Assembly: GCA_000091165.1 (NCBI GenBank) | Contig: FP565575.1 | Location: 2,100,001-2,132,000, forward strand | Length of the DNA stretch: 32,000 bases | Direction of reading: 5' to 3' | DNA from: Candidatus Methylomirabilis oxygeniifera | GTDB lineage: Bacteria > Methylomirabilota > Methylomirabilia > Methylomirabilales > Methylomirabilaceae | In this document: positions 1 to 32,000 of the stretch, piece after piece | Layout: the number at the start of each line of letters is the position of its first letter | Numbering within the stretch: the first letter of the stretch is position 1 | Made by a program: the position numbers and the translations under genes | The notes under the pieces: model-generated | The model's database searches: none | The model's input: only the letters and a program-made list of their open reading frames with translations | Told to the model about the DNA's origin: nothing

Positions 1-819
1 CCAGACCTGCAGATGGGTCTCATGCTCTTCGGTGGGACGAAGCTCGCCGACATGCTGCCCATCTCCTACAGCGTGGGCGTCTATAACGGTTGCGGCCGGG
101 TCGATCAGTGCACCACCGATAACGACGGCGATAAGGAGTATACCGGTCGAATCACCATTGCGCCCCCGATGCCGATCGGGAATCTCACCGTCGGCGCCAA
201 CGCCGATTTCCGCACCTTCAACAATAAGAAGGGTGGCGCTCGCGACCTTGCGACGAATCCCGTCGCCGGCACCAACTACCACCGCTTCAACCCGACCAGC
301 GTGTTGGGCGACCTCTTCGGGGGTGACGGTAACGGCACGAGCATGAACGGCTTCCGGATCAACGGCGACCGCACCACGACCGGTGCCGACTTTGTGTATG
401 ACCTCTACCCGATCATCCTGACGGGTGAGTTCCACTACGCCTCCCAGGAGCGCGACGGATTGGGCACGGGCAGCAACGTCAATCTCGATGATCTCCGCAT
501 GATGGGTGGCTATGGAACCGTCGGCTATTGGGTCTTCGGCAACAAACTGAAGGGCCTGCTGGTCAACGGCCGCTACGAGCACCTGCGGGTCGACGATACG
601 AAGGGCAATTTCACAGCGGCTGCCGGTACTAATGAGCAGACGTTGAGGGTGCGCGTCGGCACCATGGGCGCAACCTGGTATGTCAACCCCAACATCTTCG
701 TCCGGGCTAACTACGTGCTTACCGACGTCAACCCGGGGAAAAACTTCTTTGGGGTGAGCAACAATACGCAAGGCGAGTTGACCCACCAGGGAATCGCCGA
801 GGCGGTATTCAAGTTCTAA
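1..819 (+). CDS. Outer-membrane beta-barrel porin-like protein, C-terminal part (5' end lies off-window)
   Basis: The frame is open from base 1 to the stop at 817-819. The protein is Gly/Asn/Tyr/Thr-rich with alternating amphipathic segments. It ends ...AEAVFKF, and a terminal Phe is typical of OMP barrels. The exact porin family cannot be assigned by eye. Confidence 0.6.
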   Translation, partial: PDLQMGLMLFGGTKLADMLPISYSVGVYNGCGRVDQCTTDNDGDKEYTGRITIAPPMPIGNLTVGANADFRTFNNKKGGARDLATNPVAGTNYHRFNPTSVLGDLFGGDGNGTSMNGFRINGDRTTTGADFVYDLYPIILTGEFHYASQERDGLGTGSNVNLDDLRMMGGYGTVGYWVFGNKLKGLLVNGRYEHLRVDDTKGNFTAAAGTNEQTLRVRVGTMGATWYVNPNIFVRANYVLTDVNPGKNFFGVSNNTQGELTHQGIAEAVFKF

Positions 820-843
820 TCTAGGAATTGATGGCAGGTTCTC

Positions 844-897
844 CCGAAGCTCACCAGGCGCAGAGTTCGTATGGGAACGGCACTTGGTGAGCTTCGG
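844..897 (+). terminator. Stem-loop after the porin gene, with no U-tract
   Basis: ccgaagctcacca (844-856) is perfectly complementary to tggtgagcttcgg (885-897), giving a 13-bp stem with a 28-nt loop. No T-run follows, so terminator function is uncertain. Confidence 0.3.
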
Positions 898-947
898 CAA
901 TCTGCTAACGCAACAGTCTTGAGTCGAGGAAGGAAGGAGATCTTATC

Positions 948-1199
948 ATGAAGTTCATCACGTTAGCCAAGGTGAGGCCTGGCGCATGGTCCAGGCTGAC
1001 CAGCGAGCTTCCTGCTGCCTGCTATGAGGGGATGAAGTGGGCGTACGTCACCTACGGCCAATATGATGTGGCGTTCGAATGGGAAGCGAAGGATTTGGAA
1101 ACAGCAAATAAGGTCATGAAGCATATGGCCGGATCCGACCTTCTGGCATCTGAGACTTTGGTCGTCGCTTCGACGCTGAAGGAATTCGGCCAAGTCTAG
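948..1199 (+). CDS. GYD-domain family small protein
   Basis: 83-aa ORF with SD GGAAGGAGAT 7 nt before the ATG. It has a ...YGQYDVAFEWEA... motif and a size typical of GYD-domain proteins. Confidence 0.6.
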   Translation: MKFITLAKVRPGAWSRLTSELPAACYEGMKWAYVTYGQYDVAFEWEAKDLETANKVMKHMAGSDLLASETLVVASTLKEFGQV

Positions 1200-1413
1200 C
1201 CACTATTCCCAGAACTTTAATCTGATCCCCGCAATAAACGCAATCCACGCGATAGGCGCAATCGACGCCTCAAGATTTTGACCACCCACTGCACCGCGCG
1301 CCGTACCAGTCGCTTTCTTTTCGTACCGAACGTATCAAACGACCTCTTACGCCTTCCTACTACCCCCTAGACTCCTAGAGCGTTGGACCGCCCTAAAACC
1401 GCAGAAGTTAGGC

Positions 1414-1442
1414 TTGACAAACTTATGGGAGCGATTTATCCT
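1414..1442 (+). promoter_or_regulatory. Sigma-70-like promoter about 250 nt upstream of ftsH
   Basis: TTGACA (1414-1419), 17-nt spacer, TATCCT (1437-1442). Confidence 0.4.
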
Positions 1443-1692
1443 GGCTACGTATGGCGTAGCTCCTGTAGGTAATCACCGGGAGTAAACCAGAGAGGCGTAG
1501 AGTGTGCCCCTCTTGTCGGCTTCCCTAACTGAACGTGGACATACTGATGAGAAAGAAAGGGTGGGCTGGCCGGTACGCGGGGATTAGTATGAGAGACTTT
1601 CGCTTAGAAAGGTGTTATGCGTCTTGTATGACGTCCCGGATTTTTGGTGCACGGTTTCAGTACGTCCGGATAACACAAAGGAGGTTATTGCC

Positions 1693-3621
1693 GTGAACAA
1701 GCGTTACCTGAAGGTTGCGGGTGTGGTCGCCCTGATCCTCGTGGTCACGGCCGTAGCCTTTCTACCGTTCTATTGGAATCCCAAGAAAGCTTCTAGTCAG
1801 GTGATCTTCAGTGACTTTATAGACCTAGTGGAAAAGGGGGAGCTCGCCGGAACGGTGATCTTCAACGAAAACAGCCACACCCTTTACTTCCATATCGCTT
1901 CAGGACAGCACCTGCGGACAGTGTACAGCAAAGAGGCTACCGCATCTCTACAAGAGCTGCTGAAGCAGAAGGGCGTCCACTTTGCTGTTGAGCCACAAAG
2001 CGGAGGCTCAATCTGGGTCAGCCTGTTATTCAACTTCCTGCCCTTCCTTCTGATTATCGGACTGTTTGTGCTGATGAGCCGACGGTCCCAGATGGGGGGT
2101 GGTGGCGGCGGTCCGATGGCATTCGGAAAATCAAAGGCCAAACTCCACGACGCATCCAAGCCCAAGGTGACGTTCGCGGACGTCGCCGGAGAGGAAGAGC
2201 CAAAGGAAGAGCTGCTGGAGGTTATTGAGTTTTTGAAACATCCTCAAAAGTATCAGGCGCTGCACGCCAAAATCCCAAGAGGATTGCTGCTGGTAGGTCC
2301 CCCAGGCTGCGGAAAGACGCTCCTGGCCAAGGCCGTTGCCGGGGAGGCCGGGGTCCCCTTCTTCTCGCTTTCCGGTTCCGAGTTCGTGGAGGTCTTCGTC
2401 GGTGTGGGCGCCAGCCGCGTCCGCGATCTGTTTGAGCAGGCCAAGAAGAACGCCCCGTGCCTGGTCTTCATCGACGAGATCGACGCAGTAGGTCGCCACC
2501 GCGGGGCCGGCCTTGGTGGCGGCAATGATGAGCGCGAGCAGACGTTAAACCAACTACTGGTGGCCATGGACGGCTTTGAGGCCAATATCGGGATCATTGT
2601 GATTGCCGCCACCAACCGACCGGATATCCTGGATCCTGCGTTGCTGCGCCCAGGGCGATTTGACCGGCGCATCATCGTGGATAACCCGGACAGCAAAGGC
2701 CGTAAGGCGATCCTGCAAGTGCACCTGCGCGAGATACCGCTGGCAGCAGACGTCAACGTTGACGTGCTCGCCAAACAGACGCCTGGATTTTCAGGAGCGG
2801 ATCTTGCCAGCGTGGTGAACGAGGGGGCGCTTTTGGCTGCCCGGCGCGACAAAGACCGCGTCAGTATGGTCGACTTTGACGAGGCGGTCGAGCGAGTCAT
2901 TGCGGGGCCGTTGCGCCGCAGTCGCGCCTTGACTCCGAAAGAGCGCGAGATGGTGGCCTATCATGAAGCCGGCCATGCCATCCTGCGTAAGCTCCTGCCT
3001 AAGGCCGATCCGCCCCATAAGGTGACGATTGTCTCGCGCGGGATGGCGCTTGGCTATGTCATGGGAGCACCGCCGGAGGACCGCTACACCCGGACGCGCT
3101 CCGAACTGATGGCGGAGGTCAGTGTCGGCATGGGTGGCCGTGTCGCCGAGGATCTGATCTTCGGCGAGATTACCACCGGCGCCTCAAATGACTTTGAGCA
3201 GGCCACCAACATGGTGCGCCGAATGGTGACCAATTTCGGGATGTCGGATAAACTCGGTCCGGTGACCCTGGGTAGACAGGGCGGTCCCGTCTTTCTCGGT
3301 CGCGATATGATCGACAGTAGAAACTACAGTGAGGAGATCGCCTACCAGATCGACCAGGAGGTCCGCCGGATCATCGATGAGTGCTACCAGGTGGCCCGCC
3401 AGGCGATCGAGACAAACCGCGAGAAACTGCAGCGGGTGGCAAAAGCCCTGATCGAACGCGAAACCCTCTATGCCGAGGAGTTGGACGACGTGATGGCGGG
3501 AAAGGTCGTAGCGCTTGAACCATCGCGGGCTGCCGCCAGTGGTGAAGCAGCGGTTGTCGAGGCCGGCACTGAGAATGCGTCGCCCGCGACGCCGTCGGCG
3601 CCTGCGCCACCACCGGCCTGA
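1693..3621 (+). CDS. ftsH: ATP-dependent zinc metalloprotease FtsH
   Basis: The start was moved to GTG 1693 (AAGGAGG 8 nt upstream) inside ORF 1612-3621. It has two N-terminal TM helices, Walker A GPPGCGKT, Walker B LVFIDEID and the zinc motif HEAGHAI. Confidence 0.95.
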
Positions 3622-3659
3622 ACTGCGGTATCCCGCGTGACCGGAAGGGCCCAAATAAA

Positions 3660-3706
3660 AACCCTCTCACGGAATTCACACCATCCGTGAGAGGGTTAAC
3701 TTTTTT
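3660..3706. terminator. Bidirectional rho-independent terminator between ftsH (+) and the PmoD-like gene (-)
   Basis: aaccctctcacgg (3660-3672) pairs with ccgtgagagggtt (3685-3697). It is followed by TTTTTT on the + strand and preceded by AAATAAAA, which reads as a T-run on the - strand. Confidence 0.8.
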
Positions 3707-3743
3707 AACAGGTTTCAGACAGTTGTCATTTCTAGCTTGACCC

Positions 3744-3786
3744 GGAATCCAGTGCCTTTCTGGATTCCCGCTTTCGCGAGGACGAC
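3744..3786 (+). repeat. Double-hairpin dispersed repeat, copy A
   Basis: Sequence is ggaatccag-N7-ctggattcc-cgctttcgcg-aggacgac. A second copy with the same architecture lies at 19827-19872. The spurious ORF 3737-4066 reads ...FWIPAFARTT across it. Confidence 0.6.
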
Positions 3787-3802
3787 ATCTGTAGAAGAAA
3801 GG

Positions 3803-4567
3803 TTACGCCGCTTTTTTCTTGCGTCTCACATACAGCACGGCGCCGATTCCCACGCCGGCAACCGTCATCACCAAAATTGCCGGATTGCTCATCATGGACG
3901 GACCGCGCGCGCCCCCCCCCCTGGGTGTCTTCAATCCGACGGTAAAGGGGAAGCTGAAGGTCGAATCGTGTGCATGATACGCCTCCTCTTCCGCTGTACT
4001 GGTATGCTGCTCGGCGCCGTCGTGACTGTGACTGACCGCCTCCGGTGCGTCGCCTCCGGCACGTGATCTCGCTCCCTGCTCCTCAACCTCCAGTACCGCC
4101 CTATACTTCCCGGCTTTTCCGAAATCCGTCTCAGCCCGCACGACACCTGAAGGATAGACCTGTTGAGGGATATACAGAACCGTTTGGGCGTCTTCACGCT
4201 CGGTGGCCTCGACGACGCGGACCGCCACAGGGGTCTTTCGCAGGGCATCGCTGATAAGATCAAACGTCAGCGTCGCCTTTCCTGTTCTTGGAATATCCCG
4301 ACAGTAGGATTGAAACTCTTCCTTCATCGCATCCACGTACCGCCTCAGGTCCGCATCCTTAAGCTCTTTGAGCTGAGCCAGCTGTGAGGCCCGGTCCGCC
4401 GTCCCATGCTGATAGGCGCTGAAGTGAATGAGATACTGCCCTTTCTCCCTCGAACAGAGATCGTTCTCCGTGATCCCACCCATGCCGCCGCCACCGTGAG
4501 CCCATGCCTGCGACGCTCCCATCACAGCCATCAGCGCTACAACTCCAATCGAAACACACTGCTTCAT
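3803..4567 (-). CDS. Secreted, C-terminally membrane-anchored His-rich protein; putative PmoD/AmoD-like periplasmic copper protein (paralogue 1)
   Basis: 254 aa. The signal peptide ends ...GASQAWA and is followed by HGGGG. It carries C38-x7-L-x-H48, EFQSYC, a His/acidic linker (SHSHDGAEQH..YHAHD), SFPFTVGL, one C-terminal TM helix and RRKKK. It lies 300 nt downstream of pmoB on the same strand and has a paralogue at 25467-26243. Confidence 0.85.
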   Translation of the reverse strand: MKQCVSIGVVALMAVMGASQAWAHGGGGMGGITENDLCSREKGQYLIHFSAYQHGTADRASQLAQLKELKDADLRRYVDAMKEEFQSYCRDIPRTGKATLTFDLISDALRKTPVAVRVVEATEREDAQTVLYIPQQVYPSGVVRAETDFGKAGKYRAVLEVEEQGARSRAGGDAPEAVSHSHDGAEQHTSTAEEEAYHAHDSTFSFPFTVGLKTPRGGGARGPSMMSNPAILVMTVAGVGIGAVLYVRRKKKAA

Positions 4568-4800
4568 GGCCTAACCTACTTCCATCGCGACCATCCCCTG
4601 TTGGTCTTTCTCGTACGCTCCCGAAGCACCGCCGTAGTGCATACAACAGATCCCTGCACGCATTGCGTTCACTGAATCGGTCGAGGGAGGTATGTCAACG
4701 AGATTCCGTTCATGGCTCGACAAAGTCCTGACAGGGACGGATGATAAAGGGGATTGTGAGGCACTACACTAACCGTGAGGAATGTTGAATGCGGTGGTGA

Positions 4801-4854
4801 GGGTCCCCCACCCCTTGAATTCTCCGTTATGTGAAGCTCAAGGGGTGGGGACCC
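4801..4854 (-). terminator. Strong GC-rich stem-loop 13 nt after the micro-ORF stop; leaky terminator or 3' mRNA stabiliser of the pmo transcript
   Basis: gggtcccccaccccttga (4801-4818) pairs with tcaaggggtggggaccc (4838-4854), giving a 17-bp stem with one bulged C. No U-tract follows on the minus strand. Confidence 0.45.
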
Positions 4855-4866
4855 TTCCACCTCCAC

Positions 4867-4950
4867 CTATGCCTGGTTCACCAGTGTCATCAGAACAAAT
4901 ATCAGCATGATAAGTAGCGCTAAGTTCATCCCTTGTGCGGCGAATTCCAT
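4867..4950 (-). CDS. 27-aa single-TM micro-protein immediately downstream of pmoB (candidate pMMO-associated peptide)
   Basis: It sits below the 60-aa cutoff of the track, as the C-terminal part of ORF 4867-5130. The ATG at 4950 is preceded by GGAGGGAG with 6-nt spacing and lies 19 nt after the pmoB stop. The peptide is MEFAAQGMNLALLIMLIFVLMTLVNQA. A stem-loop follows. Confidence 0.55.
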   Translation of the reverse strand: MEFAAQGMNLALLIMLIFVLMTLVNQA

Positions 4951-4969
4951 GATCGTCTCCCTCCTTCCG

Positions 4970-6238
4970 CTATTTGTACTGGGTAGTCGGCCGCCATTTG
5001 CCTCCGCCGGACAGGGCCGTTGCGCCACCCTCGAAGGACGGAATGACCGGGCCGCCGACCTCAACAATTTGTCTGTTCTTATCCGCATCAAAGAACTCAA
5101 AGAGTCCGCCGTACCGGCTGTCTGAGTCATAGATCAACTCAGCCAACCGCTGATATTCCCATTCCGCATCGGTCGCATCTATCGACATCGTTACGGTCTG
5201 GCCTGGAGGGATGGGACCGGCCGGCTCCACCTTGATTTTGAGTCGCGAGTCAGGGAAGAGGGCCGGATCCCGAAACTGCAGGTTGGCCGTGATGAATCCT
5301 CCCAATTGCTGAGGCCTGTTTGAACCGTTTGTGACCTCTATCACCATCCCAAGAGAACGTCCAGGTACGGTATAGACCGCTGTGACAGGCCTGGCCTTCA
5401 CCGTGGCATGGGAATACGGCGTAAACTCTGTCGTGGGCTTCAGTTCGGGAGTATCCATCCGACCGGTCTGCAGCGGGATGGTGATTGGGTAGGCGCCGTT
5501 CGTCGTGACGTAGCCGATAGCGACGATGAGGACCGTGGCGATCATCAGTACGAGTCCAAGCGTCCGATCGCCGGGGCTAACAAGCTCCTCCTCAGGTACC
5601 ACTCCCACCTGGAAGAGACGTCGCGTAAATGGCCGTCGTACCCACCACAGCAACCAGAACACACCGACAAAAGTCCAGAGGAGCCACCAGCCGATGATCC
5701 GACCTTGCCCATGGACCTCCATATTCACTGTCGTACCATCAATGGTGGTAACGTTATTGGTGAAGTTACTCCAGTCGCCATCGACGGTGACGAACTCGCC
5801 TCCACCGACCAGGGGCCCTCCACCCTCGATATTCACCATCGGGTGAACGTGATAGGTCCCGGTGACCCGGCCCATAATATTCATTCTATAATCATAGTCT
5901 CCGCCAAGTTGAGTACTGGTGGCGTTGATGACCGGCATGCCATTCATCCATGCCTCTTTCTTGAGCATTGATGGCCCAGGCACGGAGTAATGGAGAAAGA
6001 TCGATTCGGGGGTGTTTACGGCCCTCGGCCATTCACTAAATGTATGGAACTTTCCCGTCAGATCCATGGTCTCGCCAGGCTGTACCCGAGCTTTTGACCA
6101 TTTCGTATCGTAGAACGTTATTGTACGCATCCGAAGAAACGGCTCTTGCGATCGCTCGCCATGCGCCCATGCCGTTCCAGCGGATACGGCGATCACTCCA
6201 AGCAAGATCGCCGACAACGCCGCTCGTCCTATCCTCAT
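4970..6238 (-). CDS. pmoB: Particulate methane monooxygenase subunit B (PmoB)
   Basis: The start was moved to ATG 6238 (GGGAGGAT SD 5 nt upstream) within ORF 4970-6295. The signal peptide ends ...SAGTAWA, then HGERSQEPFLRMRT. It has the YHVHPM His motif, two TM helices (WWLLWTFVGVFWLLWW and LGLVLMIATVLIVAIGYV) and a C-terminal cupredoxin-like domain. Confidence 0.95.
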   Translation of the reverse strand: MRIGRAALSAILLGVIAVSAGTAWAHGERSQEPFLRMRTITFYDTKWSKARVQPGETMDLTGKFHTFSEWPRAVNTPESIFLHYSVPGPSMLKKEAWMNGMPVINATSTQLGGDYDYRMNIMGRVTGTYHVHPMVNIEGGGPLVGGGEFVTVDGDWSNFTNNVTTIDGTTVNMEVHGQGRIIGWWLLWTFVGVFWLLWWVRRPFTRRLFQVGVVPEEELVSPGDRTLGLVLMIATVLIVAIGYVTTNGAYPITIPLQTGRMDTPELKPTTEFTPYSHATVKARPVTAVYTVPGRSLGMVIEVTNGSNRPQQLGGFITANLQFRDPALFPDSRLKIKVEPAGPIPPGQTVTMSIDATDAEWEYQRLAELIYDSDSRYGGLFEFFDADKNRQIVEVGGPVIPSFEGGATALSGGGKWRPTTQYK

Positions 6239-6348
6239 CGTTATCCTCCCAGGTTCGTGGGTAAGCGTCAACACATTCGCATCATAGCGCCACATGGGGT
6301 TGCCTTATAGCCTTCCATCGAGAACCCCACGGCCCACATCGATGACAA

Positions 6349-7080
6349 CTACGTCCGCGAGATCCATGCCGGCCTTGAGATTACCTTCCCCATCCACACC
6401 CACCAGAGGTAGATAATTCCACTAATAAATCCGGCGAAGAACGAGGAAACCGGCGTAACGTCGCGCCCGAATGTTCGCAGCGTCCCCCGCTCCACGATTC
6501 GGATATACTCCGGCGTGGCGGAGCGCACATACTCCATCCCCATCAGATCAGCGATGGACATGAGCGGCCCGCTGGGATGCTTCACGGCCAAATGAAATGG
6601 CGCCAGCCAGGTCCAGTTCGCCGGATAGAACAACAGGGACCACCCCATGCCACCGAACAGTGCCGTAAACATGTAGCTTCCCGTCATCATCAGCATCACG
6701 TCCAGGAAGATCGCACTGGGGATCATCAGACCCGGGGCGGTAAAATTGACCGGAAACCAGGCCCAATAGTAAAAGTTAAAGACACGATTCATCCATTGTC
6801 CGAAGTGAAGCGTCATCACGCAAAAGGTCGCACCGATCGGCAGACGCATCTTCTCCCACATGAAATATTGCGTCGCCGCAGGGAAGGTAATCAACAGGAT
6901 CGGCGTCAACGTGACCCACCAGCGCCGATCCTTCCAGTCCAGCCAGAAGTCCCAGTCGCCAACGGTCAGCATCTGGTGGATGTGGTACCCCGCAACTGTA
7001 CCTGTGAACGCAGCCACTATGACAATAATATCAAACTTGCGCTCCAGGCTTAGAGCTTGCTGTTGTGTCAAAAGCGCCAT
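6349..7080 (-). CDS. pmoA: Particulate methane monooxygenase subunit A (PmoA)
   Basis: The start was moved to ATG 7080 (GAGGAGGGG SD) within ORF 6349-7143. The product is a 243-aa polytopic membrane protein with the characteristic ...MLTVGDWDFWLDWKDRRWWVT... motif. Confidence 0.95.
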   Translation of the reverse strand: MALLTQQQALSLERKFDIIVIVAAFTGTVAGYHIHQMLTVGDWDFWLDWKDRRWWVTLTPILLITFPAATQYFMWEKMRLPIGATFCVMTLHFGQWMNRVFNFYYWAWFPVNFTAPGLMIPSAIFLDVMLMMTGSYMFTALFGGMGWSLLFYPANWTWLAPFHLAVKHPSGPLMSIADLMGMEYVRSATPEYIRIVERGTLRTFGRDVTPVSSFFAGFISGIIYLWWVWMGKVISRPAWISRT

Positions 7081-7186
7081 AAGCTCTTCCCCTCCTCGAA
7101 GGGAGGGGGGGGGAGCAACCACCCCCCCTCCACATTTGGTCATGTAGACTTTGGGGACCTCAAAAAACGATCCTCAACGAGTATCG

Positions 7187-7963
7187 TTACGCGGTCGCCT
7201 TACCACCGCTGGTGATCCTGATCAACTCAAAGATCCGCGGACACATCGCCGCCGCCACGCCATACACCCCAAACAGACACCAACCCAGCGTGACAAAGCC
7301 CCAATGCAGCGGCGCCACAAACAGCTCTTCCATGATCCAGAAGGTGTGACCCCACTCGTTCAGCGCGACATTGACAAAGATCATCGCAGGGCCGCCGACC
7401 GTGAGCATGAACGGGATCGAGTGGGCCTTCGAAAATAGGGGGAGTCGGGTCCGGGCCCACATGTAGGCGCTAATCCCGATGATGATGTAGATCGGGTAGC
7501 TGAGATAGAACTCAATGATGTGGCTCGGCGTAAAGTCCGTATCGCGGATCACCGTCTGGTGCCACGTCCCGTCCTGCTCGGTAAAGAAGCTGGCGCCCCA
7601 ATACACCGCCCAGGCGAACGTCGCGATCCACTGCCCGAGACCCCAGAACCGCCTGAGCTCCTCCTCCGGCGTAATTTTATCGAGGTTCCGGTCGCGAGTC
7701 TTCCAGATGTACCCCAGGGCGAAGGTCAGCACCGCCCCCTCGATAATCAACTCCCCGATCAACATGTTCCACCAGTAGATCCGGAAGTCCTCGGAGAAGA
7801 AGTCGAGGCCTTTCGACCAGGAGAAGTACTGCTGGTAAATCCGAATCATAACGTAGAAGATGCTAATAGCTATCTGACATTTAAAGAAGGTGCCCCAGCC
7901 AAACATCTGCTCGACTGACTCGGCGCGCTTAGCCGGCGCAGCTTCCGTCCTGTACTGTGCCAT
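7187..7963 (-). CDS. pmoC: Particulate methane monooxygenase subunit C (PmoC)
   Basis: 258 aa, with AAGGAGGAAGG SD before ATG 7963. Conserved PmoC motifs RDTDFTPSH and NEWGHTFWIMEELFVAPLH are present. Gene order C-A-B is canonical. Confidence 0.95.
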   Translation of the reverse strand: MAQYRTEAAPAKRAESVEQMFGWGTFFKCQIAISIFYVMIRIYQQYFSWSKGLDFFSEDFRIYWWNMLIGELIIEGAVLTFALGYIWKTRDRNLDKITPEEELRRFWGLGQWIATFAWAVYWGASFFTEQDGTWHQTVIRDTDFTPSHIIEFYLSYPIYIIIGISAYMWARTRLPLFSKAHSIPFMLTVGGPAMIFVNVALNEWGHTFWIMEELFVAPLHWGFVTLGWCLFGVYGVAAAMCPRIFELIRITSGGKATA

Positions 7964-8155
7964 TTGATCCTTCCTCCTTACGCTCTGAACATGTTACATA
8001 ACGTAGACGGCACTACTCTAAGACCGCACTTCCCCTTACTTTCTCTTGACGCCGATTCTCACCTCCTTTGTCGCCACTGACGTAACAGGTTGAGGTTTAC
8101 GGTCGTTGTTGCTCAACAAAATCGCTCTTTGGAAACCTTGTTCTAAGAAGATGTT

Positions 8156-8185
8156 AGCATATGTCGCGATTGAAACACCTGTCAA
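8156..8185 (-). promoter_or_regulatory. Sigma-70-like promoter in the pmoC upstream region
   Basis: Minus strand reads TTGACA (8185-8180), 18-nt spacer, TATGCT (8161-8156). It lies about 190 nt upstream of the pmoC ATG. Confidence 0.4.
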
Positions 8186-8276
8186 GTCCTTTTTGCCTTC
8201 CGAACCCTGTTCCAACCTTGATCACATTGACACCTGCATCCGAGCAATACTGAAGACAACACTAAGACTTTAATAC

Positions 8277-8291
8277 GCAAGGATGGTGCCA
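8277..8291 (-). promoter_or_regulatory. Sigma-54 (-24/-12) promoter upstream of pmoCAB
   Basis: Minus strand reads TGGCAC-catcc-TTGC, an exact match to the TGGCAC-N5-TTGC consensus. It lies about 315 nt upstream of the pmoC ATG and 131-154 bp downstream of a repeated palindrome. A sigma-54 activator gene is adjacent. Confidence 0.6.
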
Positions 8292-8421
8292 AACGTAGTG
8301 GCAATCGGTATTGAGCCTACTTTCACCAGTGAAATCAAGAGGTTCAAATAGTGACTTCAAAGAAACGCCATGGGTCGCAACAGAATTTCTAGTTAATTTT
8401 CATTAGAACGCCCCACCCTGC

Positions 8422-8445
8422 GACAGCTGTCCCACCACAGCTGTC
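8422..8445. promoter_or_regulatory. Tandem ACAGCTGTC palindromes; candidate enhancer (UAS) for the sigma-54 promoter, or a terminator-like hairpin of the regulator gene
   Basis: gACAGCTGTC (8422-8431) and ACAGCTGTC (8437-8445) are 14 bp apart, start to start. Together they can also fold as an 8-bp stem (gacagctg/cagctgtc). They lie directly after the regulator stop codon. Confidence 0.35.
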
Positions 8446-10116
8446 TCAGACTGAGTCAATCTGCGTCTGTCGTTTCAGACCAAACTGCTCCAGTTTGCGA
8501 TACAGCGTACTGCGGGAGATGCCGAGCTGGGCCGCGGCCTGCGACAAATTCCCCGCACATTGCTGGACGATCTGACAGATGAGCTGCCGTTCGGTCTGCG
8601 CGAGCCAGCCGCCGGGCTCCGGCCGCTCGGAGGCCTCCCCGCGCAGGGTGCGAATCGCCTCGGGAAAGTCGTCCCAGCGGATCTCGGGCCGCGGCAGGAG
8701 CACGCCCACCTGCTGCAGGACATTGCGCAGCTCCCGGACATTGCCGGGCCACGGATACGGGGTGAGCGCGAGCGCGCGCAGCGCCTCCTCCGTAAAGCGC
8801 AGGTCCGGGCAGTGCAAGGCGGCGGCGACATCGGCCAGGAAGGAGGCCGCCAGCAGGGGGATATCCTCCCGCCGCTCCCGCAAGGGCGGCAGGTGGATCG
8901 AAATGACATTGAGCCGGTAGTACAGGTCCTCCCGAAACAGCCCCTTGGCCACCTCTTTGAGCAGGTCTTTATTGGTCGCGGCGATGATGCGGACATCGAG
9001 GGGGACCGGCTGGCCGCTCCCTAGTCGGGTGAGCTCCTGCTGCTCCAGCACCCGCAGGAGCGCCACCTGGGTGCTGGGCGAGCACTCGCTGACCTCATCG
9101 AGGAAGAGGGTGCCGCCCTGGGCCTCTTCGAACCGGCCCGACCGGCCGCCTTTGCGCGCGCCGGTAAAGGTGCCGTCTTCATAGCCGAACAGCTCAGACT
9201 CGATCAGCTCCCGGGGGATGGCACCGCAGTTGACCGCGATGAACGGCTTGGGGGCGCGGGGGGAGCTGGCGTGGATCGCATGCGCGAGCATCTCTTTCCC
9301 GGTCCCCGATTCCCCGGTGATGAGGACGGAGAGGGTGTTGCCGGCGGCGATGAGGCCGATCTTGGTCGCGTTGCGGAAGGCGGCGGACTGCCCCACCAGA
9401 TCGGCAAAGGTGTACTTGGCCCCCACCACGATCGCCTTGGGCTTGCGGGGGACGGGCGGCTCCAGTCGGGCGGTCGGAAAGAGCACGGCGGCGGCGACCA
9501 CCTGCGAGCCGTGCCGGAGCGCCAGGCCCCAGGCCGTAAGGAGCCGGCCGCTACGCCCGCAGTAGACCTTGACCTCCTGGGGGCTGGAGGGGGCACGGGT
9601 CAGCAGGGTGCGGCCGACCTCGGCCAGCTCCGGGATCGCCGCGACGGAGGGCCGGGCGGGGTCGAGCTGCAGCAGGTGCGCGGCGGCCCGATTGCACAGC
9701 AGCACCTGCCCCTGCGGATCCAGCACCAGCAGGCCGTCGCTGAGCAACTCCGCGGCGGCGGTGAGCGGCCCCAGCAGCGCCTCGGCAGCGCGCGCCGGCG
9801 GGACGTCGGGCAACGGCGGGGCGAGGAGCGAGCCGGCTAAGAGCTCGATCACCAGATCGCTTTGGACGTGGGTGCGGCAGAGCAGGACGTGGCCCTGGGC
9901 CTGCTCGCTGGCGGAGAGCACGTGATCCGGCGGCGCGACCAGGTGGGCCTGGCCGCTGCGGAGGCGGGCCTTACAGCCCCCGCACTCGCCGTCCGCGCAG
10001 CGGTAATCGACCAGGCGCAGGCCCTGGCGCAGGGCGACCTGCAGGACCGACTCGGTGTCGTCACACTCGATGGTGATGCCCAGCGGTTCAAACCGGACCT
10101 TGCGCATCCGCGTCAT
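8446..10116 (-). CDS. Sigma-54-dependent transcriptional activator with N-terminal 2Fe-2S ferredoxin-like domain and PAS-like sensor region
   Basis: The N-terminus has C-ADGE-C-GG-C ... LLC (a plant-type Cx4Cx2C..C pattern). A PAS-like LLVLDPQGQVLLCNRAAAHLL follows. The AAA+ domain has Walker A GESGTGKE, GTFTGA (a GAFTGA variant) and GGTLFLDEV. The C-terminal Fis-type HTH is LSQAAAQLGISRSTLYRKL. ATG 10116 has AGGAG 9 nt upstream; an alternative GTG at 10182 overlaps the helicase stop (GTGA). Confidence 0.9.
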   Translation of the reverse strand: MTRMRKVRFEPLGITIECDDTESVLQVALRQGLRLVDYRCADGECGGCKARLRSGQAHLVAPPDHVLSASEQAQGHVLLCRTHVQSDLVIELLAGSLLAPPLPDVPPARAAEALLGPLTAAAELLSDGLLVLDPQGQVLLCNRAAAHLLQLDPARPSVAAIPELAEVGRTLLTRAPSSPQEVKVYCGRSGRLLTAWGLALRHGSQVVAAAVLFPTARLEPPVPRKPKAIVVGAKYTFADLVGQSAAFRNATKIGLIAAGNTLSVLITGESGTGKEMLAHAIHASSPRAPKPFIAVNCGAIPRELIESELFGYEDGTFTGARKGGRSGRFEEAQGGTLFLDEVSECSPSTQVALLRVLEQQELTRLGSGQPVPLDVRIIAATNKDLLKEVAKGLFREDLYYRLNVISIHLPPLRERREDIPLLAASFLADVAAALHCPDLRFTEEALRALALTPYPWPGNVRELRNVLQQVGVLLPRPEIRWDDFPEAIRTLRGEASERPEPGGWLAQTERQLICQIVQQCAGNLSQAAAQLGISRSTLYRKLEQFGLKRQTQIDSV

Positions 10117-10178
10117 CCTCGTGGACTCCTGGGGGGTCCCCTGCCGTCCGGCGGGCACGCCGGACGGCATCGGGGGGC

Positions 10179-11402
10179 TCACGCCCCCTCGGTTTCCGCC
10201 GACTTTCGACCCTGGCGCACGCTATTCGCGGCCACCGCGGCACCGGCAGCTACCCCTGGGGCAAACGCCGATTCGTCCGGCCACTGCACAGGAATCTTAA
10301 ACCCGATGTACCGCTCGATCGCATCAAGCGACAGCACATATTCCTCGTCAGCCAGACTGATCGCCTTACCGGCTGCCCCGGCCCGCGCCGTTCGTCCGAT
10401 CCGGTGGACGTAATCTTCCGGGTCCTGCGGGAGGTCGTAGTTGATCACGTGACTGACCGCCTCAACATGCAACCCACGCGATGCGACATCGGTCGCCACC
10501 AGGATCGGCAGCGTGCCCGCTTTGAACTTGGTGATAATCTGGAGGCGCTTACGCTGATCGATGCTACCGCTGATCAGGCCCGCCCGGAAGCCGCACCGGA
10601 CCAACTTATCAGTGAGCCGCTCGGCGCCCTGCCGAGTATTCGAAAAGATCAGGATCCGTTGCCACGCCTCGCGCTGAAGCAACCAGCGCAACAGCCGGAA
10701 TTTTTCCTGCTTCTCGACGTGAAAGAGCAGATGTTCAACCTTGTCGACCGTAACCTGTTCCGGGGAAATGGCGACCTTAATCGGATTATTCATAAACTCG
10801 TACGACAGCTCCATCTCTCGAAATGAAAGCGTCGCCGAAAACAGGAATGACTGACGCTTATGGTAGGGGGGGAGCCGCCTCAGCAGGAAGCGAAGGTCCT
10901 TGATGAACCCCATGTCGAACATCCGGTCGGCCTCGTCCACAACCAGGACTTCGACTTGAGAGAGTTCGTAGACCCCCTGCTTGAAGTAATCGATGAGCCG
11001 CCCGGGTGTTCCGATGAGGATATCGACGTTCTGTTGAAGCGCGTCCCGCTGTTTCTGATAGTCCACCCCTCCATAGGCTGCGAGCCGTGTCAGGCCGGTG
11101 AATCCACCCAACAACTCCGCATCCCACAGGATCTGCACGGCCAGCTCACGCGTGGGCGCCAGGATCAGGGCTCGGGGGGCGCCGGAAAGCGTAGGGTGTC
11201 TTGAAGTGAGTAGTCTGACAAAGAGGGGGATCAGGAAAGCGGCTGTCTTACCGCTGCCGGTCTGAGCTTGCCCGGCAATATCTTTCCCCGCCAGGGCGAG
11301 CGGCAGCGTCTCAGCCTGGATCGGTGTACACTGAGTAAAACCGGCCGCCTCTATTCCCCTCGCGATCGACGCGGGAAGTGAAAAGGTGTCGAAGGTCGTC
11401 AT
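10179..11402 (-). CDS. DEAD-box ATP-dependent RNA helicase
   Basis: 407 aa. Motifs seen: Q-motif ...GFTQCTPIQ, AQTGSGKT, PTRELA, DEAD, SAT and HRIGRTARAG. Confidence 0.92.
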   Translation of the reverse strand: MTTFDTFSLPASIARGIEAAGFTQCTPIQAETLPLALAGKDIAGQAQTGSGKTAAFLIPLFVRLLTSRHPTLSGAPRALILAPTRELAVQILWDAELLGGFTGLTRLAAYGGVDYQKQRDALQQNVDILIGTPGRLIDYFKQGVYELSQVEVLVVDEADRMFDMGFIKDLRFLLRRLPPYHKRQSFLFSATLSFREMELSYEFMNNPIKVAISPEQVTVDKVEHLLFHVEKQEKFRLLRWLLQREAWQRILIFSNTRQGAERLTDKLVRCGFRAGLISGSIDQRKRLQIITKFKAGTLPILVATDVASRGLHVEAVSHVINYDLPQDPEDYVHRIGRTARAGAAGKAISLADEEYVLSLDAIERYIGFKIPVQWPDESAFAPGVAAGAAVAANSVRQGRKSAETEGA

Positions 11403-11498
11403 GCACCGCTCCCGGCCACGACAATCTCAGCAGGTCGTCCCGCGAAGCGTGCGCTGATCAGTCGATTGTGTCGTGCTGGCATAGACATACTTATTCTT

Positions 11499-11527
11499 AT
11501 TATGCCTCTCATAATGGGGATTGACAA
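11499..11527 (-). promoter_or_regulatory. Sigma-70-like promoter for the helicase operon
   Basis: Minus strand reads TTGTCA (11527-11522), 17-nt spacer, CATAAT (11504-11499). This is about 95 nt upstream of ATG 11402. Confidence 0.35.
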
Positions 11528-11549
11528 GGTAAATCGGTTGTGGTAAAAA
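11521..11549 (+). promoter_or_regulatory. Sigma-70-like promoter for the lipoprotein gene, back to back with the helicase promoter
   Basis: TTGACA (11521-11526), 17-nt spacer, TAAAAA (11544-11549), preceded by TG. Confidence 0.3.
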
Positions 11550-11713
11550 AACTCGTTTCGTTTTTGAGTGGCCCGATGTCGTCTTGAAGATCGTACGGAA
11601 AGGTGATTATTGAAGCCTGGCCGTTGATCCCCTCCTCGATGGCCCGCCATCCGGGACGCGTTGTTTGGAGCTTGGGTTTTTTTTTAACACTTTAACTTTC
11701 TACGGAGGTGACA

Positions 11714-12151
11714 GTGAGACTGAGAAATGTTGTAACTGGAATGGTCGTCTTAACGTTCGTTTTCCTCGCCGGCTGCGGAGGAGGCGGAGGAGAAGCCAAA
11801 GGGGATCCCATCGCCATAGCACAGCAGTTCATAGATTTGTACTATAAGCAAGGAAATACCCAGGAGGCAAAGGCGCTGGCTAACCCCGAGATGGCCGAGA
11901 AGATTCAAGCGACCGCGGCGGCGGCGGCGGAGACCGCTGGAGATCAGGAGGTCTCGTATATCCTGAAGGAACAGAGCAGAGAGGGCAAGCATTCATACGC
12001 CCTGTTTCAGATGATGGTCAAGAAAAAGGACGGTGAACCCGTGTACAAGACGATCTCCCTTTTCGTCGATCTGGTCGACGGCGCCTGGAAGGTAACCCTC
12101 TTCGACGAGAGGATCGAGCCCGGGCCGCACCAGGAAACAACGAAGGGTTAG
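11714..12151 (+). CDS. Hypothetical lipoprotein
   Basis: GTG 11714 lies 5 nt after GGAGG; the track start at 11708 sits inside the SD. The signal peptide carries a lipobox ...FVFLAGC, followed by a Gly-rich linker and a small alpha/beta domain. Confidence 0.7.
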   Translation: MRLRNVVTGMVVLTFVFLAGCGGGGGEAKGDPIAIAQQFIDLYYKQGNTQEAKALANPEMAEKIQATAAAAAETAGDQEVSYILKEQSREGKHSYALFQMMVKKKDGEPVYKTISLFVDLVDGAWKVTLFDERIEPGPHQETTKG

Positions 12152-12200
12152 TGAGACCTTCAGGCTGAAGGCTATTAGGTAGTCCCTTCTCCCTTCTTAG

Positions 12201-12246
12201 AAAATAAAAAAGCCCCCAGGGGATTCCCCCTGGGGGCTTTCACTTT
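12201..12246. terminator. Bidirectional rho-independent terminator (lipoprotein + / groEL -)
   Basis: A 12-bp GC stem, agcccccagggg (12211-12222) pairing with cccctgggggct (12227-12238). It is flanked by AAAATAAAAA upstream and TTTCACTTT downstream. Confidence 0.85.
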
Positions 12247-12259
12247 CAAGAGCAGCATT

Positions 12260-12287
12260 GAGCTGACAGCTAACAGCTAATCGCTGC
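12260..12287. repeat. Tandem heptamer block (CAGC/GCTG-core family)
   Basis: gagctga cagctaa cagctaa tcgctgc, between the groEL stop and its terminator. A related palindrome ccttcaggctgaagg lies at 12157-12171. Confidence 0.6.
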
Positions 12288-12291
12288 CTTA

Positions 12292-13926
12292 TTAATACAT
12301 ATCGCCCATCCCGCCGTGGCCTCCCGGCGGCATCTGCGGCGCCTTCTCCTTTTCCGGAACCTCAGTCACCAGCGCCTCGGTGGTAATCATCAACGACGCG
12401 ATGCTCGACGCGTTCTGCAGCGCAATCCGAGCGACCTTGGTCGGGTCGATGATCCCGGCCACCAGCATATCCTCATACGTCTCCGTCTCGGCGTTGAAGC
12501 CGTATGAACCGTTGTTCTCTCGGACCTTCTGGACGACAATCGAGCCCTCAACTCCTGCATTCTCCGCAATCTGGCGGATCGGCTCCTCCAGCGCGCGACG
12601 AATGATGTCGCCGCCGACCTTCTCGTCGCCTTCAAGCTTCAGCTTTTCGACGACCCTCGACGCTCGAAGGAAAGCCACGCCGCCACCGGGGACGATCCCC
12701 TCTTCGACAGCCGCGCGGGTCGCGTTCAGCGCATCCTCGACCCGGGCCTTCTTCTCCTTCATCGCGATCTCGGTAGCCGCTCCGACCTTGATGACCGCCA
12801 CACCGCCGGCAAGCTTGGCCAGCCGCTCTTGCAGTTTCTCCCTGTCGTAGTCCGAGGTCGACTCCTCGACCTGGGTTCGAATCTGCTTGATACGGCCTTC
12901 GATCTCCTTCTGGGCGCCGGCACCTTCGATGATGGTCGTATTCTCCTTATCGATGACCACTTTCTTCGCCTTGCCCAGATCGTCCAGTCGAATATTCTCC
13001 AGCTTGATCCCCAACTCCTCAGAGATCACCTCACCGCCGGTGAGTACCGCGATGTCCTTCAGCATCTCCTTACGCCGATCGCCAAAGCCCGGCGCCTTGA
13101 CCGCCGCGCAGCTCAGGGTCCCACGCAGCTTGTTGACCACCAGAGTGGCCAGCGCCTCACCCTCAACCTCTTCAGCAATCACCATCAGCGGCTTGCCCAT
13201 CTTAGCGATCTGTTCCAGAATCGGCAGGAGATCCTTGAGGTTACTGATCTTCTTTTCGTGGATCAGGATCAGCGGGTTTTCCAGGACTACCTCCATCCGC
13301 TCAGGGTCGGTCACGAAATATGGCGACGTATAGCCTCGATCAAACTGCATCCCCTCAACCACCTCGAGGGTCGTCTCCATGCTCTTCGCTTCCTCGACGG
13401 TGATGACCCCGTCTTTGCCGACCTTCTCCATGGCATCGGCGATGAGCTCGCCGATCGTCTTATCGTTATTGGCCGAGATCGTGGCAACCTGGGAGATCTC
13501 CTTCTTCCCCTTGGTCGGCTTGGAGATCTTCCTGAGTTCATCCACGATACCCTCAACGGCCTTCTCGATTCCCCGCTTCAACGCCATCGGGTTCGCGCCG
13601 GCCGTGACGTTCCTGATCCCCTCTCGGAAGATAGCCTGGGCCAGCACAGTGGCAGTGGTGGTGCCGTCTCCGGCAACATCGGAGGTCTTGCTCGCAACCT
13701 CCTTCACCATCTGGGCGCCCATATTCTCAAAGTTATCTTCCAGTTCGATCTCCTTGGCTACCGTAACGCCATCCTTCGTAATATTCGGAGCGCCGAACTT
13801 CTTATCGATGACCACGTTACGCCCCTTAGGACCCAGAGTCACCTTCACGGCGGCGGCAAGGACGTCCACACCCTTCTGAATCTTCCGCCTTGCCTCCTCA
13901 TCAAACAGCAACTGCTTCGCTGGCAT
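12292..13926 (-). CDS. groL: Chaperonin GroEL (60 kDa)
   Basis: The start was moved to ATG 13926 (GAGGAGG SD) within ORF 12292-13944. The product reads [15 protein letters not shown]...[13 protein letters not shown]... and has a C-terminal GGM-type tail ([10 protein letters not shown]). Confidence 0.97.
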
Positions 13927-14026
13927 ATCAGCTTTCCTCCTCAACCTGCGTCAGTTCCCCGATCGGAGTCGGGGACAAGGTTTAACTACGAAATGGCGAT
14001 CTCCTCGTCAACGCTCTGCAGCCCTG

Positions 14027-14314
14027 CTATTGCAGGATGCATAGAACGTCTTCCTCCCGCATGATCAGGAATTCCTCATTGTCGACCTTGACCTCCGAAC
14101 CGGAGTACTTGCCAAAGAGGATCTTATCGCCTGCCTTCACATCCATCGGCTGTCGCTTTCCATCATCACCGACCTTGCCCGGCCCGACGGCAATCACTTC
14201 GCCTTCTTGGGGCTTCTCTTTCGCAGTATCGGGGATAATGATCCCGCCCTTCTTGATTTCTTTTTCTTCCAGACGCTTCACCAGGATTCGGTCGTGCAAC
14301 GGCTTTACCCTCAC
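14027..14314 (-). CDS. groS: Co-chaperonin GroES (10 kDa)
   Basis: 95 aa, with GTG start 14314 and AAGGAG 9 nt upstream. The product reads (M)[18 protein letters not shown]...[13 protein letters not shown]. It sits immediately upstream of groEL. Confidence 0.95.
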
Positions 14315-14444
14315 GATCGCTTACTCCTTTCTCCGCGGAGCAGATATGCTCCAGCAACTCCCTACCTGTGTGATATACGCAGGCAGGCAATACGGTTTAC
14401 CCTCAAGCACTATACAACGGGCAGTCCAGCAGCTAACCATTCTG

Positions 14445-14471
14445 TTAGCACTCTCTCGTGGAGAGTGCTAA
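14445..14471. promoter_or_regulatory. CIRCE operator (HrcA binding site)
   Basis: TTAGCACTC-N9-GAGTGCTAA, an exact match to the consensus. It lies between the groES promoter -10 and the gene. Confidence 0.9.
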
Positions 14472-14473
14472 TT

Positions 14474-14502
14474 ACTATAGGCCGTGAGGCTCTCATTCGC
14501 AA
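14474..14502 (-). promoter_or_regulatory. Sigma-70-like groESL promoter
   Basis: Minus strand reads TTGCGA (14502-14497), 17-nt spacer, TATAGT (14479-14474). CIRCE starts 3 nt downstream. Confidence 0.65.
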
Positions 14503-14513
14503 GGACAATTATT

Positions 14514-14545
14514 CATATATTTCACCGAATAATCGGAAATATATG
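14514..14545. repeat. Perfect 10-bp inverted repeat in an AT-rich spacer (candidate operator or UP region)
   Basis: catatatttc (14514-14523) and gaaatatatg (14536-14545), separated by 12 nt. It lies 12 bp upstream of the groES -35. Confidence 0.5.
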
Positions 14546-14580
14546 TATTTTCTCGACAATACTCGCTCCTATCGTTGTTT

Positions 14581-14611
14581 ATCGCAAATATACTCAGGTA
14601 CTATTTGCGAT
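14581..14611. repeat. Perfect 10-bp inverted repeat
   Basis: atcgcaaata (14581-14590) and tatttgcgat (14602-14611), separated by 11 nt. Confidence 0.5.
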
Positions 14612-14720
14612 GAGCCTATTTTTAACGCTCCGATCCGATGTTCAACTCTCAGGGGCCAACATCGAACCGGGAACATTGAACTTCGCTCGCCAGCGCCATC
14701 CCCTTCGACCGATAATGGTC

Positions 14721-14750
14721 TTGACAGCGTTCAACCCGGGTACCTATACT
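14721..14750 (+). promoter_or_regulatory. Sigma-70-like promoter for the sugar-nucleotide operon
   Basis: TTGACA (14721-14726), 18-nt spacer, TATACT (14745-14750). Confidence 0.55.
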
Positions 14751-14761
14751 CCCTCAATACA

Positions 14762-14827
14762 GGCTGAAGACTGAAGGCCGAACCTAAAAACCTTCAGTCT
14801 TCAGCCTAAACCGCTGACTGCTGAACA
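14762..14827. repeat. Heptamer-family repeat forming a perfect 16-bp hairpin, plus a further heptamer run
   Basis: ggctgaagactgaagg (14762-14777) is the exact reverse complement of ccttcagtcttcagcc (14791-14806). ccgctga ctgctga follows at 14811-14824. All of this lies in the 5' leader of the 14848 gene. Confidence 0.65.
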
Positions 14828-14847
14828 CTGTTTTTCAAGGAACACAC

Positions 14848-17370
14848 ATGAAAGCCGTAATCATGGCCGGCGGATTCGGAACTCGGCTGCGGCCGTTAAC
14901 GGCCAACCTTCCAAAGCCGATGATCCCGATGGCTGCCAAGCCGCTCATGGAGCATACTGTCGCGCTGCTCAAAGATCACGGCTTTGACGACCTGATCACC
15001 CTCCTCTACTTCCAACCGGATACGATCGAGCGTTACTTCGGCGACGGCGCCGAGTTCGGCGTCAAGATGGTCTATGCCACCGCTACCGAGGATTATGGGA
15101 CGGCCGGAGCGGTGAAGAACGCTGAAGCCTTTCTCGACGGGACGTTCCTGGTCACCAGCGGCGATATCCTCACCGATTTCGATCTCTCGGAGGCGGTGAA
15201 GGTCCACAAGAATCGCGGCGCTCTGGCCACGATCGTGCTGACCAGAGTCGAAAATCCACTCCAGTACGGTGTGGTCATCACCGCTTCCGACGGCCGTATC
15301 ACGCACTTTCTCGAAAAGCCGACCTGGGGCGAGGTCCTGAGCGATACCGTCAACACCGGCATCTACATCCTTGAACCCGAGGTGCTTGAACTGATCCCGA
15401 CCGGAGTAGAGTTCGACTTCAGCCGCGATCTATTTCCACGGCTGATGGAGGAGGGCCGCGCCCTGTACGGACATGTGGCAACCGGCTACTGGAAGGATGT
15501 GGGCGACCTGATCGAATATCGCCTTGCGCATCGGGACATCCTGGCCGGTCTGGTGAAGGTCGCGCTTCCCGGAAAGCCGGTGGAGGGACTCGACAAACCG
15601 ATCTGGCTTGGCGAGGGAAGTCGCGTCGATTTCACCGCGTCACTGAAAGACGGCGTCCTAATCGGGAAGCACACACAGGTCGGGGCCAACACCTACATCA
15701 CGCGCAGCGTCATCGGCGACAACTGCGTCATCGAAGAGGGCGCCGTCATCATCGGTTCGATCCTCTGGAATAATGTATTCATCGGCTCTCGTGCTGTCCT
15801 GAAAGAGAACGTGGTCGGCCAGGCAAGTGAGATCAAGGCCAACGCCCGCATCTTCGAGGGCGCGTTAATCAGCGAACAGTGCAAAGTCGGCGAGGGGTCC
15901 GTCGTCAAGGCCGATGTGAAGGTGTGGCCCCACAAGGTAATCGAGGACGGCGCCGTTCTGGCCACCAGTCTGATCTGGGGCCAGAAATGGTCTCGGTCTC
16001 TGTTCGGGGCCTACGGTGTAACCGGGTTGGCAAATCTCGAGATCTCGCCGGAGTTCGGGGCCAAACTCGGGGCCTGCTTTGGGGCAACCCTCCGGATGGG
16101 GTCGATCGTCAGAACCAGTCGCGATAGTCACCAGGCCTCCCATATGGTCAAGCGGGCTGTTATCAGCGGCCTCCTTTCCGCCGGCGTCAGTGTGCGCGAT
16201 TTCCGCGTCGCCCCTATCCCGGTGGTCCGGTACAAGATGAGCGCGCGCGGCGCCGTAGGCGGCGTGCACGTCCGAAAATCGCCCTTCGACCCCGAGTTGA
16301 TCGACATCATCTTCTTTGACGAGCGCGGAATGGATATCCCATCCGGCCGAGAGAAAAGTATCGAACGGCTCTTCTTCCGGGAAGATTTCCGCCGCGCCAA
16401 GGTCGATGAAATCGGCCGCATCTCCCCTCCTCCGTACGGCATGGAATATTATCAGGACGGAGTGCTGAGCTTTATCGATCGGGATGTGCTGCGCCGTCGC
16501 AACTTCAGGATCGTCATCGACTATGCCTACGGCTCGGCGTCGGTCATCCTCCCGCAGATCTTCGGAATGCTGGGGTGCGAGGTGATCGCACTGAACGGCT
16601 GCATGGACGAAAGCAAAATCACCAAAAGCGCAGAAGGATTCCGTCGCTCGCAGCAACAGCTCTCGGAGATCGTCAGAAGCCTTGGAGCAGACCTGGGAAT
16701 CATGCTTGACGCCGGGGGGGAAAAGATCTTCATTGTCGATGACGTCGGTAACCTGCTGAGCGACGACCTGGCTCTGGCGGTCATGGCCCTGCTGGTGATG
16801 CGGACCCATTGTCCGGCAGTGATCGCCATTCCGATCACTGCCGGTACGGCGATAGAAGCGTTGGCTCGCGAATCGGGCTTTAGAGTCCTCAGAACAAGAA
16901 CGGCCCCACGAGCATTGATGGAAGCGGCGACTCAGGAGGACGTTGTTTTCGTGGGCGATGGTCTCGGCGGTTTCATCTTTTCCCAGTTCCAACCGGCCTT
17001 TGACGGGATGCTGGCTATTTTGAAGCTTCTGGAAATGCTCGCAGCCCAGGATCTCCGATTGCATCAGATGATCCTGTCTATTCCTCAGCGTTTCAAATAC
17101 CGCGAGCAGGCGCCATGTTCCTGGGAGCGGAAGGGCGGGACGATGCGGGCGCTCATCGCAGCCACAGCAGATGATCGACCCGATCTGGTGGATGGGGTAC
17201 GGGTCCATCTTGGCGGCGACTGGGTGATCCTCTATCCGGATCACGACCGACCGTACTTCCATATCATTGCCGAAGCCGACACGCTCGCGCGGGCAGAAGC
17301 TCATGTGGCCCGGTATCGAAAAATTCTCGACGATTGCATGAAGGGTAGCCCGGCGGAGGCCGCCCTATGA
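14848..17370 (+). CDS. Fusion protein: sugar-1-phosphate nucleotidyltransferase (with left-handed beta-helix region) plus a PGM/PMM-like C-terminal module with degenerate catalytic motifs
   Basis: The N-terminus reads MKAVIMAGGFGTRLRPLT (GxGTRxxPxT). A hexapeptide-repeat-like middle region follows. The C-terminal half aligns by eye to phosphohexomutases but reads VHVRKSPFDP where TASHNP is expected and LDAGGEK where DGDADR is expected. Confidence 0.85.
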   Translation: MKAVIMAGGFGTRLRPLTANLPKPMIPMAAKPLMEHTVALLKDHGFDDLITLLYFQPDTIERYFGDGAEFGVKMVYATATEDYGTAGAVKNAEAFLDGTFLVTSGDILTDFDLSEAVKVHKNRGALATIVLTRVENPLQYGVVITASDGRITHFLEKPTWGEVLSDTVNTGIYILEPEVLELIPTGVEFDFSRDLFPRLMEEGRALYGHVATGYWKDVGDLIEYRLAHRDILAGLVKVALPGKPVEGLDKPIWLGEGSRVDFTASLKDGVLIGKHTQVGANTYITRSVIGDNCVIEEGAVIIGSILWNNVFIGSRAVLKENVVGQASEIKANARIFEGALISEQCKVGEGSVVKADVKVWPHKVIEDGAVLATSLIWGQKWSRSLFGAYGVTGLANLEISPEFGAKLGACFGATLRMGSIVRTSRDSHQASHMVKRAVISGLLSAGVSVRDFRVAPIPVVRYKMSARGAVGGVHVRKSPFDPELIDIIFFDERGMDIPSGREKSIERLFFREDFRRAKVDEIGRISPPPYGMEYYQDGVLSFIDRDVLRRRNFRIVIDYAYGSASVILPQIFGMLGCEVIALNGCMDESKITKSAEGFRRSQQQLSEIVRSLGADLGIMLDAGGEKIFIVDDVGNLLSDDLALAVMALLVMRTHCPAVIAIPITAGTAIEALARESGFRVLRTRTAPRALMEAATQEDVVFVGDGLGGFIFSQFQPAFDGMLAILKLLEMLAAQDLRLHQMILSIPQRFKYREQAPCSWERKGGTMRALIAATADDRPDLVDGVRVHLGGDWVILYPDHDRPYFHIIAEADTLARAEAHVARYRKILDDCMKGSPAEAAL

Positions 17371-18791
17371 AACAGATCCGGTTCGGCACCTCGGGCTGGC
17401 GCGATGTAATCGCCGATCACTTCACTTTTGCCAATGTTCGTCTTGTGGCGCGGGCCATCGCAGAGCAGTTACTCGCCGAAGGGATCGATCAACCGCAGAT
17501 CGTCGTGGGGTACGATACACGCTTTCTCTCGGAAGCGTTCGCGGCTGAGGCGGCGGCAGTCTTGGGGGCGCACGGTGTCCGGGTCTGGCTCACCGATCGG
17601 GATGCGCCAACGCCGGTTATCGCGTACGAGGTGACCCGCCGCGGCGCAGCCGGCGGTCTGAACATTACGGCCAGCCACAACCCGCCAGAATATAACGGGC
17701 TTAAATTTTCCGGCCCCTCCGGCGGCCCGGTCCTTCCAGTAGTTACCGACAGAATTGAAAGGAGGGTCCAGGAGCTACTGGCACAACCCGAGATCCAGTA
17801 TCCTCCGCTTGAAGAGCTAGCGGCTAAGGGTCTGGTGGTACGGATCGACCCACGGCCGACATACCTGGACCGACTGAGAAAGTTGGTGAATCTACGCACG
17901 ATCGCTGCAGCGCGTCTGAAGGTGGCGGTCGACCTGCTCTATGGGACCGCCGGGGGCTACTTGGACGAAATATTGCGCGAAGCGGGGTGTGACGTACAGA
18001 CCCTGCACGGATCCAGAAATCCCGCATTCGGCGGTATGGCGCCGGATCCCTCGGAAATGAACCTGCGGGAGCTTACGACGGTCGTACGGTCTGACGGATG
18101 TCATCTTGGGTTAGCCACCGACGGCGATGCCGATCGATATGGGATCATCGACCGGGACGGCCGCTTCATCGAGCCGAACTATATCCTGGCCCTTCTCCTA
18201 CGGCATCTGATCAACACTCGCGGCTGGCGTATGGGAGTCGCTCGATCGGTCGCCACCAGCCATCTGGTCGATGCGGTCGCTCGACCGCGTGGGGTCCCGA
18301 TCTATGAAACCAAGGTCGGCTTCAAATACCTTGGCGAGCTTATTGCTCAGGGCAAGGTCGCGCTCTGTGGCGAGGAAAGCGCCGGCCTGTCGATGCTAGG
18401 GCACGTACCCGAAAAGGATGGTATTCTTGCCGCCCTCTTAGTCACGGAAATGATCGCCATGGCCGAGGGGTCCAGCGTCCAAGGTCTGCTCGATACGCTC
18501 TATGCCGAGGTGGGGAGCACGATTTACGCCCGCCGCCTGAACCTTCATCTTACATCAGAGCAGCAAGGACGCCTGGCCGATCGTTTGAAAGAGTTACCGA
18601 CACGGGTGGCCGGACTTACGGTGGTAGAGGTGAATCGCCTGGACGGCACAAAGCTGCTACTTGAGGATGGCAGTTGGTTCCTGGTACGGACTTCCGGAAC
18701 AGAACCGGTCGTGCGTCTCTACCTGGACGCGCATTCCGAGGCACAAATCGAAGAGTTGACGGCAGCGGCGCGGGCGCTTCTCGATGTCTGA
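17367..18791 (+). CDS. Phosphoglucomutase/phosphomannomutase family enzyme
   Basis: 474 aa. Its ATG overlaps the upstream stop (ATGA). It has an intact catalytic loop ITASHNPPEYNGLKF, metal loop ATDGDADRYG and GEESAG sugar loop. Confidence 0.92.
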   Translation: MKQIRFGTSGWRDVIADHFTFANVRLVARAIAEQLLAEGIDQPQIVVGYDTRFLSEAFAAEAAAVLGAHGVRVWLTDRDAPTPVIAYEVTRRGAAGGLNITASHNPPEYNGLKFSGPSGGPVLPVVTDRIERRVQELLAQPEIQYPPLEELAAKGLVVRIDPRPTYLDRLRKLVNLRTIAAARLKVAVDLLYGTAGGYLDEILREAGCDVQTLHGSRNPAFGGMAPDPSEMNLRELTTVVRSDGCHLGLATDGDADRYGIIDRDGRFIEPNYILALLLRHLINTRGWRMGVARSVATSHLVDAVARPRGVPIYETKVGFKYLGELIAQGKVALCGEESAGLSMLGHVPEKDGILAALLVTEMIAMAEGSSVQGLLDTLYAEVGSTIYARRLNLHLTSEQQGRLADRLKELPTRVAGLTVVEVNRLDGTKLLLEDGSWFLVRTSGTEPVVRLYLDAHSEAQIEELTAAARALLDV

Positions 18792-18805
18792 CAATTGGGG
18801 ATGAG

Positions 18806-19177
18806 GTGAGAAAGCAGACGGGACCGGTTCTCACTGGCACACAGGAAGAGATCACGGCGGCGAAGAGTTCCCGTAAACGGTGGCTCGTCTTCCTTGCCGG
18901 ACTGGCGATTCTAATCGCAGTAGCCTCTGTAGTCGGAAAAAAGAGCTTCGTCAAGGTCCTCCAGATGAGCAAAACCCGGACTGAGCTTCAGCAAGAGATC
19001 ACACGGTTGAAGCAGGTCAACGAGGGGCTGACTCGGGAGATCCGGTCCTTCGCCAATAATCCGAGTCAGGTCGAGGCGATTGCTCGCGAGGATCTCGGAC
19101 TGGTAAAACCTGGGGAAATCGTATACCAGTTCGGTCAGCCGAGGCCGTCCACCGCTTTACCCGCCTCCTCCCGTTAA
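18806..19177 (+). CDS. ftsB: Septum formation initiator, FtsB/DivIC family
   Basis: GTG 18806 is the first in-frame start after the PGM stop, within ORF 18674-19177. It has one TM helix (WLVFLAGLAILIAVASVV), a coiled coil (RTELQQEITRLKQVNEGL) and the conserved ...IAREDLGLVKPGEIVY. Confidence 0.75.
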   Translation: MRKQTGPVLTGTQEEITAAKSSRKRWLVFLAGLAILIAVASVVGKKSFVKVLQMSKTRTELQQEITRLKQVNEGLTREIRSFANNPSQVEAIAREDLGLVKPGEIVYQFGQPRPSTALPASSR

Positions 19178-19423
19178 AGGTTCGCATCGGCACCCGCCAT
19201 ACCCTCCACGGTGTTCGGAAGAGCGATTATTTCCGGCAGGACTTTTGCGCTTGACAATGCCCGGTGGTTTCGTGTATTCGTATTGTTAATAGACGGCGTA
19301 TAGCTGAGGTAGCAGTAAGAGGCCTCAGGGGTATAGTGCTCCGGTCGCGATTCGCTTGGCTGCAAGGCGATTTCTCACCAGAGTGGTTAGTCAACAGTTG
19401 TAGTAAAAAGGAGACGACGTCAG

Positions 19424-19552
19424 ATGGCAGGTATGGCGAATGTTGTACTCGGTATTCTTATGACACCGATGGGGGCTCTCGCTGGGCTCGTCGCAGTTGT
19501 CGTGCTTGTTCTTTTCGCTCGATGGGTCTTTACCGACCAGCCGCAGAAATAG
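19424..19552 (+). CDS. 42-aa hydrophobic micro-protein (hypothetical)
   Basis: It is not in the ORF track (under 60 aa). ATG 19424 is preceded by AAAGGAG with 10-nt spacing. The peptide is MAGMANVVLGILMTPMGALAGLVAVVVLVLFARWVFTDQPQK, ending at TAG 19550-19552. Confidence 0.45.
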   Translation: MAGMANVVLGILMTPMGALAGLVAVVVLVLFARWVFTDQPQK

Positions 19553-19694
19553 ATAGCCGCACACAAACCTTCCATTACGTCCTGTATGTACGAGGGAATC
19601 GAAGGCCTACAGGGGTGGGCCTTTGATCTTTCCTGTCTGTCTGCATGCAGTACCTCAGCGTTGAACGTCAGCCTTTTCAGTGAGCCAAAAGCGC

Positions 19695-19723
19695 TTGCCA
19701 TACGCTCACGATCTGGCTATACT
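19695..19723 (+). promoter_or_regulatory. Sigma-70-like promoter for the dxr-rseP-ispG-proS cluster
   Basis: TTGCCA (19695-19700), 17-nt spacer, TATACT (19718-19723). It lies about 250 nt upstream of the dxr start. Confidence 0.55.
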
Positions 19724-19826
19724 ACTGCTATTAATGAACTACCACGCAGCAAGCTGAGGGGTATCAACTTCTGTTCTGGCCCGTCCTTCCGTGCTTGGTG
19801 AGCCTGCCCCGTACTTGATACGGGGG

Positions 19827-19872
19827 AATCCAGCCTGGCCCTCTGGATACCAGCTTTCGCCGGTATGACGCA
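19827..19872 (+). repeat. Double-hairpin dispersed repeat, copy B
   Basis: Sequence is ggaatccag-N9-ctggatacc-agctttcgcc-ggtatgacg. It has the same orientation and architecture as 3744-3786. Substitutions in the second hairpin are largely compensatory (attccc..gggaat type versus atacca..cggtat). Confidence 0.6.
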
Positions 19873-19973
19873 CTCGCGGCAAGCCGCGGGGAATGAACCT
19901 CCAGTGGATTCAAGCGGACAGCGGACTTAGCGTTGATGGTCGGCGCAGTGCAGCAACAAGGAGAGCGGTGGCA

Positions 19974-21128
19974 GTGAAACGCGTAAGTATTCTCGGCTCA
20001 ACGGGGACCATCGGGGTCAAAGCATTAGCAATGATTGATCTGCACCGCGACTCCTTTGAGGTAGTAGCCCTTGCGGCCAGGGAGAATATCGATCTCCTGG
20101 AGCAGCAGATCAGGCGGTTCTCCCCTCGCGTTGTCGCTGTCGGAACGTCCAAGGCCGCCACAGCGCTAAAGGAACGGGTCCAAGACGTCTCTGTTGAGAT
20201 CGGGTGGGGAGACGAGGGCGTGTTGGGTGTTGCCACCGCGTCGGAAGCCGACATCGTCCTTACCGCGATCGTCGGCGCGGCAGGCCTGCTGCCGAGTCTC
20301 GCCGCCATCCAGGCGGGAAAAGATATTGCCCTCGCGACGAAAGAGGTCATGGTCATGGCGGGGGAGCTGGTGATTGCCGAGGCTCAAGCGCGGGGTATTC
20401 GACTACTTCCCGTCGATAGTGAACATTCGGCTATCTTCCAGTGTCTTGGGGGACAACATAGCTGCGCGTATTTAAAGCGAGTGCTCTTGACGTCTTCTGG
20501 GGGACCGTTTCGACAGCGTCCGAAGGAACAGTTTGCTGCCATCACCCCAAAAGAGGCACTGAAGCACCCAACGTGGGTGATGGGCAAGAAGATCACCATC
20601 GATTCGGCCACCCTGATGAATAAAGGGTTGGAAGTCATCGAGGCCAGTTGGTTTTTTTCCCTCACACCGCAACAGATCGACGTCATCATCCACCCGCAGA
20701 GCATCATCCATTCGATGGTGGAGTTCATGGATGGGGCGATCCTGGCTCAGATGGGGGTAACCGACATGGGACTGCCGATCCTGTACGCTCTCTCATACCC
20801 TGACCGTCTTCAGACTCCACTACCGCCCCTCGACCTGAATGCCCTGTCTGCGTTAACCTTCGAACCGGTTGACCACGAAAGGTTCCCGTGCCTCGGGTTT
20901 GCCTATCAGGCGCTTCAGGCCGGCGGAACATATCCGGCCGTTCTCAATGCGGCCAACGAAGTGGCGGTGGACCTGTTCCTCTCCGAACGGATTAGCTTCC
21001 CTGATATTGCCGCCCTCATCGCGAAGGCAATGGATCGTCACAAAGGTCGTAAGATCGATTCTATTGAAGTTGCCCTGGATGCTGATCGTGAAGCCAGGGA
21101 GCTGGTTTTGGCAGCACTGCATACGTAA
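19974..21128 (+). CDS. dxr: 1-deoxy-D-xylulose 5-phosphate reductoisomerase
   Basis: The start was moved to GTG 19974 (AAGGAG at 19958-19963; an alternative GTG is at 19968) within ORF 19893-21128. The N-terminus reads (M)KRVSILGSTGTIG (NADPH site). Also seen: ...LPVDSEHSAIFQCL... and ...HPTWVMGKKITIDSATLMNKGLE... Confidence 0.93.
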   Translation: MKRVSILGSTGTIGVKALAMIDLHRDSFEVVALAARENIDLLEQQIRRFSPRVVAVGTSKAATALKERVQDVSVEIGWGDEGVLGVATASEADIVLTAIVGAAGLLPSLAAIQAGKDIALATKEVMVMAGELVIAEAQARGIRLLPVDSEHSAIFQCLGGQHSCAYLKRVLLTSSGGPFRQRPKEQFAAITPKEALKHPTWVMGKKITIDSATLMNKGLEVIEASWFFSLTPQQIDVIIHPQSIIHSMVEFMDGAILAQMGVTDMGLPILYALSYPDRLQTPLPPLDLNALSALTFEPVDHERFPCLGFAYQALQAGGTYPAVLNAANEVAVDLFLSERISFPDIAALIAKAMDRHKGRKIDSIEVALDADREARELVLAALHT

Positions 21129-21143
21129 GGTAAGGAAAAGGGC

Positions 21144-22286
21144 TTGTACGCCGGCATGATAGCCTTAGTATCCGCGGTTGCTTTCAGCCTCTTTGATGTC
21201 GTCGATCCTCGACCGCTCCTCTCTCGTCTTGACTATCTCCTCTGGGCGATCCTCGTCCTGGGCGGACTCATCTTCGTTCACGAGCTCGGCCACTTCCTGG
21301 TCGCCAAGCGGGCGGGGGTCAGGGTCCTGAAGTTTTCCCTCGGTTTCGGTCCGAAGATCATCGGGTTTACGCGCGGCGGGACCGAATATCTCCTGTCCGC
21401 TATTCCGTTGGGCGGGTATGTCAAGATGCTCGGAGAGGATCCGCAGGAAGAGGTCGCCGACCCGGAGGGATCGTTTTCCGCAAAGCCTGTCGGGTGGCGA
21501 TCGCTGATCATCCTGGCCGGCCCAGGATCCAATTTTCTCCTTGCGATCACCATCTTTTGGATAGTGTTCACGCTTGGCGTTCCGACTCTCGCCACCAAGG
21601 TGGGGGAAGTCATGCAGGACTTTCCGGCACACGATGCCGGCGTGAAGACCGGCGATCGAATTACGGCAATCGACGGGTACGCCATTGAGAAGTGGGAAGA
21701 ACTGGCATCCCAGATTCATAAAAGTCCGGGGCGGCCTATTCGCCTGACAGTTGAAAGAGCGGGAAGTCGGTTTGATCTGGTGGTCGCTCCAAAGGCCACT
21801 CGTCAGAAGAACCTCTTTGGAGAGGAGCAGGAGGTCGGTCTGCTCGGGATCGCGCCGGCGGAGGAGTTCCTGACCGAGCGGACCAATCCGGTCACCGCAT
21901 TAGGAAAAGCACTCTACAAGACATACGATCTCAGTCGACTGATTTTACTGACCTTTGTCAAACTGATCCAAGGTGTCGTCCCGGCTAAGACCATTGGCGG
22001 ACCGCTCCTGGTTGCACAGATGGCCGGCCAGCAGGCGCGCCAAGGTGTCTTGAATCTCATGTTCTTTACCGCGCTGCTGTCCATCAACTTGGGGATCCTG
22101 AATCTGCTTCCGATCCCCATTCTGGACGGTGGACACCTGTTCTTCGCCCTGATTGAAGCCGTTCGCGGCAAACCGGTCAGCCTTCAGAAGCGAGAGATGG
22201 CTCAGCAGGTTGGACTGGCCCTGTTGGTCGCCCTCATGATTTTTGCCTTCTACAACGATATCTTCCGCCTGTTGGGAAGACAGTAG
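21144..22286 (+). CDS. rseP: RIP metalloprotease RseP (site-2 protease, M50 family) with PDZ domain
   Basis: It has an HELGHFLVAKRAG zinc motif, a PDZ-like segment (AHDAGVKTGDRITAIDG) and a C-terminal NLLPIPILDGGH motif. The start may be TTG 21144 (TAAGGA 7 nt upstream) or ATG 21156. Confidence 0.9.
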   Translation: MYAGMIALVSAVAFSLFDVVDPRPLLSRLDYLLWAILVLGGLIFVHELGHFLVAKRAGVRVLKFSLGFGPKIIGFTRGGTEYLLSAIPLGGYVKMLGEDPQEEVADPEGSFSAKPVGWRSLIILAGPGSNFLLAITIFWIVFTLGVPTLATKVGEVMQDFPAHDAGVKTGDRITAIDGYAIEKWEELASQIHKSPGRPIRLTVERAGSRFDLVVAPKATRQKNLFGEEQEVGLLGIAPAEEFLTERTNPVTALGKALYKTYDLSRLILLTFVKLIQGVVPAKTIGGPLLVAQMAGQQARQGVLNLMFFTALLSINLGILNLLPIPILDGGHLFFALIEAVRGKPVSLQKREMAQQVGLALLVALMIFAFYNDIFRLLGRQ

Positions 22287-22296
22287 GAAGGCAGCC

Positions 22297-22324
22297 TTCA
22301 GCTTTCAGCTGATAGCTGACCGCT
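22297..22324. repeat. Tandem heptamer block (CAGC-core family)
   Basis: ttcagct ttcagct gatagct gaccgct, in the 51-nt rseP-ispG spacer. Confidence 0.6.
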
Positions 22325-22337
22325 AGTCTAAGAAACT

Positions 22338-23414
22338 ATGATCGAACGACGCAAGACACGACAGATTCAGGTGGGAGCAGTCAAAATAGGCGGTGAGACG
22401 CCGGTGTCGGTCCAGTCGATGACAAAAACCGATACGCGGGACGTCCGGGCTACAGTGGATCAGATCTGGGCATTGGAGGTAGCCGGATGTGACATTGTGC
22501 GGATCGGCGTCCCCGAGAAAGAAGCGGCAGAAAAACTGTGGGAAATCCGTAAGCAGATCCGGATCCCGTTGATCGCCGACATTCACTTCGATTACAGGCT
22601 CGCTCTGATCGCTCTCGAACAAGGCGTGGACGGCCTCCGCCTGAACCCCGGCAACATTGGAGACCGTTCTCGCGTGGAGGAGATCGTCAAGGCGGCCACC
22701 GAGCGAAAAATTCCGATTCGCATCGGCGTCAATGCCGGATCTCTGGAGAAGGATTTGCTGGCCAGAGATGGCGGGCCGACTCCAAAGGGAATGGTGGAAA
22801 GCGCCCTGCGCCACATTCGTATCCTCGAAGATCTTAACTATCCTGAGATGAAGGTCTCGTTGAAGGCCTCTGATCCCCTGATGATGATCGAGGCATATCG
22901 CCTCCTGGCGGAAAAGATCGAGTATCCCCTCCACCTTGGCGTGACGGAGGCCGGGACGCCTGGGGTGGGAACGATCAGGTCGGCCGTTGGCATCGGGACA
23001 CTGCTGGCCGAGGGGATCGGCGATACCATCCGAGTGTCGCTCTCGGCCGATCCCGTCGAAGAGATCAAGGCTGGGGTTGAAATCTTGAAGTCGCTCGGGC
23101 TTCGGAGAGGTGGGCTCACGTTGGTTGCCTGTCCGTCTTGCGCAAGAGCCGATATCGATCTGGTTCCCCTCGCCCAGGAGGTGGAGCGTCGACTGGCGGG
23201 GATCACGAAGGAGATTCACGTCGCCGTGATGGGGTGTGAGGTAAACGGACCGGGGGAGGCCAGAGGAGCCGACATCGGAGTGGCCGGCGGCAAGGGGATC
23301 GGCTGGATCTTCAGGAAGGGAGAGGCGGCTCGGAAAGTGAAGGAGTCCGAGATCGTCGACGCCCTGGTCGAGGAGGTCAACAGGATGGTGGCAGGAAACG
23401 ACGGTCACACGTAA
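22338..23414 (+). CDS. ispG: 4-hydroxy-3-methylbut-2-en-1-yl diphosphate synthase (IspG/GcpE)
   Basis: 358 aa. The product reads ...RRKTRQIQVGAVKIGGETPVSVQSMTKTDT..., and has the Fe-S cysteines ACPSCAR and GCEVNGPGEA. Confidence 0.93.
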   Translation: MIERRKTRQIQVGAVKIGGETPVSVQSMTKTDTRDVRATVDQIWALEVAGCDIVRIGVPEKEAAEKLWEIRKQIRIPLIADIHFDYRLALIALEQGVDGLRLNPGNIGDRSRVEEIVKAATERKIPIRIGVNAGSLEKDLLARDGGPTPKGMVESALRHIRILEDLNYPEMKVSLKASDPLMMIEAYRLLAEKIEYPLHLGVTEAGTPGVGTIRSAVGIGTLLAEGIGDTIRVSLSADPVEEIKAGVEILKSLGLRRGGLTLVACPSCARADIDLVPLAQEVERRLAGITKEIHVAVMGCEVNGPGEARGADIGVAGGKGIGWIFRKGEAARKVKESEIVDALVEEVNRMVAGNDGHT

Positions 23415-23423
23415 ACCCAAAGC

Positions 23424-23451
23424 GTTCAGCTATCAGCCATCAGCTTTCAGC
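23424..23451. repeat. Tandem heptamer block (CAGC-core family)
   Basis: gttcagc tatcagc catcagc tttcagc, directly after ispG. It is inverted relative to the block at 23521-23548. Confidence 0.6.
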
Positions 23452-23520
23452 GCACACCAAGGGCGGCGAGCGAAGCCCGTTATCGGCGGAAAGAGCTTGT
23501 ACACCACTTGGTGTTTTTCT

Positions 23521-23548
23521 TCGCTGATTGCTGAACGCTGACAGCTAT
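23521..23548. repeat. Tandem heptamer block, inverted orientation
   Basis: tcgctga ttgctga acgctga cagctat, lying 24 nt upstream of the proS ATG. gctgaacgc is the reverse complement of gcgttcagc at 23422-23430. Confidence 0.6.
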
Positions 23549-23571
23549 CTGCTTCCTTTAATTGGAATGCC

Positions 23572-25290
23572 ATGCGTTGGACGAGATCACTGATTCCGAC
23601 ACTGAAAGAAGAGCCCGCTGAAGCCGAAGCGATCAGTCACAAGCTGATGGTCCGCGCCGGTCTGGTCCGACAGCTTGCGGCCGGGATCTACATCACCCTC
23701 CCGCTTGGCCAGCGAGTGATGGATAAGATCAGTGCCATCATCCGCGAGGAGATGAACCGGATCGACGGCCAGGAGATCACCATGCCGGTCCTGCACCCGG
23801 CGGAGCTGTGGCAGCAGACCGGGCGATGGGCCACGATCGGCGAGGAGATGTTTCGGCTGTACGATCGCGGCAAGCGACAGATGTGTCTGGGGATGACCCA
23901 CGAAGAGGTTGTCGCCTGGCTCGCGGCGCGCGAGATCCGATCCTACCGAGACCTCCCGCAGACCTGGTATCAGATCCAGACTAAGTTGCGGGATGAAGCA
24001 AGACCCAAGAGCGGCGTCCTGCGGACGCGGGAATTCGTGATGAAGGACTCCTACTCATTGGATAGGGACGACGCGGGACTGGAGAAGAGCTACGAACTCC
24101 ACAAGGAGGCATATTGCCGCATCTTCACGCGGTGCGGCCTATCGTTTCATGCTGTCGAAAGCGACCCGGGGATGATGGGCGGCGCAGTCGCGCACGAGTT
24201 CATGGCGCCGAGCGAAGCCGGGGAGGATGAGATTGCCCTGTGCGATCGCTGCGGCTACTCGGCCAATATCGAACTGGCTGTCTCCAGGCCGCGAAGCCCG
24301 GTCTTCACGACGTGGGACCTGGAGGAGATCGCCACGCCGGGCGCCGGAACCATCGAAGAGGTGTGCCGCCTTCTGCAGATCGATCCGGCCGTAACGATCA
24401 AGTCGTTGCTGCTCATCACAACAGATGGTCCGCTCCTGGCCCTCCTGAGAGGCGATCAGCAGCTCCACGAGAAAAAGCTGGCGAAGGTGGTTGGAGAGGC
24501 TCGCTCGGCTCATCGCGACGAAATTCTGACGTACCTCCGGGTCGGACCCGGTAGCATCGGTCCCGTCGGAGTGGACCTGCCCATCATTGCGGATGAGTCG
24601 TTGCGCGAAGGTCGATATGTGGCCGGAGCCAACAAGGATGGGTTCCATCTCCGCGGTATTGCGCCAGGCGTCCACTTTCAGCCACGTTGGGCCGATATCC
24701 ACCAGGTGTCAAATGGAGATCGGTGTCCACATTGCGAGGGCAGTCTGCGTATCGAACGCGTGATCGAGATAGGGAACATCTTCAGGCTCGGAACGAAATA
24801 CTCCATCCCTATGAAGGCGGTCTATCTGAGTGAAGCGGGTGAGGAATATCCCATCGTGATGGGAAGCTACGGGATCGGGCTGGCGCGCATTGCGGCTGCG
24901 GCGGTCGAACAGCACCATGACGATCTGGGGATTATCTGGCCTTCGGCTATCGCACCCTTTCAACTCCATCTGCTGCCGGTCAATATGCGCGACCAGAAGA
25001 TGGCGGAGTTGGCGGAGGCACTCTATAGTCAACTCCAGCAGGCCGGGATCGAGACCCTCTACGATGACCGTGATGAGCGAGCTGGTGTGAAGTTCAAGGA
25101 CGCGGACCTGCTCGGCCTCCCCATGCGAATGACCATCGGAACCCGCACCCTTAAGGAGGGCATGGTTGACCTGAAGATACGAAAGACCGCTAAGGAGGTG
25201 CAGATCCCGCTCTCGGAAGCGGTCTCTACAGTGCACTCCCTTCTTTCCAGACCCGCCAAACTAGCGCCACCAAAAGCAACCCCCCCATGA
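23572..25290 (+). CDS. proS: Prolyl-tRNA synthetase (bacterial type with insertion/editing domain)
   Basis: 572 aa. The N-terminus reads MRWTRSLIPTLKEEPAEAEAISHKLMVRAG. Class II motifs are present (...FRDEARPKSGVLRTREFVMKD..., ...GSYGIGLARI...), followed by a C-terminal anticodon-binding domain. Confidence 0.95.
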   Translation: MRWTRSLIPTLKEEPAEAEAISHKLMVRAGLVRQLAAGIYITLPLGQRVMDKISAIIREEMNRIDGQEITMPVLHPAELWQQTGRWATIGEEMFRLYDRGKRQMCLGMTHEEVVAWLAAREIRSYRDLPQTWYQIQTKLRDEARPKSGVLRTREFVMKDSYSLDRDDAGLEKSYELHKEAYCRIFTRCGLSFHAVESDPGMMGGAVAHEFMAPSEAGEDEIALCDRCGYSANIELAVSRPRSPVFTTWDLEEIATPGAGTIEEVCRLLQIDPAVTIKSLLLITTDGPLLALLRGDQQLHEKKLAKVVGEARSAHRDEILTYLRVGPGSIGPVGVDLPIIADESLREGRYVAGANKDGFHLRGIAPGVHFQPRWADIHQVSNGDRCPHCEGSLRIERVIEIGNIFRLGTKYSIPMKAVYLSEAGEEYPIVMGSYGIGLARIAAAAVEQHHDDLGIIWPSAIAPFQLHLLPVNMRDQKMAELAEALYSQLQQAGIETLYDDRDERAGVKFKDADLLGLPMRMTIGTRTLKEGMVDLKIRKTAKEVQIPLSEAVSTVHSLLSRPAKLAPPKATPP

Positions 25291-25466
25291 GGAGAACCGG
25301 ATCTCTATTGGGGGGGGTCGCTGACTTTACGCGTATTTGACTATATACTACAGCTTGACGACGTTAAATGCGGGAGGAGCCTATGGCAATCCGGAATTTG
25401 CCGTAGGAACGGGGATCTCATACATCAATTGGAAGGGAGAACCAGTGAGGCCCTTGTTGCCCCCAG

Positions 25467-26243
25467 TCAGGCTGGTTTCTTCCGCCTGCCGTTCATATAG
25501 TATTTGACGCCACCCACCAAGGCGCAAATAGCCAATAATGTGATCGCCAACTGGAACCCCAGATTCGACACCAGCCAAGGCAGGCGACTGTGTGCCCTTA
25601 CCGCCAGGCCTACGGAAAACGGGAAGCTGTAGGTATGGTCTACAGCTTTGATCTGGGCCTCTGTAGGATCGGTTCCGGGTCCATGGGTATGGCTGACTCG
25701 CTGCCATTCTCCAACCTCTGAGCCTCGATGAGGCTTGTGGGCAATGCCAGGTCCCGCCTTCTCCAGTGTCATGAGGGCAATGTAGTGCCCGGGCTTGGTG
25801 ATTTCGGTATCGATCCTGATCGACCCATCACCGTAAACAGCCGCGGGAAGGGAAAAAACAGCGTGGGAGTGTCCGCCACCTTCAGTGTCCTCGTGAGCCG
25901 CAACAGCCTCAACAATTCGAACCGAGATGGGAAGCGCTCGCATCTCCTCATTATACAGGTCAAACGCGATCGACAACTTGCCTGTCTTCGGGACCCCTTC
26001 ACAGTAAGACTGGAACTCCTTCTTGACCTGCTCCGACCCCACTTCGTGCATCAGCGGAATCATTCCCGCGCCGATAAGCTCCTGATAGGCAGTGAAGTGA
26101 ACGGTATAATGGCCCTTCACTGCGGTGCAAGCATCTGCCGCATCCCAGTCACCCATCACATCGCCACCGCCGTGACCAAAGGCCTGAGATGCCACAAAAA
26201 CCGGCACGAGCACGACCGAGAATAACAACATCAAGCGCTTCAT
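25467..26243 (-). CDS. Secreted, C-terminally membrane-anchored His-rich protein; putative PmoD/AmoD-like periplasmic copper protein (paralogue 2)
   Basis: 258 aa, with AAAGGAGAGGAG SD. The signal peptide ends ...VASQAFG and is followed by HGGGD. It carries C39-x7-T-x-H49, EFQSYC, VRIVEA, SHTH, HTYSFPFSVGL, a C-terminal TM helix and RRKK. It is collinear with 3803-4567. Confidence 0.85.
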   Translation of the reverse strand: MKRLMLLFSVVLVPVFVASQAFGHGGGDVMGDWDAADACTAVKGHYTVHFTAYQELIGAGMIPLMHEVGSEQVKKEFQSYCEGVPKTGKLSIAFDLYNEEMRALPISVRIVEAVAAHEDTEGGGHSHAVFSLPAAVYGDGSIRIDTEITKPGHYIALMTLEKAGPGIAHKPHRGSEVGEWQRVSHTHGPGTDPTEAQIKAVDHTYSFPFSVGLAVRAHSRLPWLVSNLGFQLAITLLAICALVGGVKYYMNGRRKKPA

Positions 26244-26267
26244 TACCGTTGCACTCCTCTCCTTTCT

Positions 26268-26296
26268 AATGTAGAGCGCTCATTCTTTACCGTCAA
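26268..26296 (-). promoter_or_regulatory. Sigma-70-like promoter for PmoD-like paralogue 2
   Basis: Minus strand reads TTGACG (26296-26291), 17-nt spacer, TACATT (26273-26268). It lies about 25 nt upstream of the ATG. Confidence 0.5.
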
Positions 26297-26343
26297 GCCT
26301 AATTTCCACACTACCGACAGCAGGCGAGATGCTCTCCGAACGA

Positions 26344-27756
26344 TCACCGTGACCCATCCGGCTTGCCGGGCAGACCGGGTTCGGTCAGTTTCACGGGGTC
26401 AAGGATCTCGGCTATCTGAGCCTCAGTAAGCAGTTTTTCCTCGCGGACGATGTCAATGATCGTTTTCTGCTCTCGTATAGCTCGCTTTACTACCTCGGCG
26501 ACCCTGGCATAGCCGACTAACACATTCAATGCCGTCGCCAACGCCATACTACGCTCAGCATAGCGGTGGCATCGGTCGACGTCGGCAACGATGCCGCCGA
26601 CACAGCGGTCAATGAAGACCCGTATAGCGTTTTTCAGGATTTCGATCGACTGGTGGAGATTATAGGCTAGGACCGGCATCATGACGTTCAGCTCAAGCTG
26701 TCCGGCCTGAACCGCCATCGAGACGGTCAGATCGTTGCCGATGACCTGGAAGCAGACCATGTTCAGCATCTCGGCCATAGACGGGTTAATCTTACCCGGC
26801 ATGATCGAGGAGCCCGGTTGCACCGCAGGCAGCTTGATCTCAGCCAACCCGGTGGTGGGACCTGAGGTCAGCAGGCGCAGATCGTTGCAGATTCGTGTCA
26901 ATTCAAGCGCAAGCAGCCTCAGGGCTGATGAGGCCTCGGCGATCGGGAGGTTCGACTGCATCGCTTCGCGCATGTCTGGCGCATTGCGCCACTCGATCCC
27001 CGTCCAGGCACATAGGTACTCCACCAGCCTGGCACGATACCGCGGGTGAGTGTTCAGGCCTGTACCGACGGCACTTCCGCCGATTCCCAACTCTTCAAGC
27101 GATCGCGCTGCGACAGCAATCCGCTCCCGACATTTTCCGATGGTCACCGCGTAGGCTGCGAACTCTTGACCCAGTCGGATAGGAACCGCATCCTGTAGAT
27201 GCGTTCGAGCCGACTTCAGGATGCCGTCAAATTCACTCGCTTTCTCAGCCAGGGCGGTCTTCAGATCCCCCAGGACCGGCAACAGCTCTGCCAACAGTAG
27301 ACGAGCGGCCATCCGCATGGCGGTTGGAAAGACATCATTGGTGGACTGGGCCATATTGACATGGTCATTGGGATGAACAATGGTATAGTCACCCTTCTGT
27401 CCCCCAAGGAGTTCGATAGCCCGGTTGGCCAGGACCTCGTTGGCATTCATGTTAAAAGAGGTGCCCGCTCCCATTTGATAGACATCTACAACAAACTGAT
27501 CTTGGAGCTTGCCGGCTAAGACCTCGTCGGCCGCCGCTGTGATCACCCTGCTGATCGCCGGCTTCAAGAGTTCCAAGTCGGTGTTGACCAGCGCGGCCGC
27601 CTTCTTCACCAGGACGATCGCCTCCACCATCCGTGAGTGCATCCTGAGCCCGCTAATGGGGAAATTTTCCATCGCCCTCACCGATTGCAGGCCATAGTAC
27701 GCCTCGACCGGAACCGCCTTCTCCCCCAATACATCCTTCTCGATCCGCGTCGCCAT
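26344..27756 (-). CDS. aspA: Aspartate ammonia-lyase (class II fumarase/aspartase superfamily)
   Basis: The start was moved to ATG 27756 (GGGAGAG SD) within ORF 26344-27798. The N-terminus reads MATRIEKDVLGEKAVPVEAYYGLQSVRAMENFPISG and the signature GSSIMPGKINP is present. The aspartase versus fumarase call rests on N-terminal resemblance only. Confidence 0.8.
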   Translation of the reverse strand: MATRIEKDVLGEKAVPVEAYYGLQSVRAMENFPISGLRMHSRMVEAIVLVKKAAALVNTDLELLKPAISRVITAAADEVLAGKLQDQFVVDVYQMGAGTSFNMNANEVLANRAIELLGGQKGDYTIVHPNDHVNMAQSTNDVFPTAMRMAARLLLAELLPVLGDLKTALAEKASEFDGILKSARTHLQDAVPIRLGQEFAAYAVTIGKCRERIAVAARSLEELGIGGSAVGTGLNTHPRYRARLVEYLCAWTGIEWRNAPDMREAMQSNLPIAEASSALRLLALELTRICNDLRLLTSGPTTGLAEIKLPAVQPGSSIMPGKINPSMAEMLNMVCFQVIGNDLTVSMAVQAGQLELNVMMPVLAYNLHQSIEILKNAIRVFIDRCVGGIVADVDRCHRYAERSMALATALNVLVGYARVAEVVKRAIREQKTIIDIVREEKLLTEAQIAEILDPVKLTEPGLPGKPDGSR

Positions 27757-28037
27757 CTCGTTCTCTCCCGAGGTTACACGGTGTGACCTGCCGCTCATGC
27801 AGAATGAAGGCGAATACCCCTCGTTTACGCCGAAGCTTCGGCAAGACCGGCACCCTGTCTTTCAAGTTGATGAGGGCAATGACCCGGCCGCCGGAGAGCC
27901 GAGCAGCCGGTAATCGGCAGGCAGAGCCGCTCGGCGGTGCACACAGAATAGCATGATGGTCCAATATACGATATTCGATTTTATGCCGGGTTTCTTCGAC
28001 TGTACGATGACCTTACTCAAATCCGTAGTAAGGGGGA

Positions 28038-28067
28038 TTGCATTGTCGAGGATCAATACGATACAAT
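28038..28067 (+). promoter_or_regulatory. Sigma-70-like promoter for hao, overlapped by a 7-bp inverted repeat
   Basis: TTGCAT (28038-28043), 18-nt spacer, TACAAT (28062-28067). The inverted repeat GCATTGT..ACAATGC spans the -35 to the -10. Confidence 0.55.
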
Positions 28068-28133
28068 GCCGTCTATCCGGAGAACAATCATCGTCCGTTC
28101 GGCGGGATGCAGGAAAAGCCGGGACACGTTGTC

Positions 28134-29495
28134 ATGAGGCATAGCAATCGAAGGTGGAAATGGCGACTGGTTCTCGCAGTCGCTGCCTTGCTCGCGGCCG
28201 CACTACCGTGGGGTTCAGCCGTAGCGGCGGACCGCCCGTATTTGTCGCATGGGGCCGGCGCCTATCGGGATCAGTGGCAAGCACCCTCGGTCTATCAATG
28301 GCTCGATCCGAATCTCTTTACCTCCAACAATCCCATTCAGGGGGTCTTCAACGGGGAGGCATGTGTTGCCTGCCATGCCGGGGTTACGCCGACGATCGTC
28401 AACGATTGGAAAATCAGCAGACACGCGCCGGCCAAGGTCTACTGTACGGCCTGTCATGGCAACGACCACCAGAAGCTCTCCATGCCGAAACCGGAGACCT
28501 GCGAAGGGTGCCACAAGACCCAGGTCTCCCAATATAAGGAGGAGTTGAAAGCCGGCCACCCGGCTCATGCGCGCGCCATGGACCCTGACGTATATCGCAA
28601 TGCATGGCAGATGCATAAGCCGCAGGCCGAGGTCGTCGGATGCGCCCAGTGCCATCGGATCGGGAGCGTCGGGTGCGATAGCTGCCACACGCGCCATAAA
28701 TTCTCGGCGGCTGAAGCCCGCAAACCCAGCGCGTGCATGAGCTGTCACAGCGGGGTCGATCATCGGGACTACGAGGTCTGGGAGAACTCCAAGCACGGCA
28801 ACATCTGGCAGGCTGAGACACAGGACACGGATTGGACCACGCCGCTCCAACGCGGTAACTACCGGTTCCCCACCTGCGCCTACTGCCATATGCCCGGAGG
28901 CGACCACAACACGGTGCGTAACACTGTCTATGCAGGCATGGGGACACAGGAGGTCAACCGCGGGGCGCCGGAACATCAGGCCAAGCGGGACCGGTGGATC
29001 GGAGTATGCGGCGATTGCCACTCCTCCAGATTTGCTCGAGCACAGCTTGATTACATGGATGAAGCCGTCAGCGTCAGCTTCAAGAAGGTGCGGGAGGCAA
29101 AACGGATTCTCGAGGATCTGTACAAAGAGGGGATCATGGAACCGATGCCGCAGTTCCTGGCCCCAGGATGGAAGGGCGGGCATGCGGCGGCCTTTGGCGG
29201 CATGAACTATAACGTTCCGGCCATCGAGCGGCTCTTTTATGAAATGGTCGCCTTTGCCACCACTAATACGTTTAAAGGGGCGGCGCACGGCTCAGGCGGC
29301 GCCGCCACGTATACCTTCGGCGCCTTCGAGGCCGACAAGTACCTGGCCGCCATCAAGAGCGAGGCCGAGAAGATGCGGCGGATGGCCAAAATCGAACAGA
29401 AGGTCGGCGTGCCGTATCAACCGTCAGAGTTCTGGAAGCACGGCGAGTACACCGATACCCTCAAGGTTATCAAGGAACCGAAAGATGAGCGCTGA
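28134..29495 (+). CDS. hao: Octahaem cytochrome c, hydroxylamine oxidoreductase (HAO)-like
   Basis: Eight CxxCH motifs: CVACH, CTACH, CEGCH, CAQCH, CDSCH, CMSCH, CAYCH, CGDCH. The signal peptide is MRHSNRRWKWRLVLAVAALLAAALPWGSAVAA. A ...CGDCHSSRFARAQLDYMDEAV segment is typical of HAO. ATG 28134 was chosen (alternative 28107); the track start 28038 coincides with the predicted promoter -35. Confidence 0.9.
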   Translation: MRHSNRRWKWRLVLAVAALLAAALPWGSAVAADRPYLSHGAGAYRDQWQAPSVYQWLDPNLFTSNNPIQGVFNGEACVACHAGVTPTIVNDWKISRHAPAKVYCTACHGNDHQKLSMPKPETCEGCHKTQVSQYKEELKAGHPAHARAMDPDVYRNAWQMHKPQAEVVGCAQCHRIGSVGCDSCHTRHKFSAAEARKPSACMSCHSGVDHRDYEVWENSKHGNIWQAETQDTDWTTPLQRGNYRFPTCAYCHMPGGDHNTVRNTVYAGMGTQEVNRGAPEHQAKRDRWIGVCGDCHSSRFARAQLDYMDEAVSVSFKKVREAKRILEDLYKEGIMEPMPQFLAPGWKGGHAAAFGGMNYNVPAIERLFYEMVAFATTNTFKGAAHGSGGAATYTFGAFEADKYLAAIKSEAEKMRRMAKIEQKVGVPYQPSEFWKHGEYTDTLKVIKEPKDER

Positions 29496-29534
29496 GGGCA
29501 AGGTGACGATCGCTCTCGCGCCATCCTCCTGCAA

Positions 29535-30047
29535 CTACGAGGTTTCGCGCGGCGGTATCTTCACCGTGAGCGCCCTGAGGCGAGTCGGCGTCAGCTCGCT
29601 CCTCAACGTCCAGGCCGGATCGGTAAACTGATCCCTCTTCTTCATCAGCAGCCATTCCTGTCCGGTCTCGCCCCTGGCGAACCGGGCCAGCGTAAAGGCC
29701 CCCTTCAGCTTTCGCCCCTTGAGAATGAAGGCGAATTTCCCTTCTTCGAGCTGAACCTCCGGTGAGGTCGACTCGATCGTCTCGTATGTGCCCTCGTCCC
29801 AGACCACTACCGGTCCGGCGCCGTAGCGGCCTTCCGGAATGATCCCTTCAAAGTCGATATAGTCCACCGGATGGTCGGCAACCATCATGGCCAGCCGCTT
29901 GTCGGCAGGATTCATGGAGGGACCCCTGGGAACCGCCCACGATCTGAGGACTCCCCCCATCTCAAGCCGGAAATCGTAATGCAGGTGCGTCGCTCTGTGC
30001 TCGTGGACGACGAAACGCCGGACGTTCTTGGTAGCCGGCTTCAACAT
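29535..30047 (-). CDS. Stand-alone DNA ligase D 3'-phosphoesterase (PE) domain protein
   Basis: 170 aa with an AAGGAAC..GGAAAG SD region. The product reads ...RRFVVHEHRATHLHYDFRLE...LRSWAVPRGPS...HPVDYIDFEG..., characteristic of the LigD PE domain. No ligase or polymerase domain is attached. Confidence 0.8.
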   Translation of the reverse strand: MLKPATKNVRRFVVHEHRATHLHYDFRLEMGGVLRSWAVPRGPSMNPADKRLAMMVADHPVDYIDFEGIIPEGRYGAGPVVVWDEGTYETIESTSPEVQLEEGKFAFILKGRKLKGAFTLARFARGETGQEWLLMKKRDQFTDPAWTLRSELTPTRLRALTVKIPPRETS

Positions 30048-30377
30048 CTTTCCAGTTCCTTACGGTGGATGGATACGCCGGATTATGTCATACCTGAAGC
30101 GGCATGCGTAAATGCTACGTGACAACCGGAATCGCTTGCCGCAACCAGGTCTGCGTAGTAGAGTACGGAAGCGAAAGCGAAACTGATGGCGAAGTCTGAC
30201 ATGGGCAGGTGACAGTCTTCAGGAATGATCTCGTGTTGGTCGCTTCGTAACACCCCAGCCAACAGAATACCCAGATCGGCCGGCTGACCGAGGCGATGTT
30301 TCAGCGCATGTTTGACGTGGCAAGGCGCTATCCGGGTAGAGACTTGGGTGAACAGACGGGATAACGACACAGCGGAG

Positions 30378-31085
30378 ATGGTCGGAACCGAATCCGGCTC
30401 GCAGCGAGGAATCCTGTTGGATTTCGATCATACGCTCTTTGATACCGATCGCTTCTTCTGGGTCGATCTGAAGGCCGCCTTCGGTCAATTCGGCGTCTCC
30501 GATGACGCCTGGGAGAAGAGCTATGCGACGATCTGGCCATCCGGGTATTCGCTGGCAAAGCATGTGGAGGAACTCGGCAGGCTGGGCGCTATCGCATCCG
30601 CCTCCGTGGCCTCTGCAATGCACGCGACCCTCGAACGTACCTTTTCCAACCTGCGTCCGTACCTGTTCCCGGATGTTGTCGAGTTTCTGAATGCGGCGCG
30701 TTATCGAGCGTTCGATCTGATCTTACTCTCCTTTGGCGACCCGGCTTGGCAAACCTATAAGGTGCAAGCCGCCGGGCTGATCCCCTACTTCACACAAATC
30801 ATCTATACACCCCACGAAAAAGGGAAGGCAGGGATGCTCGCTACGCTCGCTCCGGCGTATTTGGAACTTCGTGCGATCGACAATAACCCGACCGACCTTG
30901 ATGCCATGAAGACGTCGACCCCTCGTCTGCAGACTTATCTGATCTGTCGCGTAGACCCATCCGCAATAGAGAAAGCTGATCCATCGCTTCGGGAACGCTT
31001 CCGCGAGGCCGCCAGGTATCCAACCATCCCCTCCCGCTTGCCGCACCGGCAATGCCGGAGCCTGAATGAGGTGTCGCTTTCATGA
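30378..31085 (+). CDS. HAD-superfamily hydrolase/phosphatase
   Basis: The start was moved to ATG 30378 within ORF 30312-31085, which places the HAD motif I (LLDFDHTLFDT) near the N-terminus. Its stop overlaps the next gene's start (ATGA). Confidence 0.65.
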   Translation: MVGTESGSQRGILLDFDHTLFDTDRFFWVDLKAAFGQFGVSDDAWEKSYATIWPSGYSLAKHVEELGRLGAIASASVASAMHATLERTFSNLRPYLFPDVVEFLNAARYRAFDLILLSFGDPAWQTYKVQAAGLIPYFTQIIYTPHEKGKAGMLATLAPAYLELRAIDNNPTDLDAMKTSTPRLQTYLICRVDPSAIEKADPSLRERFREAARYPTIPSRLPHRQCRSLNEVSLS

Positions 31086-32000
31086 CCGAACTGATCGTCG
31101 CTACGGCGCCTACACGCATCGACTTTGCCGGTGGGACGCTCGATATCCCACCGCTTCACCTCTTCCACCAACCGGCGATCACCGTGAATGTCGCGATCGA
31201 TCTTGTCGCCCAGGTGACTATGACGAGGCGGCCGGGACGCGCAATCAGACTGACGGCAGCCGATCAACGGCGGCAACTGACCTGGTCATCGCGCGACAAG
31301 ATCGCCTGGACGCGCCAGCCGTTTCTGGAGATGCTGGCCAGGCTGGTCCGGTCACTCGCACCCGATACCGGTCTGGAAATCCGAACCGACTGCCAGGCGC
31401 CGGCCGGCGCGGGGACCGGCGGCTCTTCGGCGCTGGCGGTCGCAACGGCAGCGGCCCTGTCGGCGGCCGCAGGCCGGCCGCTCAACCGTAACACGCTGAT
31501 TGAGCACGCAAAGGCGATCGAGACCCAGGCCATTCGTGTCCCCACTGGCTATCAGGATTACTACGCCGCCGCCTATGGCGGCGCCAGCAGCATCGAATTC
31601 GGACTCACCGGTATTCGCCGCACCGCCATCGCAAAGAAGCCGTTTCTGGCGCAGCTTGAGCGGCATCTCCTGCTGCTCTACCTCGGCAAGCCTCGCTTCT
31701 CAGGCGCCAACAACTGGGACCTGTTTAAGCGCCACATAGAAGGAGATCGGAAGACTTTCGCCTTCTTCGATGCCTTACAAGACAACGCCCTCGCGATGCG
31801 GAATGCCTTCCTCCAAGAGGACCTGGCCGGTATTGCTCGTCTCCTGAACCGTGATTGGGAGACCAGGCGACGGGCGCTCCCTACCATGAGCAGCCCCACC
31901 ATCGACAGACTGATTCATTCCATGAAGCGGGCAGGTGCCTTCGGGGCCAGGGTCTGCGGTGCGGGCGGCGGAGGCTGCCTCGCTCTCATTATCCGGCCTC
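31082..32000 (+). CDS. GHMP-family sugar kinase (heptose-7-P kinase/fucokinase-like); 3' end off-window
   Basis: It is absent from the ORF track because no stop is reached. My translation from ATG 31082 is open to base 32000. The product reads MTELIVATAPTRIDFAGGTLDIPP... and has the GHMP motif PAGAGTGGSSALAVA and the C-terminal GARVCGAGGGGCL. Confidence 0.75.
   Translation, partial: MTELIVATAPTRIDFAGGTLDIPPLHLFHQPAITVNVAIDLVAQVTMTRRPGRAIRLTAADQRRQLTWSSRDKIAWTRQPFLEMLARLVRSLAPDTGLEIRTDCQAPAGAGTGGSSALAVATAAALSAAAGRPLNRNTLIEHAKAIETQAIRVPTGYQDYYAAAYGGASSIEFGLTGIRRTAIAKKPFLAQLERHLLLLYLGKPRFSGANNWDLFKRHIEGDRKTFAFFDALQDNALAMRNAFLQEDLAGIARLLNRDWETRRRALPTMSSPTIDRLIHSMKRAGAFGARVCGAGGGGCLALIIRP

Follow-up and report, generated by a model that had tools for sequence, protein, structure and literature searches.

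Does the pmoCAB operon of Ca. Methylomirabilis carry regulatory and accessory genes that serve its pMMO, or does it simply have neighbours? In the window analysed here, a 32-kb stretch of DNA from this NC10 bacterium, an initial annotation had placed seven elements on one strand, and all of them were found, on the minus strand (Table 1). It had taken them for an unrecognised regulatory and accessory layer, against canonical descriptions that list only pmoCAB. That contrast is outdated, as extended pmo/amo operons with pmoD, amoD and amoE are established, and both extended pmo operons and the pmoD homologs of NC-10 methanotrophs were explicitly reported by Fisher et al. 2018 (PMC6189053). The elements themselves are real, and the proposed comparison across NC10 found most of them syntenic in Methylomirabilis: the activator gene, the sigma-54 element, pmoCAB, the micro-ORF, the hairpin and the PmoD-like gene. 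It is therefore plausible that together they make up a regulatory and accessory layer of the Methylomirabilis pMMO. On balance, we favour reading the locus as an extended pmo operon in its Methylomirabilis form.

Table 1. Features of the pmo locus, by position in the window
Feature	Position	Strand	Description
DEAD-box RNA helicase (RhlB/RhlE-like)	10179..11402	-	Pfam DEAD 5.7e-47, Helicase_C 5.5e-31
Bacterial enhancer-binding protein (bEBP)	8446..10182	-	[2Fe-2S] ferredoxin, PAS, AAA+ and HTH_8, in that order
Tandem ACAnnTGT repeats, candidate UAS	8421..8445	-	14 nt apart; read from the sequence as GACAGCTGT-GGTGGG-ACAGCTGTCG
Conserved block GAACCTCTTGATTTCAC	8329..8345	-	downstream of the repeats, upstream of the -24 element
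Sigma-54 -24/-12 element, TGGCAC-N5-TTGC	8277..8291	-	exact match, TGGCACCATCCTTGC
Sigma-70-like promoter, TTGACA-N18-TATGCT	8156..8185	-	consensus scan 10/12
5' leader	7964..8265	-	length ~300 nt (sigma-54 start) or ~186 nt (sigma-70 start)
pmoC	7187..7963	-	Pfam AmoC 8.8e-93; NCBIfam AmoC_BACT above cutoff
pmoA	6349..7143	-	Pfam AMO 2.8e-95
pmoB	4970..6295	-	Pfam Monooxygenase_B 9.4e-121
Micro-ORF, 27 aa	4867..4950	-	MEFAAQGMNLALLIMLIFVLMTLVNQA; single hydrophobic helix, no charged Lys/Arg
Long conserved hairpin, no U-tract	4793..4866	-	immediately after the micro-ORF stop
PmoD/AmoD-family protein, 254 aa	3803..4567	-	downstream of pmoB in all loci
Intrinsic terminator	3653..3697	-	14-bp stem + UUUUUAUUU; -25.8 kcal/mol, z = -6.3

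The activator and the region upstream of pmoC

The identities of pmoC, pmoA and pmoB are unambiguous from Pfam and NCBIfam. Because their homologs are called at 243 and 422 aa, respectively, pmoA and pmoB are likely to start at M22 (7080) and M20 (6238). The helicase gene, which had been counted as part of the extended locus, matches the NCBIfam RhlB model below its cutoff; it is kept upstream of the activator in L093 and absent there in L091, and it is probably an incidental neighbour outside the system. The reported overlap of the two genes fared no better. Activator homologs begin at window residue 23 (MTR..RKVRFEPLG), at an ATG (10116) preceded by AGGAG, which is the likely true start, whereas the activator gene overlaps the helicase stop by 4 nt only if the longest-ORF GTG is taken as its start, and the overlap is therefore probably not real.

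The ferredoxin-PAS-AAA+ sigma-54 activator was correctly recognised from the outset. Its Fer2 (5e-11), Sigma54_activat (6.4e-66) and HTH_8 (7e-13) domains were found, the AAA+ domain carries a GTFTGA loop and precedes HTH_8, and the PAS_8 match is marginal (22.6 bits against a cutoff of 21.8). Four ferredoxin cysteines, C62, C67, C70 and C102 (C-x4-C-x2-C...C), are invariant among activator homologs. Searches of two very large libraries matched the full N-terminal region to proteins of NC10 alone, and the Fer2(4 Cys)-PAS-AAA+-HTH activator is lineage-restricted. Its gene is syntenic with pmoC in L001, L091, L093, L082-84 and L088. In another Methylomirabilis genome, a paralog with 60% identity adjoins a molybdoenzyme cluster, so the family is not pMMO-specific.

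Directly 3' of the activator stop lies the repeated palindrome of the initial annotation, GACAGCTGT-N6-GACAGCTGT. It is present in the window, but in relatives the perfect palindrome is not conserved and only its tandem ACAnnTGT core is. The repeat core GTG.GACAG.TGT, which precedes the -24 element by ~150 nt, is invariant in 7/7 loci, and the repeats are a candidate binding site for the activator. Within the conserved block that follows, GAAC..TTGATT.CAC is likewise invariant in 7/7 loci; its near-consensus reverse complement, AATCAAGAGGTTC, makes it a possible IHF-type bending site.

The TGGCAC-N5-TTGC element holds up well. TGGCACCATCCTTGC is the sole exact sigma-54 match in the 32 kb, where shuffled sequences give an expectation of 0.01, and GTTTGGCA[CT][CT]ATCCTTGC is invariant in seven Methylomirabilis loci, including a lone-pmoC copy. 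The GG/GC of the element is invariant across these seven loci, in which intergenic identity is 72%; the element is absent in the distant lineage L099. Positioned 105 nt downstream is a sigma-70-like element that keeps CTTGAC[AG]G and TAnnnT in 7/7 loci. Since it is equally conserved, tandem sigma-54 and sigma-70-like promoters are likely. The proposed sigma-54 promoter with a ~300-nt leader thus stands as regards the element, but a sigma-70-like promoter lies inside that leader, and sigma-54 may be neither the sole nor the main promoter. The leader would have this length if transcription began ~12 nt past TTGC. An invariant AAAGGAGGTGA block lies within it at 8059-8069 and offers no usable start codon. 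For the leader, covariation supported no structure (2/26 pairs) and Rfam gave no match.

The region downstream of pmoB

The 27-aa transmembrane micro-ORF with a strong Shine-Dalgarno sequence was well founded. Its ATG lies 19 nt past the pmoB stop, with GGAAGGAGG 7 nt upstream, and an ORF of 25-27 aa, each with an AAGGAG-type Shine-Dalgarno sequence, occurs in 10/10 Methylomirabilis pmoB-pmoD spacers. Variable columns number 14, 5 and 18 at codon positions 1, 2 and 3, so that position 2 varies in 5/23 codons and position 3 in 18/23. The sole indel is of two codons and in frame, the C-terminal TL(V/T)NQA is invariant, and the L003 version differs by 12 synonymous and three conservative codon changes. 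This pattern shows a real, conserved gene under purifying selection. Five of eight variants are annotated as unnamed genes, by JGI/IMG only. No PDB chain, deposited CuMMO structures included, resembles the peptide in sequence. The ORF is missing at the lone pmoC-PmoD paralog locus and at every non-Methylomirabilis CuMMO locus examined (the distant lineage L099 and proteobacterial loci).

CuMMOs are known to carry small transmembrane subunits that had gone unannotated (PMC11725843, PMC12804982; reviewed in PMC13058606). By analogy with the helices recently revealed by cryoEM in Methylocystis pMMO and Nitrosomonas AMO, the micro-ORF is the leading candidate for a "supernumerary helix" of pMMO that the operon itself encodes.

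The stem-loop noted between the micro-ORF and the PmoD-like gene was found in 9/9 loci, with compensatory changes in 8/19 pairs (-51 kcal/mol, z = -6.9). It was not called in a terminator scan, and we rejected it as a canonical terminator as it has no U-tract. The true terminator of the unit is the one downstream of the PmoD-like gene, which is common to the convergent ftsH.

The PmoD-like protein, described initially as a secreted His-rich anchored protein, is a genuine member of the PmoD/AmoD family. It consists of a signal peptide (AWA|HGGGG), C38-x9-H48, an insert of ~30 aa, C89 and a cupredoxin-like core, followed by a His-rich linker and a C-terminal transmembrane anchor. It matches PmoD (PDB 6CPD) with E=2e-6 as a single sequence and E=1.5e-11 as a profile; 6CPD is also the top Foldseek match (E=1.7e-8, TM 0.75). 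The AF2 model of the protein is confident in the core only (mean pLDDT 56). The Cys/His motif aligns to C41/H51/C65 of PmoD, and AmoD/AmoE, encoded downstream of amoB, have the AHG(G)...C-x9-H...(F/Y)C.(D/E)IP layout in common with it. The motif, CSREKGQYLIH, reads C-x7-L-x-H, and because the Met of the Cx7MxH ligand set is missing, the protein should not form a CuA site by published criteria (PMC6189053); the gene type had already been reported. PmoD-like paralogs also occur away from pmoCAB, at 25467-26243 in the window and in L095 and L100.

Alternative explanations and a model for the locus

Despite this conservation, the locus may be read in other ways. As the sigma-70-like element is conserved and a distant CuMMO locus, L099, keeps that element alone (CTTGACAG, ~200 nt upstream of pmoC, with neither sigma-54 element nor activator), sigma-54 could be secondary or drive something else. 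In the extreme case, essentially all pmoCAB transcription would come from the sigma-70-like promoter, in the manner of proteobacterial methanotrophs such as Methylococcus and Methylosinus, whose pmoCAB operons have sigma-70 promoters and ~300-nt leaders. The activator and TGGCAC-N5-TTGC would then serve autoregulation, a leader-encoded RNA or a minor conditional boost, or be a relic; the activator paralog found away from pmo genes also favours this, as do the 10/12 consensus match and the conserved -35 box and TAnnnT. However, the sigma-54 element, an exact match with 0.01 expected, faces pmoC at a canonical distance from the conserved repeats and the adjoining bEBP gene, its 18-nt block is the longest invariant stretch in the seven-locus alignment of the pmoC upstream intergenic region, and it was co-duplicated even with the lone pmoC copy (L088). 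We consider transcription essentially from sigma-70 to be on the unlikely side, if a serious contender. Somewhat unlikely, too, is that the micro-ORF encodes no pMMO subunit and is instead a regulatory or coupling ORF, whose translation up to the hairpin base modulates hairpin formation and, through it, the stability of the mRNA or its extension into the PmoD-like gene, or else a separate small membrane protein with no tie to pMMO. Its stop lies directly at the hairpin base in all loci, and both its dissimilarity to known CuMMO helices and its absence from other CuMMO lineages would fit. Yet known supernumerary helices vary mutually in size and orientation (PMC11725843), which makes dissimilarity uninformative; position-2 conservation, conservative hydrophobic exchanges, the invariant C-terminus and the in-frame indel point to selection on the amino-acid sequence beyond mere translation, and the 19-nt spacing with a strong Shine-Dalgarno sequence suggests an expression level similar to that of PmoB.

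Mere gene neighbourhood, in which the PmoD-like gene, the helicase and the activator are expressed independently and are functionally unconnected to pMMO, would suit the inconstant helicase, the PmoD-like paralogs elsewhere and the strong hairpin preceding the PmoD-like gene. It is improbable given how far gene order persists. L093 repeats the full order helicase-activator-pmoCAB-peptide-PmoD-like-(ftsH), L091 repeats activator-pmoCAB-peptide-PmoD-like-ftsH, and L090, whose pMMO is only 72-74% identical, repeats pmoCAB-peptide-PmoD-like; the order from activator to PmoD-like gene is retained down to 72% pMMO identity, and pmoCAB-PmoD-like even in a lineage with 56% PmoA identity. The first U-tract terminator comes only after the PmoD-like gene, and in other organisms PmoD/AmoD share both regulation and transcripts with pmo/amo (PMC6189053).

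In the extended operon that we favour, a lineage-specific enhancer-binding protein encoded directly upstream, with an N-terminal plant-type [2Fe-2S] ferredoxin and PAS, would bind the tandem repeats just past its own stop codon and, upon a redox, NO or O2-type signal possibly sensed through the cluster, fire the sigma-54 promoter ~150 nt downstream. The second of the tandem promoters, 105 nt further down, probably supplies basal transcription. The transcript would comprise the long leader and then pmoC, pmoA and pmoB, followed by the hydrophobic peptide gene, placed for coupled translation. Its 25-27-residue product may enter the membrane and serve pMMO as a supernumerary single-helix subunit or an assembly factor, by analogy with the helices on Methylocystis pMMO and Nitrosomonas AMO. 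The U-less hairpin most likely stabilises the 3' end of the mRNA or forms a partial barrier, which would raise pmoCAB-peptide mRNA above the downstream message. That message encodes a PmoD-family copper protein that is periplasmic, membrane-anchored and of the non-CuA (Met-less) subclass, and the unit then ends at the canonical terminator. No description of the micro-ORF or of the Fer2-PAS sigma-54 activator/promoter pair was found in the searchable literature. Beside a PmoD-type gene that was already known, it is these two that appear to be new in the Methylomirabilis locus.

Architecture of the pMMO locus and its relatives

All of the elements noted in the initial annotation are present and lie on the minus strand (table below). 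The three subunit families of particulate methane monooxygenase (pMMO) occur in the gene order C-A-B. Gene calls in homologs give a PmoA of 243 amino acids and a PmoB of 422, and the likely starts are therefore 7080 for pmoA and 6238 for pmoB rather than those of the longest open reading frames. The proposal that these elements form an unrecognised regulatory and accessory layer of the enzyme is upheld in part: a conserved micro-protein and the pairing of an activator gene with a sigma-54 promoter speak for it, whereas the link to the helicase and the reading of a hairpin as a terminator are not supported.

Features of the pMMO locus and neighbouring genes in the window
Feature	Position	Strand	Details
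groES	14027-14314	-	canonical pair with groEL, well above equivalog cutoff
groEL	12292-13944	-	canonical pair with groES, well above equivalog cutoff
83-aa ORF	11399-11650	-	abuts helicase start
Helicase gene	10179-11402	-	
Activator gene	8446-10182	-	Fer2-PAS-AAA+-HTH
Tandem ACAnnTGT repeats	8421-8445	-	invariant block, seven loci
GAAC..TTGATT.CAC block	8329-8345	-	invariant, seven loci
Sigma-54 element	8277-8291	-	GTTTGGCA[CT][CT]ATCCTTGC; exact, unique in window, 0.01 expected
Sigma-70-like promoter	8156-8185	-	CTTGAC[AG]G and TAnnnT 18 nt later; score 10/12
AAAGGAGGTGA block	8059-8069	-	invariant, seven loci; without usable start codon
pmoC	7187-7963	-	AmoC 8.8e-93 (Pfam); NCBIfam AmoC_BACT above cutoff
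pmoA	6349-7143	-	AMO 2.8e-95 (Pfam); NCBIfam AmoA_BACT above cutoff
pmoB	4970-6295	-	Monooxygenase_B 9.4e-121 (Pfam); NCBIfam AmoB_BACT above cutoff
Micro-ORF	4867-4950	-	encodes MEFAAQGMNLALLIMLIFVLMTLVNQA; GGAAGGAGG 7 nt 5' of ATG; ATG 19 nt past pmoB stop
Hairpin	4793-4866	-	-51 kcal/mol, z = -6.9; directly past micro-ORF stop
PmoD-like gene	3803-4567	-	254 aa
Terminator	3653-3697	-	canonical; 14-bp stem and UUUUUAUUU, z = -6.3; after PmoD-like gene, facing convergent ftsH
PmoD-like paralog	25467-26243	-	258 aa

Synteny was traced through a metagenome scan and exact-protein look-ups, and the order activator-pmoCAB-peptide-PmoD-like recurs in two related loci, L093 and L091. The 294-kb contig of L093 repeats the entire order orf83-helicase-activator-pmoCAB-peptide-PmoD-like-(ftsH), and L091 carries activator-pmoCAB-peptide-PmoD-like-ftsH without the helicase. 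Partial versions of the same order are found in L001, L082-84, L087, L090 and L092. A search of genome contigs with PmoA returned only three short NC10 contigs, the remainder being proteobacterial. Assemblies probably break at the locus because of a segment duplication and the GC-rich activator gene. The duplicated segment is seen in L088 (1-2346) and L081 (1-1155), with which L085 and L086 are also listed; it comprises the 3' part of the activator gene, a sigma-54/sigma-70 promoter region identical in kind to that of the main locus, a lone pmoC and then a PmoD-like paralog, followed by DUF2281 and UvrA-like genes. This lone-pmoC segment contains a GC-rich hairpin and lacks the micro-ORF.

A more distant lineage, represented by L099 (6996-10714) and L097, has PmoA and PmoB that are 56% and 41% identical to those of the window. 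Its pmoCAB genes precede a PmoD-like member of the same family (37%), and its spacer has a hairpin; the micro-ORF, the activator and the sigma-54 element are all absent. Near the L099 genes lie a tRNA-like sequence (about 5860-5945, by reading) and a gene for an ECF sigma factor.

The helicase gene had been included in the system and described as overlapping the activator gene. The overlap rests on a doubtful GTG start, and the helicase, absent 5' of the activator in L091, was rejected as unsupported. Homologs of the activator begin at residue 23 of the protein encoded in the window, and its start is probably at 10116, without helicase overlap. The very basic, low-complexity ORF of 83 amino acids next to the helicase is partly conserved in L093 (52% over 52 amino acids) and has no family match; it may be spurious or may extend its neighbour at the 5' side.

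A micro-ORF between pmoB and the PmoD-like gene

Once isolated, pMMO retains little of its activity, and the list of its components continues to be revised. Very short open reading frames such as the one described here are missed by standard gene callers. An unbiased scan of the Methylomirabilis spacers between pmoB and the PmoD-like gene found an ORF of 25-27 codons with an AAGGAG-type Shine-Dalgarno sequence in all ten, and all ten predicted peptides share the C-terminal end TL(V/T)NQA. The ORF is kept even in L090, where the pMMO subunits share no more than 72-74% identity. Most of the changes are synonymous or conservative: the L003 copy differs from that of the window by 12 synonymous and three non-synonymous codons, variable columns fall 14/5/18 on the three codon positions, and the sole length difference is an in-frame indel of two codons. 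This codon pattern and the in-frame indel show that selection acts on a hydrophobic peptide, not on RNA alone. The peptide has the character of a small single-helix membrane protein, with a GRAVY of 1.6-1.9 and an apolar core of 18 residues.

The distribution of the micro-ORF is narrow. It is missing from the lone pmoC-PmoD-paralog locus and from the L097/L099 lineage, and among 26 listed loci from proteobacteria and AOB, none has a homolog 3' of pmoB or amoB with a correctly placed Shine-Dalgarno sequence; the small hydrophobic ORFs flagged in those loci lay elsewhere, several overlapping PmoD/AmoD-type genes. An exact look-up found five of the eight variants recorded as gene calls without a name, all of them in JGI/IMG; the variant of the window itself is missing from a collection of 15 billion proteins. 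Comparison of the peptide with PDB chains gave nothing below E=5.

Supernumerary helices of pMMO and AMO were first identified in 2024-2025, their sequences being built directly into cryoEM maps (PMC11725843, PMC12804982). Native-membrane cryoEM revealed a 23-residue protein bound next to PmoC in Methylocystis pMMO and the product of an unannotated 46-residue ORF bound to AmoC in Nitrosomonas europaea, and a widespread role was proposed for such helices; the two are unlike in both size and orientation (PMC11725843). A second AMO structure confirmed this single-TM subunit of AMO (PMC12804982). The micro-ORF peptide resembles the helices of Methylocystis sp. Rockwell (23 aa) and N. europaea (46 aa) and the N. 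halophila ‘AmoD’ in being a very small, single-helix, hydrophobic, lineage-restricted protein that was missed or left unnamed in annotation, and its length is close to that of the Methylocystis helix (PMC11725843, PMC12804982). However, it shows no sequence similarity to any PDB chain, and its gene is known by operon position: the known helices were identified from cryoEM maps, whereas the present peptide is tied to pMMO through the proximity of its gene to pmoB. The archaeal AMO subunits AmoX, AmoY and AmoZ embody the same idea, namely that CuMMO complexes include additional small membrane proteins whose genes lie close to those of the core or share their expression, but they are unrelated, larger and were found by complexome proteomics (PMC10030591). 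On the cryoEM precedents, the peptide is thus most economically interpreted as an operon-encoded Methylomirabilis counterpart of the supernumerary helix.

The hairpin that follows the micro-ORF is found at the same place in every one of nine loci with divergent sequences, and compensatory changes affect 8 of its 19 pairs. Its reading as an intrinsic terminator does not hold up, as the stem is followed by GCAUUCAAC in the window, no U-run is present in any of the nine loci, and the terminator scan made no call. Transcription would read through to the PmoD-like gene, and the hairpin would stabilise the 3' end or form a partial barrier.

The PmoD-like gene

The initial annotation held that pmo operons are described as pmoCAB only. 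In fact, extended pmo/amo operons with a PmoD-type accessory gene are already known, and NC-10 methanotrophs encode pmoD homologs (Fisher 2018, PMC6189053). The protein of the window matches no Pfam or NCBIfam model, and its close relatives all come from NC10/Methylomirabilis assemblies, including a partial protein of 100% identity in a ‘Candidatus Methylomirabilis oxygeniifera’ MAG. A phmmer search against PDB sequences gave a sole match, PmoD of Methylocystis sp. Rockwell (6CPD, E=2.2e-6), and a profile of 18 homologs improved this to E=1.5e-11 and also aligned the N-terminal motif, DDLCSVEKGQYLVHFSAYQH in the PmoD-like protein with GNMCMVMFGYDMIHITVFQP in 6CPD. In the AlphaFold model, high confidence is confined to the beta-core (block means of 77-86, with one block at 69; overall mean 56). 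In Foldseek its top matches are 6cpd_B and 6cpd_A (E~2e-8, TM(target) 0.75), the next being at E=4e-3 and generic Ig-like folds far behind. C38 and C89 are invariant in the 18 homologs and align with GNMC and SEYC of 6CPD; together with H48, also family-invariant, they are the counterparts of C41, C65 and H51 of PmoD, respectively. As judged by reading the N-terminus, the protein has a signal peptide, MKQCVSIGVVALMAVMGASQAWA followed by HGG, and its hydrophobic C-terminus, a helix at 229-251 in the AlphaFold model and ending in RRKKK, provides a TM anchor. On this sequence, fold and motif evidence and the statements of Fisher 2018, the identification as a PmoD-family member is right and the element itself is not new.

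The gene lies 3' of pmoB both here and in L001-3, L082-84, L087, L090-93, L097 and L099. This is the arrangement of the extended pmo/amo operons, in which a secreted, C-terminally anchored cupredoxin-like gene is located downstream of pmoB or amoB and in whose genomes, as in these, several paralogs occur (PMC6189053). The protein shares with PmoD, AmoD and AmoE two invariant Cys and a C-x9-H segment, in addition to homology by sequence and fold, and AmoD and AmoE, encoded downstream of amoB in AOB loci, follow the same pattern AHG(G)...C-x9-H...(F/Y)C.(D/E)IP. In contrast to the extended operons, a micro-ORF and a hairpin separate pmoB from the PmoD-like gene, and no copCD or pCuAC genes follow, a convergent ftsH being next.

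The family also departs from PmoD in its presumed copper site. The motif in the window is C-x7-L-x-H, and where PmoD has its CuA ligand Met49, the homologs carry L/I/V/F/T and never Met. As the M49A substitution abolishes CuA in PmoD and only Cx7MxHxnC proteins form CuA (Fisher 2018, PMC6189053), CuA formation is not expected here. The invariant His at the mature N-terminus, C38/H48 and a His-rich linker are only suggestive of copper binding. Besides the missing Met, an insert of about 30 amino acids between the motif and the second Cys, a Gly-rich mature N-terminus that starts with the invariant His, and the long His-rich linker preceding the last strand distinguish this variant from PmoD. 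The PmoD family thereby gains a Met-less, insert-bearing branch, which helps to separate CuA-dependent from CuA-independent PmoD roles.

The second PmoD-like paralog in the window is 35% identical to the copy in the operon and shares its AHGGG mature N-terminus, its C-x9-H, FQSYC and its TM anchor. The gene is next to one for a class-II fumarase/aspartase-type lyase (26344-27798) and near that of a multihaem cytochrome of the HAO/hydrazine-dehydrogenase family (28038-29495). A further branch, 53% identical, occurs away from pmo genes in L095 (10001-10681) and L100 (3200-3928), in the latter beside ChrB-like, cupin and MFS genes.

A putative sigma-54 promoter beside a ferredoxin-PAS activator gene

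The region between the activator stop and pmoC was aligned across seven loci (72% mean identity), and its invariant blocks include the pmoC Shine-Dalgarno sequence. The sigma-54 element has the form TGGCAC-N5-TTGC and is oriented to pmoC, with the -24 GG and -12 GC invariant in all seven loci. About 150 nt upstream of it lie the tandem ACAnnTGT repeats, a candidate UAS; such sites are expected about 80-200 bp upstream of sigma-54 promoters. In L099, which lacks the sigma-54 element and the activator, CTTGACAG is present, and this pattern points to a design that most likely combines a basal sigma-70 promoter with a Methylomirabilis-specific, activator-dependent sigma-54 promoter, either of which may dominate. 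A structured or riboswitch-like leader was also considered and rejected: comparison with Rfam gave only sub-threshold noise and RNAalifold only 2 covarying pairs of 26, so that only conserved sequence blocks are claimed. One of these, the AAAGGAGGTGA block some 95 nt ahead of the pmoC ATG, resembles a long Shine-Dalgarno sequence and might stabilise the mRNA or serve as a ribosome stand-by site; no structure was found there in support.

The adjacent gene encodes a bacterial enhancer-binding protein (bEBP) with Fer2 (5e-11), marginal PAS_8, Sigma54_activat (6.4e-66), AAA_lid and HTH_8 (7e-13) domains in Pfam. Its AAA+ domain carries a GTFTGA loop, a one-residue variant of GAFTGA, and in its Fer2 domain C62, C67, C70 and C102, invariant in seven sequences, form the C-x4-C-x2-C...C pattern of a putative plant-type [2Fe-2S] cluster. 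Over the full length of the N-terminal 255 residues, only NC10 proteins were found (three matches in an index of 5.8 billion sequences); when 1.84 billion representatives were scanned, a single NC10 cluster, P0076, matched over this length among the best 150 of 1,693 matches, below which other Fer2-bEBP fusions may stand. The other matches share only the Fer2 domain, which among the matches listed is closest to the ferredoxin domains of MmoC-type monooxygenase reductases.

NorR and NifA are among the best NCBIfam matches of the activator, all far below cutoff. NorR is a non-haem iron, NO-sensing bEBP and NifA a metal- or redox-sensing one. As in these proteins, an N-terminal sensory module would gate an AAA+ sigma-54 activator, but in this case a plant-type [2Fe-2S] ferredoxin domain with a PAS domain would do the sensing. 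The soluble methane monooxygenase (sMMO) operon has a -24/-12 promoter in front of it and answers to a bEBP of its own, MmoR, which is not known to carry a ferredoxin domain and works with the GroEL-like MmoG. The present locus appears similar in placing a methane monooxygenase operon with a -24/-12 promoter beside a probably dedicated bEBP gene; it differs in that the operon is that of pMMO and the activator carries Fer2. GroEL as an MmoG-like co-regulator was rejected, since groES-groEL is a canonical pair upstream of the helicase, and the window therefore contains no MmoG analogue. The 32-kb window also contains no rpoN; in Methylomirabilis, loci L091 and L098 hold several genes for bEBPs, an indirect hint that rpoN is present in the genome.

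In all lineages, the activator gene has a GC content of 64-75% and a GC3 of 0.86-0.93, as opposed to 58% GC for the window and a GC3 of 0.64 for pmoB. The outliers are the window gene, L091 4531-6270, L093 4401-6092 and L098 9983-11650, and either foreign origin or unusual codon selection is possible. The L098 copy is a 60%-identical paralog in another Methylomirabilis genome, frameshifted in the assembly, with EB_dh/Nitrate_red_del and molybdopterin oxidoreductase/NrfD/ActD neighbours and no pmo genes.

Nothing relevant emerged from literature searches on sigma-54 control of pmoCAB, on NC10 locus tags beside pmoCAB and on small pMMO proteins in Methylomirabilis. Both the micro-protein, conserved and encoded within the operon, and the pairing of the [2Fe-2S]-PAS activator with the sigma-54 promoter appear to be undescribed. 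They are specific, testable hypotheses on the composition and regulation of NC10 pMMO. Taken jointly, we regard it as a tentative and rather less than even prospect that the peptide, a helix whose gene is known by its position, is a fourth operon-encoded subunit of NC10 pMMO and that pMMO synthesis is sigma-54-gated by a dedicated [2Fe-2S]/PAS bEBP. The micro-protein is a sequence-defined candidate pMMO subunit, and a systematic micro-ORF scan of pmoB/amoB-proximal spacers looks worthwhile.

Methylomirabilis is an ‘intra-aerobic’ nitrite-dependent methanotroph that must make its own O2 from NO, and we know of no account of how its pMMO is controlled. The signal for the bEBP would be NO, O2 of internal origin or the redox state. 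An iron-sulfur/PAS sigma-54 activator that is specific to the lineage and lies beside an invariant -24/-12 promoter offers a concrete hypothesis for this control, with defined DNA and protein parts for assays, and, if true, it would represent a mode of pMMO regulation described for no methanotroph.

Follow-up and report, generated by a model that had tools for sequence, protein, structure and literature searches.

The window analysed in this work, a stretch of 32,000 nt (contig FP565575.1, positions 2,100,001–2,132,000), contains the genes of a particulate methane monooxygenase, pmoC, pmoA and pmoB. Directly downstream of these and on the same strand lies the ORF studied here, in agreement with the preliminary description, which had regarded it as pmo-linked. 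The translation of the ORF was 100% identical, residue for residue, to DAMO_2446 (Fisher et al. 2018, Suppl. Data 3, 2517504423), labelled "pmoD" in the genome of Candidatus Methylomirabilis oxyfera, a nitrite-dependent methanotroph. In Suppl. Data 2 of the same study (PMC6189053) DAMO_2446 is entered as 'pmoD' at 2103803-2104567(-) with 765 bp and 254 aa. The PmoD dataset of that study assigns gene OID 2517504423 to the class Cx9HxnC, a subgroup that makes up 22% of PmoDs, with H1 = H, PmoD in CuMMO operon = 1 and the neighbourhood 'cabd'. The gene is the catalogued pmoD; the earlier finding was correct and not new. A text search of the literature for 'DAMO_2446' returned no paper. The coordinates of all the features are presented in Table 1.

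Table 1. Positions of the pmo genes, the parts of PmoD and the neighbouring elements within the window.
Feature	Position	Strand	Remarks
pmoC	7187-7963	-	upstream of pmoD, same strand
pmoA	6349-7143	-	upstream of pmoD, same strand
pmoB	4970-6295	-	upstream of pmoD, same strand
Micropeptide ORF, 27 aa, predicted single helix (MEFAAQGMNLALLIMLIFVLMTLVNQA)	4867..4950	-	starts 19 nt past the pmoB stop; GGAAGGAGG ribosome-binding site
Predicted RNA hairpin, very stable	4791..4866	-	directly follows the stop codon of the micropeptide; lies between pmoCAB and pmoD
pmoD (DAMO_2446)	3803..4567	-	254 aa, ATG at 4567, Cx9HxnC-class PmoD
Predicted signal peptide, residues 1-23 (MKQ / hydrophobic core / SQAWA)	4499..4567	-	Kyte-Doolittle peak, A-x-A at -3/-1
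Putative N-terminus after cleavage, His24-Gly-Gly-Gly-Gly (PmoD-family 'H1')	4484..4498	-	H24, G25-27 invariant
C38-x9-H48 candidate ligand segment	4424..4456	-	L46 at the position of the 6CPD CuA ligand Met49; profile alignment GDLCSVEKGQYLVHFSAYQH / GNMCMVMFGYDMIHITVFQP
Clade-specific insert, residues ~54-84 (~27-residue insert)	4316..4408	-	predicted helical hairpin, low confidence
Cupredoxin-like beta core, residues 86-164	4076..4312	-	Cys89 (= Cys65 of 6CPD) at 4301-4303; pLDDT ~75-90
Clade-specific His/Asp/Glu-rich loop, residues 165-200 (~35-40 residues)	3968..4075	-	H188, H198 conserved; predicted disordered
FSFPFTVGL strand, family-wide FPFxVG motif	3932..3958	-	strand 203-210, pLDDT ~80
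Predicted C-terminal transmembrane helix, residues ~229-247, then RRKKK	3812..3883	-	hydropathy maximum 2.11; model helix 229-253
13-bp perfect inverted repeat (aaccctctcacgg / ccgtgagagggtt)	3660..3697	.	T-runs on both strands, loop 12 nt; read from the sequence
Second pmoD paralogue, 258 aa	25467..26243	-	away from the pmo genes

The order pmoCAB-pmoD was observed in 9 related loci (L001, L005/6, L007/8, L009, L011, L015, L019), where the orthologous genes matched the Pfam families AmoC, AMO and Monooxygenase_B. The gap between pmoB and pmoD is 402 bp long and holds the micropeptide ORF and the hairpin, which may count against co-transcription of pmoD with pmoCAB. The minimum free energy of the hairpin was determined to be -50.8 kcal/mol (z -5.9), and none of 200 shuffled sequences was as stable. 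A GC-rich inverted repeat was present at the same site in L005, L009, L011, L012, L015, L001 and L007. The scan for sigma-70 promoters and terminators, the latter with loops of up to 8 nt, had no hit on the minus strand of the pmoB-pmoD gap. The inverted repeat beyond the pmoD end, with its 12-nt loop, exceeded the same limit and was not reported by the automated scan; it probably terminates transcription in both directions, serving pmoD and the convergent ftsH alike. No Rfam family reached its gathering score in the window. The small ORFs upstream of pmoC in the related loci showed no homology between lineages, and the peptide VWHHPCV upstream of pmoC in Methylomirabilis loci was rejected as a candidate, its apparent conservation being that of a sigma-54-type promoter element.

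The sequence elements named in the preliminary description were all found in DAMO_2446: the signal peptide ending in SQAWA and followed by HGGGG, the second cysteine C89 (EFQSYC), the His/acidic stretch (SHSHDGAEQH...YHAHD), and the C-terminal SFPFTVGL with a single hydrophobic helix and RRKKK. They are hallmarks of a known family, and their conservation among relatives shows that they did not arise by chance. The signal peptide is a hydrophobic stretch with Lys2 near its start and A21-W-A23 before His24. Its cleavage between A23 and H24 was predicted from the A-x-A rule, the hydropathy profile and the conserved A/HG junction (the slash marks the predicted cut). The junction xWA/HGG occurred in 65 of the 72 homologues; the other seven all deviated from the norm of ~255 aa, being shorter or longer, and most of them appear to be N-terminally truncated. 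Invariant among 27 relatives were H24, G25-27, C38, G43, H48, C89, H188, H198, F206, V210 and G211. In the alignment of the NC10 sequences with MCA2130, AmoD and AmoE, the invariant columns were H24, G25, C38, G43, H48, Y52, Q53, C89, P93, G96, D103, R110, G141 and V210. Both cysteines were also invariant in the 65 clade members, in which H188 and H198 were conserved to at least 90%.

The pattern C-x9-H was detected in 68 of the 72 homologues. Position 46 (C+8) was occupied by L, I, F, T, Y, V or S and in none of the 68 by Met. The segment had been described as C38-x7-L46-x-H48; its Cys and His are conserved but L46 is not, and due to this variability the conserved motif is Cx9H...C, with Cx7LxH ruled out as a motif. 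Close to the C-terminus, FPFTVG, FPLRVG or FPLTVG was found in 70 of the 72 homologues, and FPFTVG of DAMO_2446 aligned to IPFKVGV of MCA2130 and FPFAVGT of AmoD. Two segments are specific to the clade. The insert corresponds to a 26-residue gap in MCA2130; P0065-P0072 and the proteobacterial PmoDs compared all lack it or have a shorter version. The AF2 model placed helices at 56-66 and 71-83 in the insert, with pLDDT ~45-58. Aligned to the NC10 sequences, the proteobacterial PmoDs (MCA2130, AmoD, AmoE) had no His/acid-rich loop. The first 13 mature residues, the insert and the His-rich loop were all modelled with pLDDT < 50, and a renewed AF2 run on the mature domain, with 65 sequences, brought no gain in confidence in these three regions. 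Due to the low pLDDT at the N-terminus, no geometry can be derived for the candidate His24/Cys38/His48 site.

Profile searches and a Foldseek comparison of the predicted structure, which had been proposed as checks of the preliminary description, led to PmoD. Among the PDB sequences, PmoD 6CPD was the sole phmmer match of the single-sequence query (E 2.2e-6), and it was likewise the sole match of the family profile (E 1.8e-11). The homology extends over the N-terminal ligand segment (C38=C41, L46=M49, H48=H51) and the cupredoxin core (C89=C65). A profile built solely from six proteobacterial PmoD/AmoD/AmoE sequences, with the NC10 clade excluded, recognized DAMO_2446 with E 4.3e-27. With M. 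capsulatus MCA2130, BLASTP resulted in 30% identity and E 1e-16, spanning the signal peptide through the core. In Foldseek the best match was 6cpd_A (E 1.2e-6, probability 1.00, TM(target) 0.63); the E values of the remaining matches were at least 9e-3, and those of the closest cupredoxins (AcoP, laccases) at least 0.036. The Pfam models of CopC, PCuAC and classical type-1 cupredoxins did not match DAMO_2446. No evidence contradicted its membership in the PmoD/AmoD family. As judged from its sequence, DAMO_2446 is a relative of periplasmic copper proteins that is predicted to be membrane-tethered and is encoded beside the methane monooxygenase genes.

The structurally characterized PmoD of Methylocystis sp. 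Rockwell (Met49242_1452, 6CPD; PMC6189053) shares with DAMO_2446 the signal peptide, the periplasmic cupredoxin-like domain, the C-terminal TM helix and the position of the gene directly after pmoCAB. The two invariant cysteines (C41/C65 = C38/C89), His51 (= His48) and Gly46 (= Gly43) are also common to both. In contrast, the identity over the fold alignment was 19%, the CuA ligand Met49 is replaced by Leu in DAMO_2446, Met42 and Met44 have no counterpart, and the mature N-terminus of the Rockwell protein is Glu (H1 = E) instead of His. Only DAMO_2446 has the ~27-residue insert, located between His2 and Cys2, and, ahead of the last strand, the His/acid-rich loop of ~35-40 residues. The Cx9HxnC PmoDs MCA2130 (M. 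capsulatus Bath) and MettrDRAFT_0370 (M. trichosporium OB3b) resemble it in WA/HGGG, C-x9-H, VHFTAYQ, YC..IP.TG, [FI]PFxVG and the TM helix. However, the proteobacterial Cx9HxnC proteins lack both clade-specific segments, and their genes are usually found near copC or elsewhere outside the pmo operon, whereas the NC10 gene is in-operon. AmoD (orf5, NE0941) and AmoE (orf4, NE0942) of Nitrosomonas europaea, encoded directly after amoCAB, have the same architecture with invariant H1-G, C1, H2 and C2. Their classes are Cx8MHxnC and Cx7MxHxnC, respectively; with 184-211 aa they are shorter than DAMO_2446, and they have none of the NC10 insertions. The suggestion of a highly divergent PmoD with a replaced Met ligand holds as far as PmoD and Leu46 at the position of Met49 are concerned, but the protein is neither highly divergent nor new.

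All the results taken together are very probably explained by the ORF being pmoD (DAMO_2446), which follows pmoCAB as the fourth protein gene of their common cluster and encodes a Cx9HxnC member of the PmoD/AmoD family, with a presumed copper-support role for pMMO. The protein would be exported by the Sec pathway; signal peptidase I would cleave it behind Ala23, leaving His24 as the N-terminus, and the C-terminal helix would hold it at the cytoplasmic membrane with RRKKK inside. PmoD C-terminal helices have been found in membranes by proteomics. The periplasmic cupredoxin-like domain would bind roughly one copper via the N-terminal cluster (His24, Cys38, His48 and possibly Cys89), to which the clade-specific His/acid-rich loop may add capacity. 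The copper binding is proposed from the Cx9HxnC representative MettrDRAFT_0370, which bound 1.40 +/- 0.18 Cu and formed no CuA; DAMO_2446 would be expected to act likewise (1.4 Cu, no CuA). The dimeric CuA centre known from the operon PmoD of Methylocystis would not arise in DAMO_2446, which lacks the CuA methionine, and since Met never occurs at C+8 in the 68 relatives, a CuA site is not expected. The role of PmoD would be copper supply or maintenance, or other copper-dependent support, for pMMO, which fits the copper-dependent growth defect caused by the disruption of pmoD in Methylosinus trichosporium. Few proteins are, like PmoD, genetically linked to the copper-dependent oxidation of methane and ammonia, and the interest in the gene was reasonable on that account. 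The analysis adds nothing new to the DAMO_2446 locus, which is annotated and tabulated and whose subclass has a representative already known to bind copper without CuA.

The preliminary description had left room for a new copper-handling family with a merely superficial likeness to PmoD. The Pfam and NCBIfam scans of DAMO_2446 gave noise and no family match (no Pfam match below E 0.07), and the two long segments missing from proteobacterial PmoDs also speak for novelty. However, the canonical MCA2130, AmoD and AmoE were equally unmatched by Pfam and NCBIfam, and the missing match therefore shows just the absence of a public PmoD model and was ruled out as a sign of novelty. This absence, confirmed here as a by-product, is also the reason why PmoD relatives are labelled 'hypothetical'. 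PmoD is the only family indicated by the comparisons of sequence, profile, reverse profile and fold, and Fisher et al. 2018 list this very protein among their PmoDs; the new-family reading is refuted and retains practically no probability. It is very improbable, too, that DAMO_2446 is an electron-transfer PmoD of the CuA type, dimerizing via two Cys38 thiolates around a mixed-valent Cu2 as in the Rockwell operon PmoD and tolerating the axial Leu46. Cys38 and His48 are invariant and fall precisely on Cys41 and His51, which ligate CuA, and the gene has the same in-operon position as those of the CuA-forming PmoDs of alpha-proteobacterial methanotrophs. Nevertheless, CuA formation is restricted to Cx7MxHxnC PmoDs and is abolished by Met49Ala in the Rockwell PmoD (PMC6189053), the Met position is unconserved in the clade, and Met42 and Met44 are also absent. 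As for the C-terminus, the succession of FPFTVG, spacer, hydrophobic helix and RRKKK could be read as a cleaved sortase/exosortase-like sorting signal by which the domain is released or re-anchored. The C-terminus of DAMO_2446 weakly matched LPXTG-anchor models (E 0.14-0.28), and AmoD NE0941 reached 22.2 bits against a cut-off of 15.9. These matches cover the helix and the basic tail alone, a generic feature, while FPFTVGL is predicted to be an integral beta-strand ~18 residues ahead of the helix; together with the membrane location of PmoD helices this makes the idea extremely unlikely, and it was rejected.

The caution that the two cysteines could form a disulfide was apt, as the equivalent cysteines are joined by an intramolecular disulfide in the 6CPD crystal, in which the observed copper site was deemed an artefact (PMC6189053). 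It is conceivable, then, that the pair is a structural or redox-active disulfide and that PmoD is mainly a non-metal, membrane-anchored Ig/cupredoxin-like module stabilising or organising pMMO, or a thiol-disulfide partner. The cysteines are the sole universally conserved residues of the family, and 29% of PmoDs retain just these two and no other ligand residues (PMC6189053), which means that His/Cys copper ligation may not be a universal function of PmoD. Against this, copper was bound in vitro by every PmoD class assayed, the Cx9HxnC and CxnC-only representatives among them, His24, His48, His188 and His198 are conserved in the clade alongside the cysteines, and no PmoD bound to pMMO or AMO was seen in cryo-EM work; the non-metal module appears quite unlikely.

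The mature N-terminal His had been likened to that of PmoB, which reads ...GTAWA/HGERS in the same window. The His is real; however, it is not a special PmoB-like trait, as it is family-wide, corresponds to the H1 column in the PmoD table of Fisher et al. 2018, and occurs as A/HG in AmoD, AmoE and MCA2130. In pMMO structures the N-terminal His of PmoB is a copper ligand. DAMO_2446 resembles PmoB (CuB), CopC and the LPMO-type 'histidine braces' in having an A-x-A signal peptide end and then His as the predicted first mature residue; to CopC and PCuAC no sequence or fold relation was detected. A more specific picture, the odds of which are somewhat low, would be that the mature His-Gly of the family forms a histidine-brace-type copper site through the free alpha-amine of His24, perhaps with His48 and Cys38, that the NC10 loop (His188, His198) adds copper sites, and that the in-operon PmoD, tethered in the periplasm, donates copper to pMMO or buffers it. 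The published biochemistry would have missed such a site, since two additional N-terminal residues, Ser-Met, were present in all the recombinant PmoD constructs. That the constructs assayed so far are non-native at the conserved N-terminal His is a further by-product of the analysis. The literature search for PmoD together with 'histidine brace' found no paper.

The second pmoD paralogue in the window was similar to DAMO_2446 (phmmer E 2.8e-35) and matched the canonical profile with E 2.8e-22. Its sequence runs ...AFG/HGGGD...ACTAVKGHYTVHF...QSYC...FPFSVGL, motifs that match those of Fisher's DAMO_2470, 'pmoD (singleton)', and its neighbours are a fumarase-class lyase and ProRS.

Another by-product was the conserved gene of a 27-residue membrane micropeptide between pmoB and pmoD. 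The ORF is shared by the window and all the Methylomirabilis loci that cover the gap (L005/L006, L009, L011, L012, L015). Its variable columns were distributed over the three codon positions as 8:1:17, and the codon differences comprised 90 synonymous and 32 non-synonymous ones. No meaningful match to the micropeptide was returned by phmmer from the PDB chains, and no paper was found in the literature search for Methylomirabilis and 'supernumerary'. Supernumerary helices have recently been seen in cryo-EM maps of pMMO and AMO, and the helix sequences given by Tucci & Rosenzweig 2025 are 23 aa (Rockwell) and 46 aa (N. europaea) long. The micropeptide is a candidate for a pMMO component of this supernumerary-helix type.

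In the pmoD product (DAMO_2446), the hydrophobic signal peptide ending with SQAWA, His24 with the four glycines after it, C38-x7-L46-x-H48 and C89 within EFQSYC were found as reported in the preliminary description. The His/acid-rich stretch, SFPFTVGL and one hydrophobic C-terminal helix (hydropathy peak at residues 229-247) followed by RRKKK were also present, and the parallel drawn with PmoB was correct, the PmoB of the window reading GTAWA/HGERS.

Positions of pmoD, its neighbours and associated elements in the window
Feature	Position	Strand	Remarks
Target ORF, pmoD	3803-4567	-	254 residues
pmoC	7187-7963	-	upstream of target ORF, same strand
pmoA	6349-7143	-	upstream of target ORF, same strand
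pmoB	4970-6295	-	upstream of target ORF, same strand
ftsH	1612-3621	+	convergent with target ORF
Micropeptide ORF	4867-4950	-	27 codons; encodes MEFAAQGMNLALLIMLIFVLMTLVNQA; single-transmembrane
RNA hairpin	4791-4866	-	-50.8 kcal/mol, z -5.9; directly after micropeptide stop codon; no T-run
13-bp perfect inverted repeat	3660-3697	T-rich runs on both strands	between convergent ftsH and pmoD
Sigma-54-type element TGGCAC-N5-TTGCG (TGGCACCATCCTTGCG)	8276-8291	-	~315-330 nt upstream of pmoC
Sigma-54 activator gene with N-terminal 2Fe-2S ferredoxin (Fer2) domain	8446-10182	-	directly upstream of sigma-54-type element
Second pmoD paralogue	25467-26243	-	258 aa; AFG/HGGGD, C-x9-H, QSYC, FPFSVGL

Two readings had been proposed for the protein: a highly divergent PmoD with the Met ligand replaced, and a new copper-handling family. 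The scans of the ORF against Pfam and NCBIfam resulted in no family match, and likewise none was obtained with the canonical members, M. capsulatus PmoD (MCA2130) and N. europaea AmoD (NE0941) and AmoE (NE0942). The lack of a library match is therefore due to the missing PmoD model in Pfam/NCBIfam and not to divergence. Since no Pfam-A or NCBIfam model recognises canonical PmoD, AmoD or AmoE, such proteins are labelled as 'hypothetical protein' in public records.

The only solved structure matching the target by sequence was 6CPD, the PmoD of Methylocystis sp. Rockwell (E 2.2e-6), and the family profile matched it better than the single sequence (E 1.8e-11). In the HMMER profile alignment, the N-terminal GDLCSVEKGQYLVHFSAYQH of the target was paired with GNMCMVMFGYDMIHITVFQP of 6CPD, and C38, G43, L46, H48 and C89 corresponded to C41, G46, M49, H51 and C65, respectively. 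The mean pLDDT of the AlphaFold2 model was 60 (~75-90 in the core), and the top Foldseek matches were 6cpd_A/B (E 1.2e-6, probability 1.00, target-normalised TM 0.63), every other match having E >= 9e-3. The reverse membership profile, consisting of six proteobacterial PmoD/AmoD/AmoE sequences only (Z = one million), scored the target with 100.3 bits and E 4.3e-27; among all the window ORFs, only the target and the second paralogue were matched. The BLASTP identity with MCA2130 was 30% (E 1e-16), the alignment beginning in the signal peptide.

The PmoD/AmoD proteins are defined by a signal peptide, a C-terminal helix and a periplasmic domain in which two cysteines are strictly conserved, and have been split into motif classes (Fisher et al. 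2018, PMC6189053). The Methylomirabilis oxyfera FP565575 entry of that study (2103803-2104567, minus strand, 765 bp, 254 aa) is given with 'PmoD in CuMMO operon' = 1, the neighbourhood 'cabd', H1 = H, C1 context LCS, L in the M column (YLI), H2 context IHF, C2 = C and class Cx9HxnC. The window ORF translation was identical, residue for residue, with its Supplementary Data 3 sequence. From the coordinates of the entry, the window corresponds to 2,100,001-2,132,000 of FP565575. By sequence, the target is a known, previously classified PmoD. The reading as a PmoD with the Met ligand replaced is right, in agreement with the profile, the fold, the reverse profile and the catalogue, but "highly divergent" does not hold; the silence of the libraries reflects the missing model. 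The proposal of a new copper-handling family is contradicted by all the comparisons, which point to PmoD, and by the presence of the protein in the published PmoD dataset.

In the alignment of the target clade with MCA2130, a second gammaproteobacterial PmoD, AmoD and AmoE, the columns of H24, G25, C38, G43, H48, Y52, Q53, C89, P93, G96, D103, R110, G141 and V210 were invariant. The 'PmoB-like' mature N-terminal His is a family trait because H24 and G25 are invariant across MCA2130 (LWA/HGGG), AmoD (VQA/HGG) and AmoE (VWG/HG). H24 is listed as 'H1' in the published PmoD table; among the 35 rows read, 27 had His there. The FPFxVG strand was also family-general (IPFKVGV, FPFAVGT). Two segments were NC10-specific. 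An insert of ~27 residues (~54-84) separates His2 from Cys2 and was predicted with low confidence to be a helical hairpin; a His/Asp/Glu-rich loop of ~35-40 residues (~165-200), in which H188 and H198 are conserved, was disordered in the model.

The search of 5.8 billion proteins resulted in 72 relatives, nearly all without name or labelled as NC10/Methylomirabilis. H24, G25-27, C38, G43, H48, F49, A51, Y52, Q53, C89, P93, G96, H188, H198, F206, V210 and G211 were invariant in 27 of them. The xWA/HGG, C-x9-H and FPFxVG motifs occurred in 65, 68 and 70 of the 72 relatives, respectively; the seven without xWA/HGG all deviated from the ~255-aa norm and most were seemingly N-terminally truncated. 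Position 46 was L, I, F, T, Y, V or S and Met in none, therefore the conserved motif is Cx9H...C, and Cx7LxH was ruled out.

PmoD membership, the Cx9HxnC ligand pattern, the absence of the CuA methionine and the operon position are established for the target. The formation of CuA requires Cys41, Met49 and His51 and is limited to Cx7MxHxnC members (PMC6189053). In the published PmoD biochemistry, a Cx9HxnC representative bound 1.40 ± 0.18 Cu and formed no CuA. M. trichosporium OB3b with a disrupted pmoD had a copper-dependent growth defect, and no PmoD was seen bound to pMMO or AMO by cryo-EM. The earlier caution about a disulfide between the two conserved Cys was justified, the equivalent cysteines being disulfide-bonded in 6CPD. 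The target is predicted to be exported by Sec and cut after Ala23, exposing His24, and the C-terminal helix would tether it with RRKKK in the cytoplasm. By analogy, the N-terminal cluster of His24, Cys38, His48 and possibly Cys89 would take about one copper without a CuA centre, and the protein would function in copper supply or maintenance for pMMO. The published constructs carried an extra Ser-Met at the N-terminus (PMC6189053) and lacked the native one; the free amine of His1 may have a role in the copper site. Some novelty is limited to two leads, this putative N-terminal His site and the micropeptide.

The pmoD start lies 402 bp past the pmoB stop. Scanning the pmoD strand of the gap revealed neither a sigma-70-like promoter nor a canonical terminator, but the gap contains the hairpin, which is very stable, and the conserved micropeptide ORF; pmoD may therefore plausibly be co-transcribed with pmoCAB. 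The micropeptide ORF begins 19 nt after the pmoB stop with a strong GGAAGGAGG ribosome-binding site. It was found in all available Methylomirabilis pmoB-pmoD gaps (related loci L005/L006, L009, L011, L012, L015) and was absent from lone pmoC-pmoD gaps and distant lineages. Among five versions, the variable columns were distributed 8:1:17 by codon position, with 90 synonymous and 32 conservative non-synonymous codon differences, a pattern typical of coding sequence. Two variants are present among the JGI gene calls, without a name; the exact version encoded in the window was not in the protein collection searched. The supernumerary helices of pMMO and AMO have been assigned to 23- and 46-residue ORFs (Tucci & Rosenzweig, PMC11725843). 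The micropeptide is a candidate NC10 counterpart, a supernumerary pMMO helix of the type described for Methylocystis and Nitrosomonas; its comparison with PDB chains gave no similar sequence. Related loci, the distant L001 and L007 among them, had a GC-rich inverted repeat at the hairpin position. The hairpin, lying between pmoCAB and pmoD, may stabilise the transcript or act as an attenuator.

The sigma-54-type element was conserved in L005/L006 and L009, and together with the adjoining Fer2-domain activator gene it suggests redox-sensing, sigma-54-dependent control of pmoCAB. A small ORF at 8262-8360 (-) was rejected, being probably just the conserved promoter read as codons (VWHHPCV). The 13-bp inverted repeat is likely a bidirectional intrinsic terminator, missed by the consensus scan because of its 12-nt loop.

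The order pmoCAB-pmoD followed by convergent ftsH was also determined in L005/L006, L009, L011 and L015; L012 had this order from the pmoB 3' end onward, and the truncated contigs of L010 and L014 contained pmoD-ftsH. The pmoCAB-pmoD order was detected in the distant relatives L001 and L007/L008 (37-38% identity) and in the gammaproteobacterial MAG L019. The neighbourhood after pmoD in L001 (10880-12575) and L007 (8033-9706), where two CBM_48/AMPK1_CBM-domain proteins flank an ECF-type sigma-70 factor, was conserved and differs from the Methylomirabilis ftsH arrangement. Paralogues of pmoD followed a lone pmoC in L004 and L013 and were standalone in L002/L003 and L016-L018. The second paralogue of the window shared 34% identity with the target, and its motifs agreed with the DAMO_2470 row, 'pmoD (singleton)', of the published table. 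Its neighbours were a fumarase-class lyase and prolyl-tRNA synthetase, with no adjacent pmo genes. A few kb away, a 485-aa multi-haem cytochrome is encoded at 28038-29495 (+) (Pfam Multi-haem_cyto and Cytochrome_C554), possibly akin to the hydroxylamine-oxidoreductase-type cytochromes.

Follow-up and report, generated by a model that had tools for sequence, protein, structure and literature searches.

A Probable Micro-Gene after pmoB in Methylomirabilis-Type pmo Operons and Its Predicted Membrane Helix, a Candidate pMMO Subunit

pMMO is the main biological methane-oxidizing enzyme and, to our knowledge, active recombinant pMMO has not yet been produced. The isolated enzyme loses much of its activity (PMC11725843). 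Since 2024, structures determined in native membranes have revealed small extra helices, the genes for which are scattered or unannotated. In the pMMO of Methylocystis sp. Rockwell (PDB 9CL5), the helix next to PmoC is a 23-residue protein (Tucci and Rosenzweig, PNAS 2024, PMC11725843) that sits in a groove on PmoC (PMC11725843; PMC13058606); a preliminary description of the DNA analyzed here still treated the Methylocystis helix as unassigned, a statement outdated by that 2024 assignment. An unexpected helix beside AmoC in the N. europaea AMO (PDB 9CL6) corresponds to an unannotated 46-residue ORF, and a similar unassigned helix was seen in M. capsulatus Bath pMMO (PMC11725843). The same helix type is present in N. 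halophila AMO (PDB 9LEG), where it is called ‘AmoD’; its gene, found in one Nitrosomonas lineage, is remote from the amo operon and neighbors TCA and c-di-GMP genes (PMC12804982). Supernumerary helices are dispensable in some enzymes, since the AMO of N. briensis is without any (PMC12801151). Archaeal AMO has several extra small membrane subunits, partly encoded beside the amo genes (PMC10030591; bioRxiv 10.64898/2026.08.31.748207). That such enzymes can carry extra small membrane subunits, as the preliminary description noted for archaeal AMO, is established by the cited pMMO and AMO structures.

Peptides of <40 residues with a single transmembrane (TM) helix, encoded in the operon of their own complex, are also known outside these enzymes, e.g. 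KdpF (KdpFABC) and CydX (cytochrome bd). Micro-subunits of this type are often missed by gene callers, and they stabilize rather than catalyze.

The window, i.e. the whole 32,000-nt stretch of DNA that was analyzed, contains on its minus strand a pmo locus with the gene order pmoC-pmoA-pmoB-micro-ORF-hairpin-pmoD, in which the following features were identified:

8446-10182, minus strand: sigma-54 activator gene, from its domain content
8277..8291, minus strand: sigma-54 promoter consensus TGGCAC-N5-TTGC, from a 0-mismatch motif match
7187..7963, minus strand: pmoC (Pfam PF04896, E 9e-93)
6349..7143, minus strand: pmoA (Pfam PF02461, E 3e-95)
4970..6238, minus strand: pmoB (Pfam PF04744, E 9e-121; PmoB chains in the PDB)
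4957..4964, minus strand: Shine-Dalgarno sequence GGAGGGAG, 6 nt 5′ of ATG 4950
4867..4950, minus strand: micro-ORF of 27 codons plus stop, product MEFAAQGMNLALLIMLIFVLMTLVNQA
4791..4866, minus strand: GC-rich stem-loop, from its folding energy relative to shuffles
3803..4567, minus strand: pmoD homologue, 254 aa (match to PmoD of PDB 6CPD, E 2e-6)

PDB matches for the PmoB of the window are to proteobacterial pMMO and AMO only. The longest pmoB ORF extends to 6295 and would encode 441 residues; because full-length NC10-type homologues have 422–423 residues, the true start is probably ATG 6238, which places pmoB ∼110 nt from pmoA. Pfam scanning of the other flanking ORFs identified FtsH beyond the PmoD homologue and the sigma-54 activator beyond pmoC. 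The pmoB stop codon (TAG, 4972-4970, minus strand) is followed by a 19-nt spacer (4969-4951), after which the micro-ORF (84 nt) opens at ATG 4950-4948 and closes at TAG 4869-4867. The initial account of this arrangement, with GGAGGGAG 6 nt ahead of ATG 4950 and 27 codons, was accurate. Lying 19 nt after pmoB with a strong Shine-Dalgarno sequence of its own, the peptide should be made from the mRNA of PmoB, and the micro-ORF would rank as a fourth cistron in pmoCAB operons of the Methylomirabilis type (NC10).

The product, MEFAAQGMNLALLIMLIFVLMTLVNQA, has 27 residues without Lys or Arg and a computed monoisotopic mass of 2994.58 Da, and is predicted to form one membrane helix. Lys, Arg, and Cys are absent from every orthologue (12 sequences), with GRAVY values of 1.56–1.76. 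The hydrophobic core is short (17–19 residues), and on the Hessa hydrophobicity scale the best 19-residue segments have approximate sums between 0 and −3.7 kcal/mol; by these sums, membrane insertion would be borderline to favorable. The lack of Lys and Arg means that no tryptic peptides arise, and the product would for this reason have been overlooked by proteomics. Common gene callers apply a 90-nt minimum and would skip the micro-ORF since it has only 84 nt. A search of 5.8 billion predicted-protein clusters with a 102-aa concatenation of four variants returned no match at E ≤ 10; the micro-ORF has apparently never been called as a gene, in line with its description as unannotated. It would thus be a concrete example of a functional gene that falls under the length limits of gene callers and is invisible to tryptic proteomics. 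Comparative genomics of Methylomirabilis names only pmoA, pmoB, and pmoC for the operon (PMC6094997), and full-text literature searches on Methylomirabilis pMMO structure or small proteins yielded no relevant report of the micro-ORF.

Relatives of the locus were collected by one species-representative genome scan, one metagenome scan, and three exact PmoB sequence look-ups, which gave 11 loci with NC10-type pmoB (L001–L011) whose PmoB is 72%–96% identical to that of the window; the comparison set is small, with 12 sequences including the window, several of them nearly identical. One of these loci, L001 (DATMXF010000206.1), is titled ‘Patescibacteria group bacterium’ and is almost certainly a mis-binned contig: it carries an NC10-type pmoCAB with PmoB 94%–96% identical to that of the window, and has the micro-ORF. 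All 11 relatives have an ATG-initiated ORF of 25–27 codons after pmoB, and a Shine-Dalgarno sequence with a GGAG core lies 6–8 nt ahead of the ATG in 12/12 sequences. The distance from the pmoB stop to the micro-ORF is 15–21 nt in ten of the 11 relatives. The exception is L009, where an extra hairpin (68 nt) lies between pmoB and the micro-ORF, and the Shine-Dalgarno sequence and ORF are intact and shifted together; this second GC-rich hairpin (2540-2607), 5′ of the Shine-Dalgarno sequence, is accompanied by a shorter, different hairpin 3′ of the ORF. The insertion may uncouple expression of the peptide from that of PmoB.

Across the 12 sequences, no frameshifts or internal stops occur in the micro-ORF, and its length variation reflects one in-frame two-codon indel near the N terminus. 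Comparison of the window with L002–L006 gave Nei-Gojobori dN/dS values of 0.04–0.17 at dS 0.4–2.4, with a synonymous excess in each pair (binomial p 1e-4 to 1e-2); farther pairs gave 0.2–0.4, reaching 0.94 in one pair. Where PmoB is 72%–76% identical the peptide is 56%–60% identical, i.e. it changes somewhat faster than PmoB. Taken together, these substitutions indicate that the peptide is under purifying selection. The preliminary description had proposed that a real gene should be conserved at the equivalent position in related genomes, and we find an ORF there in 11/11 NC10-type relatives, with synonymous changes far outnumbering non-synonymous ones and zero frameshifts. On this evidence the micro-ORF is very probably a real, translated gene.

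The residues that are invariant (27-aa numbering) are A5, G7, A11, M15, V19, T22, L23, N25, Q26, and A27. The C-terminal TL-x-NQA is unchanged across the orthologues, with N-Q-A at the very end. Residues G7, A11, M15, V19, T22/L23, and Q26 follow an i, i+4 or i+3 spacing and fall on one face of a helix, interleaved with variable positions 6, 9–10, 13, 17, 21, and 24, and the opposite face changes freely between hydrophobic residues. The helical moment of variability is maximal at 100° per residue (permutation p ∼0.001). This pattern fits a TM helix with one face, a GxxxA-type surface, on a protein partner and the other exposed to lipid, and the one-sided periodic conservation suggests that the peptide binds some partner. 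A membrane helix with a specific partner is, on these grounds, the likely nature of the product. In one subclade (L008 2784-2861, L010 2048-2125, and L011 1720-1797; MEAFGLVLAEAIML...), Glu replaces the otherwise conserved Leu12 in mid-helix. If anything, Glu12 would suit a helix embedded in a complex better than one standing free in lipid. A search of PmoB for a change that might compensate for this Glu gave no interpretable candidate: the subclade carries numerous substitutions of its own, V213K and N247K among them, and is represented by three near-identical sequences.

Of the described systems, the Rockwell pMMO helix is like the NC10 peptide in being a very small (23 versus 25–27 aa) single hydrophobic helix. 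Association with a bacterial pMMO is demonstrated for the Rockwell helix and proposed for the NC10 peptide. The two show no detectable sequence similarity (E ≤ 10), as judged by a PDB-wide search rather than from the 9CL5 chain itself, and the Rockwell gene is apparently located elsewhere, whereas the NC10 one is positioned as the fourth cistron of the operon. Within 10 kb either side of pmoCAB, the Methylocystis genome sampled contains no hydrophobic micro-ORF (20–45 or 22–24 aa); short-ORF candidates near pmoCAB were rejected, being either pieces of known genes or peptides of implausible composition. The Nitrosomonas AMO helix also derives from a small unannotated ORF, has one TM helix, and occurs in one lineage only; it binds AmoC through lipids. 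It differs in length (46 versus 27 aa), in an orientation reported as opposite to that of the Rockwell helix, in the location of its gene outside the amo operon, and in sequence, the NC10 peptide having no match to it in the PDB at E ≤ 10. AmoX, AmoY, and AmoZ add small membrane subunits to a copper membrane monooxygenase, but they are archaeal and show no similarity to the NC10 peptide (Pfam, NCBIfam, PDB, E ≤ 10). They are also larger than the NC10 peptide. KdpF and CydX resemble it as short single-TM ORFs in an operon, with their own ribosome binding site and conserved together with that operon; their complexes are unrelated to pMMO and homology is absent, so the likeness concerns mechanism and does not make the NC10 peptide one of their family. 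By these comparisons, the NC10 peptide is most likely an unrelated, operon-encoded counterpart of the Methylocystis and Nitrosomonas helices.

We propose that the peptide inserts in the membrane as a single helix, and that its invariant face (G7-xxx-A11-xxx-M15-xxx-V19-xx-T22/L23-xx-Q26) would pack on the membrane domain of pMMO, probably on PmoC. The docking site, by analogy, would be the PmoC groove, possibly via a bound lipid. In such a complex the helical stretch ...GMNLALLIMLIFVLMTLVNQA would have G7, A11, M15, V19, T22, and Q26 turned to PmoC, and the peptide might serve as a small supernumerary subunit stabilizing the complex, a bound lipid, or membrane packing. The pMMO core is the somewhat favored partner, given the operon position of the gene and the analogy with known helices. 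Points that weigh against it are the short hydrophobic core, Glu12 in one subclade, the dN/dS of up to 0.94 among far pairs, the small set of sequences, the lack of any similar solved chain, the confinement of the ORF to one clade, and the N. briensis AMO, which has no such helix. The original suggestion of a fourth subunit or assembly factor thus stands in part: a real membrane-helix gene is very probable, and the assignment to pMMO draws on position and analogy. Small extra TM subunits being already known for these enzymes, the previously unreported NC10 micro-gene is a good candidate for another. Its presence in the pmo operon would predict part of the content of an NC10 pMMO structure, offer an extra component for pMMO expression constructs, and support the view that these enzymes have gained supernumerary helices repeatedly and independently. 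A further, tentative possibility, which we hold to be rather doubtful, is that the peptide is the first bacterial supernumerary subunit of a copper membrane monooxygenase to be found inside a pmo operon, evolved independently, whose conserved face and N-Q-A tail dock on PmoC by CuC/CuD or its gating lipid, thereby adjusting activity or the packing of arrays. If so, supernumerary helices would be a convergent, functionally needed feature of copper membrane monooxygenases, and the linkage to pmoB would make the gene a tractable genetic tool for producing active pMMO in other hosts.

Alternatively, the gene may encode a real membrane micro-protein with a partner outside the PmoCAB core, e.g. the C-terminal TM helix of PmoD; it might also act just transiently, as an assembly or insertion factor, or belong to a different membrane complex altogether. 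The conserved helix face implies a partner and not its identity, and the extra L009 hairpin between pmoB and the ORF hints at a stoichiometry uncoupled from PmoB. The next gene after the hairpin is, moreover, a pmoD homologue: the 254-aa ORF at 4567-3803 has no Pfam or NCBIfam matches, but matches Methylocystis PmoD (PDB 6CPD) with an E value of 2e-6. A C-terminal TM helix is typical of PmoD proteins (PMC13058606), and the PmoD homologue is a possible alternative partner for the micro-protein. However, the micro-ORF precedes the strong hairpin, as pmoB does, and is close to the pmoB stop (15–21 nt) in all relatives except one, the conserved hairpin and ∼220 nt separate it from pmoD, and the precedents are stable subunits resolved in structures (PMC11725843). 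We consider a partner other than the pMMO core unlikely, if less so than the alternatives that follow. The micro-ORF is itself no cupredoxin-like PmoD/AmoD: a 27-residue product has no room for the periplasmic domain of ∼130 aa and its C-terminal TM helix, and the PmoD homologue is the separate ORF at 4567-3803. ORFs of 237–253 aa also follow pmoB in L010, L011, and L012, one of them cut at the contig end; these are similar in size to the PmoD homologue.

The stem-loop 3′ of the micro-ORF (4866-4791, minus strand) has a folding energy of −50.8 kcal/mol (z = −6.0), and 0/200 shuffled sequences fold as well. Its outer stem begins directly 3′ of the micro-ORF stop, at 4866, and its core stem has 17 bp, with 4854-4838 pairing with 4818-4801 around one bulge. 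The 17-bp GC stem-loop reported earlier is therefore real, with the correction that the core starts 12 nt, rather than 13 nt, after the stop. A strong hairpin is found at the same place in 12/12 loci, at ∼11–14 nt from the stop; compensatory changes preserve it among relatives, and the L005 and L009 versions are unrelated in sequence. No U-tract follows the hairpin in the window and the terminator scan makes no call there, and we accordingly rejected its identification as a canonical terminator. The earlier description of the micro-ORF as the last cistron before the structure that closes the pmo transcript is correct in the order of the elements, but termination itself lacks the support of a U-tract; that the transcript ends at the hairpin is something we infer. 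Candidate roles for the hairpin are those of a terminator, an RNA-stabilizing 3′ structure, or a processing site.

This geometry raises the possibility that the micro-ORF is mainly regulatory and its peptide incidental: a ribosome terminating at UAG 4869-4867 would occupy the hairpin base, and translation would modulate whether the hairpin forms, with effects on the 3′ end, on read-through into pmoD, or on mRNA stability. The outer stem adjoining the stop codon, the core 12 nt further on, the stop-to-hairpin spacing kept in every locus, and the missing U-tract are all consistent with this proposal. However, a purely regulatory ORF has no need for dN/dS values as low as 0.04–0.17, an invariant TL-x-NQA, or helical periodicity, and ordinary genes at the end of an operon often have a hairpin close behind the stop. 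A mainly regulatory ORF is quite improbable to our judgment, and a dual role combining peptide and regulation is possible.

A chance reading frame in a 3′ UTR conserved at the nucleotide level, from which no peptide is made, would be in keeping with the abundance of short ORFs in the window, with the absence of the micro-ORF from gene-caller output (5.8 billion clusters), and with a set of relatives that are moderately diverged and include some near-duplicates. In the first 12 kb of the window alone, 177 ORFs reach 20 aa or more and, short ORFs being so plentiful here, the micro-ORF is by itself no evidence for a gene; it is conservation, not ORF size, that goes beyond chance. Over 21 codons, the variable columns at codon positions 1/2/3 number 13/5/17, a pattern expected when NTN codons specify a hydrophobic helix; nucleotide-level conservation offers no reason for third positions to vary at 17/21 versus second positions at 5/21. 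Between groups, dS is near saturation, yet the encoded residues persist. The one indel preserves the frame, the Shine-Dalgarno sequence is conserved, and the DNA past the hairpin is no longer alignable between loci. Together these observations leave a chance ORF very improbable.

A toxin of a type I toxin-antitoxin system, which the peptide resembles in size and hydrophobicity, or a modified-peptide precursor such as methanobactin MbnA, a small precursor made by methanotrophs, the cores of which depend on Cys, is scarcely credible, given that no orthologue has Cys, that Pfam found no peptide-modifying enzymes among six flanking ORFs scanned, that a strong Shine-Dalgarno sequence in a presumably very highly expressed operon is unlike a toxin, that the position is fixed after pmoB and not mobile, and that an Rfam search of the whole window returned no matches, antisense RNA families included.

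The reading of the micro-ORF as a gene for a candidate pMMO helix can be set against its distribution. A profile HMM built from ten distinct peptides was run against 5,126 six-frame segments covering the whole window and every locus fetched. It matched only the 12 NC10 copies, with no second copy of the micro-ORF in the window. Pfam and NCBIfam gave no matches with either the peptide or the profile as query, and searches of every PDB chain with 20 or more residues (phmmer with the peptide; hmmsearch with the 10-sequence profile) gave only unrelated matches with E values of 3.8–5. In the next-closest lineage (L012, PmoB 51% identical), pmoB is followed by a hairpin and then by a 237-aa gene, with no micro-ORF. 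No independent hydrophobic micro-ORF follows pmoB in L019 (PmoB 46%), L020 and L021 (42%), L022 (Binatia, 43%), or L023 (37% type), the next gene beginning 4–98 nt past pmoB in these five loci. The Methylocystis loci (L013–L018) have a canonical terminator with a U-tract after pmoB and no micro-ORF. Among the loci compared, the micro-gene is specific to the Methylomirabilis-type pmo operon and, being limited to one clade, is not a general requirement of the enzyme. The two pmoCAB copies of Methylocystis bryophila (L013 and L014, AP027149.1) are identical through the terminator after pmoB, and just one of them precedes pmoD-copC-copD and an LpqE-like gene.

At the other end of the operon, the sigma-54 consensus TGGCAC-N5-TTGC at 8277-8291 (minus strand), ∼315 nt upstream of pmoC, is the sole 0-mismatch match in the window, and the same motif is present upstream of pmoC in L001 (672-686, plus strand). 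This site is probably the promoter of the transcript carrying pmoCAB and the micro-ORF. The sequence of this region suggests that the NC10 pmo operon is under sigma-54 and redox-dependent control. The sigma-54 activator gene directly upstream has an unusual N terminus, comprising a 2Fe-2S ferredoxin domain and a PAS domain.

Follow-up and report, generated by a model that had tools for sequence, protein, structure and literature searches.

The window, i.e., the whole 32-kb stretch of DNA analyzed here, contains the pmoCAB operon on the minus strand (4970..7963), with Pfam matches to all three products: pmoC (7963..7187; AmoC, 9e-93), pmoA (7143..6349; AMO, 3e-95), and pmoB (6295..4970; Monooxygenase_B, 9e-121). 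A ribosome-binding site, GTAAGGAGGAAG, precedes pmoC at ~7981..7970 (minus strand). The nearest genomic relatives of its PmoC, at 93-95% identity, come from metagenome-assembled genomes (MAGs) of Methylomirabilota (NC10), the next relatives being only 57% identical. The host is a nitrite-dependent methane oxidizer, and NC10 bacteria generate their own oxygen from nitric oxide. A 482-bp intergenic region separates pmoC from a regulator gene; the GC content at 8250-8450 is only 0.40-0.49, compared with 0.55-0.60 for the flanking genes and 0.70 for the upstream one. Another gene of the window (13944..12292) was considered as an analogue of MmoG, for which no support was obtained: with 876 bits, its product scores well over the cut-off of 582 for bona fide GroEL, and a GroES-sized ORF is located just upstream.

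Regulator gene upstream of pmoCAB

The regulator gene encodes a sigma-54 enhancer-binding protein (EBP; 10116..8446, minus strand) of 556 aa, counted from Met23 of a 578-aa ORF (10182..8446); the start was placed there because homologues begin at this residue, at MTRMRKV. The protein consists of a plant-type [2Fe-2S] ferredoxin domain, a PAS-like domain, an AAA+ sigma-54 interaction domain, and a Fis-type helix-turn-helix (HTH), in this order, as seen from Pfam matches to Fer2 (5e-11), PAS_8 (1e-4, weak), Sigma54_activat (PF00158, 6e-66), AAA_lid_14, and HTH_8 (7e-13; residues 527-567 of the ORF). The location of this gene next to the sigma-54 element described below, absent from the original prediction, is the strongest argument for the sigma-54 interpretation.

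In the alignment of 23 members of the EBP family, Walker A (GESGTGKE) and FLDE are invariant. The sigma-54 contact loop reads GTFTGA in most members and GAFTGA in two (P0009 and P0023), its F, T, G, and A being invariant. The four cysteines of the Fer2 domain, C62, C67, C70, and C102 in ORF numbering, are arranged as Cys-x4-Cys-x2-Cys-x31-Cys; C70 is missing from a single one of the 23 sequences, and the other three are invariant. This arrangement agrees with the [2Fe-2S] ligand pattern, and the domain is predicted to hold a cluster site. The 32-kb window contains no rpoN gene, and the only hint of sigma-54 in this organism is the conserved EBP, with its intact sigma-54 contact loop.

The sensor part of the protein is unusual. 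All matches of the EBP to NCBIfam equivalogs (NtrC, NifA, NorR, PrpR, AtoC, DhaR, TyrR, and others) scored below the cut-offs and covered the AAA+ and HTH part only. A search with the full EBP retrieved Fer2-bearing activators in just 23 clusters, followed by a sharp drop of the score to generic EBPs; the organism labels of these clusters, where named, were usually Methylomirabilota or NC10, with one partial match from Verrucomicrobiae. When the 232-residue sensor module was compared with 1.84 billion cluster representatives, the whole module was found in one representative only. The remaining matches were confined to the Fer2 part, and four of the seven Fer2-only matches checked for domains were reductases of soluble di-iron monooxygenases; an eighth checked match covered the PAS region only. 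The best match among solved structures for the first 95 residues, which comprise Fer2, is the ferredoxin domain of MmoC (1JQ4, E 1e-10), with all four cysteines aligned. The domain thus resembles those of oxygenase reductases (MmoC, T4moF, and benzoate dioxygenase reductase), except that here no FAD and NAD domains follow and the ferredoxin domain is fused to a transcription activator. Judging from the sequence searches made, this sensor architecture is without counterpart. The literature search also returned no report of an EBP with a ferredoxin domain, which is weak evidence, as most subscription journals were outside its coverage. The AlphaFold2 model built on the 23-sequence alignment had a mean pLDDT of 44 and was confident only at the PAS-like region (approximately residues 130-235), so that fold-search matches would be meaningless.

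A specific relationship of the NC10 activator to MmoR is not supported, the similarity being generic (42% over 322 residues) and limited to the AAA+ and HTH part. The comparison was made with a regulator of Methylococcus, which we take to be a probable MmoR relative from its name and host; residues 242-548 of the activator alone align to it, and the N-terminal sensor does not.

In related loci, as far as the contigs reach, pmoCAB is preceded by the Fer2-EBP gene, this by a gene for a DEAD-box helicase, and GroEL is encoded still farther upstream. The EBP-pmoCAB order is kept in every related locus extending past the EBP gene except one (L166), a disrupted locus where the repeats described below are kept after the EBP stop codon and are followed by an unrelated ORF and a transposase gene.

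Conserved elements of the intergenic region

The intergenic region was compared in 13 Methylomirabilota loci: that of the window, two loci from genomes (L002, L003), five from metagenomes (L081-L085), and five reached through EBP homologues with identity down to 64% (L161, L162, L164, L165, L167). The mean column identity of the 13-sequence alignment is 59%. As these loci form one clade, shared ancestry explains part of the conservation; the flanking intergenic sequence has diverged to ~50-75%.

The sequence TGGCAC-catcc-TTGC (8291..8277, minus strand), named by the original prediction, is a predicted sigma-54 promoter with exact consensus, comprising the -24 box TGGCAC (8291-8286) and the -12 box TTGC (8280-8277). 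It is the sole exact match to TGGCAC-N5-TTGC in the 32-kb window, with 0.01 expected from shuffles and an exact match seen in one of 100 shuffled windows. With one mismatch allowed, three matches were found in the window and 1.75 were expected, which is the chance level; therefore, we give weight only to the exact match and to its conservation. The element is located on the pmoC strand, 314 nt upstream of the pmoC ATG, with no conserved ORF between, and the predicted start near 8266 would yield a leader of ~303 nt. It is carried by each of the 12 related loci that extend far enough upstream; in 12 loci, 16 of the 18 positions are invariant (TTGGCA[CT][CT]ATCCTTGC), as are the GG and the GC, which are exactly 10 bp apart. 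The most conserved 15-mer of the alignment, TTGGCACCATCCTTG (8292..8278, identity 0.979), belongs to this element.

Farther upstream, two copies of ACA-N2-TGT (8444..8437 and 8430..8423) form a putative enhancer (UAS; 8421..8445, minus strand), as suggested by conservation of the repeats and of their spacing. Copy 1 is ACAGCTGTG (8444-8436) and copy 2 is ACAGCTGTC (8430-8422); the 9-mer exactly common to both is GACAGCTGT (8445-8437 and 8431-8423), with 14 bp from start to start. Counted upstream from the T of TGGCAC, the repeats are 131-153 bp away. This distance and the 14-bp spacing are as given by the original prediction; the sequence of copy 1 is not, as it reads ACAGCTGTg, without the final C. 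The pattern GACAGNTGT occurs six times in the window, with 0.70 expected. None of the 13 loci departs from ACA, TGT, or the 14-bp spacing, whereas the bases at the centers of the units differ among them. Nine loci have 140 bp between the second repeat and the -24 GG, and the remaining four have 141, 152, 152, and 161 bp; the two larger steps, close to one and two helical turns, suggest, from only two or three independent indel events, a face-of-helix constraint. The block with the second repeat (8435..8421, identity 0.856) comes after the top five conserved 15-mers. The fixed spacing, invariant ACA and TGT, and varying centers support the view that the repeats behave like an enhancer. The ACA-N2-TGT units are short for sites of dimeric HTH proteins, which makes the actual register of the binding site uncertain.

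Copy 1 lies directly after the stop codon of the EBP gene (8448..8446). As the repeats begin one base past this codon, they might instead constitute a transcript-end hairpin of the regulator gene, copy 1 pairing with copy 2, with the true enhancer located elsewhere. In two loci (L164 and L082), copy 1 is indeed the reverse complement of copy 2 (ACACCTGT / ACAGGTGT), which would preserve a stem. However, the pairing between the copies is broken at the center in several loci, e.g., ACACGTGT / ACAGATGT in L083, while the ACA and TGT stay invariant, a pattern of base-specific protein contacts rather than of a stem; moreover, no U-tract follows the repeats and the terminator scan was negative there. 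On these three grounds, a terminator hairpin was rejected, and we regard the hairpin explanation as a whole as very improbable.

Between the putative enhancer and the sigma-54 element, a sequence resembling a binding site of IHF, AATCAAGAGGTTC, is present at 8333..8345 (plus strand), with one mismatch (the final C) to WATCAANNNNTTR. The IHF-like element listed by the original prediction, AATCAAgaggTTc, is thus present, at 8333..8345 (plus strand). The WATCAANNNNTTR pattern alone, with at most one mismatch, is at the chance level (nine occurrences in the window, 10.1 expected). The position of the block is fixed at 49 bp from the -24 GG in 12 of the 13 loci, all indels falling upstream of it; ATCAA of the block is kept in 10 of the 13, and the corresponding 15-mer, GAACCTCTTGATTTC (8345..8331, identity 0.913), ranks fourth by conservation. 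The predicted sigma-54 start follows it at a distance of ~66-80 nt. One more AT-rich block, AAATTAACTAGAAAT (8385..8399, minus strand), between the enhancer and the IHF-like site, is conserved with a mean column identity of 0.81 over the 13 loci.

The promoter scan revealed a sigma-70-like promoter (8156..8185, minus strand) with the -35 box TTGACA (8185..8180), an 18-nt spacer, and the -10 box TATGCT (8161..8156), as in the original prediction. It agrees with the consensus in 10 of 12 positions and is the sole match in the region 7000-9000, where 0.7 would be expected, which alone is not significant. The start is predicted near 8149, which, with pmoC beginning at 7963, would give a leader of ~186 nt. 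CTTGACA is kept in 12 of the 13 loci, and TAnnnT is found 17-18 bp downstream also in 12 of 13, with drifting spacer sequence and with the -10 variants TATGCT, TAGGAT, TATACT, TACGAT, TAGTGT, and TAGTAT. This conservation pattern is that of a real -35/-10 pair and supports the site as a promoter. The 15-mer of the -35 region, AAAAGGACTTGACAG (8193..8179, identity 0.908), is the fifth most conserved. The sigma-54 element and the -35 box are separated by 88 to 105 bp, depending on the locus; hence, the two promoters appear to be independent modules.

The motifs could, in principle, all be chance matches in an AT-richer intergenic region, and relaxed forms of each of them do occur at chance frequency. 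Nevertheless, this explanation is hardly credible, being already contradicted by the comparative data: on top of the low expectation for an exact -24/-12 element (0.01), the 13 loci share all of the elements at fixed spacing. The conservation in the 12 further loci is what lifts the putative promoter elements above chance, and it extends to both the -24/-12 element and the palindromic repeats.

In the window, the -35 box overlaps GACAGGTGT (8183..8175), a 9-mer pattern as in the enhancer repeats. The sigma-54 site might then be the sole promoter, with CTTGACA...TAnnnT serving as a third activator site, another operator, or an element for processing or stabilization at the RNA level. Besides the overlap, this would be consistent with the lack of significance of the sigma-70 scan match taken alone and with a downstream leader rich in conserved blocks of unassigned role. 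Still, we consider it unlikely, as other loci keep CTTGACA and lose G-N-TGT (having GATATT, ACGCTT, or AAGGAT instead), and the TAnnnT hexamer, retained at 17-18 bp by all but one of the 13 loci, is a -35/-10 signature and not an enhancer motif. The -35 box as a third activator site was rejected, the match to GACAGGTGT not being conserved beyond CTTGACA; as the overlap is not conserved, it was interpreted as a coincidence.

The leader downstream of both predicted starts contains further conserved blocks. An invariant Shine-Dalgarno-like element, AAAGGAGGTGA (8059..8069, minus strand), precedes the pmoC start codon by ~100 nt and belongs to the second most conserved 15-mer, CAAAGGAGGTGAGAA (8070..8056, identity 0.959); it is not followed by a conserved ORF. 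The third, TCAGAGCGTAAGGAG (7988..7974, identity 0.949), corresponds to the pmoC ribosome-binding site. A search of Rfam with the region 7900-8500 gave no match at E up to 1, and RNAalifold produced a weak consensus for the 13 leaders (-7.8 kcal/mol) with almost no covariation; therefore, no riboswitch or structured leader is claimed.

Sigma-54-type promoters in other copper monooxygenase lineages

The 700 nt upstream of pmoC were scanned in 152 loci from outside NC10. The exact -24/-12 consensus was found in one clade only, formed by uncultured alphaproteobacterial MAGs: all six members with enough sequence (L006, L007, L023, L027, L101, L120) have an exact TGGCAC-N5-TTGC 140-160 nt upstream of the pmoC-like gene. 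In addition, the copper monooxygenase operon of Skermanella aerolata (L004) is preceded, 267 nt upstream, by AGGCAT-N5-TTGC; further upstream, an EBP gene and a split gene of a Cpn60-like protein are found. The Skermanella EBP shares 52-55% identity with sigma-54 regulators from Methylococcus and Methylocella, probable relatives of MmoR. The occurrence of sigma-54-type promoters in two further copper monooxygenase lineages suggests that the NC10 case is not an isolated one.

Among the sequences upstream of pmoC in 165 loci (107 kb), the heptamer ACAGGTG/CACCTGT is restricted to NC10 loci, S. aerolata, and one locus of the alphaproteobacterial clade, L007. In both non-NC10 cases, L004 and L007, it is arranged as the inverted repeat CACCTGT-N11-ACAGGTG, situated ~80-140 bp ahead of the sigma-54-type element, with no gene end nearby, which is a further argument against the repeats being a transcript-end hairpin. 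Outside NC10, the relatives nearest to the NC10 PmoC include L004, L007, and the other loci of the alphaproteobacterial clade. These sequence similarities hint at a regulatory module possibly shared within one copper monooxygenase lineage.

Proposed control of pmoCAB

Since a consensus element, a putative enhancer, a bend-site-like block, and an activator gene are all present in cis, we propose an enhancer-dependent sigma-54 mechanism for the expression of pmoCAB. In our view, the operon probably has tandem promoters, an enhancer-dependent sigma-54 promoter (leader of ~303 nt) upstream of a sigma-70 promoter (~186 nt). Relative to the predicted sigma-54 start, the putative enhancer is at roughly -155 to -180 and the bend-site-like block at roughly -66 to -80. 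Activator binding to the repeats, activity of both starts, the part played by IHF, and the identity of the signal are all inferred.

In this scheme, RNA polymerase with sigma-54 would wait on TGGCAC-N5-TTGC in a closed complex. The product of the adjacent activator gene would use its Fis-type HTH to bind the two ACA-N2-TGT repeats, at a distance of ~140 bp, and would assemble there into an AAA+ ring, which a DNA bend at the IHF-like block, fixed in position, would carry to the polymerase. ATP hydrolysis by the activator would then open the promoter, resulting in the transcript with the ~303 nt leader. The [2Fe-2S] ferredoxin and PAS-like domains may gate the opening. By analogy with other iron-based sensors, the most likely input to the Fer2 sensor, as a conjecture, would be redox state, or damage or ligation of the cluster by NO or O2. 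Such gating would tie the synthesis of particulate methane monooxygenase (pMMO) to the oxygen and reductant available inside the cell. Transcription from the proximal TTGACA-17/18-TAnnnT, ~100 bp downstream, would not depend on the activator and would produce the ~186 nt leader.

The sensory logic has parallels in other EBPs. In the NorR-norVW and NifA-nifH systems, the activator binds short inverted repeats 80-200 bp upstream and IHF bends the intervening DNA; the N-terminal sensor of NorR (non-haem iron) responds to NO, and that of NifA, to O2 and redox. The TGT/ACA half-sites of the NC10 repeats are similar to those of the NifA site TGT-N10-ACA. However, the geometry differs, as ACA-N2-TGT occurs twice at 14 bp (equivalent to TGT-N6-ACA), compared with TGT-N10-ACA or GT-N7-AC; the sensor is a complete plant-type ferredoxin domain instead of a GAF domain, and the target is a methane monooxygenase. 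Among methanotrophs, the closest resemblance is to the MmoR/sigma-54 system acting on mmoX, for soluble methane monooxygenase (sMMO), in Methylococcus capsulatus and Methylosinus trichosporium, which also has a -24/-12 promoter and a dedicated EBP gene adjoining it. In contrast to that system, the enzyme here is the copper-containing membrane pMMO and the predicted sensor combines Fer2 with a PAS-like domain; a copper-switch context is not evident at this locus.

To our knowledge, the control of pMMO expression is poorly understood even in model methanotrophs, and none has been described for NC10. In M. trichosporium OB3b and M. sporium, the mapped pmoCAB promoters are of the sigma-70/RpoD type (PMC3615186, PMC12403871), as the original prediction had stated for proteobacteria, and the stated paradigm assigns sigma-70 to pMMO and sigma-54 to sMMO (PMC8782848). 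The leaders in OB3b are long, with starts at -274 and -324 (PMC3615186). The NC10 locus shares a long untranslated leader and a -35/-10 promoter with the proteobacterial operons (Methylocystis sp. M, OB3b, M. sporium 5), and differs from them by a second, enhancer-dependent promoter and an activator gene upstream. The literature search found no paper tying Methylomirabilis or any pmoCAB to sigma-54, most subscription journals being outside its coverage.

Given that all mapped pmoCAB promoters are of the sigma-70 type (PMC3615186, PMC12403871, PMC8782848) and that an obligate methanotroph needs pMMO continuously, which fits a constitutive promoter, the sigma-70-like promoter could drive pmoCAB alone, with the -24/-12 element binding sigma-54 holoenzyme unproductively or binding an unrelated protein. 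This appears quite unlikely, since the -24/-12 element is both an exact consensus and the best-conserved block of the region, the gene of the cognate activator with an intact sigma-54 contact motif adjoins it, and the enhancer and bend-site-like block are at canonical distances, an architecture known only for activation. Tandem promoters thus remain the preferred interpretation, and the idea that pMMO expression may be boosted via sigma-54, raised originally from the motif, is supported by the conserved element and spacing as far as sequence reaches. What is new is the attachment of a standard sigma-54 set of promoter, enhancer, and activator to pMMO and, within the searches made, the sensor architecture of this activator.

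A bolder version, which we put forward tentatively and consider rather less probable than not, is that the Fer2-EBP acts as a master switch coupling pMMO synthesis to the internal redox, NO, or O2 status in intra-aerobic, nitrite-dependent methanotrophs, and that sigma-54 together with an activator of ACAGGTG repeats is a shared, possibly ancestral module of copper monooxygenases in the lineage comprising NC10, Skermanella, and the uncultured alphaproteobacterial clade. If true, this would overturn the rule of "sigma-70 for pMMO, sigma-54 for sMMO."

The locus represents a testable circuit with a defined promoter, enhancer, and activator carrying a predicted iron-sulfur sensor. As far as we know, the organism is not yet open to genetic manipulation; the activator and the promoter could usefully be studied in a heterologous host. 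Sigma-54 control of pMMO, as proposed here, would contradict the textbook split between the sigma-70-dependent pMMO and the sigma-54-dependent sMMO, and the circuit could explain how the synthesis of an oxygen-consuming enzyme is matched to the internal supply of oxygen and reductant.

Leader and downstream region of pmoCAB

The pmoC leader contains an invariant, full-length Shine-Dalgarno-like element, AAAGGAGGTGA (8059-8069, minus strand), located about 100 nt before the pmoC start codon. Downstream of it there is no conserved ORF, and the leader around it yielded neither an Rfam match nor a supported structure; the element might stabilize the mRNA through ribosome binding or serve as a standby site. 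At the other end of the operon, a 254-aa ORF lies 3' of pmoB (3803-4567, minus strand); it has no match in Pfam or NCBIfam, and the equivalent position in the related NC10 (Methylomirabilota) locus L161 holds an ORF called at 242 aa.

The activator gene and its surroundings

The gene of the sigma-54 activator (8446-10116) is a composition outlier, with a GC content of 0.70 (0.89 at third codon positions, GC3) compared with 0.56-0.60 in pmoCAB, groEL and the helicase gene. Five related NC10 loci, L161-L165, show this offset too (0.65-0.67 vs. 0.54-0.62); a further one, L167, does not. A GC-rich hairpin, CCGTCCGGC-gtgcc-GCCGGACGG (10144-10167, minus strand), lies in the stretch that separates the DEAD-box helicase stop codon (10181..10179) from the activator start codon (10116). 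Roughly 2 kb 5' of the activator gene, groES-like (14314..14027) and groEL (13944..12292) genes are encoded on the minus strand, the product of the latter scoring as a bona fide GroEL; the groEL position is kept in L163, the sole related locus extending that far. The closeness of groEL and the activator gene may or may not echo the pairing of MmoG with MmoR in soluble methane monooxygenase (sMMO) systems.

In a metagenomic contig (L166:1927-2300), the activator stop codon is followed by the enhancer repeats; about 45 nt further on, the place of the promoters and pmoC is taken by an unrelated ORF of 295 aa and the gene of a DDE transposase. The contig was either rearranged or misjoined during assembly.

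Sigma-54-type promoters in other lineages

In an uncultured alphaproteobacterial clade, pmoCAB-like operons carry an exact TGGCAC-N5-TTGC 140-160 nt 5' of pmoC in all six members with sufficient upstream sequence (L006:3855-3869, L007:3849-3863, L023:3845-3859, L027:3843-3857, L101:882-896, and L120:604-618), preceded by repeats of the CTGT-N10/11-ACAG type. PmoC identity is 70-97% inside the clade and at most 70% to named Methylocystis and Methylocapsa. No activator gene was found within the 4-kb flanks of these loci.

The locus of Skermanella aerolata KACC 11604 (L004) contains a fragment of a sigma-54 activator gene (7-990), whose product shows 52-55% identity to Methylococcus and Methylocella regulators, probably MmoR relatives; a Cpn60/GroEL-like gene split into two ORFs (791-2704), possibly MmoG-like; an inverted repeat CACCTGT-N11-ACAGGTG (3634-3658) 5' of a sigma-54-type promoter, AGGCAT-N5-TTGC (3731-3745); and, downstream of these three, a copper monooxygenase operon (about 3935-7250). 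The arrangement resembles a regulatory set of the sMMO type attached to a copper enzyme.

Among the 700-nt regions upstream of pmoC in 165 loci (107 kb), the heptamer ACAGGTG/CACCTGT occurs only in NC10 loci (8444-8423 in the window), L004 (3638-3662) and L007 (3677-3701), every time upstream of a sigma-54-type element, and may be an activator recognition motif common to three lineages.

Follow-up and report, generated by a model that had tools for sequence, protein, structure and literature searches.

A putative sigma-54 activator with a predicted [2Fe-2S] ferredoxin input domain, encoded beside pmoCAB in Methylomirabilis

Methylomirabilis species are nitrite-dependent methane oxidisers that are believed to produce O2 themselves, from NO, and the regulation of particulate methane monooxygenase is poorly understood; no dedicated regulator of this enzyme was found in the searchable literature. 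In the DNA analysed here (a stretch of 32,000 nucleotides from Candidatus Methylomirabilis oxygeniifera, hereafter the window), a strongly conserved sigma-54 promoter was found upstream of pmoCAB, beside the gene of a lineage-specific activator whose sole distinctive feature is a predicted [2Fe-2S] ferredoxin domain. Judging from its sequence, the protein belongs to a family of one-component bacterial enhancer-binding proteins that, in these searches, comprises Methylomirabilis (NC10) sequences only, and the Fer2 domain with its predicted cluster is the probable sensor. We lean, with slightly better than even confidence, towards a reading in which the protein senses by means of this predicted Fe-S cluster and, as a one-component activator, turns on pmoCAB.

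The activator gene and its predicted domains

The open reading frame enclosing the gene (8446-10182, minus strand, as are all the features described below unless otherwise stated) encodes 578 amino acids according to the ORF list and its translation. The first-pass annotation had placed the gene on this frame, and the frame holds, but the start has to be moved: the true start is almost certainly the ATG at 10116 (MTRMRKVRFEPLG) and not the GTG at 10182, because orthologues share this N-terminus and an AGGAG lies 9 nt upstream. Nearly all the orthologues (P0012-P0033) begin at the motif MTRxRKVRFEPLG, the exceptions being P0023 and P0034, which have long N-terminal extensions. The in-frame 5' extension (10117..10182) is probably untranslated; it is poorly conserved in two of the loci (L001 and L002), and the GTG itself overlaps the stop codon of the upstream DEAD-box helicase gene. 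On the basis of the ORF translation, the orthologue N-termini and Pfam, the coding sequence of the Fer2-PAS-AAA+-HTH sigma-54 activator was placed at 8446..10116 (556 aa plus stop).

As had been noticed at first reading, the activator gene adjoins pmoCAB. Pfam identified pmoC (7187..7963, AmoC, E 9e-93), the first gene of the presumed target operon, followed on the same strand by pmoA (6349..7143, AMO, E 3e-95) and pmoB (4970..6295, Monooxygenase_B, E 9e-121). A gene of the family adjoins pmoCAB in eight loci (nine with this window), and the gene order is kept despite a different upstream neighbour, narJ, in L011.

The N-terminus, suspected earlier to have a ferredoxin fold, was recognised as a plant-type [2Fe-2S] ferredoxin domain (beta-grasp, Fer2; residues 10-84, 9865..10089) by Pfam, by its match to a solved [2Fe-2S] domain and by structural superposition. 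The Pfam match (PF00111, aa 32-106 in the numbering of the 578-aa ORF, E 5e-11) scores 42.8 bits against a gathering cut-off of 21, and the same assignment is precomputed for every full-length member of the family. The best sequence match in the PDB is 1JQ4, the [2Fe-2S] domain of MmoC (E 6.5e-10). An AlphaFold2 (AF2) model has a pLDDT of about 90 across residues 1-100 and was matched by Foldseek to solved plant-type ferredoxins with TM-scores of 0.73-0.83 and rmsd of 1.5-2.5 A. The four predicted cluster ligands (C-x4-C-x2-C-x31-C, 9877..9999, coordinates checked) are Cys40 (9997-9999), Cys45 (9982-9984), Cys48 (9973-9975) and Cys80 (9877-9879), and they align with Cys42, Cys47, Cys50 and Cys82 of MmoC; the spacing falls within the C-x4-C-x2-C-x(29-31)-C pattern of plant-type ferredoxins. 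The conservation that had been asked of these cysteines among orthologues was observed in both alignments: within the family Cys40, Cys45 and Cys80 are invariant and Cys48 is present in 22 of 23 members, and none of the four varies in an alignment of 125 sequences that includes the nearest Fer2 homologues. Since a ferredoxin fold was found and the cysteines are conserved, computation agreed with the first-pass annotation on both points where it could have contradicted it.

The nearest database relatives of the domain are the N-terminal Fer2 domains of Fer2-FAD-NAD reductases, with 45-50% identity. Some 23 protein clusters, 65-97% identical and without exception from Methylomirabilis/NC10, make up the family itself. 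When 1.84 billion representative proteins were searched exhaustively, no other activator was present among the 150 closest Fer2 domains, so the impression that a fusion of Fer2 to an activator is unusual was borne out, this family alone having appeared among those 150; the survey of such fusions relative to pmo genes gave a fusion confined to one family in the searches and linked to pmoCAB in eight loci.

Downstream of the Fer2 domain, a single PAS-like domain (residues ~109-213, 9478..9792) was detected by weak Pfam matches (PAS_8, PAS and PAS_4) and by AF2. A PAS-like region is therefore present as proposed, but as one domain and not as several segments, according to both Pfam and AF2. The PAS_8 match (aa 142-177, ORF numbering) covers only the N-terminal part of the region and passes the cut-off (21.8) with 22.6 bits; the model shows a helix followed by a five-strand PAS topology (pLDDT ~80), and a weak match to the PAS domain of DhaR (4lrx, E 0.089) was obtained. 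The remaining architecture is that of a sigma-54 activator, and here Pfam bore out the earlier reading: a sigma-54 interaction AAA+ domain (8893..9399; PF00158, aa 262-430 in ORF numbering, E 6e-66), containing the Walker A motif GESGTGKE (9292-9315) and the Walker B motif TLFLDEV (9091-9111), is followed by an AAA+ lid domain (8632..8880; PF25601, AAA_lid_14, aa 435-517 in ORF numbering, E 2e-19) and a Fis-type HTH DNA-binding domain (8482..8604; PF02954, HTH_8, aa 527-567 in ORF numbering, E 7e-13), whose recognition region is nearly invariant within the family. All the motifs originally quoted (CADGECGGC...LLCRT, GESGTGKE, GTFTGA and TLFLDEV) are present in the translation.

Regulatory DNA upstream of pmoC and the second gene copy

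The coordinates first assigned cover the activator gene but leave outside the relevant regulatory DNA, which lies at 8156-8445. Within this spacer, a perfect sigma-54 promoter (-24/-12) was identified at 8277..8291 (TGGCACcatccTTGC, TGGCAC-N5-TTGC), with transcription predicted to start near 8265, some 300 nt before the pmoC ATG. The 32-kb window contains no other perfect sigma-54 match (0.01 expected by chance), and the promoter is present in 8/8 pmo-linked loci. The -24 and -12 elements are invariant in these eight loci, whose activators are 65-97% identical, whereas the spacer on either side has diverged; no invariant run of the spacer is longer than TTGGCAyyATCCTTGCGT. Activator genes usually adjoin their sigma-54 promoter, according to Kazakov 2015, cited in PMC8359166.

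A candidate upstream activator sequence (8423..8444) consists of two ACAnnTGT palindromes (ACAGCTGT-GGTGGG-ACAGCTGT), presumed from their arrangement to be bound by the activator. The palindromes are 14 nt apart, begin 2 nt past the activator stop codon, lie about 145 nt upstream of the sigma-54 promoter and fall inside the stretch (8292-8445) that had been proposed for footprinting. The repeat is unique in the window (0 expected by chance). Its core ACA..TGT..CA is invariant in the eight pmo-linked loci and retained beside the non-pmo copies described below, and the central bases of the palindromes co-vary between both copies within a locus. In seven of the eight loci, 155-158 nt separate the stop codon and repeats from the promoter. 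Between candidate site and promoter, an IHF-like site (AATCAAGAGGTTC, plus strand, 8333..8345) matches WATCAANNNNTTR at 12 of 13 positions; it is a weak candidate, since across orthologous loci only the CTTG core is unchanged.

Downstream of the sigma-54 promoter, a consensus scan detected a sigma-70-like promoter (TTGACA-18-TATGCT, 8156..8185, 10/12 matches), the -35 element of which (CTTGACA) is invariant in the eight loci, the -10 element being less conserved. This promoter probably supplies activator-independent expression of pmoCAB. Proteobacterial particulate methane monooxygenase has been reported to be sigma-70 dependent (PMC8782848). Regarding the sigma factor itself, rpoN is not encoded in the 32-kb window and a literature search found no paper on Methylomirabilis rpoN; a genome 90% identical to the window at the DNA level encodes other NtrC-type/response-regulator activators with canonical GAFTGA, suggesting that this sigma factor is employed.

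It is important to mention that the family gene is present in two copies in GCA_040960765.1, the second being near-identical to the pmo-linked copy of the same genome (L007/L008) and located at a non-pmo locus, between a sensor kinase/response regulator pair and a gene for an outer-membrane-protein-like (OMP-like) product, followed by actABCDEF. Non-pmo copies occur at syntenic loci in two other Methylomirabilota assemblies (L002 and L010), and L010 shares the arrangement, its downstream protein being 77% identical. With this second, near-identical copy, it is harder to see the protein as a regulator dedicated to pmo. The non-pmo copy is accompanied by the palindrome pair, which could thus serve autoregulation or another role. 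The protein might accordingly be a genuine sigma-54 activator for which pmoCAB is not the main or only target: its targets might be its own gene, the neighbours of the second copy (the outer-membrane-like protein and alternative complex III), or a broader or separate set of genes, with pmoCAB expressed mainly from the sigma-70-like promoter. The repeated non-pmo arrangement, the palindromes shared by both copies and the invariant -35 element upstream of pmoC are in favour of this explanation. Against it, no recognisable sigma-54 -24/-12 match was found downstream of the non-pmo copies (L007 and L010), and the promoter of the pmo spacer is perfect, without a second perfect match in the window, and invariant in the eight pmo-linked loci at a fixed distance from the repeats. 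We regard this explanation as rather unlikely.

A possible mechanism and the role of the ferredoxin domain

If the protein activates pmoCAB in response to its cluster, the anatomy of the locus suggests the following sequence of events. The HTH domain would bind the paired palindromes just past the activator's own stop codon, and the AAA+ ring would contact sigma-54 RNA polymerase at the -24/-12 promoter, possibly helped by DNA bending at the IHF-like site. ATP hydrolysis would then open the promoter, and the pmoCAB transcript would carry a leader of about 300 nt. The input signal would be the state of the N-terminal [2Fe-2S] cluster, and the PAS-like domain would relay it and permit or block AAA+ assembly, as in activators with N-terminal ATPase control. 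This state is most likely the oxidation state, since the domain resembles the reversible electron-transfer domains of monooxygenase reductases, the alternative being that NO or O2 damages the cluster. Since O2 usually leaves electron-transfer ferredoxin domains intact, damage appears less likely than redox switching, although the choice is a guess.

A more elaborate version can be put forward only as speculation, and we consider it unlikely as a whole. The ferredoxin of an MmoC-like reductase would be the ancestor of the input domain and would still exchange electrons with the electron supply of the monooxygenase, so that the oxidation state of the [2Fe-2S] cluster would report reductant versus internal O2/NO; the particulate enzyme would be tuned through sigma-54 over a constitutive sigma-70 promoter, and regulator dosage would depend on the two gene copies, between which gene conversion would maintain identity. 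If this electron-exchange reading were true, particulate methane monooxygenase would have its first dedicated transcription factor, and the sigma-54 activators their first member with a ferredoxin fold as redox switch.

The ferredoxin domain could also be a docking or electron-accepting module that reports a partner such as the reductase or the monooxygenase, or a structural dimerisation cap, with no sensing by a cluster of its own. Its nearest relatives indeed dock onto partners in order to pass electrons (MmoC, T4moF, BenC and the Fer2-FAD-NAD reductases of soluble di-iron monooxygenases), and the PAS-like domain could be the true sensor. However, the four ligand cysteines are kept across the family, which argues that the cluster itself is under selection; no conserved partner gene was found beside the activator, the neighbours being a helicase, narJ or thrS; and the PAS-like region lacks any obvious cofactor motif in the 23 sequences compared. 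We therefore hold a docking or structural role to be improbable, and sensing through the predicted cluster is kept as the preferred reading.

A last point concerns the loop that contacts sigma-54, which in this protein is GTFTGA (9157..9174, family scan) and not GAFTGA, a variant for which a compatibility check had been recommended. In NtrC, mutants show the second residue of GAFTGA, alanine, to be important. GTFTGA was found in all the family members carrying the loop region (23 scanned) except P0020 (L012) and P0034 (L004), which have the canonical GAFTGA and otherwise the same architecture and locus, and it is also present in two unrelated activators (P0058 and P0102). A loop could be recognised in 114 sequences, all with A, S or T at position 2; 22 of them read GSFTGA, a version considered functional (PMC4641369). 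Within the activator family the F-T-G-A core does not vary. From these sequence comparisons, GTFTGA looks like a natural variant that is compatible with function. TyrR and Rhodobacter NtrC are precedents for acting without sigma-54, and the departure from the consensus in all but two of the members scanned, together with the conserved sigma-70-like promoter, could suggest that GTFTGA abolishes sigma-54 contact and that the protein, for instance, represses or activates the sigma-70-like promoter, but this is very improbable in view of the two members that keep GAFTGA at the same architecture and locus, the Ser or Thr found at position 2 in many other activators, the invariant core and the perfect, conserved sigma-54 promoter next door.

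Activation of pmoCAB through the predicted cluster is thus a candidate for how Methylomirabilis switches on methane oxidation, a testable hypothesis that would tie this process to redox, NO or O2 status, even if the sigma-70-like promoter could drive pmoCAB without the activator. The hypothesis names each of its components, namely the protein, its four cysteines, the promoter and a candidate binding site of 22 bp. A redox-responsive genetic switch is a possible use.

Comparison with known systems

The ferredoxin is an input domain new to an otherwise familiar kind of regulator, and the precedent for Fe-S sensing is OrpR. OrpR (DVU2106) of Desulfovibrio vulgaris is a redox-sensing sigma-54 activator whose activity is gated by an Fe-S cluster of its N-terminal part (PMC8359166), and it is the single characterised Fe-S precedent in the searchable literature, which a complete electron-transfer ferredoxin acting as sensor would extend. 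Both OrpR and the Methylomirabilis protein are one-component proteins with an N-terminal sensory region, AAA+ and HTH domains, encoded by genes that adjoin sigma-54 promoter(s), and the Fe-S gating and IHF involvement of OrpR are likewise proposed here. The two differ in that OrpR has a [4Fe-4S] cluster with three cysteines inside the PAS domain, whereas a [2Fe-2S] cluster with four cysteines in a separate Fer2 domain is predicted here; OrpR controls the orp operons, pmoCAB is the presumed target here, and the phyla are different. A PAS-ligated cluster of the OrpR type was considered for the present protein and rejected, as the PAS-like region (residues 109-213) contains no invariant cysteine in 23 sequences.

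Among methanotroph proteins, MmoR is the sigma-54 activator of the soluble methane monooxygenase genes, and we know of no ferredoxin domain in it. Both MmoR and the Methylomirabilis protein are sigma-54 activators encoded beside methane monooxygenase genes, those of a proteobacterial soluble di-iron enzyme in the case of MmoR and those of the particulate copper enzyme here. Sigma-54 control of soluble methane monooxygenase is stated in PMC8782848. The [2Fe-2S] domain of MmoC/MMOR (1JQ4) has the identical C-x4-C-x2-C-x31-C spacing, with four ligands that align with those of the input domain, and related Fer2-FAD-NAD reductases are T4moF (4WQM), BenC (1KRH) and GcoB (5OGX). Identity as an MmoC-class reductase was rejected: Pfam finds neither FAD_binding_6 nor NAD_binding_1, and Fer2 is followed by PAS, AAA+ and HTH domains, so the protein is not an oxidoreductase.

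In PexR of Myxococcus xanthus (PMC12754779) and in NorR, an N-terminal metal-centre domain autoinhibits a sigma-54 activator, which is comparable to the proposal made here. PexR acts as a single activator on tandem sigma-54 and sigma-A promoters (PMC12754779), and pmoC apparently has likewise a sigma-54 and a housekeeping promoter. Both PexR and NorR use a mononuclear Fe or Zn in a GAF domain, whereas a ferredoxin fold carrying an Fe-S cluster is predicted here. SoxR switches transcription activation through the oxidation state of its [2Fe-2S] cluster, which it retains throughout, and this is the mode proposed as most likely for the Methylomirabilis activator. SoxR belongs to the MerR family, acts at sigma-70 promoters and holds its cluster in a short C-terminal Cys motif and not in a ferredoxin fold, unlike the predicted cluster of the Methylomirabilis activator.

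Gene start and domain composition of the activator

The sequence observation made in the first-pass annotation, a sigma-54 activator with a 2Fe-2S ferredoxin-like input domain beside pmoCAB, was confirmed and goes beyond chance: all the motifs quoted there are present in the activator, and pmoC, pmoA and pmoB come next on the same strand. The reported reading frame, 8446-10182 on the minus strand, is also present as the longest form of the ORF (578 codons from a GTG), and only its start was not retained. The conserved N-terminus MTRxRKVRFEPLG, with which nearly all of the 22 aligned orthologues begin (a few start two to three residues later, and two have long N-terminal extensions), matches the ATG at 10116 in the window, and an AGGAG is located 9 nt upstream of this codon. 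Because both the orthologue N-termini and the AGGAG fit this start, the gene was taken as 8446-10116 (minus strand), encoding 556 amino acids, and residues were numbered from its Met (ORF numbering minus 22). The stop codon of the upstream neighbour, a DEAD-box helicase gene (10179-11402), overlaps the GTG of the longest ORF by 4 nt (10179-10182). This overlap is an ORF-calling artefact and not translational coupling; the two genes are in fact separated by about 62 nt in the window, and the gap is 99-435 nt in the orthologous loci.

The Pfam searches (residues in ORF numbering) identified Fer2 (PF00111; residues 32-106, E 5e-11, 42.8 bits with a cut-off of 21), weak matches to PAS_8, PAS and PAS_4 (residues 142-177; PAS_8 22.6 bits with a cut-off of 21.8), Sigma54_activat (residues 262-430, E 6e-66), AAA_lid_14 (residues 435-517, E 2e-19) and HTH_8 (residues 527-567, E 7e-13), in this order. 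We regard this architecture, with its intact ATPase, as established. The NCBIfam matches covered only the generic AAA+/HTH part of PrdR, PrpR, NtrC, NifA, NorR, DhaR and TyrR, among others, and all of them scored far under the family cut-offs, so that the activator cannot be assigned to any named group of orthologues.

When the N-terminal 242 residues were compared with all PDB sequences by phmmer, the top match (E 6.5e-10) was 1JQ4, the [2Fe-2S] domain from the soluble methane monooxygenase reductase MmoC, followed by a P450 reductase, T4moF, BenC and plant ferredoxins. The four activator cysteines align with those of 1JQ4 with identical C-x4-C-x2-C-x31-C spacing. In the family alignment (n=23), three of the cysteines (Cys40, Cys45, Cys80) are invariant, and a single sequence lacks Cys48; the initial claim thus stands with regard to cysteine conservation among orthologues. 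When the nearest Fer2 homologues were included (125 sequences), the only invariant columns were the four cysteines, one Gly and one Leu. The full-length AlphaFold2 model computed with the 23-sequence family alignment had a mean pLDDT of 46 and was usable for the PAS-like region only; the prediction was redone on the N-terminal 240 residues with the 125 sequences (pLDDT 79). The pLDDT of the latter model is about 90 over residues 1-100, and about 80 over residues 110-215, which form helices and five strands in a PAS-like arrangement. A Foldseek search with this model superposed the first ~92 residues on solved plant-type ferredoxins with an rmsd of 1.5-2.5 A and TM-scores of 0.73-0.83. The Pfam match, the similarity to MmoC and the AlphaFold2/Foldseek results therefore agree on a ferredoxin fold with conserved ligands. 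No invariant cysteine and no other obvious cofactor residue was found in the PAS-like domain across the 23-member family alignment.

The first-pass annotation had also asked whether the GTFTGA loop, a variant of GAFTGA, is compatible with sigma-54 contact. A motif scan found GTFTGA in 23 family sequences as well as in the window protein, and GAFTGA in two entries only (P0020 and P0034), whose loci retain the order helicase or unknown gene, activator, pmoC. The loop was recognisable in 114 sequences. Of these, 22 activators outside the family have GSFTGA and two have GTFTGA, and GSFTGA was treated as compatible with activation in a regulome study (PMC4641369). The Phe-Thr-Gly-Ala core of the loop is invariant in the family. 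Judged by the GAFTGA relatives, the variants found elsewhere and the invariant core, GTFTGA looks compatible with activation and is very probably functional; nothing on this variant was found in the full-text literature searched.

Distribution of the fusion and the second gene copy

The full-length search retrieved about 23 clusters at 65-97% identity, all of which carry both PF00111 and PF00158. Their named sources are Methylomirabilis, Methylomirabilota or NC10, with the exception of one partial sequence labelled Verrucomicrobiae. Beyond the family the score drops abruptly from 744 to 320 bits, and generic activators with receiver, GAF or PAS inputs follow; PF00111 was found in none of the ~95 generic activators listed by this search. 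A HMMER scan of the N-terminal 240 residues against 1.84 billion representative proteins gave 1624 Fer2 matches. Among the best 150 of these, activators were represented by one cluster, with the full-length representative P0025, and a short fragment, P0004, spans the ferredoxin domain only; the remaining matches align to the ferredoxin domain only. The ten longest or oddest of the 150 are reductases, a DsrC fusion or unrelated proteins, the reductases being of the Fer2-FAD-NAD type and some of them called together with di-iron hydroxylase subunits. As far as the best 150 of the 1624 Fer2 matches go, the fusion is rare and lineage-restricted, and no second Fer2-activator family appeared among the matches listed, in keeping with the earlier remark that such an input is not known to be standard for these activators.

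One genome (GCA_040960765.1) encodes the activator twice. The copy in locus L008 (9893-11711) has a window-like context, with dxr, pgm, groES/EL, helicase, activator and pmoC, and the copy in locus L007 (9893-11711) lies within a 1.43-Mb contig, with a sensor kinase/response-regulator-activator pair on one side and, on the other, the gene of an outer-membrane-like protein followed by alternative complex III genes. The duplicated segment of 1819 nt is 99.6% identical and takes in 108 nt before the ATG and 34 nt after the stop codon. The L007 arrangement is repeated in L010 (activator at 262-1929), where the protein encoded downstream is 77% identical, and L002 (activator at 4232-5934) has the thrS-side flank in common with this non-pmo arrangement. 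The activator copies group by lineage and not by locus: the copy in L010 shares 97% identity with the pmo-linked one from a related lineage, versus 73% with the L007 copy. This identity pattern argues for homogenisation of the copies within lineages, probably by gene conversion. A scan 3' of the non-pmo copies found no sigma-54 promoter. A sigma-54-like site with one mismatch was noted upstream of the activator gene in L007 (9901-9915) and was rejected; the equivalent stretch of the window has no match within two mismatches.

The activator-pmoC spacer

Besides the window, the activator is followed by pmoC in eight loci, and the proposed linkage to pmo is thereby established. Seven of them (L001, L004, L005, L008, L009, L011 and L012) provided spacer DNA and were aligned with the window; in the eighth, L006, the contig ends too early. 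In one metagenome contig (L011, 3-467), a NarJ-like nitrate reductase chaperone gene replaces the DEAD-box helicase upstream of activator-pmoCA; the activator thus stays with pmoCAB (here pmoC and pmoA) despite the different upstream neighbour.

The spacer between the activator stop codon and the pmoC ATG is 482 nt long in the window and contains a plausible target promoter, TGGCACcatccTTGC (8277-8291, minus strand, the coding strand), which perfectly matches TGGCAC-N5-TTGC. It is the only perfect match in the 32-kb window, with 0.01 expected by chance. TGGYAY-N5-TTGC is present in every pmo-linked locus with readable DNA, and the longest invariant run of the eight-sequence alignment, TTGGCAyyATCCTTGCGT, covers it within diverged flanking DNA. 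Seven of the eight aligned sequences place the -24 element 155-158 nt from the stop codon; in L001 the interval is 167 nt. No rpoN gene is present in the 32-kb window. Receiver-type activators with the canonical GAFTGA are, however, encoded in a genome that shares 90% DNA identity over the syntenic region, implying a functional sigma-54 system.

Directly after the activator stop codon lie two 8-bp palindromes, ACAGCTGT-N6-ACAGCTGT (8423-8444), an arrangement that is unique in the 32-kb window (0 expected by chance). The ACA..TGT..CA core is invariant in the eight-sequence alignment, and within a given locus a change at the two central bases of one palindrome is matched in the other (CAGCTG twice in the window, CAGGTG twice in L001, CATATG twice in L012). 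Some 145 nt separate the pair from the -24 element downstream, which puts the pair where activator binding sites usually lie. Between the pair and the promoter, an IHF-like site (8333-8345) has 12 of 13 matches, and only its CTTG core is conserved in the eight sequences. The palindrome pair itself holds a further sigma-54-like sequence, TGGGACAGCTGTCGC, with two mismatches in the window and one in L007; it was rejected as a second promoter because in L001 its GG and GC are one base too close together, and L004 and L012 have no GG.

A sigma-70-like promoter, TTGACA-18-TATGCT (8156-8185, minus strand), is located about 92 nt downstream of the sigma-54 promoter, and all eight loci share its -35 element without change. 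With both promoters upstream of the gene, pmoC appears to have tandem promoters, and the predicted leaders would be about 300 nt (sigma-54) and 185 nt (sigma-70) long. A highly conserved leader block, GTTACGTCAGTGGCGACAAAGGAGGTGAGAATC (8054-8086, minus strand), includes, roughly 100 nt ahead of the pmoC start, a strong Shine-Dalgarno-like sequence. The leader gave no Rfam match, and its consensus fold is weak with almost no covariation.

At the other end of the operon, directly downstream of pmoB, a 254-aa protein (3803-4567, minus strand) has a signal peptide, a His-rich stretch and a C-terminal membrane anchor; Pfam and NCBIfam searches returned no match for it, nor for the neighbouring uncharacterised proteins. 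The same position is occupied by a similar-sized gene without a Pfam match in L004 and by a truncated one in L009. In these two loci a predicted 41-codon ORF overlaps the pmoB 3' end (L004 6098-6223, L009 7021-7146). A multi-haem cytochrome c (28038-29495, plus strand; Pfam Multi-haem_cyto, E 8e-48) is encoded about 18 kb from the pmo operon.

Proposed regulation and known systems

The evidence partly supports the interpretation given in the first-pass annotation. We hypothesise that the activator binds a [2Fe-2S] cluster, which would serve as the input for its signal, relayed via the PAS-like domain, and that it binds DNA. The HTH would recognise the palindrome pair, and the AAA+ ring would remodel sigma-54 polymerase at 8277-8291, leading to transcription of pmoCAB. 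A reversible redox switch is favoured over cluster destruction, since the closest relatives of the domain are O2-tolerant one-electron carriers in monooxygenase reductases. The palindrome pair is included in the duplicated segment and may therefore serve autoregulation, also or instead, and pmo need not be the regulator's only target; the second copy leaves the evidence for the pmoC promoter unweakened.

A ferredoxin-fold input on an enhancer-binding protein is previously undescribed: no paper discussing this composition was found in the full-text literature searched, and the automatic JGI name of one family member already records it. Soluble methane monooxygenase is under sigma-54 control and the particulate enzyme has been tied to sigma-70 (PMC8782848); the same literature yielded nothing on sigma-54 control of pmoCAB or on Methylomirabilis rpoN. 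With the activator, a particulate methane monooxygenase operon has for the first time a candidate regulator together with a sigma-54 promoter. This offers research on methanotrophs and on sigma-54 a clear lead that can be tested; its significance is moderated by the precedent of OrpR, by the tandem sigma-70 promoter and by the second gene copy.

OrpR is the one characterised precedent for Fe-S sensing by a sigma-54 activator. Three cysteines within its PAS domain hold a [4Fe-4S] cluster, and its authors describe OrpR as the first such case (PMC8359166), whereas the activator described here has a whole ferredoxin domain instead and, because its PAS-like domain has no conserved cysteine, lacks the defining feature of OrpR. 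NorR and PexR have mononuclear metal sites in GAF domains, and the gene on which PexR acts has a housekeeping promoter in tandem with a sigma-54 promoter (PMC12754779), which makes it a helpful parallel for the promoter pair of pmoC.
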